Assembly (NCBI GenBank): GCA_025812035.1
Contig: GCA_025812035.1_4719.1
DNA length: 64,000 bases
From: a phage
Reading direction: 5' to 3' (one strand)
Below the pieces are notes generated by a model that had not been told where the DNA came from, searched no databases, and worked only from the letters and a program-made list of their open reading frames with translations. Positions 1 to 64,000 of this stretch are shown piece by piece; position 1 is the first letter of the stretch; the number at the start of each line of letters is the position of its first letter. The translations under genes and the position numbers were made by a program.

Positions 1-50
1 AAAAAAAAAAAAAATGATAGCCACGGACTCTCCAATGAAGGAGAGCCGTG
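1..50 (-). terminator. intrinsic terminator (hairpin 22-50 plus U14 tract)
   Basis: Inverted repeat CACGGACTCTCC/GGAGAGCCGTG directly 3' of the 60-761 stop, followed on the minus strand by 14 T (plus-strand A1-A14). Confidence 0.7.
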
Positions 51-59
51 ACCGTCAAT

Positions 60-761
60 TTAAGATGCAGATAATCTAGCGTACTTCTGGCGAACATGGT
101 TCTTACGGCGAACTTCGTCATCCTCGTTGCGCCATTCGAGATAAGCGACGAATCGACGTAATTGTGCTGCAGTCATCGTTGACGATCGGTCTTCTACATC
201 TAGAATGATGTAACGAATGTCGCCAGCGCCATCGCATTCAACATAACGGAATACCAGAAGACCGTTATCGTATTCAATGATAATAACTTCGAATCGTTTC
301 TCGAACAAATAAAACAGTTCAGATTCAATGATCATCGGAATGACGTATTTATCATCGTGATCGATGATTTTCATCATCACCCGTAACGCACGAGGAGTAT
401 GACGAGCGAACTGCCCATTAAATCGCTGTCTCATCGTTTGTTCCACGTCGTCTGTTTTTGTCCCAAGCCAGGGACGTATGACAGATTTCGGTGGCGTAAG
501 TCGGCATCGGTACGCTTGTATAAACAACAGAATATCGGCGACATTAGGAAATTCATCCTGGTCTTTGTAAAGCTGTCGGATAATATCCGGGATCGTATTC
601 AACAAATATTTCTTATCGCCTCCCACTTTCTCGAGATTAGCAACATGTCCTTCTACCACTGGCTGATAAACGAAATTATACCAGTGACGGTATCTTGCAG
701 CACGTCGGTAGTTCGGGATAAAATTAAGAACGGTATTCATTGCGCGTTTTAATGGGTTCAT
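60..761 (-). CDS. hypothetical protein (233 aa)
   Basis: Long ORF ending in TAA, followed on the minus strand by a hairpin and a 14-nt T-run terminator. No motif recognised. Confidence 0.6.
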   Translation of the reverse strand: MNPLKRAMNTVLNFIPNYRRAARYRHWYNFVYQPVVEGHVANLEKVGGDKKYLLNTIPDIIRQLYKDQDEFPNVADILLFIQAYRCRLTPPKSVIRPWLGTKTDDVEQTMRQRFNGQFARHTPRALRVMMKIIDHDDKYVIPMIIESELFYLFEKRFEVIIIEYDNGLLVFRYVECDGAGDIRYIILDVEDRSSTMTAAQLRRFVAYLEWRNEDDEVRRKNHVRQKYARLSAS

Positions 762-775
762 CAGAAGGATCCTCC

Positions 776-1210
776 TTATGTTTTAATATGCACATCGTCA
801 ATCCCCTCGGTAATCCAGCCGATGGGAAGGACGATCGTTGTTATCGTGTTATGGGTGTAATGATTAAGAAAATGGAAATAGTAATTTGTGTTGGATTGCT
901 CGATGCGTAGGTCGAGCTGTGCGTCTTCAGGTAACCGTAACCAAGCACCGTACAGTTCGTTAAACTTACGCTGAATTTTACCGGGGCTCATTGGAACCCC
1001 TCGACCACGGTGGTGTAGCTGACGCAATGATTCAATTAAACACTCAGAGATACCCGTTGTCGTTCCGTTGTCGCTCGCATCGACAACAATGAACTCTCGT
1101 GACCCACGACCGAGATAAAATCCAGCAACAAAAACAACGGCGGTAACGACAATCGTGCCAATACCTACGTACCAATAGTAAACGTCCATAGCGGCCTCAC
1201 TTAGACCCAA
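776..1210 (-). CDS. small membrane protein (N-terminal transmembrane helix)
   Basis: ORF with hydrophobic segment IGTIVVTAVVFVAGFYL near the N-terminus. Confidence 0.55.
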   Translation of the reverse strand: MGLSEAAMDVYYWYVGIGTIVVTAVVFVAGFYLGRGSREFIVVDASDNGTTTGISECLIESLRQLHHRGRGVPMSPGKIQRKFNELYGAWLRLPEDAQLDLRIEQSNTNYYFHFLNHYTHNTITTIVLPIGWITEGIDDVHIKT

Positions 1211-1734
1211 TAATCAGCAAGTGGTTTTACCTTGTTGATGGGCAGATAAACTTTGCCAATATTTTCCATATAAGCATCGATATAAAGAACGACGCTATCT
1301 ACGCTTCTCTCCCAACGTATTACGAAGCGATCGGGAAGAAGATTCCCTTGTTCAAGCGATGCTGTAACCTGCTGTGTTAAAACAGACAACCAAGCCGGTG
1401 TTAGTGTCGCGATATCTAATTCGTTCGACCATTCAGCACGTTGCTCCACCGGGCGTAACATCCGTTGAACGGTGCGTTGAACGGTCGCAGTGATATAACC
1501 CTTATCTTCGTCACAGATCAGGTTCGGACGAGCCACAAAACGCTCAGCAGGTTTGTGGGTGATATGTTCATGCAATTCGATGAGTGGTGTTGTCATAGTA
1601 CTCGCTCCATCATGTTGTAATCGGGTAACCCGCAGGGTTGTATGCATGGTGTTCAGAAGCGCAAAAGCACCACCAGTAACAACGACACCAAGTACAACCA
1701 AAACAGAAATCATTAACGTGTATTGCATTACCAT
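1201..1734 (-). CDS. small membrane protein (N-terminal transmembrane helix)
   Basis: ORF with hydrophobic segment LMISVLVVLGVVVTGGAFALL. Its stop overlaps the start of the downstream gene by 10 nt. Confidence 0.55.
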   Translation of the reverse strand: MVMQYTLMISVLVVLGVVVTGGAFALLNTMHTTLRVTRLQHDGASTMTTPLIELHEHITHKPAERFVARPNLICDEDKGYITATVQRTVQRMLRPVEQRAEWSNELDIATLTPAWLSVLTQQVTASLEQGNLLPDRFVIRWERSVDSVVLYIDAYMENIGKVYLPINKVKPLADYWV

Positions 1735-1829
1735 CTCCTATTCATACGCATCTTGAAGATTAGTTAAAATCAACAAAAGAAAAAACGTTATAGAGCAAGG
1801 TCCTCTGATATCAGAGGACCTTGGATCAA

Positions 1830-2486
1830 TTAGCTTGCGGCTTCTTCATTTGTTTCAGGTTTGCTTCCCCCTAACAAACCGTCGAACAGACCCGTATGTT
1901 TCAGGTAGAAGAGAGCGATAGCGCCCATCGCCGCTGCGCTCGTTGCTGTTAACGCAACCCCGGCACGATACTGCCATTTACGGTCAGGCTTTTGATCAAG
2001 CGCCATACGACGCATGTATTCAGCCTCTGCTTCATTCCGATGGATTTCGGATTCTGCCAGACGGGCTAAGGTATCGCGGTCAAGGTTAGCATAACGTGCG
2101 TTCATGGTGATTTCCTCTTGTTTGGAAGTTGATTGCTTAGTGAATTCTTGGTCAACAGTCGTTTCGGTTGGTTCAAACGGCTGGTTGTTCATTTTCTGGT
2201 TGTTATTAGACATGATAGACTCCTTCGATTTTTGAGATGAAATTGATTTAAACCATCGTGGGTGGCGATATTCGGTTTTACAGGTACAGTTAAGTTTCTC
2301 GTGTAGTATTGCGTAAAAACGTTTTGCGCCTACACGTAAGGCTTTCAGCATTACCCATCCACGAGCACTCAAACGGTGTAGTTGTTGCGGTATATCAAGT
2401 TTCCTAGCCAAGCGAAAGTATCTCTCAATCACTTCGATAGGAAACCATTGTTGTTCCACATCGGTGAGACTGAAAGTCCTATCCAT
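1830..2486 (-). CDS. hypothetical protein with C-terminal transmembrane segment
   Basis: ORF track gives 1830-2513, but that start is GTG and overlaps the conserved motif. The first ATG is at 2486. C-terminal hydrophobic stretch VALTATSAAAMGAIALFYL. Confidence 0.5.
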   Translation of the reverse strand: MDRTFSLTDVEQQWFPIEVIERYFRLARKLDIPQQLHRLSARGWVMLKALRVGAKRFYAILHEKLNCTCKTEYRHPRWFKSISSQKSKESIMSNNNQKMNNQPFEPTETTVDQEFTKQSTSKQEEITMNARYANLDRDTLARLAESEIHRNEAEAEYMRRMALDQKPDRKWQYRAGVALTATSAAAMGAIALFYLKHTGLFDGLLGGSKPETNEEAAS

Positions 2487-2510
2487 GATTGAAATCTCGC
2501 TGGCTTGCTT

Positions 2511-2534
2511 CACCTAGGTAATATAGCCGTGAAA
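2511..2534. promoter_or_regulatory. conserved 24-nt motif CACCTAGGTAATATAGCCGTGAAA (copy 1 of 4), candidate phage promoter
   Basis: Near-identical copies at 17192, 45348 and 53508. Here it lies in the divergent region between the 1830-2486 (-) gene and the 2636-4099 (+) operon. Confidence 0.45.
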
Positions 2535-2635
2535 AATGTTGGAGTACATCGAATTCCATCATCGTGGCTATTTTATGGGCTAAGAGCCTAAACCAATCAT
2601 CTTCGGAATCATCATCTACGAAATAGGAACCTATC

Positions 2636-3457
2636 ATGGATAAAGTATTTGTTTGTAAGCTGTTTACTAACGGCAATAGCCAACCGATGTATCTGACCGA
2701 TCCTGTTCTGGGTAATCGAAACAGCACCGTATTCAAAGAAGCTATCGATTACGCCAAAAACAAAGCCGTGAGAACACTGACGTCCGATGACTGTGTCAAT
2801 GGTATCACGTGGGCAGAGTTATTAGGTGATGCTGTTAGACACTTCGTTCGGGATGCAAGAAAACAGGAAATCAGCCTCACGACTATTGTTGTGCGTGAAA
2901 ACGCAGAAATTTTATCAAACGTTTTGGTTGATTTTAATGACGTTTACGTGTTTAATCCAGAGAACACTTTTGAGCAATACCTTGCCGCCCTGAACAAACA
3001 GCTTGATAAAGATGTTCATCCCGAATTCGCCAAGTTAACGTATCAAGTGCTTTTTGATGACGTTGATCCGAATACGAAGATCAGTACCAGCTTATCGTCC
3101 CTGGTAAAGAAATACGGATCGGTTATTGCTACGGCAACACCCACCACCGACGGTAGTTATGATATCGAATTGGATGGTCCGTTAAAAGAACAGGAACCTA
3201 CTGGAGTTCGGGCAATACAGCATAACCTCGTCGTTAAATCCGATGGTTGCGATGAGCATTACGCTATGACAAACGATGTAAACAATTACCGTTTAAGTCA
3301 AGCGATTGGTGTTCTGCGTTATACTGAACCAACCGTTGTAGACGATCATACATCGACAACGACGCATACAACGTGTTACATTTTCATTTACCCTAATGAA
3401 AGTGTGTATATTACTGACTGCTACGGCAACACCGTAGATAGCTTGCGTCGCTGTTAA
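2636..3457 (+). CDS. hypothetical protein (273 aa)
   Basis: Long ORF with TAA stop, followed by a canonical terminator. Confidence 0.6.
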   Translation: MDKVFVCKLFTNGNSQPMYLTDPVLGNRNSTVFKEAIDYAKNKAVRTLTSDDCVNGITWAELLGDAVRHFVRDARKQEISLTTIVVRENAEILSNVLVDFNDVYVFNPENTFEQYLAALNKQLDKDVHPEFAKLTYQVLFDDVDPNTKISTSLSSLVKKYGSVIATATPTTDGSYDIELDGPLKEQEPTGVRAIQHNLVVKSDGCDEHYAMTNDVNNYRLSQAIGVLRYTEPTVVDDHTSTTTHTTCYIFIYPNESVYITDCYGNTVDSLRRC

Positions 3458-3462
3458 ACATC

Positions 3463-3490
3463 AAGCCTGTCCTTCGGGGCAGGCTTTTAT
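3463..3490 (+). terminator. canonical rho-independent terminator (10-bp stem, UUCG tetraloop, U-tract)
   Basis: AAGCCTGTCC-TTCG-GGGCAGGCTT followed by TTTAT, 6 nt after the stop of 2636-3457. Confidence 0.7.
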
Positions 3491-3564
3491 GCTGTTATTA
3501 TTGGGAATAAGAATTAACAAAACAGGAAGATGGTGTGGATATAACACAAAGGAGGGAAATGATT

Positions 3565-3681
3565 ATGTTACTCATTCTAATGGAGAGAGCATTGCTGGCG
3601 GGTATATGCGCATTCTCTGTTAAACACGCTGTTACTATCATGACTGAAGAAAGGCGTAATACGCATAATGTATTACGCTGA
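3565..3681 (+). CDS. putative small hydrophobic peptide (38 aa)
   Basis: SD AAGGAGGG sits 8 nt upstream of the ATG. Translation is MLLILMERALLAGICAFSVKHAVTIMTEERRNTHNVLR. Too short for the ORF track. Confidence 0.3.
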   Translation: MLLILMERALLAGICAFSVKHAVTIMTEERRNTHNVLR

Positions 3682-3790
3682 AAACGCTGTCTGCATTAGT
3701 GTATGACGAGAAATCGTCGAGGCCCCCGTCTTCACGAGGGCCAACACCTATGCGCGATTATTTACCATTCACTAAACAAAGGTTATAAAC

Positions 3791-4099
3791 ATGAGCAATT
3801 TGAATGTTGAATTTACTTCAACAACACCTGTCATGAATGGCGTTGGTACTGAAACCAAGATCGTATTAGAACCCATTCCTGGTTTACGTGATCTCGGTGA
3901 TTTTTACCAACTGATGCCACGTATACGGAAAGCCTTAAACAGCATCGATCTTGATTCTGATAAAGATTTCCAACACGATACCGAAAATTCCGATCATACG
4001 TTGCTACCATCAGGGGTAGCAAAATTCACCTACACGCAAACATTGAAAGCCTCTGATGGTGAAATCCGTCGTTTTATCGTTGAAGTAGAAAGCGCATAA
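3791..4099 (+). CDS. hypothetical protein (102 aa)
   Basis: ORF with TAA stop, followed by a conserved family hairpin. Confidence 0.55.
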   Translation: MSNLNVEFTSTTPVMNGVGTETKIVLEPIPGLRDLGDFYQLMPRIRKALNSIDLDSDKDFQHDTENSDHTLLPSGVAKFTYTQTLKASDGEIRRFIVEVESA

Positions 4100-4104
4100 A
4101 AACC

Positions 4105-4134
4105 ATCCTCCCAACCCGTAAGGGAAGGGAGGAT
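4105..4134. terminator. conserved two-tier GC hairpin (family copy 1), putative bidirectional terminator
   Basis: ATCCTCCC-AACCCGTAAGGGAA-GGGAGGAT at a convergent gene junction. Confidence 0.55.
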
Positions 4135-4152
4135 GAAATATGCCGTTAAACG

Positions 4153-4794
4153 TTATTCAGCAAACCCTGCATTCAACAGATTGTCGTAAACACGATTAGC
4201 GACATCACTAGGAGAATGTGTGTTACTGGTGTCTATACATAGCGTTTTTGCGTCGCCGAGATAGTCCATAAAATCCATGTAACGATAACGTCGTTTATTG
4301 AATGTCGCTTCATCGATGTTATCAAACATCTGATGTTTAGCGTGACGAACACGGAATCGTCTTAAATACGTAGGATAGTCGATATCCAGATAAACGTAGT
4401 AAGACGGCATGATGATCGACGGCAGGTTCGGTAACAACGCATCAAACAACTTGACGTTAGCATCATTAACCTGATAAACGTACGTCGAAGCAACCGAACG
4501 ATCGCTAAGCACGGTCTTCCCTTCGTTGAGGGCTGGATGAATCACCTTGTTGAAGAGATGATTACGTTGCGACATCATCGCCAACAGCTCAGTTTCCGGA
4601 TCGAATCTGTTTGTTGGTGTTTGGTCTTCCAGGATAAGTTTACGAATTGCTTCTCCGTAGAGAGTACCACCGGGTTCACGTACAACACAGACATTGTTTA
4701 AACGGCTGTGTAAAGACGAGATAACCGAACTCTTTCCTGAATAATCCAAACCTTCAATAACGATATACTTATTACGAGACATTCCCCGCTCCAA
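4153..4794 (-). CDS. tmk: thymidylate (dTMP) kinase
   Basis: P-loop YIVIEGLDYSGKSS, REPGGT motif and DRS motif align with the N-terminal half of bacterial Tmk. Confidence 0.85.
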   Translation of the reverse strand: MERGMSRNKYIVIEGLDYSGKSSVISSLHSRLNNVCVVREPGGTLYGEAIRKLILEDQTPTNRFDPETELLAMMSQRNHLFNKVIHPALNEGKTVLSDRSVASTYVYQVNDANVKLFDALLPNLPSIIMPSYYVYLDIDYPTYLRRFRVRHAKHQMFDNIDEATFNKRRYRYMDFMDYLGDAKTLCIDTSNTHSPSDVANRVYDNLLNAGFAE

Positions 4795-4798
4795 TTAA

Positions 4799-6025
4799 CT
4801 ACTTCGTTTTTGCCGCCAACGGCTGCGATACTGTAATCTCTACCCGATTCTCATCGGTACGTTTAACGGTGATAAGGCTGCGTTCATCGCCGAATGGTTC
4901 TGCTACCTTGGAAGCCTCTTTAAGATTTTCAAGAATCTCGCCAGAGGGTTCAAACACCGCGAAACCGGAGCTAGTGTCAGTTCTTATTAAACCTACGCGC
5001 GTACCATTTACGGTAATGATGTCGTCCGTCTTGAACCCGCAGCAGGAGGGTAGACAGAACTGGCCGTTAACGCAATTAGCTAGGTATGCCTCACCGCCGA
5101 ACATTTCTATTAACGTTACCGGTTTAAATGTTTTCTCTGGGAAAGCGCTATTAAGGGTATCGTTTCCATTCACGAACCAGATCGTTACTTTATCTTCAGA
5201 ATACTCTAGTCTGTACGGCTGGGTTGCGGACGCTTGCGCTTTATGCTGATTAAATAACTTTGATTTCGTCGCAATCACAACACGACCTTCAGCATCAAAG
5301 TACAGAACTTCATATCCAACACATCCGATAAACACGCGACGGTTATTAAGTTCCGGAATTCTGACTAATAACGCATCACGGTTATAAGTAGGAATGATGC
5401 CCCGTAGGATGATCGATTCGTTGTTCAATGTTGCATTGCTCGCGACGATGCTTCGCATTGCCGCTGGCGTCAGTATTTTATCTGCTGTAGGTTTAAGTTG
5501 CTCCGCTGTTACAGTCATGGATCTATCTTCGTTTTCAACTGGCCAGTTGAAAACGATTGTTTTATTAAGACAAACAATTGGGGTAATTTCGCCGATACTC
5601 CGTATCTTGACTGAGGGGAAATTGCACACATACGGAACAAAAACATCAATATCGCTGGTCGCTTCTTCAAGCATGCTAGCATACGCCATTGCTTCGGGAC
5701 GATCGGTGAGATGAATAACAGCATAGACGATATCGTCTTTTAACCACGCATGTTTCACTCGTCCTATAACACGATTGGTGTCTACAATAACTCTCTGAGC
5801 TTTCATCTCCCATTTTACTGCATCAGTACCACCCGCAACCACATTCGGTTTATCCGCGTTTACACGATGAAGGAAACTATTGATTATTTCCTCATTGATC
5901 TGGATATCCTTTCTCGCAAAATTCAACAGCGGAATAACGAACTCATTGTTACCGCACTTCACTGCTCCGCGAATGATAGGAGTACACTTCTTGTTCTCAT
6001 CTGATCCCCAGATAACTTTAGTCAT
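4799..6025 (-). CDS. hypothetical protein (~408 aa)
   Basis: ORF track start is GTG at 6052. The ATG at 6025 has SD GAAGGA. Stop is TAG. No motif recognised. Confidence 0.6.
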   Translation of the reverse strand: MTKVIWGSDENKKCTPIIRGAVKCGNNEFVIPLLNFARKDIQINEEIINSFLHRVNADKPNVVAGGTDAVKWEMKAQRVIVDTNRVIGRVKHAWLKDDIVYAVIHLTDRPEAMAYASMLEEATSDIDVFVPYVCNFPSVKIRSIGEITPIVCLNKTIVFNWPVENEDRSMTVTAEQLKPTADKILTPAAMRSIVASNATLNNESIILRGIIPTYNRDALLVRIPELNNRRVFIGCVGYEVLYFDAEGRVVIATKSKLFNQHKAQASATQPYRLEYSEDKVTIWFVNGNDTLNSAFPEKTFKPVTLIEMFGGEAYLANCVNGQFCLPSCCGFKTDDIITVNGTRVGLIRTDTSSGFAVFEPSGEILENLKEASKVAEPFGDERSLITVKRTDENRVEITVSQPLAAKTK

Positions 6026-6058
6026 TTTCTGTTTCCTTCTTGGGTTTTGCACAAGTTT

Positions 6059-6700
6059 CTAACGGCGTTTTGTACCAACCTTCCCATTTCGATGGTCATC
6101 AAGAATACGCCATTCTTCGAACAGGAGTTCAGCAGCGAAATAACCTACGGCAATGCTGTCTATCGCATGCTCATCAAGATTCGCTAACACAACACCATTC
6201 TTGGGTGTGATGTTCATGAGGTTCAATACTTTCTGGCGAACATCGTCCTTACCAACGCGGGACGTCATGATCCCAACGGCACGTTTTGCGCTTCGGTTAT
6301 CAACCCCTAAGAAAGACACCGTAGGGTCAAAATCAATAACCGTTGTCTGAATCGCTGAAAACAGTTCACTGAGCGCCATACCGCTTTGCTTGAAACGACC
6401 GATGAACGGTGTCTCACAAGCAACCGCTTGTGGCTGGTACTCTTGCAATAACGTTGTCAGCGAACGACGATGTTCTTGGATACGTGCGGCACGATTACCA
6501 TACCCAAGTGCAATATCGCCATCAGGATCATACCGACGGGAGGCGTGCCATGTCCCCGCATACAGCAGTTCAATATCTTCGACACGCACATCCAAACGCA
6601 GTAACGACGCACCGAGCGTATCGGTGCCGGGGTCGATTGCCAGAATATCGTAAGCGTATTCTGGTGGAATCATGGCGTTACAACAGCCTCCACCGACCAT
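6059..6700 (-). CDS. RuvC-like Holliday junction resolvase
   Basis: LAIDPGTDTLG (first catalytic Asp), ACE (Glu) and DEHAIDSIAVG (C-terminal Asp pair) match the RuvC layout. Stop is TAG. Confidence 0.75.
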   Translation of the reverse strand: MVGGGCCNAMIPPEYAYDILAIDPGTDTLGASLLRLDVRVEDIELLYAGTWHASRRYDPDGDIALGYGNRAARIQEHRRSLTTLLQEYQPQAVACETPFIGRFKQSGMALSELFSAIQTTVIDFDPTVSFLGVDNRSAKRAVGIMTSRVGKDDVRQKVLNLMNITPKNGVVLANLDEHAIDSIAVGYFAAELLFEEWRILDDHRNGKVGTKRR

Positions 6701-7488
6701 GGGAAGGTTTTCGCAATAACGCCTTCCAGGAAGCGCTCAACTTCGGATTGCTCGTATACCGAAAGCTTTTCAAACGGCGTTTGGTCTTCGGTTAAACCCA
6801 CCGCATGAATAGGACCCAGATCTTTAACCAGGGTGACTTCGCCTTTAACGCCTTCACGTTTAACGATGACGGCGTGGTCATTGACCTTAGGATCGTACAG
6901 TACACGCATCATGGTTACCGCATCATTCGGTTCATAACCGAAATCGATAGCAACACGAGCACTCGTCCCTTCTTCATCCAAGAGCTTGCTCAACGCTTTA
7001 CAGCGGTCTTCAATCCAATCCAACGCCACCGCGGTTTCTTGGCGTAGCTGAACCTCAACCTCTTTTCCTTGTTCATCGATACGTTTCACGGTAACAAAAT
7101 CATGCAATAAACGATCCGGAAGGAGAGAAGCGATAAGCTCAACGTTTGGTTCAGGTTTCTCGTTTTCCAGAATGATGGTCGCTTGTGCGTCCAGATGTTC
7201 TTTAAAACGGATGTAGCGCGTTAATCGCAGAACCTCGTCTTGGGATTTTGCGTCTTCGGGGATAATCTCCGTCATGACGTTATAGATCTTTTCAGCGAAC
7301 GTCGGAATTACGGTGATGGTAATTCGTGCTGGTGTGCCACGCTCTTGGTACTCATCGGCTAACTTCTTCGCCATCCCGTTAAAGTAGGTCTGAAGAAACG
7401 GTTGTTGCGTTAGAAACATTTTCTCCAAATCGGAATAGCGATGCTTGCGTGCATGACCTAGCTTCTTCATAGGCTTTTTCATCAACAT
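6670..7488 (-). CDS. hypothetical protein (272 aa)
   Basis: Long ORF in the recombination module. No motif recognised. Confidence 0.55.
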   Translation of the reverse strand: MLMKKPMKKLGHARKHRYSDLEKMFLTQQPFLQTYFNGMAKKLADEYQERGTPARITITVIPTFAEKIYNVMTEIIPEDAKSQDEVLRLTRYIRFKEHLDAQATIILENEKPEPNVELIASLLPDRLLHDFVTVKRIDEQGKEVEVQLRQETAVALDWIEDRCKALSKLLDEEGTSARVAIDFGYEPNDAVTMMRVLYDPKVNDHAVIVKREGVKGEVTLVKDLGPIHAVGLTEDQTPFEKLSVYEQSEVERFLEGVIAKTFPWSVEAVVTP

Positions 7489-7503
7489 AAATCCTTATTT
7501 ATC

Positions 7504-9960
7504 TTAAATAATCGTGACGTGTTCGTTATACGTTTCAGGGAGGATGATATTCGTTTTATCAAGAACCATACACTCAGCTTTACGGAATGATGCATGGTTG
7601 ATGACATAATGGCTGATGAACCATACTTGGCTTACACGGTGACCATCAACCAAACGACGAACAAAATCCATGGCATTAGATTGGTGTTGCGGATCAAATG
7701 TTGATGCGAATTCATCCAGCATCAAGGGATAATCCGTAAACCCTTTGTAATGCATCATCGCGATGATGAACGCGATATTGATAATTTCCTTTTGCCCCTT
7801 ACTCCCATAAACAATATCTTTTCGCGGTGTCGGATACTTCTCGGTTAGAAGCGGGAAACGATAATTCAATCCTTGCGCATCGATAGCACAAGGGAGTATC
7901 TGAAGTTGGTATTCCCAAATACTCGCAATGATGCCGTTCATGTATTCGACGAACGCGTTGATTGGACCAGCGATTGTTTCAGCAATCAGGCCGTTAGATG
8001 GACTTAACTCATCCAGAACAAGCTGTGCGTAACTGAGCTGTTCTTCCACCTCTTTTTGCGTTGTTTCCAGCTGAGCCAAAAGCTGTTGGTCGGTTTTAGC
8101 TTCCTGTAACTGCTGTTCGACATGGCTTATTCTGCGAACCGTATCAGACATCGCAGCGCGTAACGATTTCGTGTAGAGGTGCTGTAGATATTCTAACCAC
8201 AGTTGCGTTAACGCTTTGTCGCTATTATCCGAACGTACCTGATCTTCCATAATCGCCGTGATGGTTTCCAATCTACCTTCCGTAGCCGTAATGGCTTGCG
8301 TTAACCGTTCAACGGTCGTTAGCAACTCCGTCCTGTTCTTATAAAGCAGTTCTCGGCGTTGCTGTAATGGTTCAACATCGACAGCTTGCACACGTTCGAG
8401 CATGCCTTGAAGATGCTTCCGTTCTTGTTCGGCTTGGGTGTAACGCGCAAGCTTCTCAAATGCGAGCAGCCAATCATTAATGATTCCAATACTGCGAAAC
8501 CCTAATCCGTTTTTACGTCCTTCTTCCAGCAGATTGTCCCACATGGGTTTAATGGCGTAATAATCTTTCGTCCAACGTGTTAACTGACGATGCTGCTCCA
8601 TCCAAAGCGTATAACGCTGAACCTTCTCACTCAGCTCAGCTAACGACTTCTCTTGTTCTTCAACCCAAGCACGGCCCTTCTGAATACGTTGTTCGATGCC
8701 TGCTTTGCTGGTCTTTTCCGTTTCACCAACATGAAAGCGATAATTGCATTTTGGACAGCTGGTCTGCGGCTGATGATTCAGATGATCGAGATGCGCCTCT
8801 AAATCAGCTAACGCATGTTTCGCGTTACGTAAGCGCATTCTTGCTGCCTCTTCCTCCTTGATGTAAGCTTCGGCATCGTAAACGTGGTAGGTATTATCGG
8901 TATCAATCCATTCTTGCAGTAATTCCGTTAACGGAGCCTGAACTTGCGTGAGCTGCTGTAAGCAAACCACGGCATCCAGATTCATCGTTAAAAGCTCGCC
9001 CGGATGGTCTTGTTGGAGTTGTTCGTCCAAACGTGCAAGGCGGGCTTTAATTTGATCGATATCACCTTCTCCAGACTGTTTCAACTGGTCAAGGATATTA
9101 TCAATGCCCAGCAATTCATCAACCTGACTTTCGAGTTTCGCATTCGCATTCGCGAGCTGTTCTCTTAATTCAGCCAGATTCTGCTGTTCTTGCTGTGACG
9201 TTCCTCCTTGATAACGAACAACCGCATGAAGAAGCTCGCGATTAAAATGATGGGCACGTTGTGCGGATTCCAGAAGCTGTCGTTGATCAACATCGCTATC
9301 GAATAACGGCAATCCCATCATCGCTTCGAGCGCTGAGCGCTGCTGTTTTAGTTCTGCTTCCAACCCCTGGTGGTCGGTTCCTGTGTATTTCGCTTCAATT
9401 CGCTGTGATGTTTCAACCAGTTTATTCAGTGTATGTTCATTCACCGCTTTCAGTGAACGTACTTGTTGCTTAACAACCTGGAACAGCTCAAGCGCATAAT
9501 CGACATTAACTGGACATATCTGTGTTAGTCGTTCACGACGTTTCATCGGCCCCATTTCAGTGAACTGGTAAGCCGTTTCGTAACCTAACAACAAACGAAT
9601 GGTGTCATCATTAAGTTCGAAATGTTCTTCAATTAGTTTCCATTGAGCGGGTTGTGTGCCGCCGCCATTCAGGTTCTCGCTGTCGTTAACGTAGAACTCA
9701 TGCTTAAACCCTTTTTCTAAACGACTGATAAGACGGTATTGTTTGTTACGATGTTCACAGCGGTACTCGTAATACCCGTCTTTATCAAAATCCGCACGTT
9801 CAGGAACGGTCGGATACAACAAAGGCAGCAGACTACTCTTACCCGAACCATTGCTACCTAAAATGAGTTGTACGGGATTATCTGGCCGGATGACCAGCTC
9901 CCGAATCATCCCGGTATCAAAACGATTGAATCCACGTAAGTGGAGATAGGTGCATCGCAT
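7504..9960 (-). CDS. Rad50/SbcC-like SMC-type ATPase
   Basis: Walker A GSNGSGKSS, long coiled-coil, CPKC zinc-hook-like motif, and C-terminal YGSKGQKE signature plus LMLDEF Walker B. ORF track start is 10023; the ATG at 9960 gives the typical MRCTYLHLRGFNRF N-terminus. Confidence 0.7.
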   Translation of the reverse strand: MRCTYLHLRGFNRFDTGMIRELVIRPDNPVQLILGSNGSGKSSLLPLLYPTVPERADFDKDGYYEYRCEHRNKQYRLISRLEKGFKHEFYVNDSENLNGGGTQPAQWKLIEEHFELNDDTIRLLLGYETAYQFTEMGPMKRRERLTQICPVNVDYALELFQVVKQQVRSLKAVNEHTLNKLVETSQRIEAKYTGTDHQGLEAELKQQRSALEAMMGLPLFDSDVDQRQLLESAQRAHHFNRELLHAVVRYQGGTSQQEQQNLAELREQLANANAKLESQVDELLGIDNILDQLKQSGEGDIDQIKARLARLDEQLQQDHPGELLTMNLDAVVCLQQLTQVQAPLTELLQEWIDTDNTYHVYDAEAYIKEEEAARMRLRNAKHALADLEAHLDHLNHQPQTSCPKCNYRFHVGETEKTSKAGIEQRIQKGRAWVEEQEKSLAELSEKVQRYTLWMEQHRQLTRWTKDYYAIKPMWDNLLEEGRKNGLGFRSIGIINDWLLAFEKLARYTQAEQERKHLQGMLERVQAVDVEPLQQRRELLYKNRTELLTTVERLTQAITATEGRLETITAIMEDQVRSDNSDKALTQLWLEYLQHLYTKSLRAAMSDTVRRISHVEQQLQEAKTDQQLLAQLETTQKEVEEQLSYAQLVLDELSPSNGLIAETIAGPINAFVEYMNGIIASIWEYQLQILPCAIDAQGLNYRFPLLTEKYPTPRKDIVYGSKGQKEIINIAFIIAMMHYKGFTDYPLMLDEFASTFDPQHQSNAMDFVRRLVDGHRVSQVWFISHYVINHASFRKAECMVLDKTNIILPETYNEHVTII

Positions 9961-10074
9961 GCTATGATAATCCTTCTTCGATACCTTCTGAACCACGGGT
10001 TCAGAATGCGAAGCTGAAGCCATACTTCAGCGTTATTTTCTATATCGTTATTTAAATCAGTAGGAGATTACAGC

Positions 10075-11163
10075 ATGAGCGATCTGGCAACAGACAATCG
10101 CACAAAAGGGAGTCAGCTGGCTCCAGATAGCAACGTAAGCGTTTTCCGTATCTTTGCCTTGGGTACTGTTGCTGCTGACTTTTCCAATAAAAGCCTGGAG
10201 GAAGATCCTAATCAGGCGCTGGAGGTCTTTCTTGACGAAATGATGTCAGGTGCTGATGGGAAAGTTGAAGCGGCGGGAAGCGTTAAAGAAGTCAGTGCAA
10301 CAGACGCTCAAGGGAACAGTTATACAGCGAAAGCGGCAACAACAACCAGTGTACAGTGTTATTGGTTACCCTTTGGCAGTAACCGGATGACGGCCCCTAA
10401 CTTGAGGAAAGGTCAGCGTGTAGTGGTCTGGCGTACCGCAGATGAAGAACAGCTGTACTGGCAACCCAAAGGAGGGGATAGTGAGCTGATGACCATGGAA
10501 TCGGTTATCCTGACCGTCAGCGCACGTCCTAACGCTAAGAAGGACCGTAAATCGATTTCAACGGAAGACTGCTATTACCTAATGGTTGACACCTTCCTTA
10601 AGAAAGCAGTTATCGGCACCAGCGCACAGCTTGGTGAAGTTACCCAGGTCTACATGGAACTTAATCTGGACGAGGGTTACTTACAGGTTGCGGACAGCGT
10701 CCATCAAAACCTACTATTGCTCCATTTCGTTGAACATATGCTGCGATATCAAAACCAGGACGACAGCATCATCGACGTGACAAAAAAGAACATCACATTC
10801 CAATGCGAGGATACGCTCAAAGCAATCGCTAAGAACGATATCCGAATGAAAGCCAAAAACATTTATACGGAATGTGAAAACTTCGAACGTGTCAGTAAAA
10901 CAGAAAGCGTTACGAGTCAGAATGTTTCTTTGAAATGCGATCGCTACGCCGCGCAAGTATCAGGACAGACCACGTTCAAATGTCCTAACACGGTATTCAC
11001 AGGAGCTGTGAGCTTCACCGGTGAAGACGGAAACACGATGACGTTGAACGGGAACTTCATCCATATCGCAGGATCGTGGCGTTCACCAAGCGGAACAAAC
11101 GTATACACCCACGACCATGGTGGCGTTAAATCCGGTAGCAGTAGAACCGACCCGTTCCAATAA
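10075..11163 (+). CDS. putative baseplate central spike (gpV-like), C-terminal HxH motif
   Basis: Central region resembles an OB-fold spike domain. The C-terminus ends in THDHGG, like the iron-binding HxH apex of P2 gpV-type spikes. Motif-level only. Confidence 0.4.
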   Translation: MSDLATDNRTKGSQLAPDSNVSVFRIFALGTVAADFSNKSLEEDPNQALEVFLDEMMSGADGKVEAAGSVKEVSATDAQGNSYTAKAATTTSVQCYWLPFGSNRMTAPNLRKGQRVVVWRTADEEQLYWQPKGGDSELMTMESVILTVSARPNAKKDRKSISTEDCYYLMVDTFLKKAVIGTSAQLGEVTQVYMELNLDEGYLQVADSVHQNLLLLHFVEHMLRYQNQDDSIIDVTKKNITFQCEDTLKAIAKNDIRMKAKNIYTECENFERVSKTESVTSQNVSLKCDRYAAQVSGQTTFKCPNTVFTGAVSFTGEDGNTMTLNGNFIHIAGSWRSPSGTNVYTHDHGGVKSGSSRTDPFQ

Positions 11164-11186
11164 ACAAAAAAGAAATACGCCACAAC

Positions 11187-11220
11187 TTCCTTCCCCGGCC
11201 TTGATGGCTAGGGAAGGAGG
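11187..11220. terminator. GC hairpin (family copy 2, variant loop)
   Basis: CCTTCCCC ... GGGAAGG at a convergent junction. Confidence 0.45.
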
Positions 11221-11236
11221 ATTTATAGTTTATTTA

Positions 11237-11626
11237 TTAACGTGTTGCGTTCTGGATAATTTCTTTTCCGATCTTAACCAAAGCAGGTATCTGTACAGCG
11301 GTTGCACCTCGATGACGAAACGCGGTCGTTAACGCGGTATCAATACTTACAGCACGTCCGTGAAGACGATCGAAATAGACTTGAGTAATTGCAGCAGCAT
11401 AATCCTTTCGCTGTTTCTTGGTCTGGTTCAACAGCGCTGTACTACTACCAACAATGAAATAAGCGATTAAGAAGAACGCTGCTGACCGCGAACCAGGTAG
11501 AAAACCTTGTCGCTTAGGAAGCATCTCACAATCACGAACAGTATTATCGTTCGCGAGCTTTTCCATGTCGACATGGCATAATTTTGCATAGGTGTGAAGA
11601 TAGTGGGTAAAAGTTGAATTTAACAT
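11237..11626 (-). CDS. hypothetical protein (129 aa)
   Basis: ORF with SD-like context. Confidence 0.5.
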   Translation of the reverse strand: MLNSTFTHYLHTYAKLCHVDMEKLANDNTVRDCEMLPKRQGFLPGSRSAAFFLIAYFIVGSSTALLNQTKKQRKDYAAAITQVYFDRLHGRAVSIDTALTTAFRHRGATAVQIPALVKIGKEIIQNATR

Positions 11627-11731
11627 TTTCTTTCCTCGGTTACAATGAGTTCAATGTATAGCTTAAACGCCGCAGAACGACGTATAACGGTTTGTTTTAA
11701 TCTCTAAGGTGTTTCCTTGTCTAAGATTGAA

Positions 11732-12094
11732 TTAAAGCGTTCTGAAGAGTTCTGTAGCGTTCTCGTCACGTAAACAGGCTTCGTTCAACAATTCAGCTAA
11801 CAGCTTCGACCGAGCTTCAACGAATGTCCTGAGGCGATGCTTCCATTCTAAACAGACGGTGTATGAACGATCTAGCTTTTTGTGCTCGACGATAGATGAC
11901 GTGCAGTAGGTTTCGCGTTTATTCACATCGTCCCAAACATCACGAATGATCGTCAAGCCTTTCTCAGTACATGTAAACGTTATAACGTAGTGATTGTTCG
12001 CTGCTTCAACATGAACATCAATAAATTCGTTTCGTAGCGATGAGGTATTGGTTAAACGATCAATAGCGAGCGATAAACCGACACGTTGTTGCAT
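11732..12094 (-). CDS. small protein, paralog family S (member 1)
   Basis: Shares FTCTEKGLTIIRD-type motif with the next two genes. Confidence 0.5.
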   Translation of the reverse strand: MQQRVGLSLAIDRLTNTSSLRNEFIDVHVEAANNHYVITFTCTEKGLTIIRDVWDDVNKRETYCTSSIVEHKKLDRSYTVCLEWKHRLRTFVEARSKLLAELLNEACLRDENATELFRTL

Positions 12095-12095
12095 A

Positions 12096-12524
12096 TCAGA
12101 CCCCCTCTTTCAGAATCTCATTAAGGCTATTAGCAACCGCATCTAACTTCGTGTTGATTACTGTTGGTGTCAATCCGTATATTTTCCAAACTATCTCCGG
12201 TTGACGTATTCCATTTGTCAGACAATGCATTTCGATCGACAACACCATATCGTCGGTGAACGTCGTGCTTTCGCAACAACGAAGATAGGCAGCCTCAAGC
12301 AACGTCTTTCCTAACGTGGTACACACAAAAGTCAATCGAACGCAACGCAAAGACAACGTGTTCGCATTCATTGATGCTGAGACCGGCTGAATATGTTCAC
12401 GCAGTTTTTCGTCTTCACGTAATAGTGATAGGGTGCGATGTAAGCTGGTATGCTGAGCAACCAGCGAATGATAAAGACCAACGCGCGCTGCAGTTACTGC
12501 TGATTCGGGCCATTTAATTTGCAT
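12096..12524 (-). CDS. small protein, paralog family S (member 2)
   Basis: CTTLGKTLLEAA matches CSQTGKTLLENA in 12526-12942. Confidence 0.55.
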   Translation of the reverse strand: MQIKWPESAVTAARVGLYHSLVAQHTSLHRTLSLLREDEKLREHIQPVSASMNANTLSLRCVRLTFVCTTLGKTLLEAAYLRCCESTTFTDDMVLSIEMHCLTNGIRQPEIVWKIYGLTPTVINTKLDAVANSLNEILKEGV

Positions 12525-12525
12525 G

Positions 12526-12942
12526 TTATTTTCCTCGATTTTCTAGTTGAGACACAATACCATCGGCAACGTAATGTAACTGGACATTCAGGTCCAGCGG
12601 CGATAATGCGGAAATTGACCAGCAGGCATTTGAGGTCCAATACAACCCACCTTCACCCAAAGAGACTTCCCACGTTAACTTCGTTATGACGTCTCTGGCT
12701 CGCTGCTCACTATATCGAAATGCATTTTCCAACAATGTTTTTCCCGTTTGTGAACATAAAAAGCACAGTTTCACATCTGTGTCCGTCTTTTCAAAATCAA
12801 ACAATCGAAAATGGTCGGTCAAAGAGGTGGTGGAGGCTAGGCATTGCAATGCGTCTTCCAACGCAAGATGGTCTAGCGTTTCTAAGTTCTTGCATGGCTG
12901 TTTTGGTGCAAGTGCGATTGATTTGCAGAATTTAACGTTCAT
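12526..12942 (-). CDS. small protein, paralog family S (member 3)
   Basis: See previous entry. Tightly packed with 1-nt spacing. Confidence 0.55.
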   Translation of the reverse strand: MNVKFCKSIALAPKQPCKNLETLDHLALEDALQCLASTTSLTDHFRLFDFEKTDTDVKLCFLCSQTGKTLLENAFRYSEQRARDVITKLTWEVSLGEGGLYWTSNACWSISALSPLDLNVQLHYVADGIVSQLENRGK

Positions 12943-12990
12943 GGTTATTTCCTCGTAGTGTTAAGTGGGGACACACCTGTCCCCGAATAA

Positions 12991-13461
12991 TTAGATTACA
13001 TCCCAAGCTGCGTTGGGTATGGGTTGGTTACGATCGATGTAATACATCATGCTTTCTTTAAGTTTGGTCAGCACATCAGCAACGATGTTCTCTACGGCAA
13101 TCACCTTTTCCATGTTGCTCATCGTATCTTGCCACGTGAACCATTCGATCACATTGACGATATGTAAGACCTCATTGTCGTCGGTCATGACCTGGGCATT
13201 TTCACGATGGTCTCGAGTTGTGTACAACGGTGTTTGTATATTCGTTTTAATACGCGTCCAAAGCTTCTCAAGAAAGTTCGTCGGTTGATTATTCGTCGCG
13301 ATGATAAGCTCACTGCGTACCAAATGTTCTCCTCGCTTCTCAATGGCAAGTAACCCATCGTAAGTGATGTTCATCAAGTTACGGAGGTCATCATTGCTAT
13401 TCCAGTCTTTTACGACAGCAGGAAGTTGGCTGTTGTAGCCTTCGGGTAATTTTTCAATCAT
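12991..13461 (-). CDS. hypothetical protein (156 aa)
   Basis: ORF in a co-directional array. Confidence 0.55.
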   Translation of the reverse strand: MIEKLPEGYNSQLPAVVKDWNSNDDLRNLMNITYDGLLAIEKRGEHLVRSELIIATNNQPTNFLEKLWTRIKTNIQTPLYTTRDHRENAQVMTDDNEVLHIVNVIEWFTWQDTMSNMEKVIAVENIVADVLTKLKESMMYYIDRNQPIPNAAWDVI

Positions 13462-13906
13462 CGGTTTCTGCTCCTATATCACGTTTAAGGTCGACCACCA
13501 GTTTTTCATAATGGTCTTTTATTACATTAGCAATAACGAATTGCACTTTTCTCACTAGCTGCTCATCGGCATCGTTGAACGTAAAATGCTCACGCACTTC
13601 AACCGGACGTGACGCGCCACCGATATCGTAAACTTTATTCGATGTACGACGAGCGATTACCGGTAGCGATTCCATGGTGTTCAGCGCAGTACAGATTTCC
13701 GTAACGAGTTCTTGAATACTGCTTCTGCCTTCGATGATAACAGAACAGCGATAGACATCCACTTCGTTAAGCTGTTCAACGACATCCGCCTTGATTTTGA
13801 AATTCCCAATAAGAGCGCTAACCAAAGTGCGATGCCAGTTGTTCACTACCCCAACCAGCAAGGGATGATTCTCAAGATCCCTTTTGTTCATCTCTAAGCC
13901 CCTCAA
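13454..13906 (-). CDS. hypothetical protein (150 aa)
   Basis: ORF overlapping the downstream gene by 8 nt. Confidence 0.55.
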   Translation of the reverse strand: MRGLEMNKRDLENHPLLVGVVNNWHRTLVSALIGNFKIKADVVEQLNEVDVYRCSVIIEGRSSIQELVTEICTALNTMESLPVIARRTSNKVYDIGGASRPVEVREHFTFNDADEQLVRKVQFVIANVIKDHYEKLVVDLKRDIGAETDD

Positions 13907-13929
13907 TCGTTCTATAACAAACTTTTATT

Positions 13930-13952
13930 GGAAGGGAATATGTTTCCCTTCC
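13930..13952. other. perfect 9-bp GC hairpin GGAAGGGAA/TTCCCTTCC (family-related)
   Basis: Sits between co-directional genes and has no adjacent U-tract. Confidence 0.4.
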
Positions 13953-13970
13953 TTGGGTTCGGTTATTGCG

Positions 13971-14246
13971 TTACGCAGCTTTACAGCTTGCGTAAACCAC
14001 AATCGTTCCGTTGTTGATTGCCTCAACAATTTCCTGGGTCAGTTTGGTCGCTAATTTATTATCCGTCCCCGGTACGTAATAACCTTCTCCTGTTTCAGTG
14101 ATTAAGCGATAACGTACTAATCCCACCGTACGCTCAACGCGTACCACCTTTTCAAGTTTGTGTTTGATGATCTTCGTCAGACTGATTGTATCTGACGTGT
14201 AGATCGCTTTATAAACTTTGTTCTTTGCTGTCGGTTTCATCAACAT
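13971..14246 (-). CDS. hypothetical protein (91 aa)
   Basis: ORF in the array. Confidence 0.5.
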   Translation of the reverse strand: MLMKPTAKNKVYKAIYTSDTISLTKIIKHKLEKVVRVERTVGLVRYRLITETGEGYYVPGTDNKLATKLTQEIVEAINNGTIVVYASCKAA

Positions 14247-15102
14247 GGTTTCTGTTTTCCTCGGTTTGTTGTGGTGCTAGGTCAGAGATATCCCATCGGA
14301 CATAACCGATCTCACTGATTCGCTCTGCTACCTCTTCGGTTTGCGAATTACGACTAATCATCGGTAACCATTCTCCGTGTCCGGTGATCTTGACTTCCGT
14401 AAGCTGTAAACTCATGTTCCAACGAACATCGTAAACCAACGCATAGCCAAGAGGATGAACAAGTCCATCTTGGGCGTACATCGTCAAAAGACCTCTTACA
14501 TCTTCGCTACGAAGTGATTTCATGGATGGGCGTACGCGTTGAAGTCTATTTGTGATATCGTATCCCAACTCGATGTCTTTCCAACCTGTCATGGCGTAAG
14601 GAATAACGTTACGACGACGGAGCTGATAGTTGTGAGTGGTTTCTTCGGCGGTAAGGTGTACCCAACCGAGATCGCTGTATGCGACAAACCGCACCGTATC
14701 ACCATCGATTGCAGTATGCCCATCTAACGCTGCTGCAACACCGTGGCCTGCGTAATACGGCGGAATAACGTTAATCATTTTAATACGACTTTCTTGACCG
14801 GTATGGTCAGGATCGATATGTGCGTAGAAACAATTATGGCTTACAGGGCGACCTTCCGCCATACGCCCACGGAAGACAGGGTCCTGCATTCCGAGCGGAT
14901 GGTAATACGCGAGCTGTTGCTCTTCACCTTCCCCGATTACCAACAAACGATCTTCACGACTTGGCGTACTAGGATCTTTCACTGTGATGTAACTAACAAC
15001 CGGTTTCAGGTTGTTTAAAATGTCCTCTGTAAGTTTCTCTAAATCCGATGCTGCGTAAATACGGTTAACAACGGTGTTTACAAGGTGTTTTGATAAGCTC
15101 AT
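14209..15102 (-). CDS. paralog family H protein A (unknown function)
   Basis: Shares YHPLGMQD, a second HPLGY motif and C-terminal GYVRWDISDL with 15184-16074. Confidence 0.65.
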   Translation of the reverse strand: MSLSKHLVNTVVNRIYAASDLEKLTEDILNNLKPVVSYITVKDPSTPSREDRLLVIGEGEEQQLAYYHPLGMQDPVFRGRMAEGRPVSHNCFYAHIDPDHTGQESRIKMINVIPPYYAGHGVAAALDGHTAIDGDTVRFVAYSDLGWVHLTAEETTHNYQLRRRNVIPYAMTGWKDIELGYDITNRLQRVRPSMKSLRSEDVRGLLTMYAQDGLVHPLGYALVYDVRWNMSLQLTEVKITGHGEWLPMISRNSQTEEVAERISEIGYVRWDISDLAPQQTEENRNHVDETDSKEQSL

Positions 15103-15183
15103 TTTAGATCTCTCTTTGTTAATGGTAAATAAATAACGGCATAAAAAGGGGACAACGCTGTCCCCGTGTTAGGTATTATCTGC

Positions 15184-16074
15184 TTACGGCTTCAAATCCG
15201 AAATATCCCAGCGTACGTAACCTGTGTGTTCGATATCCTCGACCAATTGCTCGGTTTGATTTTCAACACCGACAACGGGAACCCAATTCAACTGTTGGCT
15301 ACGTATACCGATGTTAACCTCGACACGCTGCAGATCATCATTCCAACGAACCCCGGCCGGTTTCACAAAACCCAGCGGATGGATAAAACTAAGATCGTCG
15401 CTGAAATCACGAAGAACGCGCAATGTATCGATGGATGAAGGGTTATCATAGCGAACAGGACGTACGCTTTGCAGTTTATCGTATACCGCTCGAGCTGCGC
15501 GCTCGTCACGCCAGGTCGTCATGTATACCGGTTTTATACCACGTTTTAGAAGATGATCGATCTGGATCGCGATGTTATCGTGAACATACATGCAGCCCTG
15601 TTCGGTTTCGGTGTTGTAACCACCATCTTCTAACCGGTTCGGATACGTCAGATGGTCTACCGTCACAGCAACTCCTTCAGCGAACGTGTTCAACGGAAGA
15701 AAACGTTGCAGACTCGTTATCGGATAATCGGGCGACATCCCAGGACGGATATGCGCCATCGTCCCCCAACTGTCAGGGAAGCCATGTCGGTATATGTATT
15801 GCCGGAATACCTCATCCTGCATCCCTAACGGATACCATCGTGCAAGCCGCTGTTGCTCACCATCCTGAATAACAAAAAGCATTTCTTTGCGATTCGGCCA
15901 TCGATGATGTTCCACGGTCAAGCCATCAACAACCGGTCTTAAATTGTTCTTGATGTGTTCTGGAAGTTTATCCACCTCTTCACGACGATAAAAACGATCG
16001 ATGACGATGATGTCAACCTTCCCATGATTGAACCAGTTCATGTTAACTCCCTCTGTGGTGCGAAAACAAAACAT
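15184..16074 (-). CDS. paralog family H protein B (unknown function)
   Basis: See A. An alternative ATG at 16041 has SD GAGGGA. Confidence 0.65.
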   Translation of the reverse strand: MFCFRTTEGVNMNWFNHGKVDIIVIDRFYRREEVDKLPEHIKNNLRPVVDGLTVEHHRWPNRKEMLFVIQDGEQQRLARWYPLGMQDEVFRQYIYRHGFPDSWGTMAHIRPGMSPDYPITSLQRFLPLNTFAEGVAVTVDHLTYPNRLEDGGYNTETEQGCMYVHDNIAIQIDHLLKRGIKPVYMTTWRDERAARAVYDKLQSVRPVRYDNPSSIDTLRVLRDFSDDLSFIHPLGFVKPAGVRWNDDLQRVEVNIGIRSQQLNWVPVVGVENQTEQLVEDIEHTGYVRWDISDLKP

Positions 16075-16333
16075 CTAATTGCTCCCGTTGTTCTTTTAAG
16101 TATGCGGGAAGCTGGTCTTCCCGTACCGTTCCGATTTCTAACATGATGTACCAGCGTTGTTCGGAAGCCTGCCATTGAAAACTGCTCTGTAAACGTAGGA
16201 TGCTAGGATCATGTACCTTGCTTGCGCTGTAACGGTTGAACCAGCCCAGGTAAGCGGCTTTCCCCTCCTCATCGGCAACGTAACGCTGCACGCTGTTCTT
16301 CCCTTTGTTTTCGTATCCTGTTGCATGTATCAT
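16043..16333 (-). CDS. hypothetical small protein (~96 aa)
   Basis: ATG at 16333 overlaps the upstream stop as ATGA. ORF track gives 16043-16390. Confidence 0.5.
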   Translation of the reverse strand: MIHATGYENKGKNSVQRYVADEEGKAAYLGWFNRYSASKVHDPSILRLQSSFQWQASEQRWYIMLEIGTVREDQLPAYLKEQREQLDVLFSHHRGS

Positions 16334-17106
16334 GCGAACGTTTCTCCTGTAACGTGTTGTGGGCGTTGCAGCATGGTAGCATCCCAGCATACCAGCTTGC
16401 TTTTCTCAAGCATCTTCCGCGCCGTATCAACGCTAACGCCAGGATGCATGACAGGTAGCCAACGTTCGTTAAGCACCTTGGCTTCCAGGCGTTGCTTGCG
16501 CTTATTGTATTGTACCTCGCTAACCCATGCGTAACCGAAAGGATGGATAACCCGTGGGTAGTAACGTTTAAGCATCATCAGTCTTTGCTGATAAAGCTTA
16601 TCGGAACCCTCACCAACGAATAAGGCAACCCGTTCCAACCGCTTGGTGTAATACGTTCCGGTGGTATGATTGATCCAACCAGGAAGCGTTCGTACATCAT
16701 TTTCGAGTGTTCCTGATACGTTATGCACTTCACCGCTATACACCGTCCCAACAACCTGATTCGTTGCGTCCACCATCGACCGTGGCAAAGCATCCGCGGT
16801 AGGATACAACCATGCATCCCCAAGCTGCTCTCCCGACGCAAGTACCCGTAATCCGCTTGCGCTCACCCGCAACGGATGCTGGCTCTTATGCGCACGCAAC
16901 TGCACCACAGATAAGTCTACCGGATGGGCGATGCAACAGCCACGCTGACGGAACAGTCCAACCTCACCATCCACCCCTTCGATCATGCTTCCTTCCGAAC
17001 CGTTCCACCAACGTTTAACCTTCACGCATTCGGCTTGCACCGTTTCAGGCAACGTTAAATAATCGTGTTCAATAAACACCACATCAAAAATCAATGCTTC
17101 TTTCAT
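16330..17106 (-). CDS. paralog family H protein C (unknown function)
   Basis: Single HPFGY motif and related C-terminus. SD AGAGGA upstream. Confidence 0.65.
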   Translation of the reverse strand: MKEALIFDVVFIEHDYLTLPETVQAECVKVKRWWNGSEGSMIEGVDGEVGLFRQRGCCIAHPVDLSVVQLRAHKSQHPLRVSASGLRVLASGEQLGDAWLYPTADALPRSMVDATNQVVGTVYSGEVHNVSGTLENDVRTLPGWINHTTGTYYTKRLERVALFVGEGSDKLYQQRLMMLKRYYPRVIHPFGYAWVSEVQYNKRKQRLEAKVLNERWLPVMHPGVSVDTARKMLEKSKLVCWDATMLQRPQHVTGETFA

Positions 17107-17191
17107 CTAAAAAGATCCTCTGTTTTTTCACGTTAATTAAACAACGTATTGATTTCTATTCGATAGCAATACGAACATCGTACGTACGCAT

Positions 17192-17215
17192 CACTTAGGT
17201 AATATAGCCGTGAAA
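17192..17215. promoter_or_regulatory. conserved 24-nt motif (copy 2; CACTTAGGTAATATAGCCGTGAAA)
   Basis: One mismatch to the consensus. About 90 nt from the start of 16330-17106. Confidence 0.45.
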
Positions 17216-17858
17216 GGATTTGTGTTACAGAAAGGGTTTTGTTGTGTTTTAAGAAGGGATGGATAGTGATGTTATCTGAAAGGAGGATTTCAAGAAAGGT
17301 CTTGATTGAAGTAGGTGGAGTAAGTGAAGAGGTGAATAAACGAGAAGGGTTAGTTTGGTTGATGTAAGATGTTATCTTGTTATTGTTTTCATGTTTATCT
17401 TAGGTTATGTCTTAATTGTTCATATTCCTGATTGTTTAAGTTGTCTTATTTATCTTGTTTATATAAATAAAATTAAATTATAAAGTCAATCAACATGCTT
17501 ATAAGTTGGATAACTCAAAAAAACCATTTGTGATACTCTTCTTCACGTTGTTCATCAGAGTATCTCGTCTATACTCATTGCATTCGTATACGACATAACC
17601 GTTATACGCTAACGCTACGCTTATAGCTTGATAACTCTAAGGATAAAAACATAAACTCGCTTCGCTCGTTTAGTTTTTCTTTTTCTTAGAGTTATCTTGT
17701 TGCTCGTCTCTAAAGGACTTCGCTCCTCCCCCGTCCCCCGAAGGGGCCGAGGTCGTGGAAATTTTACTTTCCAAATACATTTACAACATCTGTAAACTTT
17801 TACTCCAGGTACTTAATCTTATCATTAGAAATTATCAAAGAGAATAATGACAGCATAA
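17216..17858. other. large noncoding region: candidate replication origin or noncoding RNA locus
   Basis: No ORF. C-depleted purine-rich stretch, AT-rich block (17455-17490), and five or more TTATCTT-type repeats. Confidence 0.35.
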
Positions 17859-17890
17859 CCTTCCTCCAACCCAACAGGGAAGGAGGAAGG
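17859..17890. terminator. conserved two-tier GC hairpin (family copy 4)
   Basis: CCTTCCTCC-AACCCAACAGGGAA-GGAGGAAGG, 3' of the 17906-18799 gene. Confidence 0.5.
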
Positions 17891-17905
17891 GAGAGATTAA
17901 TTCAA

Positions 17906-18799
17906 TTAATCGACAGTGTTATAACCGAATACAGCTTTACCGTAAGTGTGAGTACCGTCGGTTAACGACACCACTAGTACGTGGTTGTATGCGTCGTTAA
18001 CACCCTTGTCAGTAGACCCTGTGGTAGCTCCGTTATAGACAAAGGTAGCTGTTTGCAGGTTGGCTTTCAGCTCGTTAGTGATATCATCGCTGACACCCGT
18101 CTGCTCTTTGATCAGCGTAGTCAGGTTACCTGCCAGGCTTTCACCGATCTTGGTTTCGTTACTGGTGATCGCCTGTAAACCTGTAGTGTAGGAGCTGAAG
18201 TCTAACGGATAGGTTAACAGACGCGCTGAGGTCTTGGTACCATCACCTTCATCAACGTAGGTTAAGTTACCCAGGTTGGTAACCTTGATGATGTTAGACA
18301 GATCCAGCGTTGTGTTATAAACTTTAACTTGAACAGAGCCGTACCACGCCAATGAATCTTCTTTGGCTTCCAGGGTGATCGTCTGGATACCCGATTGCTC
18401 AAAGGTAACCGGCGTAGCTAACGTTTCGGCTTTGATGTCTTTTGCTTTATCCAGGAACTTATCACCAGATGGCGTGATCATACCGTAGCGTTTCGCTACA
18501 AGGTCAACCACATCACCGATGGTGGTGTTCGCATCAACGTTAACACGCACCGCGATCTTCTGGAACCACTTAGCCAGATCCAGACGATGGTAGGTAACAT
18601 CGCGGTTATTGAAGTAAGGAGTACCTTCACCAGGACTGAGTGTTAAAGTTGCTTCTGGAGCAGAAGCGCTTTTAGATTTAAGGACGTATTTAAGGTCGGT
18701 ATATTTAAAGCTGGCACCAGTGTCGGCGTTAAGCTGGTTGATCTCATCAACGATAAGCTGCCATGGTGTTTTTAAAGTAAGCGATACTTGAGCTGTCAT
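17906..18799 (-). CDS. probable abundant virion protein (unknown function)
   Basis: Optimised codon usage and a monocistronic layout. ORF track start at 18832 is TTG; the ATG at 18799 has SD GAGGAAG. Confidence 0.6.
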   Translation of the reverse strand: MTAQVSLTLKTPWQLIVDEINQLNADTGASFKYTDLKYVLKSKSASAPEATLTLSPGEGTPYFNNRDVTYHRLDLAKWFQKIAVRVNVDANTTIGDVVDLVAKRYGMITPSGDKFLDKAKDIKAETLATPVTFEQSGIQTITLEAKEDSLAWYGSVQVKVYNTTLDLSNIIKVTNLGNLTYVDEGDGTKTSARLLTYPLDFSSYTTGLQAITSNETKIGESLAGNLTTLIKEQTGVSDDITNELKANLQTATFVYNGATTGSTDKGVNDAYNHVLVVSLTDGTHTYGKAVFGYNTVD

Positions 18800-18854
18800 T
18801 TTCTTCCTCGATAGTTTGTACATCACTCTCAAAAGATGTAAGTGTTTACAGAAA

Positions 18855-18873
18855 TTAATATATTTTATATTAA
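18855..18873. promoter_or_regulatory. AT-rich perfect palindrome TTAATATA-TTT-TATATTAA in divergent promoter region
   Basis: 8-bp inverted repeat with 3-nt spacer between two divergent, codon-optimised genes. A TATAAAATA element is adjacent. Confidence 0.4.
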
Positions 18874-18942
18874 ATGTGAATATTATGGAGAACGACTCCG
18901 AATCTCCTTTTCGACCATCAAAAAATCAGAGGACACACAATC

Positions 18943-19485
18943 ATGGCCTTAGACTTTAACAAAGCAGCGAAATCCCTTCTGCTCGATCTCATCAACACCA
19001 AAGCAACCCGCGCACTGTCCGAAGAAGAACTGCAGTTCGGTACTCCGACAGCATCTTCCGAACATGAAAAGAACACCGTTATCCAGCTGAATGCTGCGCC
19101 TGAAGCAGCTAACCTGCAGGGTACCTAGCAGTTCTTCTACAATCGTCTGGCTCTGTCCGAAGTTTTCGCTGACGTAACCGGTGATGTTACTTTCGAACTG
19201 CCGCACGGTACTGACAGCATTCAGGCTTCTGAGCTGGTAAGCAAGCTGGTCACCAAATTCGGTCTGGCTTCCCTGACCGGTGAAATCAATGAAGAAACCT
19301 TCCAGCTGTCTGCGGGTACTGTTGGTCAGGTAACCCTGACTGCGATCGAGGGTGGTATGGTATATACCGGCACTCTGCAGGTTGCACTGACTTATGCAGC
19401 AGCACCAAAAGACGAACTGGCAACCGTTCTGGCGAATAACGTAGCTGAAGGTTTCGAGAAACCGACCGTTAGCGTTGTTGGCTAA
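18943..19485 (+). CDS. highly codon-optimised 181-codon gene interrupted by in-frame amber codon (TAG at 19126-19128)
   Basis: SD GAGGA, ATG at 18943, frame open to the double stop TAATAA at 19483-19488 except for one TAG. No ATG in the 119 codons after the TAG. Confidence 0.6.
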
Positions 19486-19682
19486 TAAGCGCATAGAGCA
19501 ATAGTATGGGTTTTGTACAGCTCGGCTATTGCTCTTCTACAATTTGGTTGTAACAATCTGCGTGGTTGCACGCTTATCTTTTTCATTGAGCGCTTCGTAT
19601 GAAGCGTAGTGTTGAAAGGGTTGTGGATCTCCTCAAGCGGCCAGGGACCCAGACCAACCTAAATAAACACAAACAAATCTTA

Positions 19683-19720
19683 AGCCCCTCCTCAGCCCTT
19701 ATCGGGTTGGGGAGGGGTCT
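19683..19720. terminator. conserved two-tier GC hairpin (family copy 5)
   Basis: AGCCCCTCC ... CCCTTATCGGG ... GGAGGGG between convergent genes. Confidence 0.45.
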
Positions 19721-19781
19721 TATTACGTCTTTATGCGTTTCGTTCGTTCTGGTGTGCTTTAGAACGGTTTATGGTAGAGTT

Positions 19782-20417
19782 TTATTCAACACTGAAACCA
19801 TTCAAGCAGATAGCTTCATAACGCTTACGTTCACGGCGTTTGCGTGCTTGCCATCCGTAAATGAATTTCTCGTCTTTCTCACGACGCTCAGCCAATTCGA
19901 TGTAATAGGTGCTCTGCATGTCCAGCATCGCATCGATGAGATAATCCTTACCGGTTGCGCCACGCTTAGCGATGTAGGCATCAAGAGCCGCCAGTGTTTT
20001 GGGACCCATTGCGCCATCAGCGTCGATATTTTTCCAGTAAGTTTGGCGGTTGTTCATGACGTTCAGATAACGCTGAAGGTTCTTAACCGGTACGGTTTTG
20101 CCTGCGTTGATGCCCAGGTCAAAGAGACGATCAGCCAAGAACACGGAACGTTTCATGACCTCATCAAGCTTCATCTTATCCCAGAAGTGGGTCTTGTAGA
20201 TGAAGAACGCCATTTCCGTGGTAAGGTTACGCATATTACCGTCCCACCCGAATTTCGTTTTCAGCGTGGTTTTGTATTGGTTGGCAAGCGCTTGCGTAAT
20301 GCCGTGGTTAGTGATTCCGCCCGAGTCATCGGGATCGTCGACGTAACCTGCTTCGATGCTAGTTTTATCATGAATGATAAATTCGCAAGTAAAATCTTTT
20401 TCAGTAATCTTGGCCAT
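19782..20417 (-). CDS. endolysin, GH108-type lysozyme with PG_binding_3 domain
   Basis: EAGYVDDPDDSGGITNHGITQ matches the GH108 N-terminal signature. DADGAMGPKTLAAL matches the peptidoglycan-binding motif. Confidence 0.8.
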   Translation of the reverse strand: MAKITEKDFTCEFIIHDKTSIEAGYVDDPDDSGGITNHGITQALANQYKTTLKTKFGWDGNMRNLTTEMAFFIYKTHFWDKMKLDEVMKRSVFLADRLFDLGINAGKTVPVKNLQRYLNVMNNRQTYWKNIDADGAMGPKTLAALDAYIAKRGATGKDYLIDAMLDMQSTYYIELAERREKDEKFIYGWQARKRRERKRYEAICLNGFSVE

Positions 20418-20542
20418 TAGAACTCCTCGTTGGAATAACGTTTTAGAGGAACAGGGAAGCCCTAGAACACGATAAACGATTTAATCCAGGCAAACCCAGA
20501 CTAAACTTTTCTAAGCGTTAGAACGCGTTCTAGAGCGCAATA

Positions 20543-22591
20543 TCAAATACCTTTGGTTCCCTTCACGTGATGTGCAATTTCTTCAACCATTGCACGCAAC
20601 GCACGAAGCTGCTGGTCGTGTTCGTACCAACCACCCAACAGAACCCCGCTGTACACCATGGTGTCAAGACTTAACAGTCCTTTATCTGATACGTTGATCA
20701 TTTCCGGGAACTGTTCTTGAACACGCTGTGCGATGACACCGATCTTCTCTACATCAGGATCGTAGTTGTGACGGAAACGGGCAAGCCCGCTGCGCGCCAT
20801 TTCACGTAAACGTTCGCTAAGAGATTCCGGATGGTCTTTCAGGTAACGGATGTCATGTTTACTACGCTCATCTGAACGGATGTATGCGTTAGGAACATCG
20901 ATGTTACTGTTGAAGTACAGCGCGCTACCACCACCTGCAGAGTTACCCCAATAGAAGCGTGTGATCTCGCCACCACCATTTTCCGTGATGATAACATGTT
21001 TACCTAAACGCGTGCCACCATTGCCGTCAACGAAGACCAGTTTGTTTCCACTGTAAGAACCCCAGAACAAACGGGTATCGATGATGTGCGTTGCAGCGAG
21101 ACGAGCGTTACGCGGTGTAGAATACACAGTGTTAACATCTTGCTGTGCTTGCGCATCGGAAGCGATACCGTAGTTCTGTACATTACCTAACCCCACCTGC
21201 GCTTTCGTAACAGCGTGTGGGTTATCTCGACGGTTAGCGTGAGCGTTAACCAGATCGCCCGCCAGTTTTTGAATAGCCCAGTTGGTAGACTGTGGTGTCA
21301 TGTAGCGGTTCGTTGCAGAACCACCTTGCGCCTCAGCTTGGTTAGCGGTTGGGTAGTTCTCAACGCTTCCTAACCCCACTTGTGCTTTAGACACTTGGTG
21401 CGGGTTGTTCTTGTCAGCGATGTGTGCATTAAGCGGAACTAACGCAAAGGTCTCGATGGACGCTTTGGTTGTGTTCGGTGCCATTAATCGGTTAGCTGCA
21501 ACACCGGCACGCGCTTCATCCTCAGACGCCATTGGGTAGTCTTGCACGTTACCCAACCCAACCTGCGCTTTGGTTACTCTGTGTGGGTTGTTGTAATCGG
21601 CTTTATGTGCGTTAAGCGGAATCAATGCGAACTGTTCGATCGCTGCAACGGTACGTAGCGGCGTCATGAAACGGTTGTTCGCGGTTCCGCCCTTCGCCTC
21701 GCTATCCGAAGCGGTTGGGAAGTTATCAACGTTCCCAAGGTTAACCTGTGCTTTGGTGACGCTATGCGGGTTATCTTTACGGTTAGCGTGAGCATCGACT
21801 AGGTCACCAGCCAGTTTAGCGATTGCCCATCCAACCGTTTGTGCGGTCATGTATCGGTCGGGTGCGGTACCGGCTTCTGACTCCGCCTTGTTTGCGGTAG
21901 GATAGTTCTGTACATTACCTAACCCAACTTGGGCTTTGGTGGTTTCGTGCGGGTTATCGGTACGGTTAGCATGCGCGTAATGCAGATCGGTAAGATTTTT
22001 ATCCGCTGCTTGCATGTCTTTGCGTAACTGATCGATTGCTGCCCAGAGACGGTTATCGGACGCAGCGTCACCGATAAGTATCGCGGCTTTCAGCGAATAG
22101 ATCGCTAAGCAAAGATGTTCGGTACCGTAGATAGCACTAACGTGGTGGATGTGTGGTTCAGGCGGATAAAGTTCCGGTTTGTTCTTGATATCATCCCAGT
22201 TGATCGGTCGATCGTCAAGTTTGAGTTCTTCGATAGCCTGATATAACGCGTCAATAAGACTTACGTAAACACCACCGATGATACGATAGTCGTTAACTAA
22301 CGTACCCTCGATGTCGTCGTTGATGATGGCGATGGCTGCACAGATTTCTTTACCAGCGTAAAGTGTAGCGTCCTGATACAAGAAGATGGGTTTATAATCC
22401 ACGCCTCGCACCAGTGTCTTACCGGTAAGCTTTTCGGTGATAACCAGACTTTCGGTGAAGAACGGTCCGCCATCGAGGGCGTAACATTTATTCTCGGTTC
22501 GTGGAACGGTATGCTCTTCACCAACGATGTGGTTGCTATCGAGTGTACCGGTCCAGTCCTCGGGGTACTTCAGGGTAATTGGTGTTGACAT
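20543..22591 (-). CDS. tail fibre protein with C-terminal intramolecular chaperone (peptidase S74-like) domain
   Basis: Five or more repeats of NPHxVTKAQVGLGNVxNY. C-terminal SDERSKHDI and IGVIAQRVQEQFPEMI match the self-cleaving chaperone domain of endosialidase-type fibres. Confidence 0.8.
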   Translation of the reverse strand: MSTPITLKYPEDWTGTLDSNHIVGEEHTVPRTENKCYALDGGPFFTESLVITEKLTGKTLVRGVDYKPIFLYQDATLYAGKEICAAIAIINDDIEGTLVNDYRIIGGVYVSLIDALYQAIEELKLDDRPINWDDIKNKPELYPPEPHIHHVSAIYGTEHLCLAIYSLKAAILIGDAASDNRLWAAIDQLRKDMQAADKNLTDLHYAHANRTDNPHETTKAQVGLGNVQNYPTANKAESEAGTAPDRYMTAQTVGWAIAKLAGDLVDAHANRKDNPHSVTKAQVNLGNVDNFPTASDSEAKGGTANNRFMTPLRTVAAIEQFALIPLNAHKADYNNPHRVTKAQVGLGNVQDYPMASEDEARAGVAANRLMAPNTTKASIETFALVPLNAHIADKNNPHQVSKAQVGLGSVENYPTANQAEAQGGSATNRYMTPQSTNWAIQKLAGDLVNAHANRRDNPHAVTKAQVGLGNVQNYGIASDAQAQQDVNTVYSTPRNARLAATHIIDTRLFWGSYSGNKLVFVDGNGGTRLGKHVIITENGGGEITRFYWGNSAGGGSALYFNSNIDVPNAYIRSDERSKHDIRYLKDHPESLSERLREMARSGLARFRHNYDPDVEKIGVIAQRVQEQFPEMINVSDKGLLSLDTMVYSGVLLGGWYEHDQQLRALRAMVEEIAHHVKGTKGI

Positions 22592-22604
22592 AACCTGGAG
22601 GTCC

Positions 22605-25208
22605 TTATAACGTGACTGTACCTAATTTGGTTGTCTTATTGAGATTAATGACAGAGATCTGGGTATCGCTGGTCGTAATCGTTCCGATATTAACGCGCTG
22701 TCCTTTATCATCCTCTTGCTTGTGGATGGTTAACTCCAGCTCTAACTGGTTACCGTTAGGAACAACGGAAACGTACCATGTTTTATTACCCGGGGAGCTA
22801 TTATAGTCTTTTAGGTTATAATGGCCTTTAGGTAGGGTCATGACTTTACCAGCAAACAGGCAGGTGATATCTTCGTTGATGTAGATATCGTAGCCGGAAG
22901 CGGCAACGACCGTAGAAACCATATAACGATTTTTAACAGCGATGGCTGTATATTCCGCAACGGAATTACCGACAGCGTTAAAGACCTGACCGCCATTACC
23001 CATCACCGTAGAGACGGCGGTATCAACATAACCGATTCCCCACACCGGATGTACGTTCCAGCGATAGCCGCTTGTCTGTAGATAAGCATACATGCCTTCG
23101 AATGCGATGGTTGTCCAGTTCCCATCGTTCTGTCGCCCAGCTCGGAACTGATAAGTGTTCTGGTTCCCTGCGGACTGACGAGAATACGGAACATGTCCCG
23201 CAACAAGCCATCCATCACTCACCTTCTTGTAAGCTAATACACCCCAGGCAGCATCCTGACTACCGATATTTGTTGAATCGGGTTCTTCGACATAACCCAG
23301 CAATTTGGTTACGCCCGTCACCGTAATAGCACCTTTACGTGCGGATACGGTAACCTCTGCAGCGATTCGTCCATGTACGCGTGTGCTGGTATTACAACCA
23401 GCAACAAACAGGATACAGGGCGCGTTTGTACCATCTGGAGGCACTGCTAACGCATGTCGCCACTGACTTACCCCCGATAACTTAGATCCTGTATATGCGT
23501 TCCACACAAGCTGACCGCCCGCCTGCAGATTCGCTGCGGTTATGCTGATGGCTTCACCGGATGGTGCAAGTTTGGTTGCATCGTAACCGATTTTGCTTGT
23601 TAGGACCGCATCGGTTAAATAAGACCCGCTAACCACCGTATTGTCATCGCTTAAATGCACGGTTAGGAAAGGTAACGACATTTGACCCGTTCTAACCACC
23701 ACGTTGTTGGAAGGCGGAAAACCGTAAACATTAATACCCTCGCCCTGATAATGGTAATTGAGGTTCCAGTCATAGGTCACTAGACGAGCCTCAAAATTAC
23801 CCTGTCCGCCAGCCGTACGCGAGTTAACAAAAACCTTGTTTTTAGAAAAGAAACCCAGGTAACCATGGGACGCGAGTGCACCAACGACGCGATCCCCGAC
23901 GCTTTTCCAGTTTGAATCGTACTGTCTTCCACCGGTCGGGCCGAGTTTGGCGAGTTCGTCGAACACGTTTCCAGAGAAACCTTTGATGGTGTACGATCTC
24001 GCTTGGGGGGCGGATAAGTTATCGTTTTGGATAAGAGCTACCTGACCACGTTCGTTGATTTCGATATTCCCGGTACCGTTACCCGAACCCCATTGCCAGA
24101 AACCATCGTTATATGCACTTGTCCCCTCCGTTGTGTTAGAAGGTCCTATCCAGTCAATACCGCTGCTGGTTGACGTGTAAGTCGATTGTCCAGCGCCTGG
24201 GTTCATGCTGTAACTGTTGTTGGCGGTTTCAAAATCCAGATAAAACTGATGCAGCCCATTTTTATTCTTGTTATTGCGGTTGTTCGTCCACCATGCCGAA
24301 GCAATCAGAATGCGTGCTTTAGTGCCTTTGGTTGCTGCGAGCAGACGAATCTGAGCACGCCAGACGGTTTGACCGATCCCGTCAGAAGGGAAATCGTTCG
24401 CAGTTATGCGGTTGCAGACAATCATCTCGGCGCTGTTGCTTATTGCCGTTCCTTCTATCGTTCTACCGCTGATGTTCGTAAGTTGCGTAGCCGCCACACT
24501 ACCACCGTTAGGTCCGATGGAAGATTTGGTTACGGTATAAACGTTGATGTAAAGTTTATAGCCGTTGCCGTTCGCAATAGCAATATAGATTTTACCGTTG
24601 ATTTCCCAGCAACAGACATTAGGTGAGGTGTCTATGAAGCTGGCGAGACTACCATCGAGGTACGCTGCTATATGCTTGCTTGAATCAAACGTCCCGTCGG
24701 TCAATGCAATAAACATTTTAGGGCTGCTACCGTCTTCAAAAGCAGCTTGACCTAACATGATACCGTTCTGGTGGCAGTATATCACAGTAGGAATACGATC
24801 GAGCGTCGCGGGCTCATAACGACGACTGGTTGGGATAACTTCGGTGATTTGCCCGTTTTGATCTGTTTTACAGATAACGTAGTAAACCCCTTTCTTTACG
24901 CTGTTCGTTGCTGAACGCAATAACACGATGGTACCGTCCGATTCACGACATACGCCGTAACGACGGTATTTGTCGTTTAGGGAGATAGCACCATCAGCGG
25001 AGCCTTCAATTGCCAGAGGAAAATAACTTTGGTCCCCAACCTGTTCGATATCGGTTACGCTGATATCGATGTATTTTTCCATCTCGGTGTTGAACTCAGC
25101 GGTACTGTAGGCCCCAAGATCACTCGCTTTTAGTCCCGTTGGGTTGTCGCGACTGGCGATACGCGTATTAACGCTACTCACCAGTTCGCTGAACTTTTTC
25201 ATTGCCAT
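22605..25208 (-). CDS. putative tail fibre / receptor-binding protein (867 aa)
   Basis: N-terminal SELVSSVNTRIASRDNP motif shared with the neighbouring small fibre genes. Lies within the fibre cluster. Confidence 0.5.
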   Translation of the reverse strand: MAMKKFSELVSSVNTRIASRDNPTGLKASDLGAYSTAEFNTEMEKYIDISVTDIEQVGDQSYFPLAIEGSADGAISLNDKYRRYGVCRESDGTIVLLRSATNSVKKGVYYVICKTDQNGQITEVIPTSRRYEPATLDRIPTVIYCHQNGIMLGQAAFEDGSSPKMFIALTDGTFDSSKHIAAYLDGSLASFIDTSPNVCCWEINGKIYIAIANGNGYKLYINVYTVTKSSIGPNGGSVAATQLTNISGRTIEGTAISNSAEMIVCNRITANDFPSDGIGQTVWRAQIRLLAATKGTKARILIASAWWTNNRNNKNKNGLHQFYLDFETANNSYSMNPGAGQSTYTSTSSGIDWIGPSNTTEGTSAYNDGFWQWGSGNGTGNIEINERGQVALIQNDNLSAPQARSYTIKGFSGNVFDELAKLGPTGGRQYDSNWKSVGDRVVGALASHGYLGFFSKNKVFVNSRTAGGQGNFEARLVTYDWNLNYHYQGEGINVYGFPPSNNVVVRTGQMSLPFLTVHLSDDNTVVSGSYLTDAVLTSKIGYDATKLAPSGEAISITAANLQAGGQLVWNAYTGSKLSGVSQWRHALAVPPDGTNAPCILFVAGCNTSTRVHGRIAAEVTVSARKGAITVTGVTKLLGYVEEPDSTNIGSQDAAWGVLAYKKVSDGWLVAGHVPYSRQSAGNQNTYQFRAGRQNDGNWTTIAFEGMYAYLQTSGYRWNVHPVWGIGYVDTAVSTVMGNGGQVFNAVGNSVAEYTAIAVKNRYMVSTVVAASGYDIYINEDITCLFAGKVMTLPKGHYNLKDYNSSPGNKTWYVSVVPNGNQLELELTIHKQEDDKGQRVNIGTITTSDTQISVINLNKTTKLGTVTL

Positions 25209-25220
25209 TATTCACCTCGA

Positions 25221-25706
25221 TTAAATAGGCGAGTCGGGAAGCTGACCGTCATCGATCTCGATGGTGGCCACCTTACGTGTTGCAGCAAGATGCGATGTAC
25301 CCTGGACTTTGTTCCAGGTACCGATACGCATGGTGTTTTTGTAGTTGCTATCGCTATCGTTCAGCGTGTAAACAAAACCACGATCGGTTACGGCAAGATA
25401 GATCCAGCCCACAGACTCACTGATACCAGACACATCCAAAGTCGTTGCTGGTACTGTCCCTATCATCGTGTTGTATTCCGCTGTACCTTGACCAATACTG
25501 ATCTGCCCGTTGCTGTAACTGGCTACCGGAAGCGTTTTATTTCGACTGAAGAAAAGAAACGGAAGGTAACGCTGAGTAACAAGCGGTGCAAGTTTAGGGG
25601 CCACTTCGGTCTTAACGTAGACATTTGTTTGTGCTGGCGTTACCTCGTGAGGGTTCTTTTGGGTGAGATACGCTCCCCATTCAGAAAGCAATATTGATAG
25701 CTTCAT
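25221..25706 (-). CDS. small tail-fibre-family protein
   Basis: N-terminal KNPHEVTPAQ motif related to the fibre repeats. Confidence 0.5.
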   Translation of the reverse strand: MKLSILLSEWGAYLTQKNPHEVTPAQTNVYVKTEVAPKLAPLVTQRYLPFLFFSRNKTLPVASYSNGQISIGQGTAEYNTMIGTVPATTLDVSGISESVGWIYLAVTDRGFVYTLNDSDSNYKNTMRIGTWNKVQGTSHLAATRKVATIEIDDGQLPDSPI

Positions 25707-25710
25707 GTGG

Positions 25711-26226
25711 TTACCCCATGTAACGTTTTTGGCCGAGGATGAAGACTTTGTTGAATACCACTGAAGTGATTCCTGATGCGTTACAGCTCACCTGCCCGAC
25801 GCGAATAGCTGTTGACGTATCGACCCCAGCACTACTCTGCCAGATCCAATCGATCGATCCGTCTTTCTGGCGAATGAAAAGATAACCGGTCTTGTTCGCC
25901 CAGTCGGAAGTAAGATTTTTGATGTCTAGCGTTCCTTTCGCCAGAATATAGTCGGTACCCGCAATCATGACAGGTATTTCAGGATACGAGATTACCGTAC
26001 CGCTAGCGGTAACGTTGCTGATACGATCGTTACGAATATCAGTGCAATCACCGAAATACGCTACGGGGAGTATCCCCTTGGGTAGTTTTTGTTCGATTCT
26101 CGTATCGATCGTGTTTTTATCGGGTGCGTCTATTTGCGCTGCGGTGACTTGGTTGGGGTTATCCTTCCTTGTGTACCATGTCGTCATGCGAGCACCCAAC
26201 TCACTCATTTTTGTGCCCATTTTCAC
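25711..26226 (-). CDS. small tail-fibre-family protein
   Basis: N-terminal RKDNPNQVTAAQI motif. Paralogous to 25221-25706. Confidence 0.5.
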   Translation of the reverse strand: MKMGTKMSELGARMTTWYTRKDNPNQVTAAQIDAPDKNTIDTRIEQKLPKGILPVAYFGDCTDIRNDRISNVTASGTVISYPEIPVMIAGTDYILAKGTLDIKNLTSDWANKTGYLFIRQKDGSIDWIWQSSAGVDTSTAIRVGQVSCNASGITSVVFNKVFILGQKRYMG

Positions 26227-26278
26227 GTCCTATCGAAAAAATAAAAAGATGGAAAGGTGGGCAGAACCCACCCATCCG

Positions 26279-28432
26279 TTATAACGTCTCGAAGTCTTTT
26301 GCCTTGATGACCGCGTTGAAGTTGGCAAGGAATTCCTTAAGCAATGCTTGGAAAACATCGCGGAACGCCGCGTTCGTCTTCAAGCTGGTTAAATAGTCGT
26401 TCTTAAGGTAATCGCTTAGCTTACCGATCTTCTGCATCTTCACGCCATCATCGTTCTCTCCGGGTTCTTGGCTATTGATATTAGCCCATTTGATCCCTTC
26501 GAGATCACCATCGGCAAGGAAGTTCGCTGGTGTCTCATCATCGTTCAGGATTTTGATCGTATCGCTGGATTCAATACCACCGTAAGCTTCCAGAAGCTGG
26601 TTGATGGCCAACTTATTGACGTTGATTGAACCATTAACACCATCGATACCGATACCAGTACCTGTGATGGATGTCGCCGAAAGATCGATCGGTCCGGTTA
26701 ACTTACCCCCATTGATAGGAAGCGCACCGACTTGCTCGGCAGTGTGGGTGTGGTTGGCTAACGCAGCAAACGCCGCAATCGACTTGTAGGTCGAGTACGG
26801 TGTCATGTATGTCGTCTGGTTAGTCCTGTCGGCAGCTTGCGTGTCGGTGGCAACAGCAAAGTCCTGCACGTTGCTGAGACCGACCTGCGCTTTCGTTACT
26901 CCATGCGGGTTGCTCTTATCGACAACGTGTGCCGCAAAACCGTCACCCGCTAAAGCGATGATTGCTGCTTTTGTCGCAGCTGGTGTCATATAGCGGTTGG
27001 TCGCCACACCTGTTTCTGCTTCCTCATCAGAAGCAACAGGATAGTTCTGTACACTGCCTAACCCAACCTGTGCTTTGGTTACCCTGTGTGGGTTCTCGGT
27101 ATTTGCGATGTGACTACTGAACCCTTGACCAGCCATTTGCTCGATTGCGTAACGAACAAGTATTGGTGTCATGTACTTGTTGTTAACCTGACCGTCGATA
27201 GCTTCTTGGGTAGTAGCAACCCCAAAGTTCTGCACGCTTCCCAGACCGACTTGGGCTTTTGTCACCCCATGCGGGTTATTGGTGTTGCCAATGTGTTCGG
27301 TTACGGTCGGGGTGATTAACGCTGCGATGGCGGCTGCTGTAGTTGCAGGCGTCATGTATTTGTTGTTAGCGACACCGGCACCGGCTTCTACGTTGGATGC
27401 TACACCGTAGTTCTCAACGCTTCCTAACCCCACCTGAGCCTTGGTGACCCCATGTGGGTTGCTTTTGTTTCCGGTGTGGCTTGTCAGCGAAGCATTAACG
27501 TTATCGATACGCGTACTTAAGCCATCAGTGATTGCTTTGATTGCCGCTCGTACGCCCGCAGGAGTCGTGTACAGGTTAGTGGCTGTACCGGTAATGGTTG
27601 TATTACTGTCGGCTACACCGTAGTTCTCGACGTCCCCGAGTCCCACCTGGGCTTTCGTAACCTTGTGTGGGTTGTTGCGGTTGCTGATGTGCGCTGCGGC
27701 ACTATCGCCACTAAGGTTAGCGATCATCTTACGTGTCATCGCCAACGTCATGTACAGATTTTCACCGACGGTTTCCAGATCGTTCTCGGTCGCCGTTGTG
27801 AAGTTCTGCACATTCCCCAACCCCACCTGAGCCTTGGTTACTCCGTGGGGATTATCACGTCGATTCTCATGCTGCACTAACGCAGTCATTGCTTTATTGA
27901 ACCCTTCTTCAAGCGGTTCTTTCAATGACTCGATTGCAGCTACCACATCGTCCCACGTCATCGTGTCGGTTTCGACATTATGTTGGTGGTTGATTGGTGG
28001 GAATACGGAAGGAACGTCAGCAACCTTTTCCCAGAACGTGACACGAGGATCGTAAAGGTTGTTGGCTAAAACGTTAAGAATCTGTTGTTGATCAAGTGTA
28101 AACTCACCCCCCAGTGAATAGTAGTTCAGTTGCAACTGTCCACTGAATGCGGTGTCCAACAGCATGATGGAACCGTATAATTCCAGGCCGGTCAGCGCAG
28201 CCATGGCACGGAAGGGGTGAGTGCATAAAAAGTCAACGCCTTCTTCCAGATACGCGTTTGTTTCAGGGTTGTAGATCCTTAACCCATTACGAAAATATGG
28301 CGCGTATTTAGGAACGAGAAAGTTAAATCCGGTCCCCGTGGAAGGACGGACAGTGACGAGTTCTTCTGGAACCCATGCGCCATCCAAATTCCCCTGCGGG
28401 TTATACGGAAGGCGTTTAATTTCATCTGTCAT
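26279..28432 (-). CDS. tail fibre protein (repeat-containing)
   Basis: Eight or more NPH(G/K)VTKAQVGLG(S/N)V(E/Q)N(Y/F) repeats, homologous to those in 20543-22591. Confidence 0.75.
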   Translation of the reverse strand: MTDEIKRLPYNPQGNLDGAWVPEELVTVRPSTGTGFNFLVPKYAPYFRNGLRIYNPETNAYLEEGVDFLCTHPFRAMAALTGLELYGSIMLLDTAFSGQLQLNYYSLGGEFTLDQQQILNVLANNLYDPRVTFWEKVADVPSVFPPINHQHNVETDTMTWDDVVAAIESLKEPLEEGFNKAMTALVQHENRRDNPHGVTKAQVGLGNVQNFTTATENDLETVGENLYMTLAMTRKMIANLSGDSAAAHISNRNNPHKVTKAQVGLGDVENYGVADSNTTITGTATNLYTTPAGVRAAIKAITDGLSTRIDNVNASLTSHTGNKSNPHGVTKAQVGLGSVENYGVASNVEAGAGVANNKYMTPATTAAAIAALITPTVTEHIGNTNNPHGVTKAQVGLGSVQNFGVATTQEAIDGQVNNKYMTPILVRYAIEQMAGQGFSSHIANTENPHRVTKAQVGLGSVQNYPVASDEEAETGVATNRYMTPAATKAAIIALAGDGFAAHVVDKSNPHGVTKAQVGLSNVQDFAVATDTQAADRTNQTTYMTPYSTYKSIAAFAALANHTHTAEQVGALPINGGKLTGPIDLSATSITGTGIGIDGVNGSINVNKLAINQLLEAYGGIESSDTIKILNDDETPANFLADGDLEGIKWANINSQEPGENDDGVKMQKIGKLSDYLKNDYLTSLKTNAAFRDVFQALLKEFLANFNAVIKAKDFETL

Positions 28433-28536
28433 GATGCGCCCTTTACAAGTTGTTAGTAAGAGTGGGATACCCTGGGGTATCCTGTGTTAACAGCGGTAAA
28501 ATATTACTGTAACTATAAAATAAGGGGGCCTCTCCC

Positions 28537-29817
28537 ATGTATACATTGGTAAAAACTTACGGATTACCCGTAGGTTCTGGTACGGCCTGGACAGCACTTG
28601 AGGCGGGTGAAAGTGTCCTGAGTACGTTGTTCTCAACGTATCAAAAACTCAAGATCCAGGTTCATGAAAGTTATGCTGATCAGCAACAAGTTATTGATCT
28701 GTACGCGTTCCAATCCGAGCTTCAAAACAGCAGCGATACGCTTAATGCGTGGCTGAAGGCGAAATCGGACGCACATACTAACCTCCGTGGACAGCCAGGC
28801 GAGCTGTCGATTAAAACACACAAGCTTTATTGCCACGACGTTATTACGGTAGGCTTTCTCCCTAAAGTTGGTAACAGTGGCTATCATCCAAGCAACCCGA
28901 TCCCTGAGTCGGAGCGCACGGATATATTGCTAACAAAAGCGAATACGAACTACGAAAATATCGGCAAGCATTGTTTGTTTACCGTGGGTGGTTATGTTCA
29001 TCCTCACGTTTACGGTAAAGACGTCGGTGTCTATATCCAAGGCGGGTTCAAAACAGCACAACGCAGCCAAGAAAATGATATTGGCATGATTGATTTTAGC
29101 CGTATCGGGAGTTTGGAAATCCATGCCATCACAGAAGAGATGATTGCTGATTCCACGAAGCTCTTGCCGTATAAGGACGAGATGTACTTACGACTACCAC
29201 GCAAGGTAGCTGAAGGTGAGACCGTCGCGTTAGTGTTCGGAGGGTATTTACATCTTCTTGACGATTGTTATACCATCGTTAGTGACACAACAGCGAAAAT
29301 AAACTTCGTTAACATGTTTCTGTACGAAAGATACTTCCGCTCTCGCAAATACCTTGATTTAACATCCCTTGGTATTTTGCTGGATGAAGAAAACCCGCAG
29401 TCCGACATCGTTGCTAACCGCTTATTGTCTGATAAAGTATTGAAAGCGTGGGTTACACACCCTTGCAGTTTCTGGGTGTATATCAAAGCAACATCAATCC
29501 AGGTCACGCAAGAACCTTTACCACGTAGCGGCGTACCAGGACAATATTTCTTAGGTAAGAAACCGGAAGGGCTGATTCGAGCCGATCTTGGCGAGTTACC
29601 GGCTTATGTGCAGACCTATGAAAAACCGTTATGGGTACTTCACTCACGCTGGGGACTTCGTAAGAACATGTTGTTTGAAAACACGCTGTACAAGCATACG
29701 CGTGTTAAGCGACTTAACGATACGCCTTATCTTCATCAGGTTTGGTTGGAAACGCATGCGACGTTGCAGACAGTGCACAAGCTCGAATTGATCGATTCCA
29801 GCCAGAAAAACAAATAA
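28537..29817 (+). CDS. hypothetical protein (426 aa)
   Basis: SD AAGGGGG and TAA stop, followed by a family hairpin. Confidence 0.6.
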   Translation: MYTLVKTYGLPVGSGTAWTALEAGESVLSTLFSTYQKLKIQVHESYADQQQVIDLYAFQSELQNSSDTLNAWLKAKSDAHTNLRGQPGELSIKTHKLYCHDVITVGFLPKVGNSGYHPSNPIPESERTDILLTKANTNYENIGKHCLFTVGGYVHPHVYGKDVGVYIQGGFKTAQRSQENDIGMIDFSRIGSLEIHAITEEMIADSTKLLPYKDEMYLRLPRKVAEGETVALVFGGYLHLLDDCYTIVSDTTAKINFVNMFLYERYFRSRKYLDLTSLGILLDEENPQSDIVANRLLSDKVLKAWVTHPCSFWVYIKATSIQVTQEPLPRSGVPGQYFLGKKPEGLIRADLGELPAYVQTYEKPLWVLHSRWGLRKNMLFENTLYKHTRVKRLNDTPYLHQVWLETHATLQTVHKLELIDSSQKNK

Positions 29818-29827
29818 ACGAACATAA

Positions 29828-29859
29828 CCCTCCTCCAACCCGTAAGGGAAGGAGGAGGG
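29828..29859. terminator. conserved two-tier GC hairpin (family copy 6)
   Basis: CCCTCCTCC-AACCCGTAAGGGAA-GGAGGAGGG at a convergent junction. Confidence 0.55.
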
Positions 29860-29868
29860 AATATGTTG

Positions 29869-30774
29869 TTATGCTGCGTATAACGTCAGATAACCTTCGA
29901 TGAGCGTATTCATCACACTGAGTTGGAGCACGACAGCTTTACTAACATCTGTACGTACACCGAATGGCAGTGCTTTGAATTGCTCTGGATCGGTTATTAC
30001 TTTCGCATTCTGTAAGTTGAGTGGTCCAGGTATTGCTGACAATACCCAGAGATCGTCCGTCGTAAGGTCGTCGATCTCTTCAGAGAGACCTAATTGCAAC
30101 GCGTTCATTTCCGCAATCAGTGCTTCCGATCGCGTATCACCTGAGGTTAACGTATACCCATCAGTGAGCGACGCTAGGACACCAGCTGACACGAACCAGT
30201 TGTACGAAACAATAGCACCTGGGAGTTTATCGCTATCTCGATCGATGAGATAATTCAGCCCAGCCAACATATTGTTGCGAATGAGGTTGTTAAGGTCGTT
30301 ATGTCCTGAAGTTAACTCAACAAGTAATTCACCAACCCATACTTGGTTACTGGGTTTAGGTGTTATCGCAATATGTATCGGTGATTTGGACTTATCCAGA
30401 TTCGCGTCGACGATTTCGGTTTTGTCGAGAAGGATGCCGTACGTTGATGCCAGGACAGGCAGTATCTCAGAAACCTTGGTTAACGCATCTAAGGTTTCGA
30501 TCTCGACAGGCCAGCGATGCTGTCCACCAGACCAAATACCCAGTTTGCCAAGATCGATGCGGTTATAATAGATGTCGACAGAGTTCACCAGCCCTGAACC
30601 AGGCTGGGGATGCACGGTTAACTTACTATTACGTTTGTACCCGGTACTTTCAGAAGCCTCACCGATAATCAGTTTATCCAGCGTCACGCCTCGAGCATCG
30701 AAATCGCTATGTTTTCGAATCAAACGAAAGAGAATTTCTTTCGATTCTAACCCCAGGATTTCACTGTACTCCAT
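29869..30774 (-). CDS. virion-module protein, paralog family V (member 1)
   Basis: YYNRIDLGKL motif shared with 31691-32542 and 32553-33488. Confidence 0.55.
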   Translation of the reverse strand: MEYSEILGLESKEILFRLIRKHSDFDARGVTLDKLIIGEASESTGYKRNSKLTVHPQPGSGLVNSVDIYYNRIDLGKLGIWSGGQHRWPVEIETLDALTKVSEILPVLASTYGILLDKTEIVDANLDKSKSPIHIAITPKPSNQVWVGELLVELTSGHNDLNNLIRNNMLAGLNYLIDRDSDKLPGAIVSYNWFVSAGVLASLTDGYTLTSGDTRSEALIAEMNALQLGLSEEIDDLTTDDLWVLSAIPGPLNLQNAKVITDPEQFKALPFGVRTDVSKAVVLQLSVMNTLIEGYLTLYAA

Positions 30775-30789
30775 TTAACACCCCTTAGG

Positions 30790-31674
30790 TTACGGTAGGA
30801 TTTCCGCGCCCGTCGGGCCTGCCTTACGGGCTTCCAACGCACCAAGGTCGTATTTCAGTGTCAGTGTATCGTTGGTGGTAAATAGGTTGTGATAAGTCGA
30901 AATCAAATCGGTAACTTGCGCACCTACGATTTCGTTCATGTCGAAGGTAGAACCTTGACCATCATCAGCACGAACGATTTTATCGCTGGCGGAGACGATC
31001 CCAATTTCAGAAATAACCGCGTACTCTTCACCACCTTCGGTGAGTTTCGCCACATTGAGGTATTCGTTAATATCCCACGGCGTCCAAACCAAAGATACTT
31101 TACAGCTATAATCGTAATACTCTCCGGTCGCTACCAGAATTCCGGTTGTTGGAATATCCGGTCGAGGTGGGTTGAGGTTCGCGTCGGTTGGGTGCCATTC
31201 GATGGTCTGAGCAACACCGTCGATGTACTTGGTATAACGCATGGAGCGGACAACGTTATCGAAATCAATACGGCGACCGTAATAACAGATGTATTTTTTA
31301 CCGCTTTCCAGTGTCTCAATACGACGTAATCCAAATTTAGCACGTTCGTCCGTGGTCAAATCGTTACCAATTTCACGCATCACGAAAGGTTTGATTTTCC
31401 AAGGTGAAAGATCGCTTGCTTCGTGAGCGATCGGCATCGAGGAAGGGATACCGTTAGCGTTGCGGATGAATTCGTGCCCTTGGTTGCCGATACAGAAGTA
31501 ACGTACCGCAGGATTACCCTCAGGGTAAATCTTTGATTGAATCTGAAGCTTTTCATTCAAGGTGCTATGTTCTTCCCATGCATGAGGAAGACCGAGCGTA
31601 AGGTTGGTTTGTACTTGACCGCCGATAATCGTACGGACGATACGATCGGTAGCACGGATTTGTGTAGAAGCCAT
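30790..31674 (-). CDS. hypothetical structural-module protein (294 aa)
   Basis: ORF between paralogs. Confidence 0.55.
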   Translation of the reverse strand: MASTQIRATDRIVRTIIGGQVQTNLTLGLPHAWEEHSTLNEKLQIQSKIYPEGNPAVRYFCIGNQGHEFIRNANGIPSSMPIAHEASDLSPWKIKPFVMREIGNDLTTDERAKFGLRRIETLESGKKYICYYGRRIDFDNVVRSMRYTKYIDGVAQTIEWHPTDANLNPPRPDIPTTGILVATGEYYDYSCKVSLVWTPWDINEYLNVAKLTEGGEEYAVISEIGIVSASDKIVRADDGQGSTFDMNEIVGAQVTDLISTYHNLFTTNDTLTLKYDLGALEARKAGPTGAEILP

Positions 31675-31690
31675 GTCTTTTCCTATTTAA

Positions 31691-32542
31691 TCAGTTATAT
31701 TGCATCAACAGGATACCGCCGTAGTTCGTGCAGTAATCTTGGCTAAGCGTAACGATAACAGCGTTAGCGAACGCAGGGTTAACAGGATAACCCTGTGCGA
31801 TAAGCTCTGTTGTTTTACCGGTTGCGAGTACGGTGGCCCCGTAAAGGTTGTTTTCGTCTTCACGACCGTTATAAACCCATGGGCTCGGTGCAACATTGTT
31901 GAATAAGCTAACCAACGCGCTTAGGTTACCACCAACTTTTAACCCAGCAAGATCGGAACGGATAGCTGTGCAGTCTATAGCGTAACTGTAGACCAACGCC
32001 TGGATACGGTTTGCGGTGTAGTACGGGAAATTGAGACCAGCCATCACAGTGGTCTTCATCATTCCCGCAATATCGCGTGCGCCATCGAGGAGATAGAACG
32101 TAACGCTCCCCGTCCAAGCCAATCCGGTTGTTTTCAATTCTACGACGTGCGGGAACGGGTACGTATCTCCTCGCACAATCGGAGAATCGACACAACTATC
32201 CTGATCGATAACGATTCCGTACGTTGATTGGATCAGAGGGATAAGGTCATGTGTTGTTTTAACGCCAGCATCGATAGCGAGCTTCGGTTCCATCCCCAAG
32301 AAGAAGTCTTGGATAGGAATACGGTCGTACCATACGTAGCTGCTTTCGCGATACAACGCTGGTGTGACTGTTGCTGAAGGTGATACCTTAGCACGAGTAT
32401 TTCGGTTATACGCATGGTTTCCGTTTTCAGCAACATCCGTGATATCAAGCGCGTCGAAGTTAAAGTCGAAGTCAGGATTGGCGGCCTGAATAAGCTCGGC
32501 GACCAGTACTTTAGGACTTTTGTTTAACAATTTCTGACTCAT
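31691..32542 (-). CDS. virion-module protein, paralog family V (member 2)
   Basis: VWYDRIPIQ, LAWTGSV and QDYCTNYGG motifs shared with 32553-33488. Confidence 0.55.
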   Translation of the reverse strand: MSQKLLNKSPKVLVAELIQAANPDFDFNFDALDITDVAENGNHAYNRNTRAKVSPSATVTPALYRESSYVWYDRIPIQDFFLGMEPKLAIDAGVKTTHDLIPLIQSTYGIVIDQDSCVDSPIVRGDTYPFPHVVELKTTGLAWTGSVTFYLLDGARDIAGMMKTTVMAGLNFPYYTANRIQALVYSYAIDCTAIRSDLAGLKVGGNLSALVSLFNNVAPSPWVYNGREDENNLYGATVLATGKTTELIAQGYPVNPAFANAVIVTLSQDYCTNYGGILLMQYN

Positions 32543-32552
32543 TGTTTATTCC

Positions 32553-33488
32553 TTAGCCTTGTTCTTCAGGAGAACGACCCTGGAGGCTTGCGGTATGTCC
32601 GTCGACATTGTAATAGAAAATCAATGGACCACCGACAGCAGTGCAGTAGTTTTCATCCAGACCGATTTCGATACCGTATTGGTAACCAGCTCGTGCTGGA
32701 ATGCGCCCGCCTAATTCACCGTTGAAATCCACTCTAGCGTTATACAAGTTGTACGGTGCTGTGTTGTCGTCGAGTACCCAACGATCGGCAGTCATTTCAG
32801 CCAGAAGATCGGCGACCATCACATCACTAATAACGGTACCCGTTACCAGCGAAGCCAACAATTCGCCGTAATTAGACGTATCGCGACTGTAACTATAGAT
32901 CTCACCGCTAGCACGTACACCTTGCCCGAAGAACTTAAGACCGTCCAGCTCTTTGATCGCGATAATATCATCAAGATTCGGTACACGCGATTTCATCAAG
33001 ATGCGAACGCTCCCCGTCCAAGCCAGACAGTTAGATACGACACGAAGCAACTGCCCGTTAACGGTATCCCAGTTAAGTTCGTCATTGACGATTTCTTCGG
33101 CGGTAAGACCAAGACCGAAACGTTCCTTGATGATAGGCCAGATATCACGCATCTTGGTGGCGTCTGGCGCATCAATAAGAATAGGTGCTACGTTACGCAG
33201 ATATGCACCGATGTTAATACGATCGTAATACAGCGTCGTTGAACCTTCATAATCGTCTAACTCGGTAAGCTTAGCGGTTGCCGTTGCTGTAATCTGGGTG
33301 TCGCGCTCGTAGGCGCTTTGGTTGGTGGTTGGTGTTCCTAAAACCAATAATTCAGGTGTTAGAACATGTTCTCCGTTCTGAGGTGGGTTATCATGGTTGA
33401 TAAGACCATACACGAGATCGGATGAGGGTAAAGAGACGTCGACCGGGTAAAGTTCGGTGTCGTCAATAGTTGTTACCGTATCACTCAC
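32553..33488 (-). CDS. virion-module protein, paralog family V (member 3)
   Basis: LYYDRINIG, LAWTGSV and DENYCTAVGG. Confidence 0.55.
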   Translation of the reverse strand: MSDTVTTIDDTELYPVDVSLPSSDLVYGLINHDNPPQNGEHVLTPELLVLGTPTTNQSAYERDTQITATATAKLTELDDYEGSTTLYYDRINIGAYLRNVAPILIDAPDATKMRDIWPIIKERFGLGLTAEEIVNDELNWDTVNGQLLRVVSNCLAWTGSVRILMKSRVPNLDDIIAIKELDGLKFFGQGVRASGEIYSYSRDTSNYGELLASLVTGTVISDVMVADLLAEMTADRWVLDDNTAPYNLYNARVDFNGELGGRIPARAGYQYGIEIGLDENYCTAVGGPLIFYYNVDGHTASLQGRSPEEQG

Positions 33489-33547
33489 GGTGGCCTCCTC
33501 GCCAGGAAATAGTTAAAAAAGACATTACGATTTGCTGCGCTATCACG

Positions 33548-35959
33548 TTAAGCGTCCTTGGTAGGCAAAGGTTTAACAATCAAACGATTGAGCGTATTCG
33601 ATAAACGCATGCCAATAGGCTTGTACGCAACATGATTCGTTTCACTTAGAACCGCGGATTTGAAACGACCATTCAACTGTTTGTAAATCGGCTCTATCCA
33701 GAGACCCTGAAGATCACGTTTACGGAAACGTTGCTCAAACGGTTTGATTGGGTTTACGGTCAGACCATGCAACGATTCTGATAGCAGACGTTCACGAAGA
33801 TCACGCGGTGCTCTACCTGGGAACGGTGCAAGCCACAACCCGTTGAGCGGGTTTTTACGGAAACGCAACGAGACAGGATCGGTAATAACTTGCGCCCAAT
33901 ATTGCGTACTGAATCGTACGGTTTGAGTATTCTCGTAACCGCTACAATCACACCAGGTTGGTTTTGGAGGCGCTTCCAAACTTTCAACCGCCGATTCACG
34001 CCAGTTCGTCATCGGGTTGTTATCGTGTACGAATTTGATAACTTCCGTAGCCTGGTTATCCGTATCATGAACGCATGCTTGTGCCCAGTCCTCCCACAGT
34101 TCTTCACTACCGCTTACTAAACTCGAACCAAGACGGATGGCAATTTTGTTCAGCGGTTTGATAGGATCGCTGTTGATTGTCTGGATAAAATGGATGGTGT
34201 AACTACTCAATGTCTTGAGCAATTGCAACATTCCGTATTGAATATCCTTAAGGCTGGTGACATCTTCCAAGTCTTGACCGGTGGCCTTTGTGAAGATATC
34301 GAGAGCCAGAATTCCCGCCTCTTCTTGACTGATTGCGTCAAGCTCCCAATCCATCGCTAAGAACCATTCCTTGTAAAGCTGTCCAATACCGAAGTCGACA
34401 CCAACATCCATGTAGAAATTCTCAACGATCGCTTCAGCCATACCTCGAGCTTGATAATGCTCTTGGAGCTGATACATGAATTGATGGCGACGCCAGCCCT
34501 GGTAGATCTCGGTAACGACGTTGAGAAACTCTTCAGTACTGACGACCGGACGCAATGTTACTTGCTTATCTAAACACCACCAGATCAGTTTATCGGGAAT
34601 GATAACAGGATCGGTAATACTGCGGAGATGGTCGAATGTCGGTAACGTTAACACCCGGACATGATTGGCATGTATCTTAGGTACTTCAATCAGCGTCATG
34701 CCCATCGAATAGTTCAGCAAATACAAGAACAGCTTGTAGGCATCTTTCATCGACATCGTCATGGTATCACCCGTCACCGGGTTGGTTGTCGTCAACCGTG
34801 ACTGATACATGCCTATCGCGCTAAGATGGATCCACTCATTCAGCAGGAAATCATACTTAGGATACAATTCACTGTCTGTAAGGTCTTCTGCTTCACTTTC
34901 CAATACCTTGGTCGTTAAGGTATTGTTGTCGTGCATCGACATCTTCTCTATCGTGCGGTTAAGCTCGGTATAATACTCTGCTTCGTTATCCCGCGCTAAA
35001 GGGAACTGTTGCTGCATGACGGTGGTGACCTTACGTCTAACCGTACCGTTGCCGACGATCTCTTGAAGGTTCAGCGGTTTACGCTCCATGTAAACGGTAG
35101 GTTTTAACGTCTGAGGTATCTCGGAAGCGTCTTGTTTGATTGAGAACGCACCGATTGGAATTCCACGATCGGTTAATACCTTTTGAATGAGCTTATCGTA
35201 GTTTTCCGTTCTACCCATGTTTCTTTCAACGTAAGCGATGTTACGATAGAACCAGAGCATCTGGGATTCCGTCATGTATCGCTCGAATCGATCAAGACCC
35301 TGATGGCTTGCCAGATAACTCCAGATATGGAAGCTATGGGCATAATGGGTATGACAGTTTTCCCAACGAATACCTTTTATCATCTCAGGTATTTGTGTGA
35401 ATAGAATGGCGTATAACGCAGGCCAATGAAGCATATCGACGCTTTCATACGCCGGATGTTCCCAACGTCTAAAGTAATCGTCGATTTCCTGCTGTAATCG
35501 CGGGATAAGGTTGGCCTCGCGTGACTCAACCTCTCGTGTATCGTACCAGAGAATCTCATGATTGCGAGCCGCAATTGCTTTCTCGATATCGATGGGGTTA
35601 AGGATACCCAAAATCAACATACGTTGTTCTGGGTACCGCGCAATTAAACGATTGAAATAATCTCCGCCGTACGCGTATTCTCTTGCGGTCATGCGATGCC
35701 GTAGCATGTTTTCCTTGGTGAACTCGATCTCCTCGAGCGTATCCAGGGAATTTACGGTCATCATTGTCTGACAAGGATGATACTCGCCAGCGAGATTCAT
35801 GTAGTATAACCACGTGCGTGGGTCGTCCCCGACGGCCATCTGGTAGACTTCGGAAACCTTGAGGTTTAACCGTTCTGCCGTGATGTCACTTTTAATAATC
35901 AGGGTGTCCGTTAGACGCTGCACGCTTTCCGAATAAAGCTGATAGTCAGTGTTGGACAC
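33548..35959 (-). CDS. large hypothetical protein (~800 aa) with C-terminal internal repeat
   Basis: ORF track start at 36028 overlaps the divergent gene. A GTG at about 35959 has SD GGAGGA. C-terminal FRK..L.GLW repeat. Confidence 0.55.
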   Translation of the reverse strand: MSNTDYQLYSESVQRLTDTLIIKSDITAERLNLKVSEVYQMAVGDDPRTWLYYMNLAGEYHPCQTMMTVNSLDTLEEIEFTKENMLRHRMTAREYAYGGDYFNRLIARYPEQRMLILGILNPIDIEKAIAARNHEILWYDTREVESREANLIPRLQQEIDDYFRRWEHPAYESVDMLHWPALYAILFTQIPEMIKGIRWENCHTHYAHSFHIWSYLASHQGLDRFERYMTESQMLWFYRNIAYVERNMGRTENYDKLIQKVLTDRGIPIGAFSIKQDASEIPQTLKPTVYMERKPLNLQEIVGNGTVRRKVTTVMQQQFPLARDNEAEYYTELNRTIEKMSMHDNNTLTTKVLESEAEDLTDSELYPKYDFLLNEWIHLSAIGMYQSRLTTTNPVTGDTMTMSMKDAYKLFLYLLNYSMGMTLIEVPKIHANHVRVLTLPTFDHLRSITDPVIIPDKLIWWCLDKQVTLRPVVSTEEFLNVVTEIYQGWRRHQFMYQLQEHYQARGMAEAIVENFYMDVGVDFGIGQLYKEWFLAMDWELDAISQEEAGILALDIFTKATGQDLEDVTSLKDIQYGMLQLLKTLSSYTIHFIQTINSDPIKPLNKIAIRLGSSLVSGSEELWEDWAQACVHDTDNQATEVIKFVHDNNPMTNWRESAVESLEAPPKPTWCDCSGYENTQTVRFSTQYWAQVITDPVSLRFRKNPLNGLWLAPFPGRAPRDLRERLLSESLHGLTVNPIKPFEQRFRKRDLQGLWIEPIYKQLNGRFKSAVLSETNHVAYKPIGMRLSNTLNRLIVKPLPTKDA

Positions 35960-35986
35960 GATCGGTCCTCCAAGGAGCCAGTGTAA

Positions 35987-38893
35987 ATGAACGATATAAA
36001 TAAAGGGCGCGTCGCCCTCGAACGTCAAATGAGCAATAATGACGTTGCGAAGGCACTCATGAACAAATTTGTCGCTCCTGCCCCGCAGTCACGTCTTTAT
36101 AATACACGTGAGGCGGAAGGAGGGAACGGTCGTTTCGGGTTAGTTGTTCCCGACCAGATGACGATGAACACGGTTACGCGTGCGACAGCGACAAACATCG
36201 AGGATAATAAAAACATTCTCGAGTTGTTCCCTGAACTTAAACGCGTGATGCAGATCTATGTTGCCGCGTTGACGAACCCTAACGATCTTAAGACGGTCGA
36301 GATGTTTATCGATAGCGAAGATTTCCCCGGCAGAGTCGCAGAAATCGTTCAGCCGATGATCGATACCATCGACACGCATTTTAAGAATATCTATAAAATA
36401 AAGACGCTTATCCCTCGTATCATCGAAGACGTCTTCTTTATCAAGGGTAGTTATAACTTCGTTGTTCTGCCCGAAAGTACGCTCGATCGTGCTATTAACG
36501 GTAACGGCCAACTGAAACTTGAAGAATACGGATTCAGAGATAACCATTTTGCAAGTTGGGGGCTTTTAGGTAACGATAGTCGCAAGCGTCAAGAAAACCA
36601 ACTGCCCGCGACGGTTTCGATGGAAGATTATTTCTCAGGCGTTAACGAAACCTTATCGTACGATCCGGTTGTTCGTATAGACAGCATTAAGTTTACCAAT
36701 ACCCTGCTTCGTGATAAGGATGGTAAATTCATTGAAGCGAAGATCGATATTCCGGATATGGTTACGGTTGTCGATAACCCGGATATCCTCCGCATGCCCA
36801 TTTTGCATCAGCGTCGAGCAGCGACAGCGGTGCAACGTGCGTTACGTGCAAACACATTAGGAGGTAGTGGTCTGGTAACGCTGTCTGGTGATCCGACTCA
36901 AACCGCAAACCGGCGTGAGCTGACGCAAGAACAGGTTAACGAGATCTGGAATAAACTCAACATCCAGCGTCATACCAAGGTATCTCCCGTTTACGCGTTG
37001 GCAACCCCAGATACGCTTGACCGTCAAAGCGTTGGTCACCCCGGCGTGATGCATGTACCGCCTGAGGCATTAGAACCAGTACATGCGCCAGGTGATCCGG
37101 AGAACCATATCGGGTATTTAGTTCAGTTGGATGAGTTTGGTTATCCGGTGCGTTTGGTTGAAGATGCGGCGTATTACAAGCAGTTGGAAGGTCGGTTGTC
37201 GAAGATCACCGCGGATATCGCAGGTACTTCAAGCAATGGCATGGCGAGCGAGATGATTGGTGCGGCCAAGAACATGGTCCAAGGTACGTCATGTAATCAG
37301 GTAGACATGTCGGCCTTCGTATCATCGTACGAATCACTGATGCAACGCTACATCGTTGAACGTATTGTCAACGGTTATCTAGGTAGTGCAGTGGAGATCG
37401 GTGCGACATCATCGTTTTACCTATCGATGCTTGCTCGTAGTCTCGCCCACAAGCAGACTCGTGTTTTGTTTATTCCTCGAGAGATGGTTACATACATCGC
37501 TTATGAATACAACAAATACGGTATCGGCCGTTCGTTGCTTGAAAGCACGAAGATGATCTCGTCACAACGCGCCATGCTCATGGTTCAGGAACTGATGGCG
37601 AAAATCAAGAGTTCGTTGAACTACACAACGCTAAGTGTAATGCTTGAAGACACCGACAGAAACCCGGTCGATACCGTCGAACAAGCGTTACATAGCTTCG
37701 CTCGTGTTTACCAGTCTGGTTTCCCACTGGGTGAAACTAACCCAATGGATATCATCAATGCGTACGAACGAAGCTCGATTCGATTGAAGGTCGAGGGGAA
37801 TAACCCACGTTTCCCGAAATTGAATACCGATGTTAGCGTCGAGCAGCGTAACTATCAGTCCCCTGATAATGAATTGATGGATCGTTACCGTCGTGACCAT
37901 TTCATGGGTCTGGGTGTTTCTCCAGAGATCGTTGATACTTCTTACCAATCTGAATTCGCAGCTTCTGTGATTACAGCTAACGCGATGCAAGAGAAACAGT
38001 TCACGGTTTGTCGTGAGGTTATCGTGAATGGGTTAACCGATCACATCAAGAAGTACACGGCTTACAGTCCTGTACTGCTGACGTCGCTGCGAAACACGGT
38101 TCGTGCGAACATGTCTAAGCTCTCCCAAGCACAATTGAAGCAGCTTTTTGGTAGCGATTTCGAAAACGGTGTCATTCGTAACGTTAACGCTTACCAGGAG
38201 ATCGATGACCAGTCAGCAACGATGGATCTGGATTACTCTAAACCAGAAGTTCAGGAAGTTATTGCCGATGCTTACGTATCCATGTTCTTAAACAGTCTGC
38301 AGGTACGTTTACCGGATAGCAATGCTCGCCGCCTTGAAGATCAGGTGCGGGAATATAATCAGTACAAGGAAGCGATTACCGCACAACTTGATGATTATTT
38401 AACGCCTGATTACGTTATGGGTCTGGGTGGAGTCGATGAAACAACATTGCAGATGATTCGTGCGTGCATTATCGGTACTGCAATGCGTACTTGGGCAAAA
38501 GAGAACAACTTCAATCAGGAGTTAGCGGATCTCTTCAGTCTCGATGATAAGAAGAATGCCGTGCAAGATTGGAAACGTGCATCCATGGAACATATCGAAA
38601 TCATGGGTAAATGCATGGGTGATTTTGCACTGTATATTCAGAATCTGACGAAGAAGATTGAAGAGAAGATGGGAGATCAAGCGCAGGACGGTAGCGTTTC
38701 ATCTGATGGCTCTTGGTCGTCTGATTCAAGTAGCGATACAGGTTCTTCTGATGACTTCGGTGGTGATGATTTCGGGGATACCGATTTCGATACCGAAACG
38801 GTGGAGGAAACCTCAACAGAGGAGACAACTACGTCTGAGGATACGACTACCGACACAACGTCGGAAGACGAGACTTCAGGTGATATTGTCTAA
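35987..38893 (+). CDS. large protein (968 aa) with acidic Ser/Thr/Asp-rich C-terminal tail
   Basis: SD AAGGAG and a long ORF. The last ~70 aa are low-complexity, S/D/T/E-rich. Confidence 0.65.
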   Translation: MNDINKGRVALERQMSNNDVAKALMNKFVAPAPQSRLYNTREAEGGNGRFGLVVPDQMTMNTVTRATATNIEDNKNILELFPELKRVMQIYVAALTNPNDLKTVEMFIDSEDFPGRVAEIVQPMIDTIDTHFKNIYKIKTLIPRIIEDVFFIKGSYNFVVLPESTLDRAINGNGQLKLEEYGFRDNHFASWGLLGNDSRKRQENQLPATVSMEDYFSGVNETLSYDPVVRIDSIKFTNTLLRDKDGKFIEAKIDIPDMVTVVDNPDILRMPILHQRRAATAVQRALRANTLGGSGLVTLSGDPTQTANRRELTQEQVNEIWNKLNIQRHTKVSPVYALATPDTLDRQSVGHPGVMHVPPEALEPVHAPGDPENHIGYLVQLDEFGYPVRLVEDAAYYKQLEGRLSKITADIAGTSSNGMASEMIGAAKNMVQGTSCNQVDMSAFVSSYESLMQRYIVERIVNGYLGSAVEIGATSSFYLSMLARSLAHKQTRVLFIPREMVTYIAYEYNKYGIGRSLLESTKMISSQRAMLMVQELMAKIKSSLNYTTLSVMLEDTDRNPVDTVEQALHSFARVYQSGFPLGETNPMDIINAYERSSIRLKVEGNNPRFPKLNTDVSVEQRNYQSPDNELMDRYRRDHFMGLGVSPEIVDTSYQSEFAASVITANAMQEKQFTVCREVIVNGLTDHIKKYTAYSPVLLTSLRNTVRANMSKLSQAQLKQLFGSDFENGVIRNVNAYQEIDDQSATMDLDYSKPEVQEVIADAYVSMFLNSLQVRLPDSNARRLEDQVREYNQYKEAITAQLDDYLTPDYVMGLGGVDETTLQMIRACIIGTAMRTWAKENNFNQELADLFSLDDKKNAVQDWKRASMEHIEIMGKCMGDFALYIQNLTKKIEEKMGDQAQDGSVSSDGSWSSDSSSDTGSSDDFGGDDFGDTDFDTETVEETSTEETTTSEDTTTDTTSEDETSGDIV

Positions 38894-38923
38894 ACGGATG
38901 TAAAAAAAATAACACATAGTTAA

Positions 38924-38958
38924 CCTTCTCCCCAACCCGATGAGGGAAGGGGAGAAGG
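38924..38958. terminator. conserved two-tier GC hairpin (family copy 7)
   Basis: CCTTCTCCCC-AACCCGATGAGGGAA-GGGGAGAAGG at a convergent junction. Confidence 0.5.
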
Positions 38959-38975
38959 GCTATGCGCTATTTAAT

Positions 38976-39281
38976 TTATTTCGAGGTTAACCACGATTCA
39001 ATTGCGGTGAGGTTGCATTTCAGTTCACGCCAACTAGGGTGTGGTGGGATCACAGCACCTTTGTCGATTATGGTTAGCTGAACCTGGTACTTCTGTTGCA
39101 TACGCGCTACCGTATCGCTTGCCGAGAGGAAAAGCTGGTAACGTTCGTACGCCGTCAGTTCGCGGTCCTGATAAACCGCGTAGGTGGCTAACGTAACTTC
39201 GCGTAAGTCCTTTGCGTCCACAGAGACGGTGATGAGTTTATATTGACTCATACGGTTTCCTTTGCAACTAGGGTATTGCAA
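38976..39281 (-). CDS. hypothetical protein (101 aa)
   Basis: ORF. Confidence 0.5.
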   Translation of the reverse strand: MQYPSCKGNRMSQYKLITVSVDAKDLREVTLATYAVYQDRELTAYERYQLFLSASDTVARMQQKYQVQLTIIDKGAVIPPHPSWRELKCNLTAIESWLTSK

Positions 39282-39313
39282 ACGACAATACCCATCATCG
39301 GATGATAACTTAA

Positions 39314-41857
39314 TTACTGCTCTTCACGTTCCAACAGATACTCGGAAGCGGTAATACCATTTACCGTACGTACTGCTTTCAGACGAGTATCATCGTTCAG
39401 AATCACGGTAACAGACTGTAGACCTTTTACTTTGGTCTCGAAGGTCTTGAACACCTGATCCAGCATACGAGCAATGCTTGGGTTGGTTGCAGCTGACGCG
39501 TGAGTGTAACCGCTCTGGTTCAGATTCAGAATCTTGGCATTGGTCGGTACGCGAACAACAACATGCGGACGCATAGCGAACACGCTGTGATTGAACCAGT
39601 AAGCATCGTTGCTGTCTTCGTCAGTGACGATGTCTGGATTAACACGCATATCCTCAACAGCCGCATCAGCCAAACGACGTTCGATTTCGTCAGCGTCCAG
39701 AGAGCCATCTTTCTCCAGTTCTGCACGATACTCACTCATGGCAACCAAATGACGTTCACGATTCACCGTAGATTTTTCGTGAGCGACTTTCAGGTAGTCA
39801 TGCATGTTGTACAGTTCTGCCATAGACAGACGAATGTTCCACTGACCATCACCGTCACGGTTGCAGTAGAGACACTTCAGCATGTTGACCCAGGTATGGT
39901 AGCAATTGGAGAACTCATCTTCAATAAACTTCTGATCCATTTTAAGATCGTGAATCAGCCAGCCGGACAGTTCTCCGATATCATCAACGAAGCTAGAGAT
40001 GGTGGTTTCAGAGAAGTCCTTCGGTACGATACGTTTGATCAACTTGTTGACGTCTTTGGTCATGCTATCGTTCAGGAAATGCCAAATACGCAGAGGAATG
40101 ACATCTCGATACTGTTGCATGATCTGACGATAAGCCGCAATATCGTCGCTACGACCTTTATCAATAGACAACGCATCCAGGAATTCATGGATAGCATCCA
40201 GCTCTTTGTCGGTATAAGTTCCCAGATAGGAATTGACCGTGGCAAGGAATGCTAATGCGTCGTTTTGGTTGACGTCGGTGTTGGTCTGCTGGATGATCGC
40301 CACAGCAGCTTTGGTTTCAGCATCCTCAACGCTCGATGCTGCGATCGCATCGGTAACGGTAAACAGTTTCATTTCGCGTTGTTCGCCGACAACGATTGGT
40401 TCACGTTGAACCGGTTTGTTGAGGCTAACGCGGACAACCTCCGATTGCGCGATGCGGTCCAGTTTTATCATTTCCTGCTCTGCCATACGACGAGCGGTTG
40501 GATCTGATTCAAGTTCGATGTATTCCACTTCTTCCTCCGTGAGGGATGTAATGTCAACAATGGTTTCATGAAGAATTCCGTTTTCGTCGATACGTGCTCG
40601 ACGAGCGAAGTGCCTGAAGTCATACAACGTTGGCCAGCGACAATTAGGTGCGTAGTCTTTGGCCTTCAGACGCATCTGCATAAATTCTTCATGTTGAACA
40701 ACACGACCGTAACGCTTAGCATCTTCGGTCGCATCAATGGGATTAACGGTCTTTGTTGCCGTAGCGGAACGAACCGTACGGATGGGTTCCGGTTTAGTCT
40801 GCACAGGTTCAGGTTGAACAGGTTTCTGCTGTCCAGACTTAACATGCCATTCGGGTTCTTCGTACCGTTCAGCGAACTGTTCGGCTGCTGCAAAGATATC
40901 GTTGATACCACCGACGTCTCCTTCGGGATTCGTCGAGTAGATACGTGGTTGTGGTGCCTCGTAACGCGGCGCTGTGGTAGCAGGTGCATCATCAACGATA
41001 GGATCATCACCAACATCATACAAACGGTTGAACGCACAATCCTTCGAATCAATGTACGATGGAGCTTGTGGTTGAACAACCGTCGGTCGAGGTTGTGCGC
41101 CGTATCCTGGCATCGTTGGAGCCATACCACGCATAACCGCTGGACTCGGTTGGTATTGCGGTTGCGGATAGGTTCCATATGCAGGTTGCTGCGGTTGACC
41201 GTACCCGGTGCTGGCCATCGCATTTGCTTGTGGTCCGCGATACGTCATTCCCATCTGCATCACCTGTTGCTTCAAACCACGCGATTTTTGCGCGATTTGC
41301 GCCAGGCTCCCGTTTTTATTGAGCTGTGTATACTTATTCGCGGCTTCCGGGTTAACGCGTGATAACTCAATCGCACGATAATACTCCGGGTATTGATTAG
41401 GTTCAAAGAGCCACGTTACAAGATGATACAGCGCAACCGTGCTCACGGCAGCAGTGACGATCTGGTCGGTGGACGCATTCTGCGGCATCGGGTTGATGTA
41501 AGAGAATACGTTCCAGCAGCAATCTTCAACAAGCGATTCCATCATCATATCGCTATTGGTATAACGCGCGACGAAATCGGTTTGTATCTTATCTTGCTGT
41601 GCGAAGTCTTTCAAGACGTTAAAGATAGCCTGACGGATTTTGACGATCGTTGCTTCTTGGGTGATGAAGTTATAGTTCTGCTGATACGCCGGTTGCTGGT
41701 ATTGTGGTGGTTGATAGGTGTTATTCGGGTATGGGTTGTACGGCGGTTGCTGGTATTGTTGCTGACGTACCTGCTCCGCGGCATAATTAATCGTGCTCGC
41801 ATAAGGGTTTTCGCTATAGCCCATTTGCTGGTACATGTTGTTACTACCATTATACAT
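39314..41857 (-). CDS. large protein (847 aa) with Q/Y/P/N-rich prion-like low-complexity domains
   Basis: N-terminal region is QQ/PY-rich; a second Q/P/Y-rich stretch lies near residue 190. The remainder is a normal globular sequence. Confidence 0.65.
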   Translation of the reverse strand: MYNGSNNMYQQMGYSENPYASTINYAAEQVRQQQYQQPPYNPYPNNTYQPPQYQQPAYQQNYNFITQEATIVKIRQAIFNVLKDFAQQDKIQTDFVARYTNSDMMMESLVEDCCWNVFSYINPMPQNASTDQIVTAAVSTVALYHLVTWLFEPNQYPEYYRAIELSRVNPEAANKYTQLNKNGSLAQIAQKSRGLKQQVMQMGMTYRGPQANAMASTGYGQPQQPAYGTYPQPQYQPSPAVMRGMAPTMPGYGAQPRPTVVQPQAPSYIDSKDCAFNRLYDVGDDPIVDDAPATTAPRYEAPQPRIYSTNPEGDVGGINDIFAAAEQFAERYEEPEWHVKSGQQKPVQPEPVQTKPEPIRTVRSATATKTVNPIDATEDAKRYGRVVQHEEFMQMRLKAKDYAPNCRWPTLYDFRHFARRARIDENGILHETIVDITSLTEEEVEYIELESDPTARRMAEQEMIKLDRIAQSEVVRVSLNKPVQREPIVVGEQREMKLFTVTDAIAASSVEDAETKAAVAIIQQTNTDVNQNDALAFLATVNSYLGTYTDKELDAIHEFLDALSIDKGRSDDIAAYRQIMQQYRDVIPLRIWHFLNDSMTKDVNKLIKRIVPKDFSETTISSFVDDIGELSGWLIHDLKMDQKFIEDEFSNCYHTWVNMLKCLYCNRDGDGQWNIRLSMAELYNMHDYLKVAHEKSTVNRERHLVAMSEYRAELEKDGSLDADEIERRLADAAVEDMRVNPDIVTDEDSNDAYWFNHSVFAMRPHVVVRVPTNAKILNLNQSGYTHASAATNPSIARMLDQVFKTFETKVKGLQSVTVILNDDTRLKAVRTVNGITASEYLLEREEQ

Positions 41858-41891
41858 TTCTTACGATCCTTTTTATTTATTCGGTTATGTG

Positions 41892-43691
41892 TCAATCGAT
41901 TATGTCACGATCGTTAATTTCTACAATTTCTTCATCGAATCGACCGACGTCTTTCTTCAAGCCTGCATTTGTTGCTGCAACGTCATTTGCAATTTGTGGG
42001 GTAACGATTAACCGACCACGCTCGTCGATAGGTGCGTACATACTGAACTTCTGACGTCCGGTTGGTTCGGAGTGTGGAAGATTCAGATAGCTCGCACAGA
42101 ACGGGATGGAACCACTAACCAAACGACTCTCGTCAGCCAACGCAGCACCGCCTGCGTTTTGGCTCTGGAGAACAACATGCGTGCTCACTTTGAACAGCAT
42201 GCAATCACCCGGTGACTGAATCGATGTTGCCACTTTCTCACGCTTATCACGATTGCTCTGGATATTGAGAATCGCTTCTGTTGCAACTTGATTTCGCAAC
42301 GCCTTCTGTACATCGCGATTGGTCATCTCTTTACGGTTGTTCTGTCGTTTACCACGTTCTGTGGTTTTAAGATGGAACCCCAGTTTAAAGATGCTCTTAC
42401 GCACATCCTCCATGACATATTCCAACACCATCAATTCCTTACCGAACATCGTCGTGGTATCAACACGACTCATTTCGATAGTAACATTGTCAATCAGATA
42501 CGCCATAAATTCGTAGAAGTCATCGCAAGGAATATTTTCCTGTTTGAACTTCTTCTGCTGAATTTCGTCGACGTAAAGATCAAGGCTATCGATGTGGTGG
42601 TTTACATCACGCAACAAACGCGCATCCGCGTTGTTGTTATTAAAGATAATCAAACCGAGTAATGTACGCCAATGGTCTGGCGCATTAGCGAACTCTTCAA
42701 CCGGATAGTCTTCCGGAAAACGATCGTAATAGCGGTCGATGAGATACAAGAACGCACCGACAAGGCCAAGAACAATACGTTCCGTGCCTCCACGTCTTAC
42801 AGCAATTTGAATATCAGGATGTTTATAACGTACAGCGTTAGCGCTACGGCTTTTACCGCTCTTACTAATACTAAAGCCTTTAGGAATAACCCCCATGGTG
42901 CGATAGATTACCCATTGGTCGCGCGGAAAATCGCGTTCAGCAAGATTCCGTCCGGTTACCGCTTCGACACCCGCGAAACGTCGGAAACATTCACCTACCC
43001 CGTACTTCGCAAAGAGATAGTGACCCAATGTGGTTACACTGGTGTGGTTGATGTTGTCACCGTTCACTTTACTTTGTTTGGTAAGATGATAGATTTGCGA
43101 CCAGGGTAACGATAGATAGTGACGATAATCGACACCGGTTGGAGTATCATTACTCAGGAACTGATACGGCGTACGTTTAACTGTGATTTTGTCACGCGGA
43201 AGCATGATGAACGCCATGTCTTTCGTGTAACTGATTACAGGGTCAGCGAGTACCGCACTGAGAATAAAGTTTGCACCACGTAGACGCATTTTACCACCCT
43301 GCCCTACTGCGGGTAATAGGAGAGGGTGTCGGATAATGCAGTAGTCCTTTCCTGGTTCACGACGGTCACCTGATTCCATCGCGCCATACCAGCGGAATTC
43401 TAACATCACCATAAACACATCGGACGGCGCAAGGTCAAAGGTCAGCTTACCGCTATCCTTCCCTTTGGTTTTCTTTCCTCCGCTTAAGTAGTGAAACTGT
43501 TCGCGGGCCACACAACGACGTAGGCCATGATACACCAGATCCTTAGGTAAACTATCTTTGCTGTTCCGCCAAAGACGATCAACATAGGACTCAACATCTT
43601 GCATCTTATCGACGACGATGTTGCGCGCTATCTTCTCGTTCATCTTCGGTGCAAGCCCAGCGACAGCTTTGCAGAATCTAGGATCCATCAC
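41892..43691 (-). CDS. hypothetical protein (599 aa)
   Basis: Long ORF. No motif recognised. Confidence 0.6.
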   Translation of the reverse strand: MMDPRFCKAVAGLAPKMNEKIARNIVVDKMQDVESYVDRLWRNSKDSLPKDLVYHGLRRCVAREQFHYLSGGKKTKGKDSGKLTFDLAPSDVFMVMLEFRWYGAMESGDRREPGKDYCIIRHPLLLPAVGQGGKMRLRGANFILSAVLADPVISYTKDMAFIMLPRDKITVKRTPYQFLSNDTPTGVDYRHYLSLPWSQIYHLTKQSKVNGDNINHTSVTTLGHYLFAKYGVGECFRRFAGVEAVTGRNLAERDFPRDQWVIYRTMGVIPKGFSISKSGKSRSANAVRYKHPDIQIAVRRGGTERIVLGLVGAFLYLIDRYYDRFPEDYPVEEFANAPDHWRTLLGLIIFNNNNADARLLRDVNHHIDSLDLYVDEIQQKKFKQENIPCDDFYEFMAYLIDNVTIEMSRVDTTTMFGKELMVLEYVMEDVRKSIFKLGFHLKTTERGKRQNNRKEMTNRDVQKALRNQVATEAILNIQSNRDKREKVATSIQSPGDCMLFKVSTHVVLQSQNAGGAALADESRLVSGSIPFCASYLNLPHSEPTGRQKFSMYAPIDERGRLIVTPQIANDVAATNAGLKKDVGRFDEEIVEINDRDIID

Positions 43692-43727
43692 ACACTCCTT
43701 TCAGAAAGTTGCTTAAGCAGATTAAAG

Positions 43728-45203
43728 TTACTTTTTCGATGAAGCTTTCTCAAGAATCTTGAAAAAGGTCATACCTATACCAACAACGGCCGCGGTTATA
43801 CTCGCAGCGGCTTTCCAGACATCGACGTTACGTTGACGTCGCGCTTCTTCCGCTTCGCGTTGTCTTTTTGCTTCATCATCACGACGGCGTAGCTCAGTTG
43901 TGAATTCATCGTGCTTACGTTTCGCGTCCTCGTCTCGGCGACGCATTTCAGCGATAAGCTCATCATGCTTACGTTTTGCCTCTTCATCACGACGTTTAAG
44001 TTCAGCTTGATGTTCTTCTCGTATTTGTTTACGAAGATCATCTTGACGTTTCATTTCGGCTTGGTGGTGTTCCATCCTACGTTCAGTATCGTCTTTAAGC
44101 TGTTTAACAATTTCCGCATGTTGCTTATTTTGTCGTTCCGCATCGGTTTTATACAATTCGTGTAATTGCTTTATTTCCGATGCGTGAGCGTCAGCCTGTC
44201 GTTTCATTTCGTTGGTATGATCGACCTGCAGTTGCTTTATTTCAGCCATCAGCCCTTTAAGGGTTTCTTCTGTTGACTTACGTTCATAGCTACGTTGGTC
44301 GAAATCATTTTTGTAGGCTTCTTTTTGGATGGGGTCGCGCCAATGCAATGCCGATTCACGTGTCGGAAAAACATTGTACTTCCACATCTCTTTTTCCAAA
44401 TCTTCGACCGGTACGAAGACGGAGTCATTATTCCCGAAGGTAACCAACATACCTGGCGCGCCTGCTCCATTCGTTGGTTTTATTTCGAACGCTTTTCCCA
44501 GAACGTTAACCCATAAGCTATACGGATTATGAAAGTCTGGTGGCGTCCAATGGATAGTGAGTTGCGTTCCGAGAATCCGGAAACCCTCTGTTTTTCCCGT
44601 CAAGCTTCGCGCACACGTTGCGATGTAGGGGTGATCAATCCCTTTCGTAACGTGGTCTGCGCTTTTGTATTCTCCTTTAACTTTTACGACTGCCACGTTG
44701 ATTTGCGCGACATAAATAGGTTGATTAAAGTTCAACGTGTTGAGGTCAATTTGGCATACTTCATCCAGCGTATCGTACCAGTCTTGCTGGTCTAATAGAC
44801 GCGGTATTTTCTCCGTGTTAACGATGCGACGGATATGCGGTTTCCTTATCGCGTAACCTGTGCCGTTTTTAACACGAAGTATATCCCGACGTCTACCCGC
44901 GTAGACGAAGTTTCTGAATGCACCATTCGCATTAGATACGTCATGGCTGTCAACTATTACAGGACTACGAAATTTTGAACGCCTTACGATCCTGAATGTA
45001 TTGCCGTCCTCAACCCTACCAGGAATGTACTGGAACATATTGTCGGAGGTGATAACCAACACGGTATGGTTGGATTCATTAATACACGCCCATCCTAATT
45101 CCAGGTCATATAACGGTTCAGCATAACCGTCAATGCGATATGCGTGCGTACCATCCCACGGTTCGAACGCGGTATCACATATTGGCATGGAGGGCATCGT
45201 CAA
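43728..45203 (-). CDS. tail-anchored membrane protein with charged coiled-coil repeats
   Basis: Globular N-terminal domain, about 150 aa of K/R/E/D-rich coiled coil including three 18-aa tandem repeats, then C-terminal hydrophobic anchor AAASITAAVVGIGMTFF. Confidence 0.65.
   Translation of the reverse strand: MTMPSMPICDTAFEPWDGTHAYRIDGYAEPLYDLELGWACINESNHTVLVITSDNMFQYIPGRVEDGNTFRIVRRSKFRSPVIVDSHDVSNANGAFRNFVYAGRRRDILRVKNGTGYAIRKPHIRRIVNTEKIPRLLDQQDWYDTLDEVCQIDLNTLNFNQPIYVAQINVAVVKVKGEYKSADHVTKGIDHPYIATCARSLTGKTEGFRILGTQLTIHWTPPDFHNPYSLWVNVLGKAFEIKPTNGAGAPGMLVTFGNNDSVFVPVEDLEKEMWKYNVFPTRESALHWRDPIQKEAYKNDFDQRSYERKSTEETLKGLMAEIKQLQVDHTNEMKRQADAHASEIKQLHELYKTDAERQNKQHAEIVKQLKDDTERRMEHHQAEMKRQDDLRKQIREEHQAELKRRDEEAKRKHDELIAEMRRRDEDAKRKHDEFTTELRRRDDEAKRQREAEEARRQRNVDVWKAAASITAAVVGIGMTFFKILEKASSKK
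43860..44020. repeat. three imperfect ~54-bp tandem repeats inside the 43728-45203 CDS
   Basis: Encode ELKRRDEEAKRKHDELIA / EMRRRDEDAKRKHDEFTT / ELRRRDDEAKRQREAEEA. Coordinates approximate. Confidence 0.5.
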
Positions 45204-45347
45204 CCTCCATCAGATTGAAAACTATCACGCATAATGCATTTCCCTTTTCTTGTTCTTATCGAGCCGACAGCCGACGGTTTCAGCATCGTTCCTAGCGCGA
45301 GAACGACCTTACGTGTTGTCTATGCCTTATTCATCGCAGGCGTCTGT

Positions 45348-45371
45348 CACCTAGGTAATGTAAGCGTCAAA
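45348..45371. promoter_or_regulatory. conserved 24-nt motif (copy 3; CACCTAGGTAATGTAAGCGTCAAA)
   Basis: Part of the ~90-bp cassette 45348-45437 with a family hairpin. Confidence 0.45.
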
Positions 45372-45403
45372 TTTTTTCTATTTGCAACGATAAACAGCAT
45401 AGA

Positions 45404-45437
45404 AGCCTCCCCCAACCCTTGCGGGCTGAGGGAGGCT
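45404..45437. terminator. conserved two-tier GC hairpin (family copy 8)
   Basis: AGCCTCCC ... GGGAGGCT, 3' of the 740-aa gene. Confidence 0.5.
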
Positions 45438-45534
45438 GACTTATGTATCACGGTGCCGGATGAATGTCCGGTGCAATGAAACCATCTGCAACGTTGTCGT
45501 CAAGAATATCATCCAACGAAGCAGCTACGGTAGT

Positions 45535-47757
45535 TCAGTTAGTCTGAACCGGCAGCTTGATGTTTTCAGTGTAGACCTTACGCAGGTTCACGACGTTAAT
45601 CAGACCCAGCAGCGGGCAGTTGTTAACGAAGCGGCAGCGCGGCTGAACCATGGTTTCTTTAGAAACCTGACCGTTACGGGTAACCTGAGCAACAGATACC
45701 AGTTCCGGTACATACAGGAACATACCGAAGGTCAGCGGATCCGGAGAACCCTGGATACCACGAGACAGGGTCACGAAGATCTTATCACGCAGCAGGACGT
45801 TCGGGTTATCTACAACCACGAAGTTGAAGCTTACACCAACGGTACGGAAATCACCATCGGTCTGCAGGAACTGCGGGATGTAGTTGTCGGTTGCTACTAC
45901 GCAACGCGGTTTCTCATCAGCGTTGGAAGACAGCAGCTGCAGAGCTGGCTGATAACCAGACTCAGAGTACATGCGGTATGCCATCTCACGAATCACGTTC
46001 ATGATCGCAGCGGACACTTCAGCACGACGTTCTGCAGTGGTGGTACCCTGAACGGATTTCGCCAGGTCCAGGTTGATTTCTTCGAACCACGGACGGATCA
46101 GGTAACGACCGAAACCTTCGATCTGGATGTCACCGAACTGACGGAAGCGAGAGGTCGCAACTGCTTTCAGTGCGTCTTTGTAGCTGAACAGTTTCTCAAC
46201 CATCAGGTTGTCGAAACGTGCGTTAGCCGCTTGGATCAGAACGTCCAGGTCAGCAGCGTTTTCTTCCCAATCAAGCGGACGAGGAATGGAGAACGGAGCC
46301 AGCAGACCGATTGCGTAACGCTCTTGCTTCATGTTGAAGTCAAGGTGCTTACCACGTTCACGACGGTTGCTGTTGTTACGACGGATACGCAGTTCGTAAC
46401 CAACCAGTTTGAAGCTCAGGTCGTCAGCCAGGTCTTTGAATTCTTGGCTCTTACGCGGCTGTTCGATGTTGTCCTGATCAACCAGGCGATACAGTTCAGC
46501 GTTAGCGCCGTTAACACGCAGACCCGCTTTCTCTACGTTGGAAGAACCGTAAACTTCGATAGCCAGCTGAGCAGCGGATTTCGCATCGATGATGTCCTGC
46601 AGCGCTTCGGCTTTCGCACCTTTAACGTCAACGGTGTTCTCATCAACGAAGATGGAGTGAGTGTCGAACGCCAGGGTCATTTTGCGGAAGTCGCCTTCCA
46701 GAGATTTCTGGAAACCGTTGGTGATCAGACCGGATACGTCGAACGGAACGTAAGAGGTTTTGCTGTGCTTAGCGGATTTGATTTCCACCAGGATTTTGGT
46801 CAGCGTGATCTGAGCATCCAGCGCGTCGGTGTTGTCGCTGTAACCGTTAGCCAGAATGCTATCGTCTTCAGCGATACCGATCATGTCGATCAGTTTATCA
46901 ACAGCCAGGTAAGACGTTTTATAAGTTACGCCTTTAATTTCGATGTCACGCGGAGCAACGATAGCTTTGTCAACGAAGTACTGCGCGTTAGCATCGTCAG
47001 CACGATAGATCGGGTGCAGGTCGGTCACGTCGTTGGACAGAACGTCGTTGTACATGAACGCGTCCAGCAGCGGACGACGTACCCAATCAGCCGGAGTACC
47101 GTCAGCGTTACGACGCAGATGGTTGAATACCAGCGGACGACGGAAAGATACGTCATAACCGATCTGGTTCGGAGCCAGAACGATGGTGTTGTACAGTTCG
47201 TTACCCATGCGGCTCAGACGAGAAGCCTTCACGTTGAACACAACGGAGTACGGCATCATGTCGCGCAGTTCTTTCTGGTCGTAGGACAGCTGAACCAGTT
47301 CTTCAGATTCGCAACCGCAGGAATCAGCAGCCATCATGACGAAGTTAGAGCTGTCAACTTCACGACCTGACGGAGTGGTGCTGATGTTCATGGAACGTGC
47401 TTGTTTAGCGTATTCCACCGGGTTACCATGAGCCAGCATGATCAGTGCTGCTGCACGAGCCTGCTGTGCGTTCATGGTGAACAGCTGTTCTTCAATACGC
47501 TGCTTCTCTTCCGGAGTGGTGGTTTCGAAGCCCAGCATAGACAGAACCGGTTCTTCTGCTTTACGGATGTCGCTGCTGAAGCTCTTAACATCCATATCGT
47601 TAACCAGTTTGTCCATGGATTTGAAATCAACCTTAGAAGCAGATTCCATAGACAGGAAGGTGTTTTCCAGACCTTTGTCTGCTGGTTTGCTACCATTAGC
47701 GGTCAGGAACTGGCGAGTGGCCGCGACCTGCTGGCTAAGAAGGGTTTTATCATTCAT
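45535..47757 (-). CDS. major virion structural protein (~740 aa; major capsid candidate, tail sheath not excluded)
   Basis: Strongly optimised codons (CTG, CGT, GGT, ACC, GAA). Monocistronic between a promoter-like region and a hairpin. Size is typical of jumbo-phage capsid proteins. Confidence 0.5.
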   Translation of the reverse strand: MNDKTLLSQQVAATRQFLTANGSKPADKGLENTFLSMESASKVDFKSMDKLVNDMDVKSFSSDIRKAEEPVLSMLGFETTTPEEKQRIEEQLFTMNAQQARAAALIMLAHGNPVEYAKQARSMNISTTPSGREVDSSNFVMMAADSCGCESEELVQLSYDQKELRDMMPYSVVFNVKASRLSRMGNELYNTIVLAPNQIGYDVSFRRPLVFNHLRRNADGTPADWVRRPLLDAFMYNDVLSNDVTDLHPIYRADDANAQYFVDKAIVAPRDIEIKGVTYKTSYLAVDKLIDMIGIAEDDSILANGYSDNTDALDAQITLTKILVEIKSAKHSKTSYVPFDVSGLITNGFQKSLEGDFRKMTLAFDTHSIFVDENTVDVKGAKAEALQDIIDAKSAAQLAIEVYGSSNVEKAGLRVNGANAELYRLVDQDNIEQPRKSQEFKDLADDLSFKLVGYELRIRRNNSNRRERGKHLDFNMKQERYAIGLLAPFSIPRPLDWEENAADLDVLIQAANARFDNLMVEKLFSYKDALKAVATSRFRQFGDIQIEGFGRYLIRPWFEEINLDLAKSVQGTTTAERRAEVSAAIMNVIREMAYRMYSESGYQPALQLLSSNADEKPRCVVATDNYIPQFLQTDGDFRTVGVSFNFVVVDNPNVLLRDKIFVTLSRGIQGSPDPLTFGMFLYVPELVSVAQVTRNGQVSKETMVQPRCRFVNNCPLLGLINVVNLRKVYTENIKLPVQTN

Positions 47758-47906
47758 TGAAAGTATCCTTTACAGAATTAACTTATATAAGTCGGTCGAT
47801 AGACCATAGCGTACACGCGTGCATGCGCCACTATAGTATCAGTAAACACTTACCGTTGTTTAGGCTGTGATACAACACTAAAAATGCCGCATAACTTTTT
47901 CCTACG

Positions 47907-48527
47907 TCACAAACGACGCAGGCGATAATGGATGGAACGATTGGTGCAATATGAACGGAACAGCGGCAATTGCGCAACTTCCGCAAGACTCATATTAATT
48001 CGCAGGTGTTCAATAACGGCGCTGTAGTTATCAGCAATACGATCGCTCAATAACTCTTCTGCCAATAAAGGAAGACAATCGACAACAATCGCGATCATAT
48101 CCTCATTAACATAACGCACCCGAACACTCAACGGACGTTTGTCTGGGCTGTAAGTTGGATCCGCCAAACGACGTTCAATATCACGCGGATAGCTCGTCAG
48201 TAAATGGTAGTAACCATTATCATAACGATTGATGTACTCACACAGCACATCAACATTCTTTTCTGGCGGCAAACCTGTTTCGTCATAGTGATACGCAAAC
48301 ATACCACCAAGCAGGTTGTTAAGATGAACTGCAGGGTTCGCTTGTTCGTGTTCTTTCGTGATGAAGAAAGGCACGTTCTGAGCTGCGAAATAAAAACCTA
48401 CATCATTGGGCGATAGTATGCCGAAAAGACTTTTAGGATCCAACAGCACCTGTAAGTCATCACGCGCATTTCGAATGATTGCGTGTTCTACCCAATTCGG
48501 AACGACGAGATATCGGAGTTCCTTCAT
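47907..48527 (-). CDS. hypothetical protein (206 aa)
   Basis: ORF with SD AGAGG. Confidence 0.55.
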   Translation of the reverse strand: MKELRYLVVPNWVEHAIIRNARDDLQVLLDPKSLFGILSPNDVGFYFAAQNVPFFITKEHEQANPAVHLNNLLGGMFAYHYDETGLPPEKNVDVLCEYINRYDNGYYHLLTSYPRDIERRLADPTYSPDKRPLSVRVRYVNEDMIAIVVDCLPLLAEELLSDRIADNYSAVIEHLRINMSLAEVAQLPLFRSYCTNRSIHYRLRRL

Positions 48528-48566
48528 TATGATTACCTCTTTGTAAGTATCGAAAGGATTGAGTCG

Positions 48567-50177
48567 ATGGACCCAAAACAGATAGCCATTAAGATTATTA
48601 CGTTACTGTTTCGTAACGCACAATTGAACCATCCAGATCCCAGTACGATCGACCATGTTAAATCCGTCTTAGATAAAGTCGAACCCCCGAAAAACCATCT
48701 CGCTACGGACATAGATAGAGAGGTTTTCAACAACCTGATGAATACCATTCATTGGATGTTGGAACAACCATTATCGGAACCTTTCGATAAACAACAGTTG
48801 TTACAAAGGATACGTTTGGATTGTCTTGAGCAAAGCAATCTTTACGAGATTCTTGCCGACGGACTGTACGATATCGAAGACGATGCTCATATCAGTAAGG
48901 TCTGTTCGCTTTATTACAACGAATTGCGTAACTTGGTTACCCGTCGTCGTGTTTTCGAAACCTTTAAAAACACATACATGGATATCAGTAATGGGCGTCT
49001 TGGGGATAAAGAATTTTTCGACGCGATGGCGAATTTGAAACTCTCGCTAGACAGTATCGAAATGGATACCGAAAATCCCGAAGAGATGTCGTGTATGATT
49101 GACGGTTTTATCGCCGACAGTGAAGACGATATCGAGAAAGTCGAACGTATGTTCATCAAAGCGATGGAACGTAACAGTCCTGAAGGTGGATTTGTAACCG
49201 GCTGGCAAGGTTTTAATAAAATGCTAGGGTCGGTCGGTGTTTTACGTCGCGGTACCTTAGGACTGATTGGTGCGATGCAGCACAGGAACAAGTCGGGCGT
49301 GCTGTTAAAACTGTTCACACATCTGGCGTTGTACAATAAACCTCATTTCTTTTTTCCGGAGCGAGCAAAGAAAGCATTACTGATTCATTTGTCAACAGAA
49401 AACGAAGTAGAAGAAAACACGCTTCAGATATACAAAAACATGCGAGAACAGGAAACAGGCGAATATGTCGATATTCGTAAGATTGACCCTCGCGAGGCAT
49501 CACGTTATGTGTTGAAGGTTTTCAATGACGCGGGTTTCTCTGTGTGTATGCGTCGTGTTGATGGGATGAGCTATAAACAACTTGCGAACCTCATCGACCA
49601 TTTTGAACGCATGGGCTATGAAGTCATGGCGTTGTTCATCGACTATCTGAAAATGTTCTCATCGGAAGGGCTGGATAGAAACGGACCAACCGGCGCATGG
49701 CTACAAGAACTCTTCAACAAAGTCCGTAACCTCTGCAGCGTTAAACGTATTTTAGGTATGACCGTACACCAGCTATCATCCGACGCGAAGATGCGTGCGC
49801 GTGACGGTAACGATGAAGAGTTTGTTGACCAGGTCGCAGGCTTAAGTTACTGGGATGGCTGTAAAGGGATTGACCGTGAGATCGATCTTGAAGTGATTGT
49901 TGATATCGTTAAGGAACCGGGTAAACGTCAAAGCTGGCAAGTCTTTGCATTAGGGAAAGACCGTCAACCGGATAACGGTTCAACGAAACCTGAGGATAAA
50001 CATTTCACGATGCCGTTCCAAACCATCGGGATGCTTCCTGATGATTACGGTAAGAAAGCAGTATACTGCCGCAAGGTTGGCGGACAACCTGTCTCTGAGG
50101 GAGGCAAAGGTCCGTGGAACAAGTTCGATGAAAACGCAGCGCCGAGCAATGAATTACAATTTGATTTAGAATTTTAA
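48567..50177 (+). CDS. DnaB-like replicative helicase (RecA-fold), non-canonical P-loop
   Basis: Walker B-like ALFIDYL, H3-like VHQLSSDAK, and a P-loop-position segment GAMQHRNKS. ATG at 48567 has SD AAGGA; ORF track start is 48483. Confidence 0.5.
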   Translation: MDPKQIAIKIITLLFRNAQLNHPDPSTIDHVKSVLDKVEPPKNHLATDIDREVFNNLMNTIHWMLEQPLSEPFDKQQLLQRIRLDCLEQSNLYEILADGLYDIEDDAHISKVCSLYYNELRNLVTRRRVFETFKNTYMDISNGRLGDKEFFDAMANLKLSLDSIEMDTENPEEMSCMIDGFIADSEDDIEKVERMFIKAMERNSPEGGFVTGWQGFNKMLGSVGVLRRGTLGLIGAMQHRNKSGVLLKLFTHLALYNKPHFFFPERAKKALLIHLSTENEVEENTLQIYKNMREQETGEYVDIRKIDPREASRYVLKVFNDAGFSVCMRRVDGMSYKQLANLIDHFERMGYEVMALFIDYLKMFSSEGLDRNGPTGAWLQELFNKVRNLCSVKRILGMTVHQLSSDAKMRARDGNDEEFVDQVAGLSYWDGCKGIDREIDLEVIVDIVKEPGKRQSWQVFALGKDRQPDNGSTKPEDKHFTMPFQTIGMLPDDYGKKAVYCRKVGGQPVSEGGKGPWNKFDENAAPSNELQFDLEF

Positions 50178-50202
50178 ACGCAAAAAAAAAGAATGTACGG
50201 TT

Positions 50203-50234
50203 CCCTCCTCCAACCCGTAAGGGAAGGAGGAGGG
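50203..50234. terminator. conserved two-tier GC hairpin (family copy 9)
   Basis: CCCTCCTCC-AACCCGTAAGGGAA-GGAGGAGGG at a convergent junction, preceded by A9. Confidence 0.55.
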
Positions 50235-50249
50235 TTATGACCGTGTTGG

Positions 50250-50576
50250 CTAACTTATCGTCATGAATTCACTCGGTGAGAATTTCCAACCATTCTCATT
50301 GAGAAGTGTGTTGAGTTTCGCTGCAACGATAAGCCATGCATGCATAGCCGTTACGTCGTATTGGCGATTTACCCGACGTTGGTTTTCGATATTGATTTGC
50401 TCCTGTTCAGTGATGTTTGGATAAAGTGCGATAGCGCTGGGCTTACCCAAAGCGCTAGTCATCACCGCGGTACATTCACTGATAATGTTGTTTAAGTGGT
50501 AGTTGTACACCGTTCCACGCATGACACGATGACGGCATTCGATAATAGCGTCGTAAATGATTTCTCGAGTAATCAT
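50250..50576 (-). CDS. hypothetical protein (108 aa)
   Basis: ORF. Confidence 0.5.
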   Translation of the reverse strand: MITREIIYDAIIECRHRVMRGTVYNYHLNNIISECTAVMTSALGKPSAIALYPNITEQEQINIENQRRVNRQYDVTAMHAWLIVAAKLNTLLNENGWKFSPSEFMTIS

Positions 50577-50582
50577 GATAAC

Positions 50583-51086
50583 TTAAAACATGCGGTCGTT
50601 TTTAGCACGGGCGTCCATTACGAGATCGTAGATACCTGCGGTTCGTAAACATTCTTCGTAATAACGATGTGTGCCTTCCTCAGCCATCCACGATAATCCT
50701 CGGTTATCCGCAACAATAACCAGTTTGTTATTGTTGAACGCGCACACCACACGGTAGGTCGCGTTGTTATTCGGATCGCGAGTGATAAGCTCGTAGACGC
50801 CATTGACAGGTTTACTGAATTCACCGTTTAACGGGACAAGTTCAGTAGTACCTTCAGCGAACGTCGCGTTGATTGGTGATGGATCTTTAGCGATAACTGT
50901 ATATTCCACGTTATGTTCTTTACTGGTCATAATGCCGAAGTAAGAACTAATAGGGGAACGTGGTACACTAAGAATATTAAACATGAATGTTGTCCTCTTA
51001 TTTGGATTTAGATTGTTGGGTTTGTCATTGAGAAATGAATTAGACGATGAGCGCCCAGGTAGTAAGCACACCGCTTGCGAATTCAA
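50583..51086 (-). CDS. hypothetical protein (167 aa)
   Basis: ORF. Confidence 0.5.
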   Translation of the reverse strand: MNSQAVCLLPGRSSSNSFLNDKPNNLNPNKRTTFMFNILSVPRSPISSYFGIMTSKEHNVEYTVIAKDPSPINATFAEGTTELVPLNGEFSKPVNGVYELITRDPNNNATYRVVCAFNNNKLVIVADNRGLSWMAEEGTHRYYEECLRTAGIYDLVMDARAKNDRMF

Positions 51087-51609
51087 GCTTAAGACGTTTG
51101 CCGATAAGTTGTTGTTGGATCATCTTCTCAGTGGTACGACGATCTTGCTGAACAGCTTTATCGAACGCTTCTTTCGCTTCGGCCTGGTAGAAGTTCGTTT
51201 CTTCGTTTTCATCGATCTCCTCGAGCGTACCCTCGTCGATGTCGGCAAGTTTTACTCGACCGTTCTCATCGGGTTGTTCTGCAGGTTCATTGTCATAAGG
51301 CGTGTCTTTTGTTGGTGCGACACGATGCTGCAACTCGACCTGTGTTAACATGATCTCCATCTCACCATCGATAGGAATGATTTCGTCGGCGCAGCCGTTT
51401 TCGGTCAGCTCTCGACTTTCCAGTAACGTCGTGGTAACAGAGAACACCTCTTCAACAGGAACCTCATCATCGTCGATGGTGTTAACCGTATTGCTGGTAA
51501 CTTCGGCAACAACCATCAAATCGAACGCGTGAGGATCGCCTGGCATTTTGATTCCTGGAAGTTTGTTGAGATACCAAGGATCAAGAATCATGATTTCTGG
51601 ATTGAACAT
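51040..51609 (-). CDS. acidic hypothetical protein (189 aa)
   Basis: D/E-rich ORF. Confidence 0.5.
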   Translation of the reverse strand: MFNPEIMILDPWYLNKLPGIKMPGDPHAFDLMVVAEVTSNTVNTIDDDEVPVEEVFSVTTTLLESRELTENGCADEIIPIDGEMEIMLTQVELQHRVAPTKDTPYDNEPAEQPDENGRVKLADIDEGTLEEIDENEETNFYQAEAKEAFDKAVQQDRRTTEKMIQQQLIGKRLKLEFASGVLTTWALIV

Positions 51610-51683
51610 CGTTTTACCTTTCTATGTTAGGTGGGTTGCGGATAGAAGAATCAATGCATAGACTGATTTAAGTTTGTTAAGGT

Positions 51684-52586
51684 TTACTTAGTCTTCGAGT
51701 TACAAGGACTGACCTGTTGTTGTACTCGTTGAATTGTGTCGTAGTACGGGTTAGATTGGTTGAACATGTTGTTGTGTGGATGATAGCCGTATGGCGCATT
51801 TTGCCTTGTTGATGAGAAACCTTGTTGAGAAGGACGATTTGAATTAACCGCGAGTACGTAGTAAACCAAATTTTGACGGTCGAACGTTCCTTCGTTTTTG
51901 AAGGTGTCGGCGTAGGTGCTTATCGCTGGAGCGAGTCTATCACCATCGGCGGTAATAATTGTACCGTCTGGGTAAACTTCACGAACGACGCACCATGTTC
52001 CGATAAGAACGTCTTTGGGTGGCGTATTGCCGTATCCGGTTGTAACGGTAAGGTAAGTATCGAACCCTTCAGAACAACAAGGATGACGATAGATAGGTCC
52101 TGTCATTTCCGTTCTATCGGTATCATCGCATTTCTCTATTGAGAGCGATGATGTGTCGGTTTTGAAATTGTCAAATTCTTTCTTTAAGTCGATTACAGGT
52201 TCTTTCGTATAGTACTTCTTGATTGCTTTGACGTAAAGATCAGGAACGGTTGTCAGCATTCCGTTATACCTGATTCTCAGGTTTTCGAGTAATCCAAAGA
52301 TACTCGCGCATGCTTGTTCGCGAGGTTTTGTAAGATAAGAGATCCCCCCAGGAACGCTGGGATCTTTGAGAAAGAAGATTGCGTTATTGTCGTTGTGTGG
52401 TGCATTGAAGAAAACGATTGATTCGATATATACGGAGCATAGGCTGTCGTTGGCGTCGTCAGATAACACCCAGATGCACTCATCGGTCGTCTTGTTTAAA
52501 AGTTCTGTTTTGTCCACCAAACGTTGTTTCATTGCGAGGAAATGTGCCTGTTGTTCAGCGGATAATTCACGATAAATAGTGGTCAT
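51684..52586 (-). CDS. paralog family Y protein (member 1)
   Basis: VREVYPDGTIIT and CxxxxDxYLT(V/I)T motifs shared with 52672-53451. ATG at 52586 has SD AAGGAG. Confidence 0.55.
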   Translation of the reverse strand: MTTIYRELSAEQQAHFLAMKQRLVDKTELLNKTTDECIWVLSDDANDSLCSVYIESIVFFNAPHNDNNAIFFLKDPSVPGGISYLTKPREQACASIFGLLENLRIRYNGMLTTVPDLYVKAIKKYYTKEPVIDLKKEFDNFKTDTSSLSIEKCDDTDRTEMTGPIYRHPCCSEGFDTYLTVTTGYGNTPPKDVLIGTWCVVREVYPDGTIITADGDRLAPAISTYADTFKNEGTFDRQNLVYYVLAVNSNRPSQQGFSSTRQNAPYGYHPHNNMFNQSNPYYDTIQRVQQQVSPCNSKTK

Positions 52587-52671
52587 ACTCGGCTCCTTGA
52601 TTACGATAAGGATGATTGCGGTTTTGTGATGCTGGTAGGGCCCTAAACAAAGGAGCCCTACCAATATTGGG

Positions 52672-53451
52672 TTACTCAGGATCGGCGTAGAAATGATGGG
52701 GATAGCCGGAGTACGATCCCGCGTTACCGGCTATGGATTTTTTCTGGGAATCGACGACGAGCGCATAGAACTGTCGGGAATTTGTTAGCGTTGAGAAATA
52801 AGAGGAAAGGACTTTTTCATTCAACGCATCGCAAGGTAGACAGGTGCGACCGCAAAACGTCACAATACGACCGTCAGGATAGATCTCACGAATCATTCTC
52901 CATTCGCCGATATCAACCGGCGATGGCGCTGCTACAGCACCCGTTATTGTTAAGTAACGATCGTACGTGGTGTGGCATTCTGGATGAATGTAGATCGGTT
53001 GGGTATCAGTGCTTTCGTTTTCTACCTGATCTTTGCTTACGTATACCTCAAGATAAATCGTTGGTAGTCCGGTTAGAACGCCGGTATCGCGACGTTTTTT
53101 GGTAATCCGGGGACGGATATTATCGAGCACACCTTCCAGTTTTTCTGCGATTTCGTCAGCCGGTAATATATACCCGTATGTTGGTTCTAGATCATCATCG
53201 TGACTGAATAAGATACGACAGTCGTTGTTATTTTCTGGTGCTTCAGGCGGAAAGATGATGGCTTGAACCGTATGACGTTCTGCGATATAAAATCCTTCAG
53301 GTCCCTCAGTTTTGGTAAGTGTAAAGGACCAGGATGAATGATCTTCAAGTGATGTGCCTTCCAGGAAAAAGTTCGTCCGGATTGGTGCGTCCCATTTTGT
53401 GATCATATTGGCGTGACCGATAGCGCCTAACTTTTGATAAATATCTGTCAT
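52672..53451 (-). CDS. paralog family Y protein (member 2)
   Basis: IREIYPDGRIVT. ATG at 53451 has SD GAGGA; ORF track start is 53547. Confidence 0.55.
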   Translation of the reverse strand: MTDIYQKLGAIGHANMITKWDAPIRTNFFLEGTSLEDHSSWSFTLTKTEGPEGFYIAERHTVQAIIFPPEAPENNNDCRILFSHDDDLEPTYGYILPADEIAEKLEGVLDNIRPRITKKRRDTGVLTGLPTIYLEVYVSKDQVENESTDTQPIYIHPECHTTYDRYLTITGAVAAPSPVDIGEWRMIREIYPDGRIVTFCGRTCLPCDALNEKVLSSYFSTLTNSRQFYALVVDSQKKSIAGNAGSYSGYPHHFYADPE

Positions 53452-53507
53452 GATTGTATCCTCGGTTGTTAAGAGAAATTTACAGCGATAACAGTAACCG
53501 TTGTTAT

Positions 53508-53531
53508 CACCTAGGTAATATAGTCGTGAAA
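53508..53531. promoter_or_regulatory. conserved 24-nt motif (copy 4; CACCTAGGTAATATAGTCGTGAAA)
   Basis: Part of the ~90-bp cassette 53508-53597. Confidence 0.45.
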
Positions 53532-53565
53532 TAAACTGGATTAACAAGAATAAGACAGCATAGAA

Positions 53566-53597
53566 CCCTCTCCCAACCCATCAGGGAAGGGAGAGGG
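53566..53597. terminator. conserved two-tier GC hairpin (family copy 10)
   Basis: CCCTCTCCC-AACCCATCAGGGAA-GGGAGAGGG. Confidence 0.5.
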
Positions 53598-53601
53598 AAT
53601 A

Positions 53602-54969
53602 TTAAACGGTTGGACGAACGGTATTGTCTTTTTCTGGTGCAATCCATAACGTGACTGTGCCATGGCATGTCCACTGTGGTTCGCGTACAGATGAACCTGC
53701 CATTGTGACAGCGCAATCGGTGCGCATGATGACCCCGTACGCTTCGCAGAGGTTGTTATCCTGCATCCACACAACTTTAGCGGGCATACCGGGATACAAC
53801 AGATCCATGTTTGCATACTCCCACACCAACTGCATTGTCCTGCCGCGTAATCCAGCAGTATTACTTAATTCACGCCATCGGTTATCGGTTACGCGCCCCA
53901 TCCCTTTCGCCACCTTCACGTTATCGCTACGTTCTTCAGTTACGTACTCGCTGACGTTTACGGTACGACTGATTATCGTATCGCCTCCTTTTGATAATGT
54001 CATTCCCTGACTCATCTGACTTGCCGAAACAAAACGTCCGCCAGCATTACCTAATAGCGAAGACGCGTTATTGATGTCGCTTACCGACGCCCCTCTCGTA
54101 CATGCAATTTCCACGTATTTATCACGATTGATCCAGGTTTTGTCCATACCTGGAAACATATCGGCAGGATAGTTGTAAAAGATAGCTGTACGTCGACCGT
54201 CAGAGAAACGGGTTTCGTCGTATAACGGATAGATATACAGATACGGAGATTGATAATAACAACCGACATCCGCTGAATAAATACCAACCTGGTTCTGGAT
54301 TTTATCTACGAGATCCATTGCGTTGGTACCGTGGGGGAGAATAAGCAATTTGAATGGGTTGTCGTTATTCGGTGCAACGATATCCACACCCTGCATTTTG
54401 AATCCGGTGTCAGCTTCAACCGCAGAAAGTATCTTACTGAATTCGAGTCGCAATACATCCAGAACTTTCGATCCGGTATAGTTTTCACCGGTTTCTGATT
54501 GCATGAAGCTTTCAAGAACAGGATCGAACAGTTGAAATTGAAGATCGACCATTTGTTCGTAGTCTTTCTTCGAAGAATCGGTTGCGGTGCGTTCATCGGT
54601 AGCAGACATACGGCTGTCTACGGTTGTTAAACAAACCGCCCGATAGACATAGGCTTGTGTAGCATCGTCTACGGTTTGGCGTTGTCCACGCATCAGGCTG
54701 TATGCCTGTACGATGACACGCATCTTAAGTTGTTGTTGATACGGTAAAATGTATTTTCCGTAATTGCCTGGTGGGAACTTTACAGAGATATAAAGTTCAT
54801 CTCCTGCGTTACGTTCGTAGTCCCGATACGTGTGGACTTGAGTCACTAAAGGAACAGACACCGTCATTGACGGCGTGATTAATTCCGCGGTGACTTTATA
54901 CGCAACAGCAACTGCCTCCTGCGCAAACGTACCGATATACCGTCCTAACGGCGTCTGTTTGTAATCCAT
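53602..54969 (-). CDS. hypothetical virion-module protein (455 aa)
   Basis: Long ORF. Confidence 0.6.
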   Translation of the reverse strand: MDYKQTPLGRYIGTFAQEAVAVAYKVTAELITPSMTVSVPLVTQVHTYRDYERNAGDELYISVKFPPGNYGKYILPYQQQLKMRVIVQAYSLMRGQRQTVDDATQAYVYRAVCLTTVDSRMSATDERTATDSSKKDYEQMVDLQFQLFDPVLESFMQSETGENYTGSKVLDVLRLEFSKILSAVEADTGFKMQGVDIVAPNNDNPFKLLILPHGTNAMDLVDKIQNQVGIYSADVGCYYQSPYLYIYPLYDETRFSDGRRTAIFYNYPADMFPGMDKTWINRDKYVEIACTRGASVSDINNASSLLGNAGGRFVSASQMSQGMTLSKGGDTIISRTVNVSEYVTEERSDNVKVAKGMGRVTDNRWRELSNTAGLRGRTMQLVWEYANMDLLYPGMPAKVVWMQDNNLCEAYGVIMRTDCAVTMAGSSVREPQWTCHGTVTLWIAPEKDNTVRPTV

Positions 54970-54971
54970 GT

Positions 54972-55577
54972 TTAACGACTCCGTTGCTGTTGTTGAATGA
55001 TGAACTCTTCGATCTTCGTACCACGGAATTCGCTGTGACGAACCGCTTGCAGTTGTTCTTCAACGGTTGGGCCAGCATTGAGACCGCCACGACGTGCGCG
55101 GTTGATACCGATTCGGCGACGTTGACCGATCTCACGTAAACGTGAAGATAATCCGCTCATCTCAGTAGGGTCTTTAATACGACCACGTGCGACGTTCCAT
55201 AAACCACCCATGAACTCTTCGAGAATACGGCTGGCTTCGAGGGACGGTACTCGCGCGTTAGGATCGTTTTCAAGATTGTATTTAACGTATTCCGTGTGTT
55301 CCAGAAGAAGCATGAACATCTTCATGGCGTTCACGTCAGGATTTGCGATACGCATAGGGACACCACGAGAATGTTTTTCAGCAGCCTGCGGTACAGTGAG
55401 CTGTGCGGGCACCTCTTCGTTCATGGCCATATCGTCGATTTCTGCAACACCTGAAGAGTAGACACCGCTGACTTCGTTGGTGTAATTATCCACCATGAAT
55501 TTACGGGGGATCCAGAATTCGAATTTACGTTCAAATAGACGTTTGGTTGGGGTATCTTTAACGTGTTGTAGACTCAT
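54972..55577 (-). CDS. hypothetical protein (201 aa)
   Basis: ORF, coupled to the upstream gene by an ATGA overlap. Confidence 0.55.
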   Translation of the reverse strand: MSLQHVKDTPTKRLFERKFEFWIPRKFMVDNYTNEVSGVYSSGVAEIDDMAMNEEVPAQLTVPQAAEKHSRGVPMRIANPDVNAMKMFMLLLEHTEYVKYNLENDPNARVPSLEASRILEEFMGGLWNVARGRIKDPTEMSGLSSRLREIGQRRRIGINRARRGGLNAGPTVEEQLQAVRHSEFRGTKIEEFIIQQQQRSR

Positions 55578-56890
55578 GGTTCAATAGCTCCTGCTCGTAA
55601 CAGCATAATAACGAACGGTGTGAAATAGTAACGATCCAGCGGAGAAAGCAATGGCACTGCGTCAACCATCTGCTTCAGTGCCGGATGGCTGATCGCTTTC
55701 TCATCGACCATATCACGTACCATACTCTCAATGATTGTCATCGGGGGTTGGTTGCGATAGAACGCCTCTGTGAAAACATAGTACGGATCGTCTGTTATTG
55801 ATGGAAACAATGGAACACCGTCATACTCCATCGATGTAAGGTTGGTCACCAACGGGTTTGTTGGGGGCGTGATTTCAGGTACAGCCAATTCTTTACCCAC
55901 ATCTTCGCCGAGTGACGTGGTCGCAGGCCACATACAGAATCGCGCACCACTAAAACGAATCCCGCCTGCAGCCGGGTATTGATAGAAACGCTTGGTTGAC
56001 AGCAGTTTGAATTTCACCGTCATCCGCGCTTCGTCTTCCCGACGTCCTTCCATTACCCATTCAAAGACAGAAATCGCATTCGCTTCCTGGTTGTCATCTA
56101 CGTTAAGGCGTCCGAAGTTCCATGATGGTTTTCCTTCAAGTGCCGACCATAATTTCGTAAACGCGTTAACACACCAGGGATCGTAGGTTGCGGCATCTTG
56201 ACCAGGAACCAGCAACGTGTTTAGTTCACGGCTGTAGAATTCATGGTAGTACGCATAACAAAGTCCCAGCGCGCGACGGAGATAATCATACTTACGATTG
56301 TATTTCTCCGTTGCCATTACGGGATGTTTCCCGTGCTTTAACTGGTCTTGGTCGTACAGTGTATCCTCAACGATTTTCGCTTCCAGTTCGATAAGCTGCT
56401 TTTCATCAAGAATACGCTGGAAGGAAATATCGCATTCGTAAGCCGGTGCTAAGCTGATGTTCTTCGGCGTGATTCTGGTGATCGTGTAAACAGCAATACG
56501 ATGATCGAGACCGGAGATTAACAGCATGTTACCTAAAAGGGGAACCGACACCGCCGGAAGTATACATGTACCCTCGGATTGAAAACGTGCGGTGCCGTTG
56601 TCGTACGACGGTGTCAATGACGACATTAACTTGATAGGGTAATGTCGGATACGACGGTATTGTTGTTCAGCGATATCACGGTTAGCTTGAAAACTGCTTT
56701 GTTCATCATCACGACCGAGAATCTGTTCGTAATAATCACATTCTACGGAATAACCGGATGCGTAATTCACCAACCCGATTTGACTGTTGTATTGCTCATC
56801 CACCACCGCAGAACGATAAACATCATCGCGAGCCTTCGCGGGTTGTTGGGGGTTGATGATAGGTTTCGCGGGCTTCTTAGCGAGCGCCAT
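55574..56890 (-). CDS. hypothetical protein (438 aa)
   Basis: Long ORF. Confidence 0.6.
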   Translation of the reverse strand: MALAKKPAKPIINPQQPAKARDDVYRSAVVDEQYNSQIGLVNYASGYSVECDYYEQILGRDDEQSSFQANRDIAEQQYRRIRHYPIKLMSSLTPSYDNGTARFQSEGTCILPAVSVPLLGNMLLISGLDHRIAVYTITRITPKNISLAPAYECDISFQRILDEKQLIELEAKIVEDTLYDQDQLKHGKHPVMATEKYNRKYDYLRRALGLCYAYYHEFYSRELNTLLVPGQDAATYDPWCVNAFTKLWSALEGKPSWNFGRLNVDDNQEANAISVFEWVMEGRREDEARMTVKFKLLSTKRFYQYPAAGGIRFSGARFCMWPATTSLGEDVGKELAVPEITPPTNPLVTNLTSMEYDGVPLFPSITDDPYYVFTEAFYRNQPPMTIIESMVRDMVDEKAISHPALKQMVDAVPLLSPLDRYYFTPFVIMLLRAGAIEP

Positions 56891-58469
56891 AACGTTTCAC
56901 TCCTACGATGGTACCGACAAGAATTCTCGGCACAAATAAACTACGATGTTTGAACCATGAAGCTGTTGTTGGGATACGTTTGATGGCTTCGATAAGCCCA
57001 GTCAACGTATAGCACCCACGGCTGTTCTTCTTAGGCCAGTATTTCTTATCTAAACCTAATACCGCGAACAGTTCATCCACCAGATCGGGATAACAACATA
57101 ATGCTTCAAGCGTCTCAACCTGTAATTGACTTAAGTCTAACAATATCGCCAGACGAACATGGTAATCACTGCGTAAGTCTAACGGATCTTTCGCTTCAAG
57201 ATCACCAACGTCGGTTAACGTCCACGCGTCTCGTGCGTAACGGTATTTACCCTTCCAAACCTCAAGGAAAAACGGAGATTGGTAATGGCATTTTGACCAT
57301 TCTGGATACTCACGAAACCATCGAACAAGATCGGGATGGAACTCGCCTTCTTCGGCTAACGAATCCAACGTCACCAACAGGTTAGGTTGTTCAGGATCGA
57401 TAGCAAGTAATGCAGTGAAAAGCGTGCTTGATGGAAGCTCGGTCTCTACGCTCGATGGAGGCAACCATTCATCCAGATCAGGATACCGATACGCTTGAAT
57501 CGTCGCACCCTGTTCGGGCAAGAACGAATCGCGAAGAATGTCCTGATACTGTACTACCATACCACCACGACGCACGCGGGATTTATCGCGCACCGAGAGG
57601 CTCGGTTTGTAGAGGTACTCTTCGGGGAGTACCTGCTGGTGCACTTGAACGGGATACCGCGCTACGATGTGTGTTGGTGTGTCGTAGGTGTAACGGTAAG
57701 AGAATGTTGCGTTGTACGATGAACTGTTCTCGTTCTTCTCGGGTTTCGGTGCGTCGGTGAAATCAAATTGACCAGAGATCTCTTCCTGCATTTCCCTGAT
57801 AACCAGTTTAACGCTTTTACCATCACCTGCGACTGTCGTCATGGTGGTTGCACGGTTGTCGAATCCGTCTCTAAGATACTCACTGAATTTATCCCCATAT
57901 CCCGCGATTGCTTCTCGGTGCGTGTGAATAACCTTTAACAGCATGAGAAACTGCGTGGGGATCGCATAGCTGTATTCAGCACTGAGAAACGCTGCAACAT
58001 GCTGACTTGTCAACAAGCGTTTCATGTCGTACCACCAACGTTCGGCGGTGACCTGATCCTCGAAACGTTTGGTGATCTGCATGGTCGCAACCATCGTGCT
58101 GTACGCGGGCACTAACGATACGCCAAGGTTACGGTCTTCGAATACGGGAAGACTGTTTCGTTTATAAACGGTGTCGTACATTGATGCCTGTTCTTCAGGC
58201 ACGATATTGAGTTCAATTTGAATAAACCCGTCTGCTGGACCTTTTACATCTTGGTTGACGACCTGCGGTGGTTGCTCGTTTGCGGCGCTCATTTTAGCGT
58301 GAATCGCTTCGCCACGGAAAAGAATATTTTCGCGATTATAATCCCACCCACAAAGCTCGCTAATCTGTCGCAATACTGCGATCGCGATAGGTCGCGTTAC
58401 TGTCGCATACACGTCATTGATTTTTCGATCAAGTTTAGGCATCGGTGTCGTCCTCGCTAAATTCCTCAT
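56877..58469 (-). CDS. hypothetical protein (530 aa)
   Basis: Long ORF. Confidence 0.6.
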   Translation of the reverse strand: MRNLARTTPMPKLDRKINDVYATVTRPIAIAVLRQISELCGWDYNRENILFRGEAIHAKMSAANEQPPQVVNQDVKGPADGFIQIELNIVPEEQASMYDTVYKRNSLPVFEDRNLGVSLVPAYSTMVATMQITKRFEDQVTAERWWYDMKRLLTSQHVAAFLSAEYSYAIPTQFLMLLKVIHTHREAIAGYGDKFSEYLRDGFDNRATTMTTVAGDGKSVKLVIREMQEEISGQFDFTDAPKPEKNENSSSYNATFSYRYTYDTPTHIVARYPVQVHQQVLPEEYLYKPSLSVRDKSRVRRGGMVVQYQDILRDSFLPEQGATIQAYRYPDLDEWLPPSSVETELPSSTLFTALLAIDPEQPNLLVTLDSLAEEGEFHPDLVRWFREYPEWSKCHYQSPFFLEVWKGKYRYARDAWTLTDVGDLEAKDPLDLRSDYHVRLAILLDLSQLQVETLEALCCYPDLVDELFAVLGLDKKYWPKKNSRGCYTLTGLIEAIKRIPTTASWFKHRSLFVPRILVGTIVGVKRYGAR

Positions 58470-58818
58470 CTCCTTGTTGCCGGTATCCAGTATAATGAAT
58501 CAAACTGCTCTGTAAAAGCTCTTTAACGAGCCCTAGACGCGTTTTATCTACGTCGTTAGCCGTTCCTATTAATGTTTCGATTTCGTTGTTTAAAACGGCG
58601 TATAGCGCTTCTAATGGCAATCCCTGAATGATCGGTTTGTTGATACCTTCTGGTAGGGCCGCAACAGGAATCTGCACGACGGTCTCATGCGCGGTATGTG
58701 GGTTAATACGGCAAATATACATACCCGGTAACGAATGTCGCGGACACGCCGCTACCAAACATGTCTGTTGTTGCGCACCGTTAAGTGCGAGTGGAAGAAA
58801 TTTTGCTTCACGTGTCAT
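58435..58818 (-). CDS. hypothetical protein (127 aa)
   Basis: ORF. Confidence 0.5.
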   Translation of the reverse strand: MTREAKFLPLALNGAQQQTCLVAACPRHSLPGMYICRINPHTAHETVVQIPVAALPEGINKPIIQGLPLEALYAVLNNEIETLIGTANDVDKTRLGLVKELLQSSLIHYTGYRQQGDEEFSEDDTDA

Positions 58819-58906
58819 CGCAGATTCCTGTTTGAAAGATAAGATATCACATGATGGTTGACAGCATAAAGCCCACCCCGAAGGGCGGGCTGTTTATGCG
58901 TACTGG

Positions 58907-61900
58907 TTACTTGTAGGCACCGCAATGTGCTTTGATGAGGAAAAGCACCGCTTGCATCGGCTTATTGAACTGCTGCCATAACGTCAATGCAGGATGGAAC
59001 AACCAATCTTCCAGGCCAAGAACAATACCATAGTTAACGACATTATTAACATCGTTCTCAACGTTGAGTTCGCTATCCAGGAATTTATCGATTGAACGCA
59101 GGGTCTGCATGGCGTTGTCAGCGATGAGCCAAGCCTCATGCGCTTCACGAGCCGCACGTAGCAACGCATCCAGCTCGCTGACGCTGGCTACCGGTAATTC
59201 CTCGCTGGTGAGGTCGTCAGAAACCGTGAAGCTGCGGTTGATACCGGTATAGATCCACTGCATCAGTTTCGCTGCTTCCTCGTTCGGGTTGTTACGCGTT
59301 GTCGCATAGGTTGCGCTCACCTTCACGATATGCGTTTCACCGAGATACGCTTTGGAACCAACACCTTTACGATCGCTGTCTTTCCATGGCTGTACGGTAG
59401 CAACCATAAGCTTATCCCATTTCTGGATAGGAATACGCTTCAGACCAACAACCGAGCCAGTGGACGTGTCGGACTGGTTGCTCTTCCGCACTTCGCTGAG
59501 CTCACGATCGATAGCGACGATTAATTCGCGTGCCATGTTACCGAGCATTTTGATTTCACCCAACGCAGCGATGAGTTTCTTCACATCGGTAACAGGCTCA
59601 CCACCGATGGTAAGATGACGGATGAATCGTTTCAGAATAATCCGTTCCGCAGCTGGGTTACCGTGACGCGCTTTAGCTAGTGCTTGCTGTGTTTCGGCGA
59701 ACAGCTTATCCCATGGAGCCGTAGCAGCAGTGTAGTAACGGTGATTGGTTTCGATCCAATTCCCGATACGGTTAACCGCGTTCTTAACGGTATCCATGAA
59801 TCCTTCCATCGCGATTTCGGTAGCTTCAACGTTACCCCGGAAGTTATCAGGACCGATCTCGCGTGCCGCTACCAGAATACCTTCCACCGCACTTACCGCA
59901 TGGCGACCGATAGCCAGATTTCGCTGTGCTTCTTCAGCACGCTCAACGAATTCCACCACAGCCGGATCGTCAACGATTTCCGCTTCGGCAACAGCACGTG
60001 TACCTGCATCGCCTTCCAACGTCTCGATGGTGACAACAGGATCGTTTTCACCAGCAACGTCCTGATACTCTTCCTGTTTGAGATCGCCGTTATCAGCCGC
60101 TGCGACAGCGGTGAGTATACGGACAGTAACATCGCCGAGTTCTTTCGCTGCGAATCCGTAGACGGTGCATGCTGTTGTCGCAAAGTTCATCAGCGTACGT
60201 GTACGTTTAACGATGTAACCAACACCATAATCGCTACCGCTCTTATCGATGTCGCGGATTAACTGTTCAGCCGTCTCCTGAAGTTGAGTAGCTGCTTTCA
60301 GAAGGTTTTCGTCAAACAGTTTCGTTGATGCACTGATCAGCATTTCAACGCTGACATTGGACGGCACAGCATCGTCCTGCTGTTTCATGGCGCTAAGTTC
60401 GTCACGGAACTTACGAATACCGTCTAAAGCGGCATCGGCGTTATGTCCGAATGCGGCTACGCCCGACATTGTTGTTGCTGACAACATATCCGAATCGGCG
60501 TTTGGACTTTCGCCTTCTTTAAGATCCTTCAATTGGTCGAAGAATTTACGGGACGCGTCGGCAATACGTTTACTGTCTTTGACTGCGTTTACGATTTTAT
60601 CGACCGATTTAGCATCGTTCGCAAGCAGCGTATCGAGCTTGTTCCATTCGACGTCGACTTTCTTCGCATCCGCAGTATTACTCGGCGGAGGAAGCAGTTT
60701 CATCACTGGCGTTGTGCGTTGTTCTTTGGTGAGCTTACCAGCCTTCTCATCGATTTTCTTTTTACTAACACCGAAGAGCTTTCTTAGGCGTGCTACGAGG
60801 GCTTTTAAGAACTTCACAACCGCTTCGTAAACCGACTTCAGGATCTGCTTAAAGCGACCTGGCTGTTTTTCCCCGTCTTCCAGATTGAGATCGCTGTTCA
60901 ATGCGATATCAAGCTGTTTGTACGATTCCATGATGTATTCGTCTTTGATTTCAGGACGAATCTCGAAGCTTTCCATCGGACCTTCAGCCGGACGGAATTC
61001 CATTTTCAGTTCGCCTTGCAGGGTAGGGTCGACAATAGCGATAGCTTCGCCCTGGCCATCCGCATTAAAACGTTCAGCGTAACGAGTACGACGAACGATA
61101 ACGCTCTTATCCCCTTCAAAACGACGTACCACCATGGTGCCTGGAATGTACGGTTGTTCTGTTTCGATAACGGTAACGCCTGTTTCACCTTCACCGAGAA
61201 TAACGGAGGCCTGCTGCTCAACAACAGGAACATCTAAAACACCACGTGCTTCCAGCTCTTGACGAATTTCGAACGACTCTTGTTTCAGATCTTCATCTTC
61301 TTCGTTTTCGTCGTCTTCATCGTCGTCACCTTCGGTGTTTTCATTACCCTCGGTGGTTGTGGTGTCTGTGTTGGTAGGTTCTTCGGACGCAGGTTCGGTG
61401 GTGCTGTCTTCGGCAGGCGTTTCGTCAGCGTTATCGACGTCAACATCACCTTGCAGCTCCGTTTCTTGAGCAACTGCTTCGGCTTTCTGCTCGCCGGTAT
61501 TGCCGTCATTAGCGTCAACAACCGGTTGTTCGTCAGCGACGGTATCTTCAACCTTTTCTACTTTCTCCACGACGCGTTTAATCACGGTGACTTTGATGGG
61601 TTCTTCCGTCGTTTTGGTTTCTGGTGTTACATCGGCTGCCGTGGCTGTTGTTTCAGCTGCAGGTTCTTCTTTTTCCGGTTCGACGACATTACCTTTAACC
61701 CCTTGGGTGGTTTCTGCCGGTTGCGCAGCCTGTTCGATTTGTGCCGGGTTGGTTGGATCGATGGCGTTAGCCGCATCCTGAATCTTGTTCTTCAGGTTGT
61801 CGCGGTCAGCGCTGATGGTCGGGTCATTGGTCACTTTCGGTGCCGGTGTTTCGGTCGGTGCGTTTGCCGGATACGGGTTCTTCGGTTCTTCGCCTGGTGC

Positions 61901-62272
61901 GGTCGGTACCGCGATCAGAACGAACGGCTGAACATCGTTACCGTCTTCCATGGTTACACCGCCGTTACTTGGTGTGAAACGAATGCGCAAACTCCCATCA
62001 ATAGGACGGGTTACAATAACAGCACGTACGACGTCTTCACCGTTCTCATCCGTGCTACGAATCACACGAACGGCATCATCAACGGTGGTCCCTTCCTCGA
62101 GCGTATCTGATTCGATCGTCGCTTCGATGCTGTCTGGCCGTGCCGCGGTAGGTAACGCGATCACTTGCTCTTCTTTATCGGTAGAAAGCGTTGCTTTGAC
62201 TTCGATAGGGGTATCGCCGCTTTCCAGGTTAAGATGCGACTTACGCATCAGATCAGCTAACGATTTTTTCAT
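58907..62272 (-). CDS. very large protein (1121 aa) with internal acidic/PT-rich disordered region
   Basis: Long ORF. Residues ~130-330 are E/D/T/P-rich, including a DDDEDDENEEDED stretch. Confidence 0.65.
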   Translation of the reverse strand: MKKSLADLMRKSHLNLESGDTPIEVKATLSTDKEEQVIALPTAARPDSIEATIESDTLEEGTTVDDAVRVIRSTDENGEDVVRAVIVTRPIDGSLRIRFTPSNGGVTMEDGNDVQPFVLIAVPTAPGEEPKNPYPANAPTETPAPKVTNDPTISADRDNLKNKIQDAANAIDPTNPAQIEQAAQPAETTQGVKGNVVEPEKEEPAAETTATAADVTPETKTTEEPIKVTVIKRVVEKVEKVEDTVADEQPVVDANDGNTGEQKAEAVAQETELQGDVDVDNADETPAEDSTTEPASEEPTNTDTTTTEGNENTEGDDDEDDENEEDEDLKQESFEIRQELEARGVLDVPVVEQQASVILGEGETGVTVIETEQPYIPGTMVVRRFEGDKSVIVRRTRYAERFNADGQGEAIAIVDPTLQGELKMEFRPAEGPMESFEIRPEIKDEYIMESYKQLDIALNSDLNLEDGEKQPGRFKQILKSVYEAVVKFLKALVARLRKLFGVSKKKIDEKAGKLTKEQRTTPVMKLLPPPSNTADAKKVDVEWNKLDTLLANDAKSVDKIVNAVKDSKRIADASRKFFDQLKDLKEGESPNADSDMLSATTMSGVAAFGHNADAALDGIRKFRDELSAMKQQDDAVPSNVSVEMLISASTKLFDENLLKAATQLQETAEQLIRDIDKSGSDYGVGYIVKRTRTLMNFATTACTVYGFAAKELGDVTVRILTAVAAADNGDLKQEEYQDVAGENDPVVTIETLEGDAGTRAVAEAEIVDDPAVVEFVERAEEAQRNLAIGRHAVSAVEGILVAAREIGPDNFRGNVEATEIAMEGFMDTVKNAVNRIGNWIETNHRYYTAATAPWDKLFAETQQALAKARHGNPAAERIILKRFIRHLTIGGEPVTDVKKLIAALGEIKMLGNMARELIVAIDRELSEVRKSNQSDTSTGSVVGLKRIPIQKWDKLMVATVQPWKDSDRKGVGSKAYLGETHIVKVSATYATTRNNPNEEAAKLMQWIYTGINRSFTVSDDLTSEELPVASVSELDALLRAAREAHEAWLIADNAMQTLRSIDKFLDSELNVENDVNNVVNYGIVLGLEDWLFHPALTLWQQFNKPMQAVLFLIKAHCGAYK

Positions 62273-62287
62273 AAAGCGTTATTCCTC

Positions 62288-63457
62288 TTAAAAGTAGTAT
62301 TTCAGCGCCTCGCGAGAGACCTCAAGCATAGCCGCCGTTGAATTCGTAAAGAACTCGGCATAGCCCACAAGCGGCACCTTGATCCACGCGGTATACGCTG
62401 TAAGGTATCGAGAAAGGGCTACCATAGCATCATCAGAAGCAGTAGCAACTGACAACTGACCTTGTTGACGATAAACGTCGTTAAGTTTTGCTTGTAGATT
62501 CCCTGCAATTTCGAGTAACTCGTTGGCGTACTTTTTACGGTGGTAAGCAACCAGCAAATCAACGCCCGTATTTACCGACTCGAGTAGAACACCAACTTGT
62601 TCTAATGATGGCATCGTAACCACCATATCTCGTTCAACGGATGGTATATCCTGAACTTCAAACCGCGCCGATTGAATAGCGAGGGATTGTTGAATTGAAC
62701 CAGAACCCGAGGTGGTAACCTGATCGAGTCGCAACATACGGTTACCCAGTAACGTGACGTTGACGAGTCTCGATTCGTTCAGTGTGTTGTAGACTTTATA
62801 CAGTAACGTATACGCATCACGGTTAATCACATCGATTAATGCGGTATCCGTCTGTTTTAAGATAATGTCGAGTGCTCTATCTAACGTATTAGCGAACTGC
62901 TTGAAATCGTCACGGAACGACGAAGACAAGAGATATTCAGCGATTGCTAAATTCTGCTTGTATAACGTATTCCCGGTTGTGAAGTCGAACCCAAAACTGT
63001 TTCCATACCGTAGGTGCGGAGCCAGCGTCGACGATGCTTCGAAGCTTTGCGCGATGGGTTTACGACCAACGGCTTTTGTATAATGGCGACGGATGTTACT
63101 GAGTTCGAGCTGTAGTGCGCGACTACGATCGATAAACCGTGCGATAAAAGCAGTAATATTCCGCAACGTTGTCCAGATTGCATCAATGATGGCTTTGATG
63201 ATTTTCATCGCAAGTTGACTGTGCGATTCCATCGTGAGGAGATCAGCACTTTCTGTGGTGTAACCGGTTACCTGGATACCACCTGCTTGCTGATAAATAA
63301 GCTGGTGAATTTCTCGTTGCGTTGCTGTCTCTGGTACAGGTAATGTCTTTAACAAGCTTAACGCTTGAATCTGTCCGTCATAGGTCTGCAGCATTGCTGG
63401 TTTCCTCAAGTTCGAGATGCGCGTCAAGATAATCATTAAGACCATCGATGACGTCAC
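62288..63457 (-). CDS. hypothetical protein (~389 aa)
   Basis: Long ORF. Start uncertain because it overlaps the upstream gene by up to 80 nt. Confidence 0.55.
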   Translation of the reverse strand: MTSSMVLMIILTRISNLRKPAMLQTYDGQIQALSLLKTLPVPETATQREIHQLIYQQAGGIQVTGYTTESADLLTMESHSQLAMKIIKAIIDAIWTTLRNITAFIARFIDRSRALQLELSNIRRHYTKAVGRKPIAQSFEASSTLAPHLRYGNSFGFDFTTGNTLYKQNLAIAEYLLSSSFRDDFKQFANTLDRALDIILKQTDTALIDVINRDAYTLLYKVYNTLNESRLVNVTLLGNRMLRLDQVTTSGSGSIQQSLAIQSARFEVQDIPSVERDMVVTMPSLEQVGVLLESVNTGVDLLVAYHRKKYANELLEIAGNLQAKLNDVYRQQGQLSVATASDDAMVALSRYLTAYTAWIKVPLVGYAEFFTNSTAAMLEVSREALKYYF

Positions 63458-63992
63458 AGACAGTTAACAGGAATCGGGCAAAAGCGACCGCCTGGAAGCC
63501 GACGACGTTACGCGCGATACCCACACGTTGAACGATGGCGGATGATGCGGTATCGCTGCTGTCCATCTGTTGTAGCAAACGCTCGTAAGGTTGAATCCAT
63601 TCGTCCTGGTCGGCAAGGCTTGCTTCAAGACAACGTTTGAATTCCAACTGTCGTAGCGTAGACCATAACGTACTTAGTGCGTTGATTATCGCGTTGGTTC
63701 CGTCGATAACATCGTTTAACGGTAAGAAACGGAATCCGTCTTTTGCTGATTGGAACGGTGCAGCTTCCCACACAACGCTGAACTGCGTTCCTGTTGCGTC
63801 TTCGATGTTGTGTAATTTAAGATAGGAAGCACCGACGGGTACGTCAACGACGATATCGTCTGTTCCGATAGACGTTAACGGCTTCTCGCATAACGCATCG
63901 TTGATGACCTCGAGAATATTCTCCCAGCACGCTTCGTTCTCCGCTGCGATACCTTCTTTGTTATCCGCTGACGGCGCTTTTAGTAGCTTCAT
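63378..63992 (-). CDS. hypothetical protein (204 aa)
   Basis: ORF close to the window edge. Confidence 0.5.
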   Translation of the reverse strand: MKLLKAPSADNKEGIAAENEACWENILEVINDALCEKPLTSIGTDDIVVDVPVGASYLKLHNIEDATGTQFSVVWEAAPFQSAKDGFRFLPLNDVIDGTNAIINALSTLWSTLRQLEFKRCLEASLADQDEWIQPYERLLQQMDSSDTASSAIVQRVGIARNVVGFQAVAFARFLLTVCDVIDGLNDYLDAHLELEETSNAADL

Positions 63993-64000
63993 TAATAACG

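Follow-up and report, generated by a model that had tools for sequence, protein, structure and literature searches.

Leftward terminator and early-promoter junctions predicted in a close relative of the nucleus-forming phage Goslar

INTRODUCTION

What is the role of a repeated arrangement of a 24-nt motif, a short sequence element and a hairpin that lies between genes of a jumbo phage? We asked this of a 64-kb window, the whole stretch of DNA analyzed here, which is the left end of the genome of a close relative of the Escherichia phage Goslar (89 to 97% identity to Goslar) and carries nearly all of its genes on the minus strand. An earlier note on this DNA had described a conserved cassette of about 90 bp at two places (cassettes 1 and 2) and an apparently split copy at 17 kb, and had offered two readings: a terminator followed by a promoter for leftward transcription, or a plus-strand promoter for a structured RNA.

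Goslar is a phiKZ-like, nucleus-forming jumbo phage (chimallivirus) of E. coli. It is the virion RNA polymerase that serves the early genes of phiKZ-like phages. The Goslar annotation contains several split RNA polymerase beta-type subunits. One virion RNA polymerase subunit of Goslar, gp196, co-localizes with the injected DNA inside the vesicle. In the Goslar transcriptome, 175 of 249 genes are detectable at 5 min (bioRxiv 10.1101/2023.09.20.558163), so "early" is a broad class.

A search of viral contigs for relatives of the major head protein (MCP) recovered Goslar and two near-identical uncultivated genomes and no others, and an exact-pattern scan for a conserved noncoding block of the window (described below) likewise found only these three. 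Since these genomes are too similar for covariation analysis, we used paralogous copies of the elements instead. In the literature, we found no description of promoters or terminators for the Goslar lineage.

RESULTS

A probable early promoter on the minus strand

Read on the minus strand, the 24-nt motif is TTTCACGGCTATATTACCTAGGTGA, and in this reading it agrees with the early-promoter consensus sequences published for phiKZ-like phages (PMC7058600, Table 2). The window holds four copies, compared to 0.08 expected, with position weight matrix (PWM) scores of 44 to 53 bits, compared to at most 12.6 bits in shuffled genomes; the fourth copy, at 2510-2534, has no hairpin (Table 1). Three of the four contain TATATTAC, and copy 1 contains TACATTAC. 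The early-promoter consensus of phage 201phi2-1 finds exactly these four sites, all on the minus strand (0.07 expected), although it matches them only at the limit of three mismatches, and the N1M2 consensus has no match in the window within three mismatches. In this lineage the consensus takes its own form, TTTCACGRCTAYATTACCTAGGTGA, plus an additional TAATCCA element upstream, so that the extended promoter reads TAATCCA-N5-TTTCACGGCTATATTACCTAGGTGA.

The placement of the motif follows that of the genes. The 12 to 13 copies in Goslar are likewise confined to the minus strand, 20 to 150 nt upstream of a minus-strand gene in each case, and the window copies lie 23 to 149 nt upstream of minus-strand start codons; every copy in both genomes is co-oriented with the minus-strand gene immediately downstream (site contexts were assigned by hand against the deposited annotation). 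The Goslar counterparts of the window copies at 45347, 53507, 17191 and 2510 are at 43251, 49717, 15052 and 2552, respectively. In the window, the cassette 2 promoter precedes genes 52672-53451 and 51684-52664 with a 55-nt 5' untranslated region (UTR), the promoter at the 17-kb site precedes gene 16330-17106 (84-nt 5' UTR), and the fourth promoter precedes gene 1830-2486 (23-nt 5' UTR) and is divergent from the plus-strand gene 2636-3457. Searches of Pfam and PHROGs gave no matches for the five genes immediately downstream of promoters or for two window-specific genes, and ARAGORN found no tRNA or tmRNA in the entire window.

One of the Goslar copies precedes chmA, the gene for the nuclear shell. 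The published chmA "TSS sequence" begins 91 nt upstream of the ATG, at most 2 nt from the 5' edge of the motif, and in the Goslar RNA-seq data chmA transcript levels are normal in infections halted at the early vesicle stage. The 24-nt motif is thus most likely a phiKZ-like early promoter, predicted to be used by the virion RNA polymerase on the minus strand.

Hairpins and tails of the phiKZ terminator type

The other half of each cassette, recorded on the plus strand as ACAGCATAGAA plus a hairpin, has as its reverse complement a C-rich/G-rich hairpin followed by TTCTATGCTGT. The element ACAGCATA starts at plus-strand positions 45394, 53555 and 17850, and the pattern ACAGCATAR occurs 8 times, compared to 0.64 expected. 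As minus-strand RNA, the three hairpins have predicted stabilities of -24.5 to -33 kcal/mol and folding z-scores of -4.8 to -6.0. Across eight paralogous hairpin copies, including that of cassette 2, standard pairs fill 96 of 96 pair cells and compensatory double changes are seen at 6 of 12 pairs, compared to 0 to 2 in slid controls. The hairpin of copy 1 is more stable as minus-strand RNA than as plus-strand RNA (-33 versus -24.5 kcal/mol, a difference of 8.5 kcal/mol) because two G.U pairs occur only on the minus transcript.

The phiKZ terminator consensus, built on mapped 3' ends (PMC10914365), has the tail YTTATKYYGT. The three tails here share the form UUCUAUGCUGU and agree with it, with C instead of T before TAT in copies 1 and 2. 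When the full 30-nt phiKZ consensus was used with at most three mismatches, the simple hairpin at 58861 matched (0 expected by chance) and the cassette hairpins did not. Because the latter exceed the consensus length by about 12 nt, we regard them as variants of the phiKZ terminator and not as consensus copies; what they share with it is only the tail and the design of C-rich and G-rich arms. Their U-tracts are poor (4 U in 8), and a generic intrinsic-terminator scan (a hairpin plus at least 5 T in 8) flagged none of the three.

In the window, the hairpin-plus-tail family has at least nine members, on both strands, and those outside genes all lie 5 to 128 nt after a same-strand stop codon. The tails are two-sided at convergent gene pairs and occur on the minus side only in the cassettes (Fisher P = 0.015). 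Two-tier hairpins between co-directional genes are exceptions, of which Goslar has four (P = 1.3e-3). A scan for the hairpin only, with no strict tail, also picked up a two-tier hairpin at 50203, where a plus-strand helicase gene and the minus-strand gene 50250-50576 converge, and a Goslar variant at 15768. The hairpin of cassette 1, which is conserved in Goslar and the two uncultivated relatives, lies 97 nt past the major head gene's stop codon, that of cassette 2 lies 5 nt after gene 53602-54969, and that of the 17-kb site is at the 3' end of the virion structural gene 17906-18823. Judged from sequence and predicted folding, the hairpin with its tail is a putative intrinsic terminator, a variant of the phiKZ type.

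Table 1. Positions of the predicted promoters and terminators and of two genes at cassette 1
Feature	Position	Strand	Remarks
Putative early promoter, cassette 1	45344..45383	-	Core TTTGACGCTTACATTACCTAGGTGA, 45347-45371; PWM 44.1 bits; matches 201phi2-1 consensus
Putative early promoter, cassette 2	53504..53543	-	Core 53507-53531; PWM 53.4 bits; matches 201phi2-1 consensus
Putative early promoter, 17-kb site	17188..17227	-	Core 17191-17215; PWM 51.0 bits; matches 201phi2-1 consensus
Putative early promoter, fourth copy	2507..2546	-	Core 2510-2534; no terminator upstream
Hairpin, cassette 1	45404..45437	-	15-bp continuous stem, GCAA loop; -33 kcal/mol, z = -6.0
Tail, cassette 1	45394..45403	-	TC-TATGCTGT; ACAGCATAGA of the earlier note on the plus strand
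Two-tier hairpin, cassette 2	53566..53597	-	9 bp, 2x2 internal loop, 3 bp, tetraloop; -26.6 kcal/mol, z = -4.8
Tail, cassette 2	53555..53565	-	TTC-TATGCTGT
Putative two-tier terminator hairpin, 17-kb site	17859..17890	-	-24.5 kcal/mol, z = -4.9; same hairpin in Goslar
Putative terminator tail, 17-kb site	17850..17858	-	T-TATGCTGT; Goslar variant TTTATGTTTGT
Putative bidirectional two-tier terminator	4104..4146	+	Convergent gene pair; TATG tails on both sides
Putative two-tier terminator	29828..29869	+	Convergent gene pair; tails on both sides; putative terminator in Goslar annotation
Two-tier hairpin	50203..50246	+	Variant tail TTATGACCGT
Putative simple-hairpin terminator	58861..58891	-	GCCCGCCC-TTCG-GGGTGGGC-TTTATGCTGT; putative terminator in Goslar annotation
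Putative simple-hairpin terminator	15136..15165	-	Next co-directional gene 37 nt downstream
Putative simple-hairpin terminator	3463..3495	+	3' of plus-strand gene 2636-3457
Major head protein gene	45535..47757	-	Goslar gp041 annotation; upstream of cassette 1
nvRNAP beta-like subunit gene	41892..43691	-	phiKZ gp123 homolog; second gene downstream of cassette 1 promoter

Two abutting elements in each cassette

The pieces listed in the earlier note (motif, ACAGCATA and hairpin) are all present, with enrichment and folding far above chance. Its motif sites were also right, with coordinates that need a shift of one nucleotide (to starts of 45347, 53507 and 17191), and the spacing that it called identical is nearly so, with 47 or 48 nt, depending on the cassette, from motif start to ACAGCATA start. 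Read on the minus strand, 22 or 23 nt separate the tail from the promoter core. Copies 1 and 2 have no conserved sequence in this spacer, so the cassette is better described as two abutting elements than as the single conserved unit of about 90 bp that had been proposed. The two elements usually occur apart, in that the majority of early promoters lack a neighboring terminator and the majority of terminators lack a neighboring promoter. The supposed split copy at 17 kb is a separate putative terminator and promoter on either side of a 634-nt noncoding region that Goslar has as well. Within this region, whose part between the extended promoter and the tail is 17228-17849, the block at 17.5 to 17.8 kb is strongly conserved and rich in structure. 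A third cassette, with a 25-nt gap, is found in Goslar at 86687-86790. In phiKZ, 8 of 14 early-promoter-like sites that we examined have a hairpin and TATG 11 to 30 nt upstream, compared to 3.6% of random positions.

The cassettes lie directly 3' of one minus-strand gene and directly 5' of the next. The cassette 1 promoter precedes a homolog of gp040 (ATG at 45197, 149-nt 5' UTR, with a Shine-Dalgarno sequence). The gene after that encodes a protein related to phiKZ gp123 (BLASTP E = 3e-56, 24% identity over about 580 amino acids), which is a subunit of the non-virion RNA polymerase (nvRNAP) (PMC7618050). In phiKZ, a junction of a terminator and TATATTAC likewise lies directly 3' of the MCP gene, ahead of gp121 to gp123. 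A plus-strand open reading frame of 81 amino acids at 45234-45479 was rejected as spurious; it crosses the promoter and the hairpin, is not annotated in Goslar and has no counterpart at cassette 2. Goslar gp047, which overlaps both promoter and terminator, is likewise a probable mis-annotation, and both annotations can be corrected.

DISCUSSION

A predicted junction of two leftward transcription units

Because the motif matches the early-promoter consensus and the hairpin and tail match the terminator, we read each cassette as the junction of two leftward transcription units, a terminator followed by an early promoter, and give this reading a probability of roughly 0.87. Of the two possibilities raised in the earlier note, it is the leftward one that gene orientation, consensus matches, the position between flanking genes and the minus-only G.U pairs favor. 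It draws on what is observed at the cassettes: their sequence and position, the strand that they occupy, covariation at the RNA level, the matches to family consensus sequences and the synteny shared with phiKZ. From these we infer transcript 5' and 3' ends, the acting polymerase and timing as follows. A polymerase arriving from the right would transcribe the hairpin and the tail U(U/C)UAUGCUGU and terminate there. The extended early promoter starts about 10 nt past the tail; if phiKZ is a guide, the multisubunit RNA polymerase packaged in the virion would use it right after DNA injection, with transcription starting near GTGA. The terminator would thereby set the 3' end of the upstream mRNA and block read-through from a late or otherwise-timed upstream unit into the early unit. 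At cassette 1, the upstream unit would be the very highly expressed major head gene, whose transcripts are late and are reduced when the phage nucleus cannot form (Goslar RNA-seq data), and the downstream early unit would include the nvRNAP subunit, presumably needed early.

Alternative explanations

The tail could have a second function, with its TATG serving also as the core of a late promoter for the nvRNAP, so that termination is coupled to re-initiation. The phiKZ late consensus is T-3 A T G+1, with TATG at the start site as its sole defining feature, and several simple-hairpin terminators (15136 and 58861, for example) lie 13 to 45 nt upstream of the next co-directional gene at sites with no other recognizable promoter. 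However, conservation of the tail is just as strong at the genome end and where genes converge, places in which a promoter would serve no purpose; GCTATG occurs at phiKZ p119L and in the region upstream of the window MCP gene with neither a hairpin nor the CTGT extension; and the cassettes have a dedicated promoter anyway. We consider this second function unlikely.

It is similarly unlikely that the cassettes are mobile or recombinogenic modules, like the PeSL (promoter-early stem-loop) elements of T4-type phages, with repeated copies that would mediate the shuffling of early genes. Cassettes 2 and 3 do resemble each other beyond the consensus in both spacer and promoter, the sequences upstream of the promoters form subfamilies, and 1.78 kb directly downstream of cassette 2 (51668-53446, two open reading frames) is absent in Goslar. 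Yet there is no matching cassette at the other end of this indel, each genome has only three cassettes, and the position of cassette 1 is syntenic with phiKZ, which implies long-term stability. Mobility would be at most a side effect of a regulatory role.

We also consider it improbable, and put forward only as speculation, that the hairpin with UAUGCUGU is either a specificity determinant for the nvRNAP, through re-initiation at TATG, or a 3'-end tag for phage factors, for example in mRNA export from the phage nucleus. If either role were real, the cassette would be a conserved switch point for the handover between two phage polymerases.

The signals might instead be of host type, a sigma-70 promoter and a standard intrinsic terminator for E. 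coli RNA polymerase, and TATATT does resemble a -10 box. In a loose scan for sigma-70 promoters (-35 and -10 hexamers, 16- to 18-nt spacing, at least 9 of 12 matches), the copy at 17201 passed with 9 of 12, but this is within the expectation from shuffled sequence and cassettes 1 and 2 were not flagged. Conservation spans 25 to 40 nt, far more than the -10 and -35 hexamers, and the hairpins fail the U-tract criterion. Given also that the virion RNA polymerase handles early genes in phiKZ-like phages and that the Goslar enzyme is found with the injected DNA in the vesicle, host-type signals are very unlikely.

Still less probable is the other reading in the earlier note, in which the motif is a plus-strand promoter for a short structured RNA that has the hairpin at its end or, at 17 kb, for a noncoding RNA of about 650 nt. 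The hairpins also fold as plus-strand RNA (-22.6 to -24.5 kcal/mol, z = -4.3 to -6.2), and the conserved block at 17.5 to 17.8 kb is structure-rich, but all 16 to 17 motif copies in the window and Goslar face the adjacent minus-strand gene, the family consensus TATATTAC lies on the minus strand and the copy at 2510 lacks any hairpin. In addition, the conserved tail is at the minus-strand 3' side of the hairpin, two base pairs of copy 1 are lost on the plus strand, and a search of Rfam with positions 17000-18000 gave no match at E <= 1.

The RNase III sites between T7 early genes have a stem interrupted by an internal loop, and the two-tier hairpin recalls them, but a processing site of this kind is just as improbable here, since the stem of 12 bp plus a 2x2 loop is shorter than typical RNase III substrates (about two helical turns), the conserved directional tail and the sites at the genome end and at the ends of convergent genes suit termination, and mapped 3' ends of transcripts were what defined the related phiKZ motif.

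Comparison with known systems

As probable junctions of a terminator and an early promoter, the cassettes are ordinary transcription punctuation, new instances in the Goslar lineage of element types known from phiKZ and 201phi2-1, and will thus not surprise a specialist. The result is a usable map of putative early promoters and terminators for this lineage, the model for nucleus-forming phages in E. coli. It predicts about 12 to 13 early transcription units and the expression of a subunit of the second RNA polymerase from a promoter directly after the capsid gene.

T7 also combines its own polymerase and promoter consensus with hairpin terminators that have a specific downstream sequence (Tphi; class I and II terminators). 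In contrast to the multisubunit beta/beta'-like enzymes here, the T7 polymerase has a single subunit, and its consensus is unrelated. The PeSL cassettes of T4-type phages, in which a stem-loop and an early promoter are repeated beside variable early genes, are a similar module, and an indel does lie beside cassette 2. However, PeSL promoters use the host sigma-70 polymerase and other sequences, whereas only three copies are found here, one of them anciently syntenic, with no sign of copies flanking mobile units on both sides.

The closest likeness is to the phiKZ-like phages. The phiKZ early promoter TATATTAC has the same type of AT-rich core as the motif here, with a TTT-purine-rich sequence upstream and GTG downstream; the 201phi2-1 form is TTTRARR-BTATATTACDWHDGTG, and variants are also known from OBP, N1M2 and EL. 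In these phages, as here, the promoters are multi-copy and co-oriented with the downstream gene, one precedes the nuclear shell gene, and split beta/beta' RNA polymerase subunits are encoded. Between 18 and 32 early promoters have been reported for phiKZ, compared to about 12 to 13 copies in the Goslar lineage, which has the upstream TAATCCA element as an extra.

The terminator of phiKZ and 201phi2-1, BCCYCCCCHWWDGGGRRGGBYTTATKYYGT, was defined by ONT-cappable-seq (PMC10914365, PMC11512511). Its 5' arm is C-rich and its 3' arm G-rich, as here; the tail TTATGCTGT fits TTATKYYGT; and in both cases the elements lie just 3' of genes and are bidirectional at convergent pairs. The stem is minimal in phiKZ and longer here, either two-tier (9 bp, 2x2 loop, 3 bp) or a continuous 15 bp, and the cassette hairpins resemble the elongated "motif A+B" hairpins of 201phi2-1. 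The gp120 (MCP)-gp121 junction of phiKZ matches cassette 1 in gene order (helicase, gp119, MCP, junction, one to two small genes, gp123), in the order of the elements and in their tight spacing (16 nt in phiKZ, 22 nt here). Its hairpin is a simple one of 9 bp, compared to the 15-bp stem of cassette 1; beyond the consensus elements the sequences cannot be aligned, and the proteins are only about 24% identical. Across this distance, the junction of MCP gene, putative terminator and putative early promoter has been kept between E. coli and Pseudomonas phages.

The cassette is read on the minus strand

The window is 89 to 97% identical to the left end of the genome of Escherichia phage vB_EcoM_Goslar (Goslar; NC_048170), a phiKZ-like, nucleus-forming jumbo phage whose annotation includes split multisubunit RNA polymerase genes. 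Because almost all long open reading frames (ORFs) of the window lie on the minus strand, the cassette elements are to be read on that strand. We found the motif, the ACAGCATA(G/A) element and the hairpin at all three sites named in the earlier note, together with a fourth copy of the motif. The spacing, described there as identical, is nearly so, with 47 nt from motif start to ACAGCATA start in cassette 1 and 48 nt in cassette 2. Chance explains neither the motif (4 copies in the window versus 0.08 expected), nor its position weight matrix (PWM) scores (44 to 53 bits; shuffled genomes reach at most 12.6), nor the folding of the three hairpins (z-scores of -4.8 to -6.0).

Plus-strand coordinates of the cassette elements in the window
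Element	Cassette 1	Cassette 2	17-kb site	Fourth copy
Motif, 24-25 nt	45347-45371	53507-53531	17191-17215	2510-2534
ACAGCATA(G/A), start	45394	53555	17850	
Hairpin	45404-45437	53566-53597	17859-17890	

The motif resembles phiKZ-family early promoters

On the minus strand the 24-nt motif reads TTTCACGGCTATATTACCTAGGTGA, and we predict that it serves as a phiKZ-family early promoter. Early-promoter consensus sequences published for related jumbo phages are TATATTAC for phiKZ, TTTCARRYAKATATTATYWAAGTGWA for N1M2 and TTTRARR_BTATATTACDWHDGTG for 201phi2-1 (PMC7058600); the early motifs of phiKZ-like phages are AT-rich, are centered near -10 and are attributed to the virion RNA polymerase (PMC7598289). 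When the 201phi2-1 consensus was used to search the window, the hits were the four copies and nothing else, each on the minus strand (0.07 expected), and a PWM scan of Goslar found 12 strong copies and 1 weak copy, also all on the minus strand. The window copies precede minus-strand start codons by 23, 55, 84 or 149 nt. A Goslar copy (172963-172987) lies upstream of chmA, the nuclear shell gene, for which the published "TSS sequence" begins 91 nt before the ATG and at most 2 nt from the 5' edge of the motif.

Upstream of the core, the Goslar promoters form subfamilies (TAATCCAACATT; CAACACAAATCC; CCAGTTTA; GAAAAAA(A)), the last of which includes the cassette 1 and chmA promoters. This grouping points to promoters that were duplicated or underwent gene conversion, or to sub-classes that differ in strength.

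The hairpin and tail resemble phiKZ terminators

In minus-strand order the hairpin is followed by the tail TTC-TATGCTGT, and ACAGCATAGAA plus the hairpin is a putative phiKZ-type terminator. The phiKZ terminator motif obtained from mapped 3' ends, BCCYCCCCHWWDGGGRRGGBYTTATKYYGT, consists of a stem-loop and, after it, a TTAT region (PMC10914365); 201phi2-1 has a very similar motif, and a second motif there lengthens the hairpin (PMC11512511). The tails fit TTATKYYGT, with C instead of T before TAT in copies 1 and 2, and the full phiKZ consensus matches a simple-hairpin member at 58861 (chance expectation, 0). In a scan for a stable hairpin plus TATKYYGT, the window yielded nine sites and Goslar at least 19, on both strands, and those outside genes are directly 3' of a same-strand gene. 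Across eight paralogous two-tier hairpins, 96 of 96 cells (100%) are paired, and compensatory double changes occur in 6 of the 12 pairs, compared to 0 to 2 in slid controls. The copy 1 hairpin folds at -33 kcal/mol as minus-strand RNA; the loss of two G.U pairs to C.A mismatches limits the plus-strand RNA to -24.5. This asymmetry is strand-specific evidence of leftward transcription. All three hairpins fail a canonical U-tract terminator scan and would therefore be a phage-specific kind of terminator.

Hairpin forms and tail sides differ with gene arrangement

Scanned for hairpins alone, the window has 6 of the two-tier form and Goslar has 15. Two-tier or long hairpins stand at transcription-unit ends (at convergent pairs, at the end of the genome or before an early promoter) in 13 of 17 cases, whereas 9 of 10 simple hairpins lie between co-directional genes (P = 0.0013 for this post hoc hand classification). 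At convergent gene pairs the hairpin has TATG tails at both sides (...CATAA-[hairpin]-AATATGCTGT); cassette 2 and the 17.9-kb site have the minus-side tail only, and cassette 1 also has TTATG on the plus side, five nt beyond the hairpin. When sites were classed by the deposited Goslar annotation, the plus-side tail tracked an arriving plus-strand gene (8/9 versus 2/8; P = 0.015). We interpret the tail as a likely termination element and the two-tier hairpin as its presumptive "full stop" form.

The phiKZ late promoter consensus is T-3ATG+1 (PMC7598289), and the tail TATG might double as a late promoter at co-directional sites. Simple-hairpin terminators at 15136-15165 and 58861-58891, and at 87243, 110459, 180577 and 225519 in Goslar, lie 13 to 45 nt before the next co-directional start codon with no recognizable promoter between, so the downstream genes need read-through or initiation at the tail TATG. 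However, the tail is equally conserved where a promoter could serve no use, and known or likely late promoters (phiKZ p119L and the region upstream of the major head protein gene [MCP; 45535-47757, minus strand]) have GCTATG without a hairpin, which makes this dual role improbable.

The two-tier hairpins at 4104, 17859, 29828, 50203 and 53566, and 12 of the 15 in Goslar, share one genomic orientation whichever strand is terminated (plus strand, CCYTCYYCC-AA-CCC-GTAA-GGG-AA-GGRRGARGG). Minus transcripts therefore have U.U internal loops and a UUAC loop, and plus transcripts have A.A loops and a GNRA loop. Spreading of copies through gene conversion could explain this orientation, as could the geometry of convergent pairs. 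The two-tier hairpin at the convergent junction of the helicase (plus) and gp044-homolog (minus) genes (50178-50249) has a variant plus-side tail, TTATGACCGT, and on its minus side a nine-T run 12 nt off and no TATG; it may terminate in a different way.

Two independent elements are recurrently juxtaposed

The end of the tail is separated from the promoter core by 22 nt (cassette 1) or 23 nt (cassette 2). Both cassettes are present in Goslar, which has a third at 86687-86790 where this gap measures 25 nt. Since about 12 nt of the gap is extended promoter (TAATCCA-N5), terminator and promoter are almost contiguous. Cassettes 1 and 2 do not share a conserved spacer, although cassettes 2 and 3 are alike, and the other nine Goslar promoters have no adjacent terminator; thus, the cassette consists of two independent elements that recur side by side, rather than one repeat of 90 nt.

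The supposed split copy at 17192 proved to be a terminator and a promoter separated by 634 nt, with a non-coding region (17228-17849) between them that is also present in Goslar, and nothing at this site points to an insertion splitting a former cassette. This region falls into two parts. One, 17497-17835, shares 98.5% identity with Goslar, versus 74 to 89% for the flanking genes (top 1.7% of 300-nt windows), and is full of inverted repeats (fold z of about -4 on both strands); the other, 17230-17495, is AT-rich, diverged and indel-rich, with GTTATCT/GATAAC repeats in two orientations. No Rfam match, tRNA or convincing ORF was found in the region, which may be an origin-like DNA element or may encode an unannotated RNA.

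The stretch immediately after the cassette 2 promoter (51668-53446) is missing in Goslar, where the shared ATG is followed by no more than a short stub. The two minus-strand ORFs concerned (52672-53451 and 51684-52664), whose proteins match nothing in Pfam or PHROGs, are variable early cargo. In Goslar, the ORF from the shared ATG would run about 25 codons; gp047 (62 aa, 49584-49772) overlaps the predicted early promoter and terminator tail and is probably a mis-annotation. This 1.78-kb indel is the sole hint of a PeSL-like recombination role for the cassette, and its other boundary offers no support, leaving such a role very doubtful.

Host sigma-70 signals and an RNase III site are weak explanations; a generic sigma-70 scan did not flag cassettes 1 and 2. 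A plus-strand promoter driving a small RNA, one of two models in the earlier note, is contradicted by the orientation of the motif, the strand of the consensus, the position of the tail and the fourth copy, which has no hairpin. The other model, a leftward terminator and then a promoter, is most probably the correct explanation. The cassette is real and, as inferred from sequence like every functional statement here, functional.

Cassette 1 has a counterpart in phiKZ

Cassette 1 separates MCP from a unit comprising a gp040 homolog (43728-45197) and ORF 41892-43691. MCP is a late gene, and its transcripts drop when phage nucleus formation is blocked. The ORF is homologous (E = 3e-56) to phiKZ gp123, which belongs to the non-virion RNA polymerase as a beta-like subunit (PMC7618050). 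According to the phiKZ scheme, this polymerase is made in the course of infection and transcribes the late, and possibly the middle, genes (PMC7598289), so an early promoter is expected ahead of the gp123-homolog unit.

The 149-nt 5' untranslated region (UTR) of the gp040 homolog (45198-45346) and the 97-nt MCP 3' UTR (45438-45534), which holds a small hairpin (CCGGACATTCATCCGG), are 98 to 99% identical across four known genomes; this may merely reflect high conservation of the MCP region. An 81-aa plus-strand ORF (45234-45479) spanning the cassette 1 promoter and hairpin, opposite to both neighbors and unannotated in Goslar, is probably spurious. Upstream of MCP (47758-47906, minus strand) are two TATG sites; ACGCTATGGTC, 59 nt before the MCP ATG, is similar to p119L (TTGCTATGTAG) and is a candidate late promoter of MCP.

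The order helicase, gp119, MCP gp120, gp121, gp122, gp123 is identical in phiKZ, where GGCCCTCCC-TTCG-GGGAGGGCT, then TTATGTTGT, 16 nt and TTTAAGATCTATATTAC directly follow the MCP stop, making the same junction as in cassette 1. In the first 150 kb of phiKZ, a hairpin plus TATG lies 11 to 30 nt upstream of 8 of 14 early-promoter-like sites, versus 3.6% of random positions. The architecture, which the earlier note had proposed to seek elsewhere in the genome, thus recurs in the third Goslar cassette and at these phiKZ sites, and the shared junction and the 8 of 14 sites make it a family trait. We found no paper that describes promoters or terminators for Goslar or its relatives, and the deposited Goslar record has some putative terminators only. 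The promoter and terminator types and their consensus sequences are already established for phiKZ and 201phi2-1; the copies here differ in having a lineage-specific promoter consensus and a longer, two-tier hairpin.

Follow-up and report, generated by a model that had tools for sequence, protein, structure and literature searches.

A divergent DnaB-family gene in a Goslar-like phage

Does a DnaB-like protein whose P-loop carries an asparagine in place of the glycine before the Walker A lysine still act as a helicase? The question arises from a gene on the plus strand of a 64,000-nucleotide (64-kb) stretch of phage DNA (the window), in which a sequence-only reading had recognized such a protein and had proposed either a functional variant P-loop or an inactive loader or regulator paralog. 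The open reading frame (ORF), located as in that reading, extends from an ATG at 48567 to a stop codon ending at 50177 and encodes a complete protein of 536 amino acids. We favour this ATG over an alternative GTG start at 48483 (adding 28 codons) because an AAAGGA sequence precedes it at a plausible Shine-Dalgarno distance, because the annotation of Escherichia phage Goslar uses the matching start and because the equivalent MD.K opens all homologs.

The window is collinear with the genome of Goslar (89-93% identity), a nucleus-forming jumbo phage, and the gene region shares 95.4% nucleotide identity with Goslar positions 45704-48203. The Goslar ortholog, gp043, is annotated as "DnaB-like replicative helicase" and differs from our protein by 6 amino acids. 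At the codon level, 74 synonymous and 6 nonsynonymous (conservative) differences separate the two genes, none of them in the motifs described below. Both the gene and the divergent DnaB family are therefore already known: the annotated ortholog is nearly identical, the family is curated in Pfam and its motif is in print. Specifically, Iyer et al. (2021; PMC7824862) described a divergent DnaB as a hallmark of phiKZ-like (group 1 jumbo) phages, noted that its ATP-binding motif is modified and its Mg2+ site intact, and predicted it to be active.

Profile comparisons and a structural model place the protein in the DnaB family

The protein matches the Pfam family PF20307 (divDNAB, "Divergent DnaB-like ATPase") with 400.9 bits (cut-off 26; E = 4.9e-120) over model positions 3-355 of 356. 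Among PHROG profiles, phrog_3213 was matched over the full length at 7e-123 and the canonical DnaB profile phrog_19 at 3.6e-11. The family comprises 654 clusters at 50% identity (E <= 1e-30). Pfam DnaB_C (PF03796) gave no match to our protein at E <= 1; precomputed PF03796 matches are present in three family members (P0004, P0013 and P0020). A phmmer search of the PDB with the single sequence returned chance matches only (ribosomal protein S6 and CD38, E > 0.1), and a family profile was therefore required. This profile retrieved the DnaB chains 4nmn, 2vye and 2r6a (E about 1e-4) and brought Walker A, H1a, Walker B and H3 into register, and an hhalign comparison with Escherichia coli DnaB (E = 3.5e-6 over 256 columns, at a probability of only 88%) also brought H4 and GK-x-R into alignment. 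Judged from these alignments, the sequence similarity to canonical DnaB is weak.

An AlphaFold2 (AF2) model of the protein (pLDDT 81) exhibits the two-domain DnaB architecture, with an N-terminal helical domain containing a hairpin, a linker helix and a C-terminal RecA domain. The N-terminal helical region (about residues 1-202, positions 48567 to 49172, plus strand; pLDDT mostly 80-90) forms a globular helical head with long helices at residues 106-141 and 147-167 and a further helix at residues 186-202. In the model, the two long helices probably correspond to the DnaB hairpin and helix 186-202 appears to occupy the position of the linker helix. When the model was compared to the PDB with Foldseek, the best 50 matches were all DnaB, T4 gp41 or SPP1 G40P, the alignments to these full-length proteins spanning ~500 columns with a best E of 6e-15 and a probability of 1.0. 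TM scores were only 0.4-0.55 and rmsd values 10-16 A, which may reflect a different orientation of the domains. Assignment of the protein to the DnaB helicase family, first proposed from the letters of the sequence, is thus confirmed by four independent kinds of evidence (Pfam, PHROG, profile-to-DnaB alignments and Foldseek), and the HHpred-type comparison that had been recommended as a check places its motifs on Walker A, Walker B and H3 of DnaB.

The P-loop deviation is shared by the family

The variant P-loop reads GAMQHRNKS (residues 235-243, positions 49269 to 49295, plus strand) and is flanked in the AF2 model by strand 231-236 and helix 242-256. It aligns to AARPGMGKT of Aquifex DnaB and to AARPSMGKT of E. 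coli DnaB, and in both profile alignments Asn241 stands opposite the Gly of ..MGKT and Lys242 opposite the Walker A Lys, as had been claimed for this protein. The motif (A-M-Q-H-R-N-K-S) consequently departs from the canonical Walker A of DnaB-type helicases in having Asn at the Gly position. The sequence-only reading had named a canonical Walker A elsewhere in the ORF as an observation that would speak against it, and a regular-expression search for [AG]xxxxGK[ST] detected none anywhere in the ORF.

Few positions of P-loop NTPases are as strongly conserved as the glycine that precedes the Walker A lysine. Among 171 members of the family, however, this residue is Tyr in 69, Phe in 67, Asn in 17, Trp in 7, Gly in 4, His in 4 and Ser in 1, corresponding to about 80% Tyr/Phe, about 10% Asn and about 2% Gly, so that glycine is replaced in 167/171. 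The P-loop deviation is therefore family-wide and not peculiar to this gene, with Asn as a minority state that is found in several unrelated sequence contexts within the family. The four members with Gly, be it reverted or retained, have an otherwise identical motif, which suggests that the position is simply permissive. The modified-loop context that characterizes the family, A-L/M-Q-H-x-X-K-[ST]-G, is present here as GAMQHRNKSG. DnaB P-loops are classic intein sites, and we considered inteins as the source of extra length in the unusually long members P0041, P0147 and P0159. We rejected this possibility: the insertions, which follow residues 259, 302 and 521, spare the P-loop and do not resemble inteins.

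A bulky Tyr, Phe or Asn before the lysine could alter nucleotide binding in ways that the sequence does not predict. One can go further and propose that the change from Gly to an aromatic residue or to Asn throughout the family goes beyond neutral drift and, combined with the conserved Gln-His that precedes it by two to three residues, creates a different nucleotide-binding geometry that is specific to the chimallivirus replisome, a proposal that we regard as unlikely. Such a geometry could for example change the NTP preference, alter the coupling of hydrolysis or make the protein insensitive to a host or defence factor directed against canonical DnaB. If true, the family would constitute a natural experiment on the extent to which Walker A of a working ring helicase can diverge from GK[ST].

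The other catalytic residues are conserved

Beyond the P-loop, the motifs of DnaB follow in the same order. Glu278 (positions 49398 to 49400; this and the following motifs are all on the plus strand) aligns to the Glu of FSLEM in Aquifex and E. coli DnaB and corresponds to the H1a catalytic glutamate of DnaB (SLEM). Walker B, ALFIDYL (residues 355-361, positions 49629 to 49649), contains Asp359 and aligns to (V/I)DYLQL of DnaB, and motif H3, QLSSD (residues 402-406, positions 49770 to 49784), contains Gln402 and aligns to AQLS / SQLN; these are the two motifs on which the original assignment had been based, and the profile alignments uphold both. Asp440 (positions 49884 to 49886) corresponds to the H4 motif QDADL (IDREIDLEV versus IEQDADLIM of E. 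coli DnaB) and Lys464-Asp-Arg466 (positions 49956 to 49964) to GKQRNG of E. coli DnaB (ALGKDRQP versus IIGKQRNG). From general knowledge of DnaB, the K-x-R of the latter motif presumably provides the trans-acting Lys and the arginine finger.

The DnaB-order set, comprising the Walker A Lys and Ser/Thr, the Glu, Asp and Gln, the H4 Asp and K-x-R, is thus complete, and the Mg2+-binding and catalytic residues (Walker B Asp and catalytic Glu) are intact. Across the family, Lys242, Ser/Thr243, Glu278 and Asp359 are invariant (171/171) and Tyr360 of Walker B is present in 170/171 members, while Gln402 is retained in 166/167, Lys464 and Arg466 each in 165/167 and Asp440 in 163/167. Our best reading of the sequence is that a residue other than Gly before the P-loop lysine reflects a lineage-specific remodelling of the loop that would be compatible with catalysis, rather than being a sign of inactivation.

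The gene resides in a conserved capsid block

The helicase gene lies on the strand opposite to both of its neighbours (47907 to 48527 and 50250 to 50576, both on the minus strand), an arrangement that had been noted at the outset, that the ORF list corroborates and that is kept in distant relatives. Upstream and divergent, the ORF at 47907 to 48527 encodes 206 amino acids without a Pfam or PHROG match of its own. It sits at the position that a gene of the PhiKZ_gp119 family occupies in relatives, between the capsid gene and the helicase gene, and its positional equivalents in the relatives L007, L008 and L009 carry PF25619; we record it as context for the helicase gene. Next comes the gene of the phiKZ-type major capsid protein (MCP; positions 45535 to 47757, minus strand; phrog_3231 at 4e-165), a syntenic marker of the helicase block. 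The order MCP(-), gp119(-), divDNAB(+) recurs in L007 and L009, and synteny between helicase and capsid genes is kept at 31-33% protein identity. A phiKZ-like genome with a conserved MCP block, as is typical of PF20307 members, is therefore found here as well, and the capsid/helicase block has been termed 'Block 5' of the chimallivirus core genome (Prichard et al. 2023; PMC10299810).

Other DNA-metabolism genes in the window encode SbcC-like and RuvC-like proteins and a thymidylate kinase, the last according to the Goslar annotation. A PHROG match labelled 'polymerase' (positions 41892 to 43691, minus strand) was rejected as a DNA polymerase: the protein is homologous to PHIKZ123, which forms a chain of PDB entry 7OGP, in our reading the phiKZ non-virion RNA polymerase. 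The helicase accordingly stands, as had been stated, as the sole replication-fork protein recognized in the window. A scan of positions 47700-50700 for sigma-70 promoters and intrinsic terminators found no more sites than in shuffled sequence; these phages use their own RNA polymerases.

No second DnaB homolog was detected

The rest of the genome had been proposed as a place to look for a second, canonical helicase, and we searched the 64-kb window together with the whole Goslar genome, used as a proxy for the full phage genome. When every ORF of the window and of Goslar was searched with the family HMM, the helicase gene and its ortholog were the only matches, and the Goslar annotation lists one DnaB-like helicase and two SF2 helicases, gp160 and gp164. 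A phmmer search of the same ORFs with residues 92-359 of Aquifex DnaB retrieved nothing, not even the known helicase, so that this probe lacks the sensitivity needed to exclude a second one. The evidence against a second DnaB thus comes from the family HMM, the Walker A regular expression and the RefSeq annotation. One candidate, the ORF at 43728 to 45203 (minus strand), contains ARSLTGKT, which resembles A-R-P-x-M-G-K-T. It was rejected as a helicase, having no Pfam or PHROG match, and the rest of the protein consists of a charged repeat region and a C-terminal hydrophobic helix.

Probable function and alternative explanations

For this gene, the analysis establishes homology and architecture, the conservation of its motifs, its uniqueness in the genome and its conservation between strains. 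Its product, a member of PF20307, is very probably the replicative helicase of a nucleus-forming jumbo phage of the Goslar type (Chimalliviridae), active with a variant P-loop. Of the two alternatives raised by the sequence-only reading, the functional variant P-loop is favoured by the retention of the other catalytic residues. An inactive paralog serving as loader or regulator fits less well, because these residues are invariant or nearly so, because no second DnaB was found in the closest complete genome (Goslar) and because the helicase is a conserved core gene. Prichard et al. (2023; PMC10299810) list a replicative helicase among the chimallivirus core genes and report that gp315 of Erwinia phage RAY, a 'DnaB-like replicative helicase', localizes in the phage nucleus, the one experimental observation that our literature searches yielded for the family.

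By homology, the protein would assemble into a DnaB-type ring, most likely a hexamer, with the N-terminal helical domains forming the collar and the C-terminal RecA-fold domains binding NTP at the subunit interfaces. The NTP and Mg2+ would be held by the P-loop residues Lys242 and Ser243 together with Asp359; Glu278 would activate the water, Gln402 would sense the gamma-phosphate, and the adjacent subunit would contribute Lys464 and Arg466 to complete the site. Hydrolysis of NTP around the ring would then power 5'-to-3' movement along the lagging-strand template and unwind the viral DNA within the phage nucleus. Our literature searches turned up no biochemical or structural work on a divDNAB family member, the phiKZ and Goslar helicases included, and the predicted ATPase/helicase activity, hexamer and polarity therefore rest on homology; these properties are inferred, as is the structural consequence of the substitution. 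Neither a primase nor an SSB partner has been recognized in phiKZ-like phages (PMC4889955).

On the other hand, an active RecA-fold NTPase ring might serve mainly in a process other than fork unwinding, such as recombination-dependent replication, branch migration (RadA/Sms-like) or a different DNA transaction inside the phage nucleus, while one of the SF2 helicases unwinds the forks instead. Goslar does encode the SF2 helicases gp160 and gp164, the window contains SbcC-like and RuvC-like recombination genes, and no primase is known in phiKZ-like phages (PMC4889955), but the architecture (N-terminal helical domain, linker and RecA domain) is specific to DnaB, the best 50 Foldseek matches are all replicative helicases and include no other RecA-fold family, and co-evolution links the gene to the phage DNA polymerase and further core genes (PMC10299810, PMC7824862). 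We consider such a non-fork role improbable.

We consider it highly improbable that the protein is a catalytically dead, DnaB-derived pseudo-helicase (a loader, scaffold or regulator) that lost nucleotide binding along with the glycine. Replacement of this glycine in nearly all family members, and the lack of an activity report for the family in the literature that we searched, would fit this explanation. Against it, the Lys, Ser/Thr, Glu, Asp, Gln and K-x-R residues are invariant or nearly so across a family that has diverged to 22-35% identity, and such retention is not expected of a protein that neither binds nor hydrolyses NTP. No other DnaB-family protein that could be loaded or regulated was found in the window or the Goslar genome, and the four Gly-bearing members with their otherwise identical motif also argue against it. 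Finally, the notion that the odd motif stems from errors in sequencing or assembly, from a wrong frame or from a chance ORF, for which we found no support, deserves next to no credence and is already refuted, because GAMQHRNKSG recurs in three independent clusters of proteins (P0001-P0003, 74-98% identity), its codons are unchanged in Goslar and the ORF is full length and collinear with >150 homologs.

Comparison with known systems

The closest known system is the PF20307 divDNAB family itself, including the orthologs Goslar gp043 and RAY gp315, with which our helicase shares the variant P-loop architecture x-A-[LM]-Q-H-x-X-K-[ST]-G, the catalytic residues and the genomic place beside the phiKZ-type capsid gene. 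The Goslar clade differs from the rest of the family in details only, namely in its P-loop, Met-Gln-His-Arg-Asn versus the consensus Leu-Gln-His-Asn-Tyr/Phe, and in a C-terminal tail that is about 20 residues longer. The descriptive value of the present analysis lies in the tally of the variable position before the lysine against the fixed catalytic residues, and the family would be a sensible choice for initial biochemical or structural work on the chimallivirus replisome.

With the DnaB proteins of E. coli, Geobacillus and Aquifex, T4 gp41 and SPP1 G40P, the helicase shares the two-tier architecture and the RecA-fold core, at only 12-15% identity in structural alignments. The Walker A Lys and Ser/Thr, H1a Glu, DYL, QLS, H4 Asp and GK-x-R of bacterial DnaB have one-to-one counterparts, whereas A-A-R-P-x-M-G-K-T differs in that 'RP' is replaced by Q-H and the Gly before Lys by Asn. 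In a further difference from DnaB, no DnaG-type primase partner is known in the phiKZ-like phages. More distant are the MCM helicases, which have no homology to divDNAB beyond the P-loop NTPase level: they adopt the AAA+ and not the RecA/SF4 fold, and their replacement is a small Ala or Ser rather than Asn, Tyr or Phe. They nonetheless provide a precedent, being active replicative helicases whose Walker A (GDPxx[A/S]KS) carries a residue other than Gly before the lysine.

A divergent DnaB-like helicase orthologous to Goslar gp043

The ORF at 48567..50177 (+) encodes a protein of 536 aa, in which the motifs quoted in the sequence-only reading were found at residues 235-243 (GAMQHRNKS), 355-361 (ALFIDYL) and 402-406 (QLSSD). 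We rejected an upstream extension from a GTG at 48483 because it overlaps the divergent neighbour, because the ATG at 48567 is preceded at a plausible distance by a Shine-Dalgarno-like AAAGGA, and because the Goslar annotation uses the corresponding ATG and all homologs begin with MD.K at the equivalent position. Escherichia phage vB_EcoM_Goslar is a jumbo phage that forms a nucleus and belongs to the phiKZ-like group (Chimalliviridae), and the window is collinear with Goslar 43-60222 at 89-93% identity, save for two variable patches, with 95.4% identity over the 2.5 kb surrounding the helicase gene. The helicase is the ortholog of Goslar gp043 (RefSeq label 'DnaB-like replicative helicase'), from which it differs at 80 codons: 74 synonymous changes and 6 conservative replacements, all 6 outside the motifs. 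The gene is nearly identical to an annotated one, and the variant P-loop that it encodes is already known and curated.

Comparison with Goslar also delineated two divergent regions. At 51667-53447 the window carries ~1.8 kb where Goslar has only ~80 bp, with two (-) strand ORFs, 51684..52664 (326 aa) and 52672..53547 (291 aa), that are paralogous (27% identity, E = 2e-22). Neither product matched a PHROG, and tblastn of the 326-aa product, the one of the pair that was searched, against 50,697 phage records returned no match; the two look like a strain-specific accessory gene pair. At 12537-17493 the window is mosaic relative to Goslar and ~2 kb longer, with only short pieces aligning (77-85% identity); the stretch probably holds variable accessory genes flanked by conserved blocks.

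The Walker A position is altered within an otherwise recognizable DnaB motif set

Several searches support a DnaB-like identity. The protein scored 401 bits (cut-off 26) for the Pfam family PF20307 (divDNAB, 'Divergent DnaB-like ATPase'), and it matched PHROG 3213 ('DnaB-like replicative helicase') along its full length as well as the large canonical DnaB group, PHROG 19 (3.6e-11). Homologs fell into 23 clusters in a word-indexed search, and an exhaustive profile search (E <= 1e-30) yielded 654 representatives at 50% identity. A 24-member family profile retrieved the DnaB chains 4nmn, 2vye and 2r6a from the PDB at ~1e-4, and hhalign against E. coli DnaB (sequence from NC_000913) gave E = 3.5e-6 over 256 columns.

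Retaining the residue correspondences on which the PDB profile alignment and the E. coli hhalign agree, we aligned IGAMQHRNKSGV of the helicase with the Walker A motif VAARPSMGKTTF of E. coli DnaB, so that Asn241 stands in place of the Gly and Lys242 is the Walker A Lys. The remaining motifs pair as HLSTENE with FSLEMP (H1a; Glu278 as the catalytic Glu), LFIDYLKMF with IMIDYLQLM (Walker B; Asp359), TVHQLSSD with ALSQLNRS (H3; Gln402), IDREIDLEV with IEQDADLIM (H4; Asp440) and ALGKDRQP with IIGKQRNG, in which Lys464 and Arg466 correspond to the trans-acting Lys and the arginine finger. The Walker A, Walker B and H3 assignments of the sequence-only reading were thereby borne out, and no canonical [AG]xxxxGK[ST], which would have counted against that reading, occurs elsewhere in the ORF.

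An AlphaFold2 model based on a 24-sequence alignment (mean pLDDT 81) has a helical domain at the N-terminus, followed by a pair of long helices, one more helix and a RecA-like alpha/beta domain, where the variant loop (residues 237-241) is placed between strand 231-236 and helix 242-256, the standard P-loop position. The top 50 Foldseek matches in the PDB were replicative helicases only, namely DnaB of Vibrio, Geobacillus, E. coli, Thermus and Aquifex, T4 gp41 and SPP1 G40P, with alignments of ~500 columns, probability 1.0 and a best E of 6e-15. TM-scores were modest (0.4-0.55), probably because the two domains are oriented differently towards each other.

Catalytic residues are fixed across the family while the P-loop position varies

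Among 171 divDNAB members aligned to the family HMM, the residue before the P-loop Lys is Tyr in 69, Phe in 67, Asn in 17, Trp in 7, Gly in 4, His in 4 and Ser in 1, within the signature A-[LM]-Q-H-x-[YFWN]-K-[ST]-G. The odd P-loop is therefore not special to this gene; a non-Gly residue prevails across the family. Since Asn occurs in several unrelated motif contexts, this state probably has more than one origin. By contrast, Lys242, Ser/Thr243, Glu278 and Asp359 are each kept in 171/171 members, Gln402 in 166/167, and Lys464 and Arg466 in 165/167 each. Fixed nucleotide-, metal- and water-contacting residues beside one freely varying loop position are what an active enzyme that tolerates change at a single site would show, and not what a decayed one would. 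Of the two alternatives initially offered, an inactive loader or regulator paralog is disfavoured by this strict conservation, which instead favours a functional variant P-loop.

A search for a second, canonical helicase, with Goslar as a proxy for the parts of the phage genome beyond the window, revealed no further DnaB: across all stop-to-stop ORFs no shorter than 80 aa from the window and Goslar, the family HMM matched this gene alone, and in the Goslar annotation a single DnaB-like helicase appears beside two SF2 helicases (gp160 and gp164). An ORF at 43728..45203 (-), ortholog of the hypothetical Goslar gp040, bears a DnaB-Walker-A-like ARSLTGKT and was considered as a second helicase. 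It was rejected: the product has no Pfam or PHROG match, the C-terminal third consists of Lys/Arg/Glu-rich repeats (RRDEEAKRKHDE-like units) and ends in a hydrophobic helix, and we judge the motif to be a chance match.

The helicase lies in a conserved gene block

As noted from the sequence, the helicase is transcribed opposite to both neighbours, 47907..48527 (-) and 50250..50576 (-). The arrangement of capsid gene (-), then a small gp119-like gene (-), then helicase (+) is also found in contigs whose helicases share just 31-33% identity with this one, so the opposite orientation is an old, conserved feature of the block and does not point to recent insertion. In three relatives the small gene (L007 5348-5839, L008 1469-1999, L009 5423-5956) matches PF25619 (PhiKZ_gp119); its positional equivalent in the window, 47907-48527 (-), encodes 206 aa, for which neither Pfam nor PHROG gave a detectable match. 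Because just 39 bp lie between its start codon and the helicase start codon, the two divergent promoters must either overlap or sit within coding sequence. The major capsid gene, 45535..47757 (-), wholly contains an antisense 636-aa open frame at 45460-47370 (+), low in complexity and rich in Val, Thr and Gln, which is almost certainly a mechanical ORF and not a gene.

The claim that the helicase is the only replisome component in the window holds, the 'polymerase' at 41892..43691 (-) being taken as non-virion RNA polymerase. This product has no Pfam match and only the PHROG 2943 label 'polymerase', likewise given to its ortholog Goslar gp039. It is homologous to PHIKZ123 (E = 2.6e-40), a chain of PDB 7OGP, an entry that we interpret as the phiKZ non-virion RNA polymerase; we rejected the product as a DNA polymerase, as it would be an RNA polymerase subunit. 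The 847-aa ORF at 39314-41857 (-), ortholog of the hypothetical Goslar gp038, has as its sole Pfam match a sub-threshold Cas9_C_2 (E = 0.0015, 18.7 bits against a cut-off of 27), probably noise. Kazlauskas et al. 2016 note that neither a primase nor an SSB has been detected in phiKZ-like phages (PMC4889955). Prichard et al. 2023 assign 'one helicase' to core block 5 of the chimallivirus genome, together with the capsid gene. The replicative helicase serves them as a marker for phylogeny, and they show that its ortholog in Erwinia phage RAY, gp315, is located with the DNA in the interior of the phage nucleus (PMC10299810).

Predicted mechanism and comparison with known systems

Iyer et al. 2021 concluded that the divergent DnaB of phiKZ-like phages, the same proteins as covered by PF20307, is catalytically active, with a modified ATP-binding motif and an intact Mg2+ site (PMC7824862). 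They term the modified motif Walker B, whereas in our alignments it is Walker A that is altered, Walker B being intact. Literature searches for biochemical or structural studies of a divDNAB member gave none. By homology, the protein would act as a DnaB-type ring helicase binding NTP between adjacent RecA domains, with Lys242, Ser243 and Asp359 predicted to coordinate phosphates and Mg2+, Glu278 to activate water, Gln402 to sense the gamma-phosphate, and Lys464 and Arg466 to act in trans. The Tyr, Phe or Asn side chain before the Lys may or may not have a role of its own, and we think it rather improbable that the remodelled P-loop alters how nucleotide is handled in a manner peculiar to chimallivirus replisomes. 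The residue preceding the Lys in P-loop NTPases contributes its backbone amide, not its side chain, to phosphate binding, so a non-Gly residue would be tolerable if loop geometry adapts. A precedent is provided by the MCM helicases, which carry Ala or Ser before the Walker A Lys.
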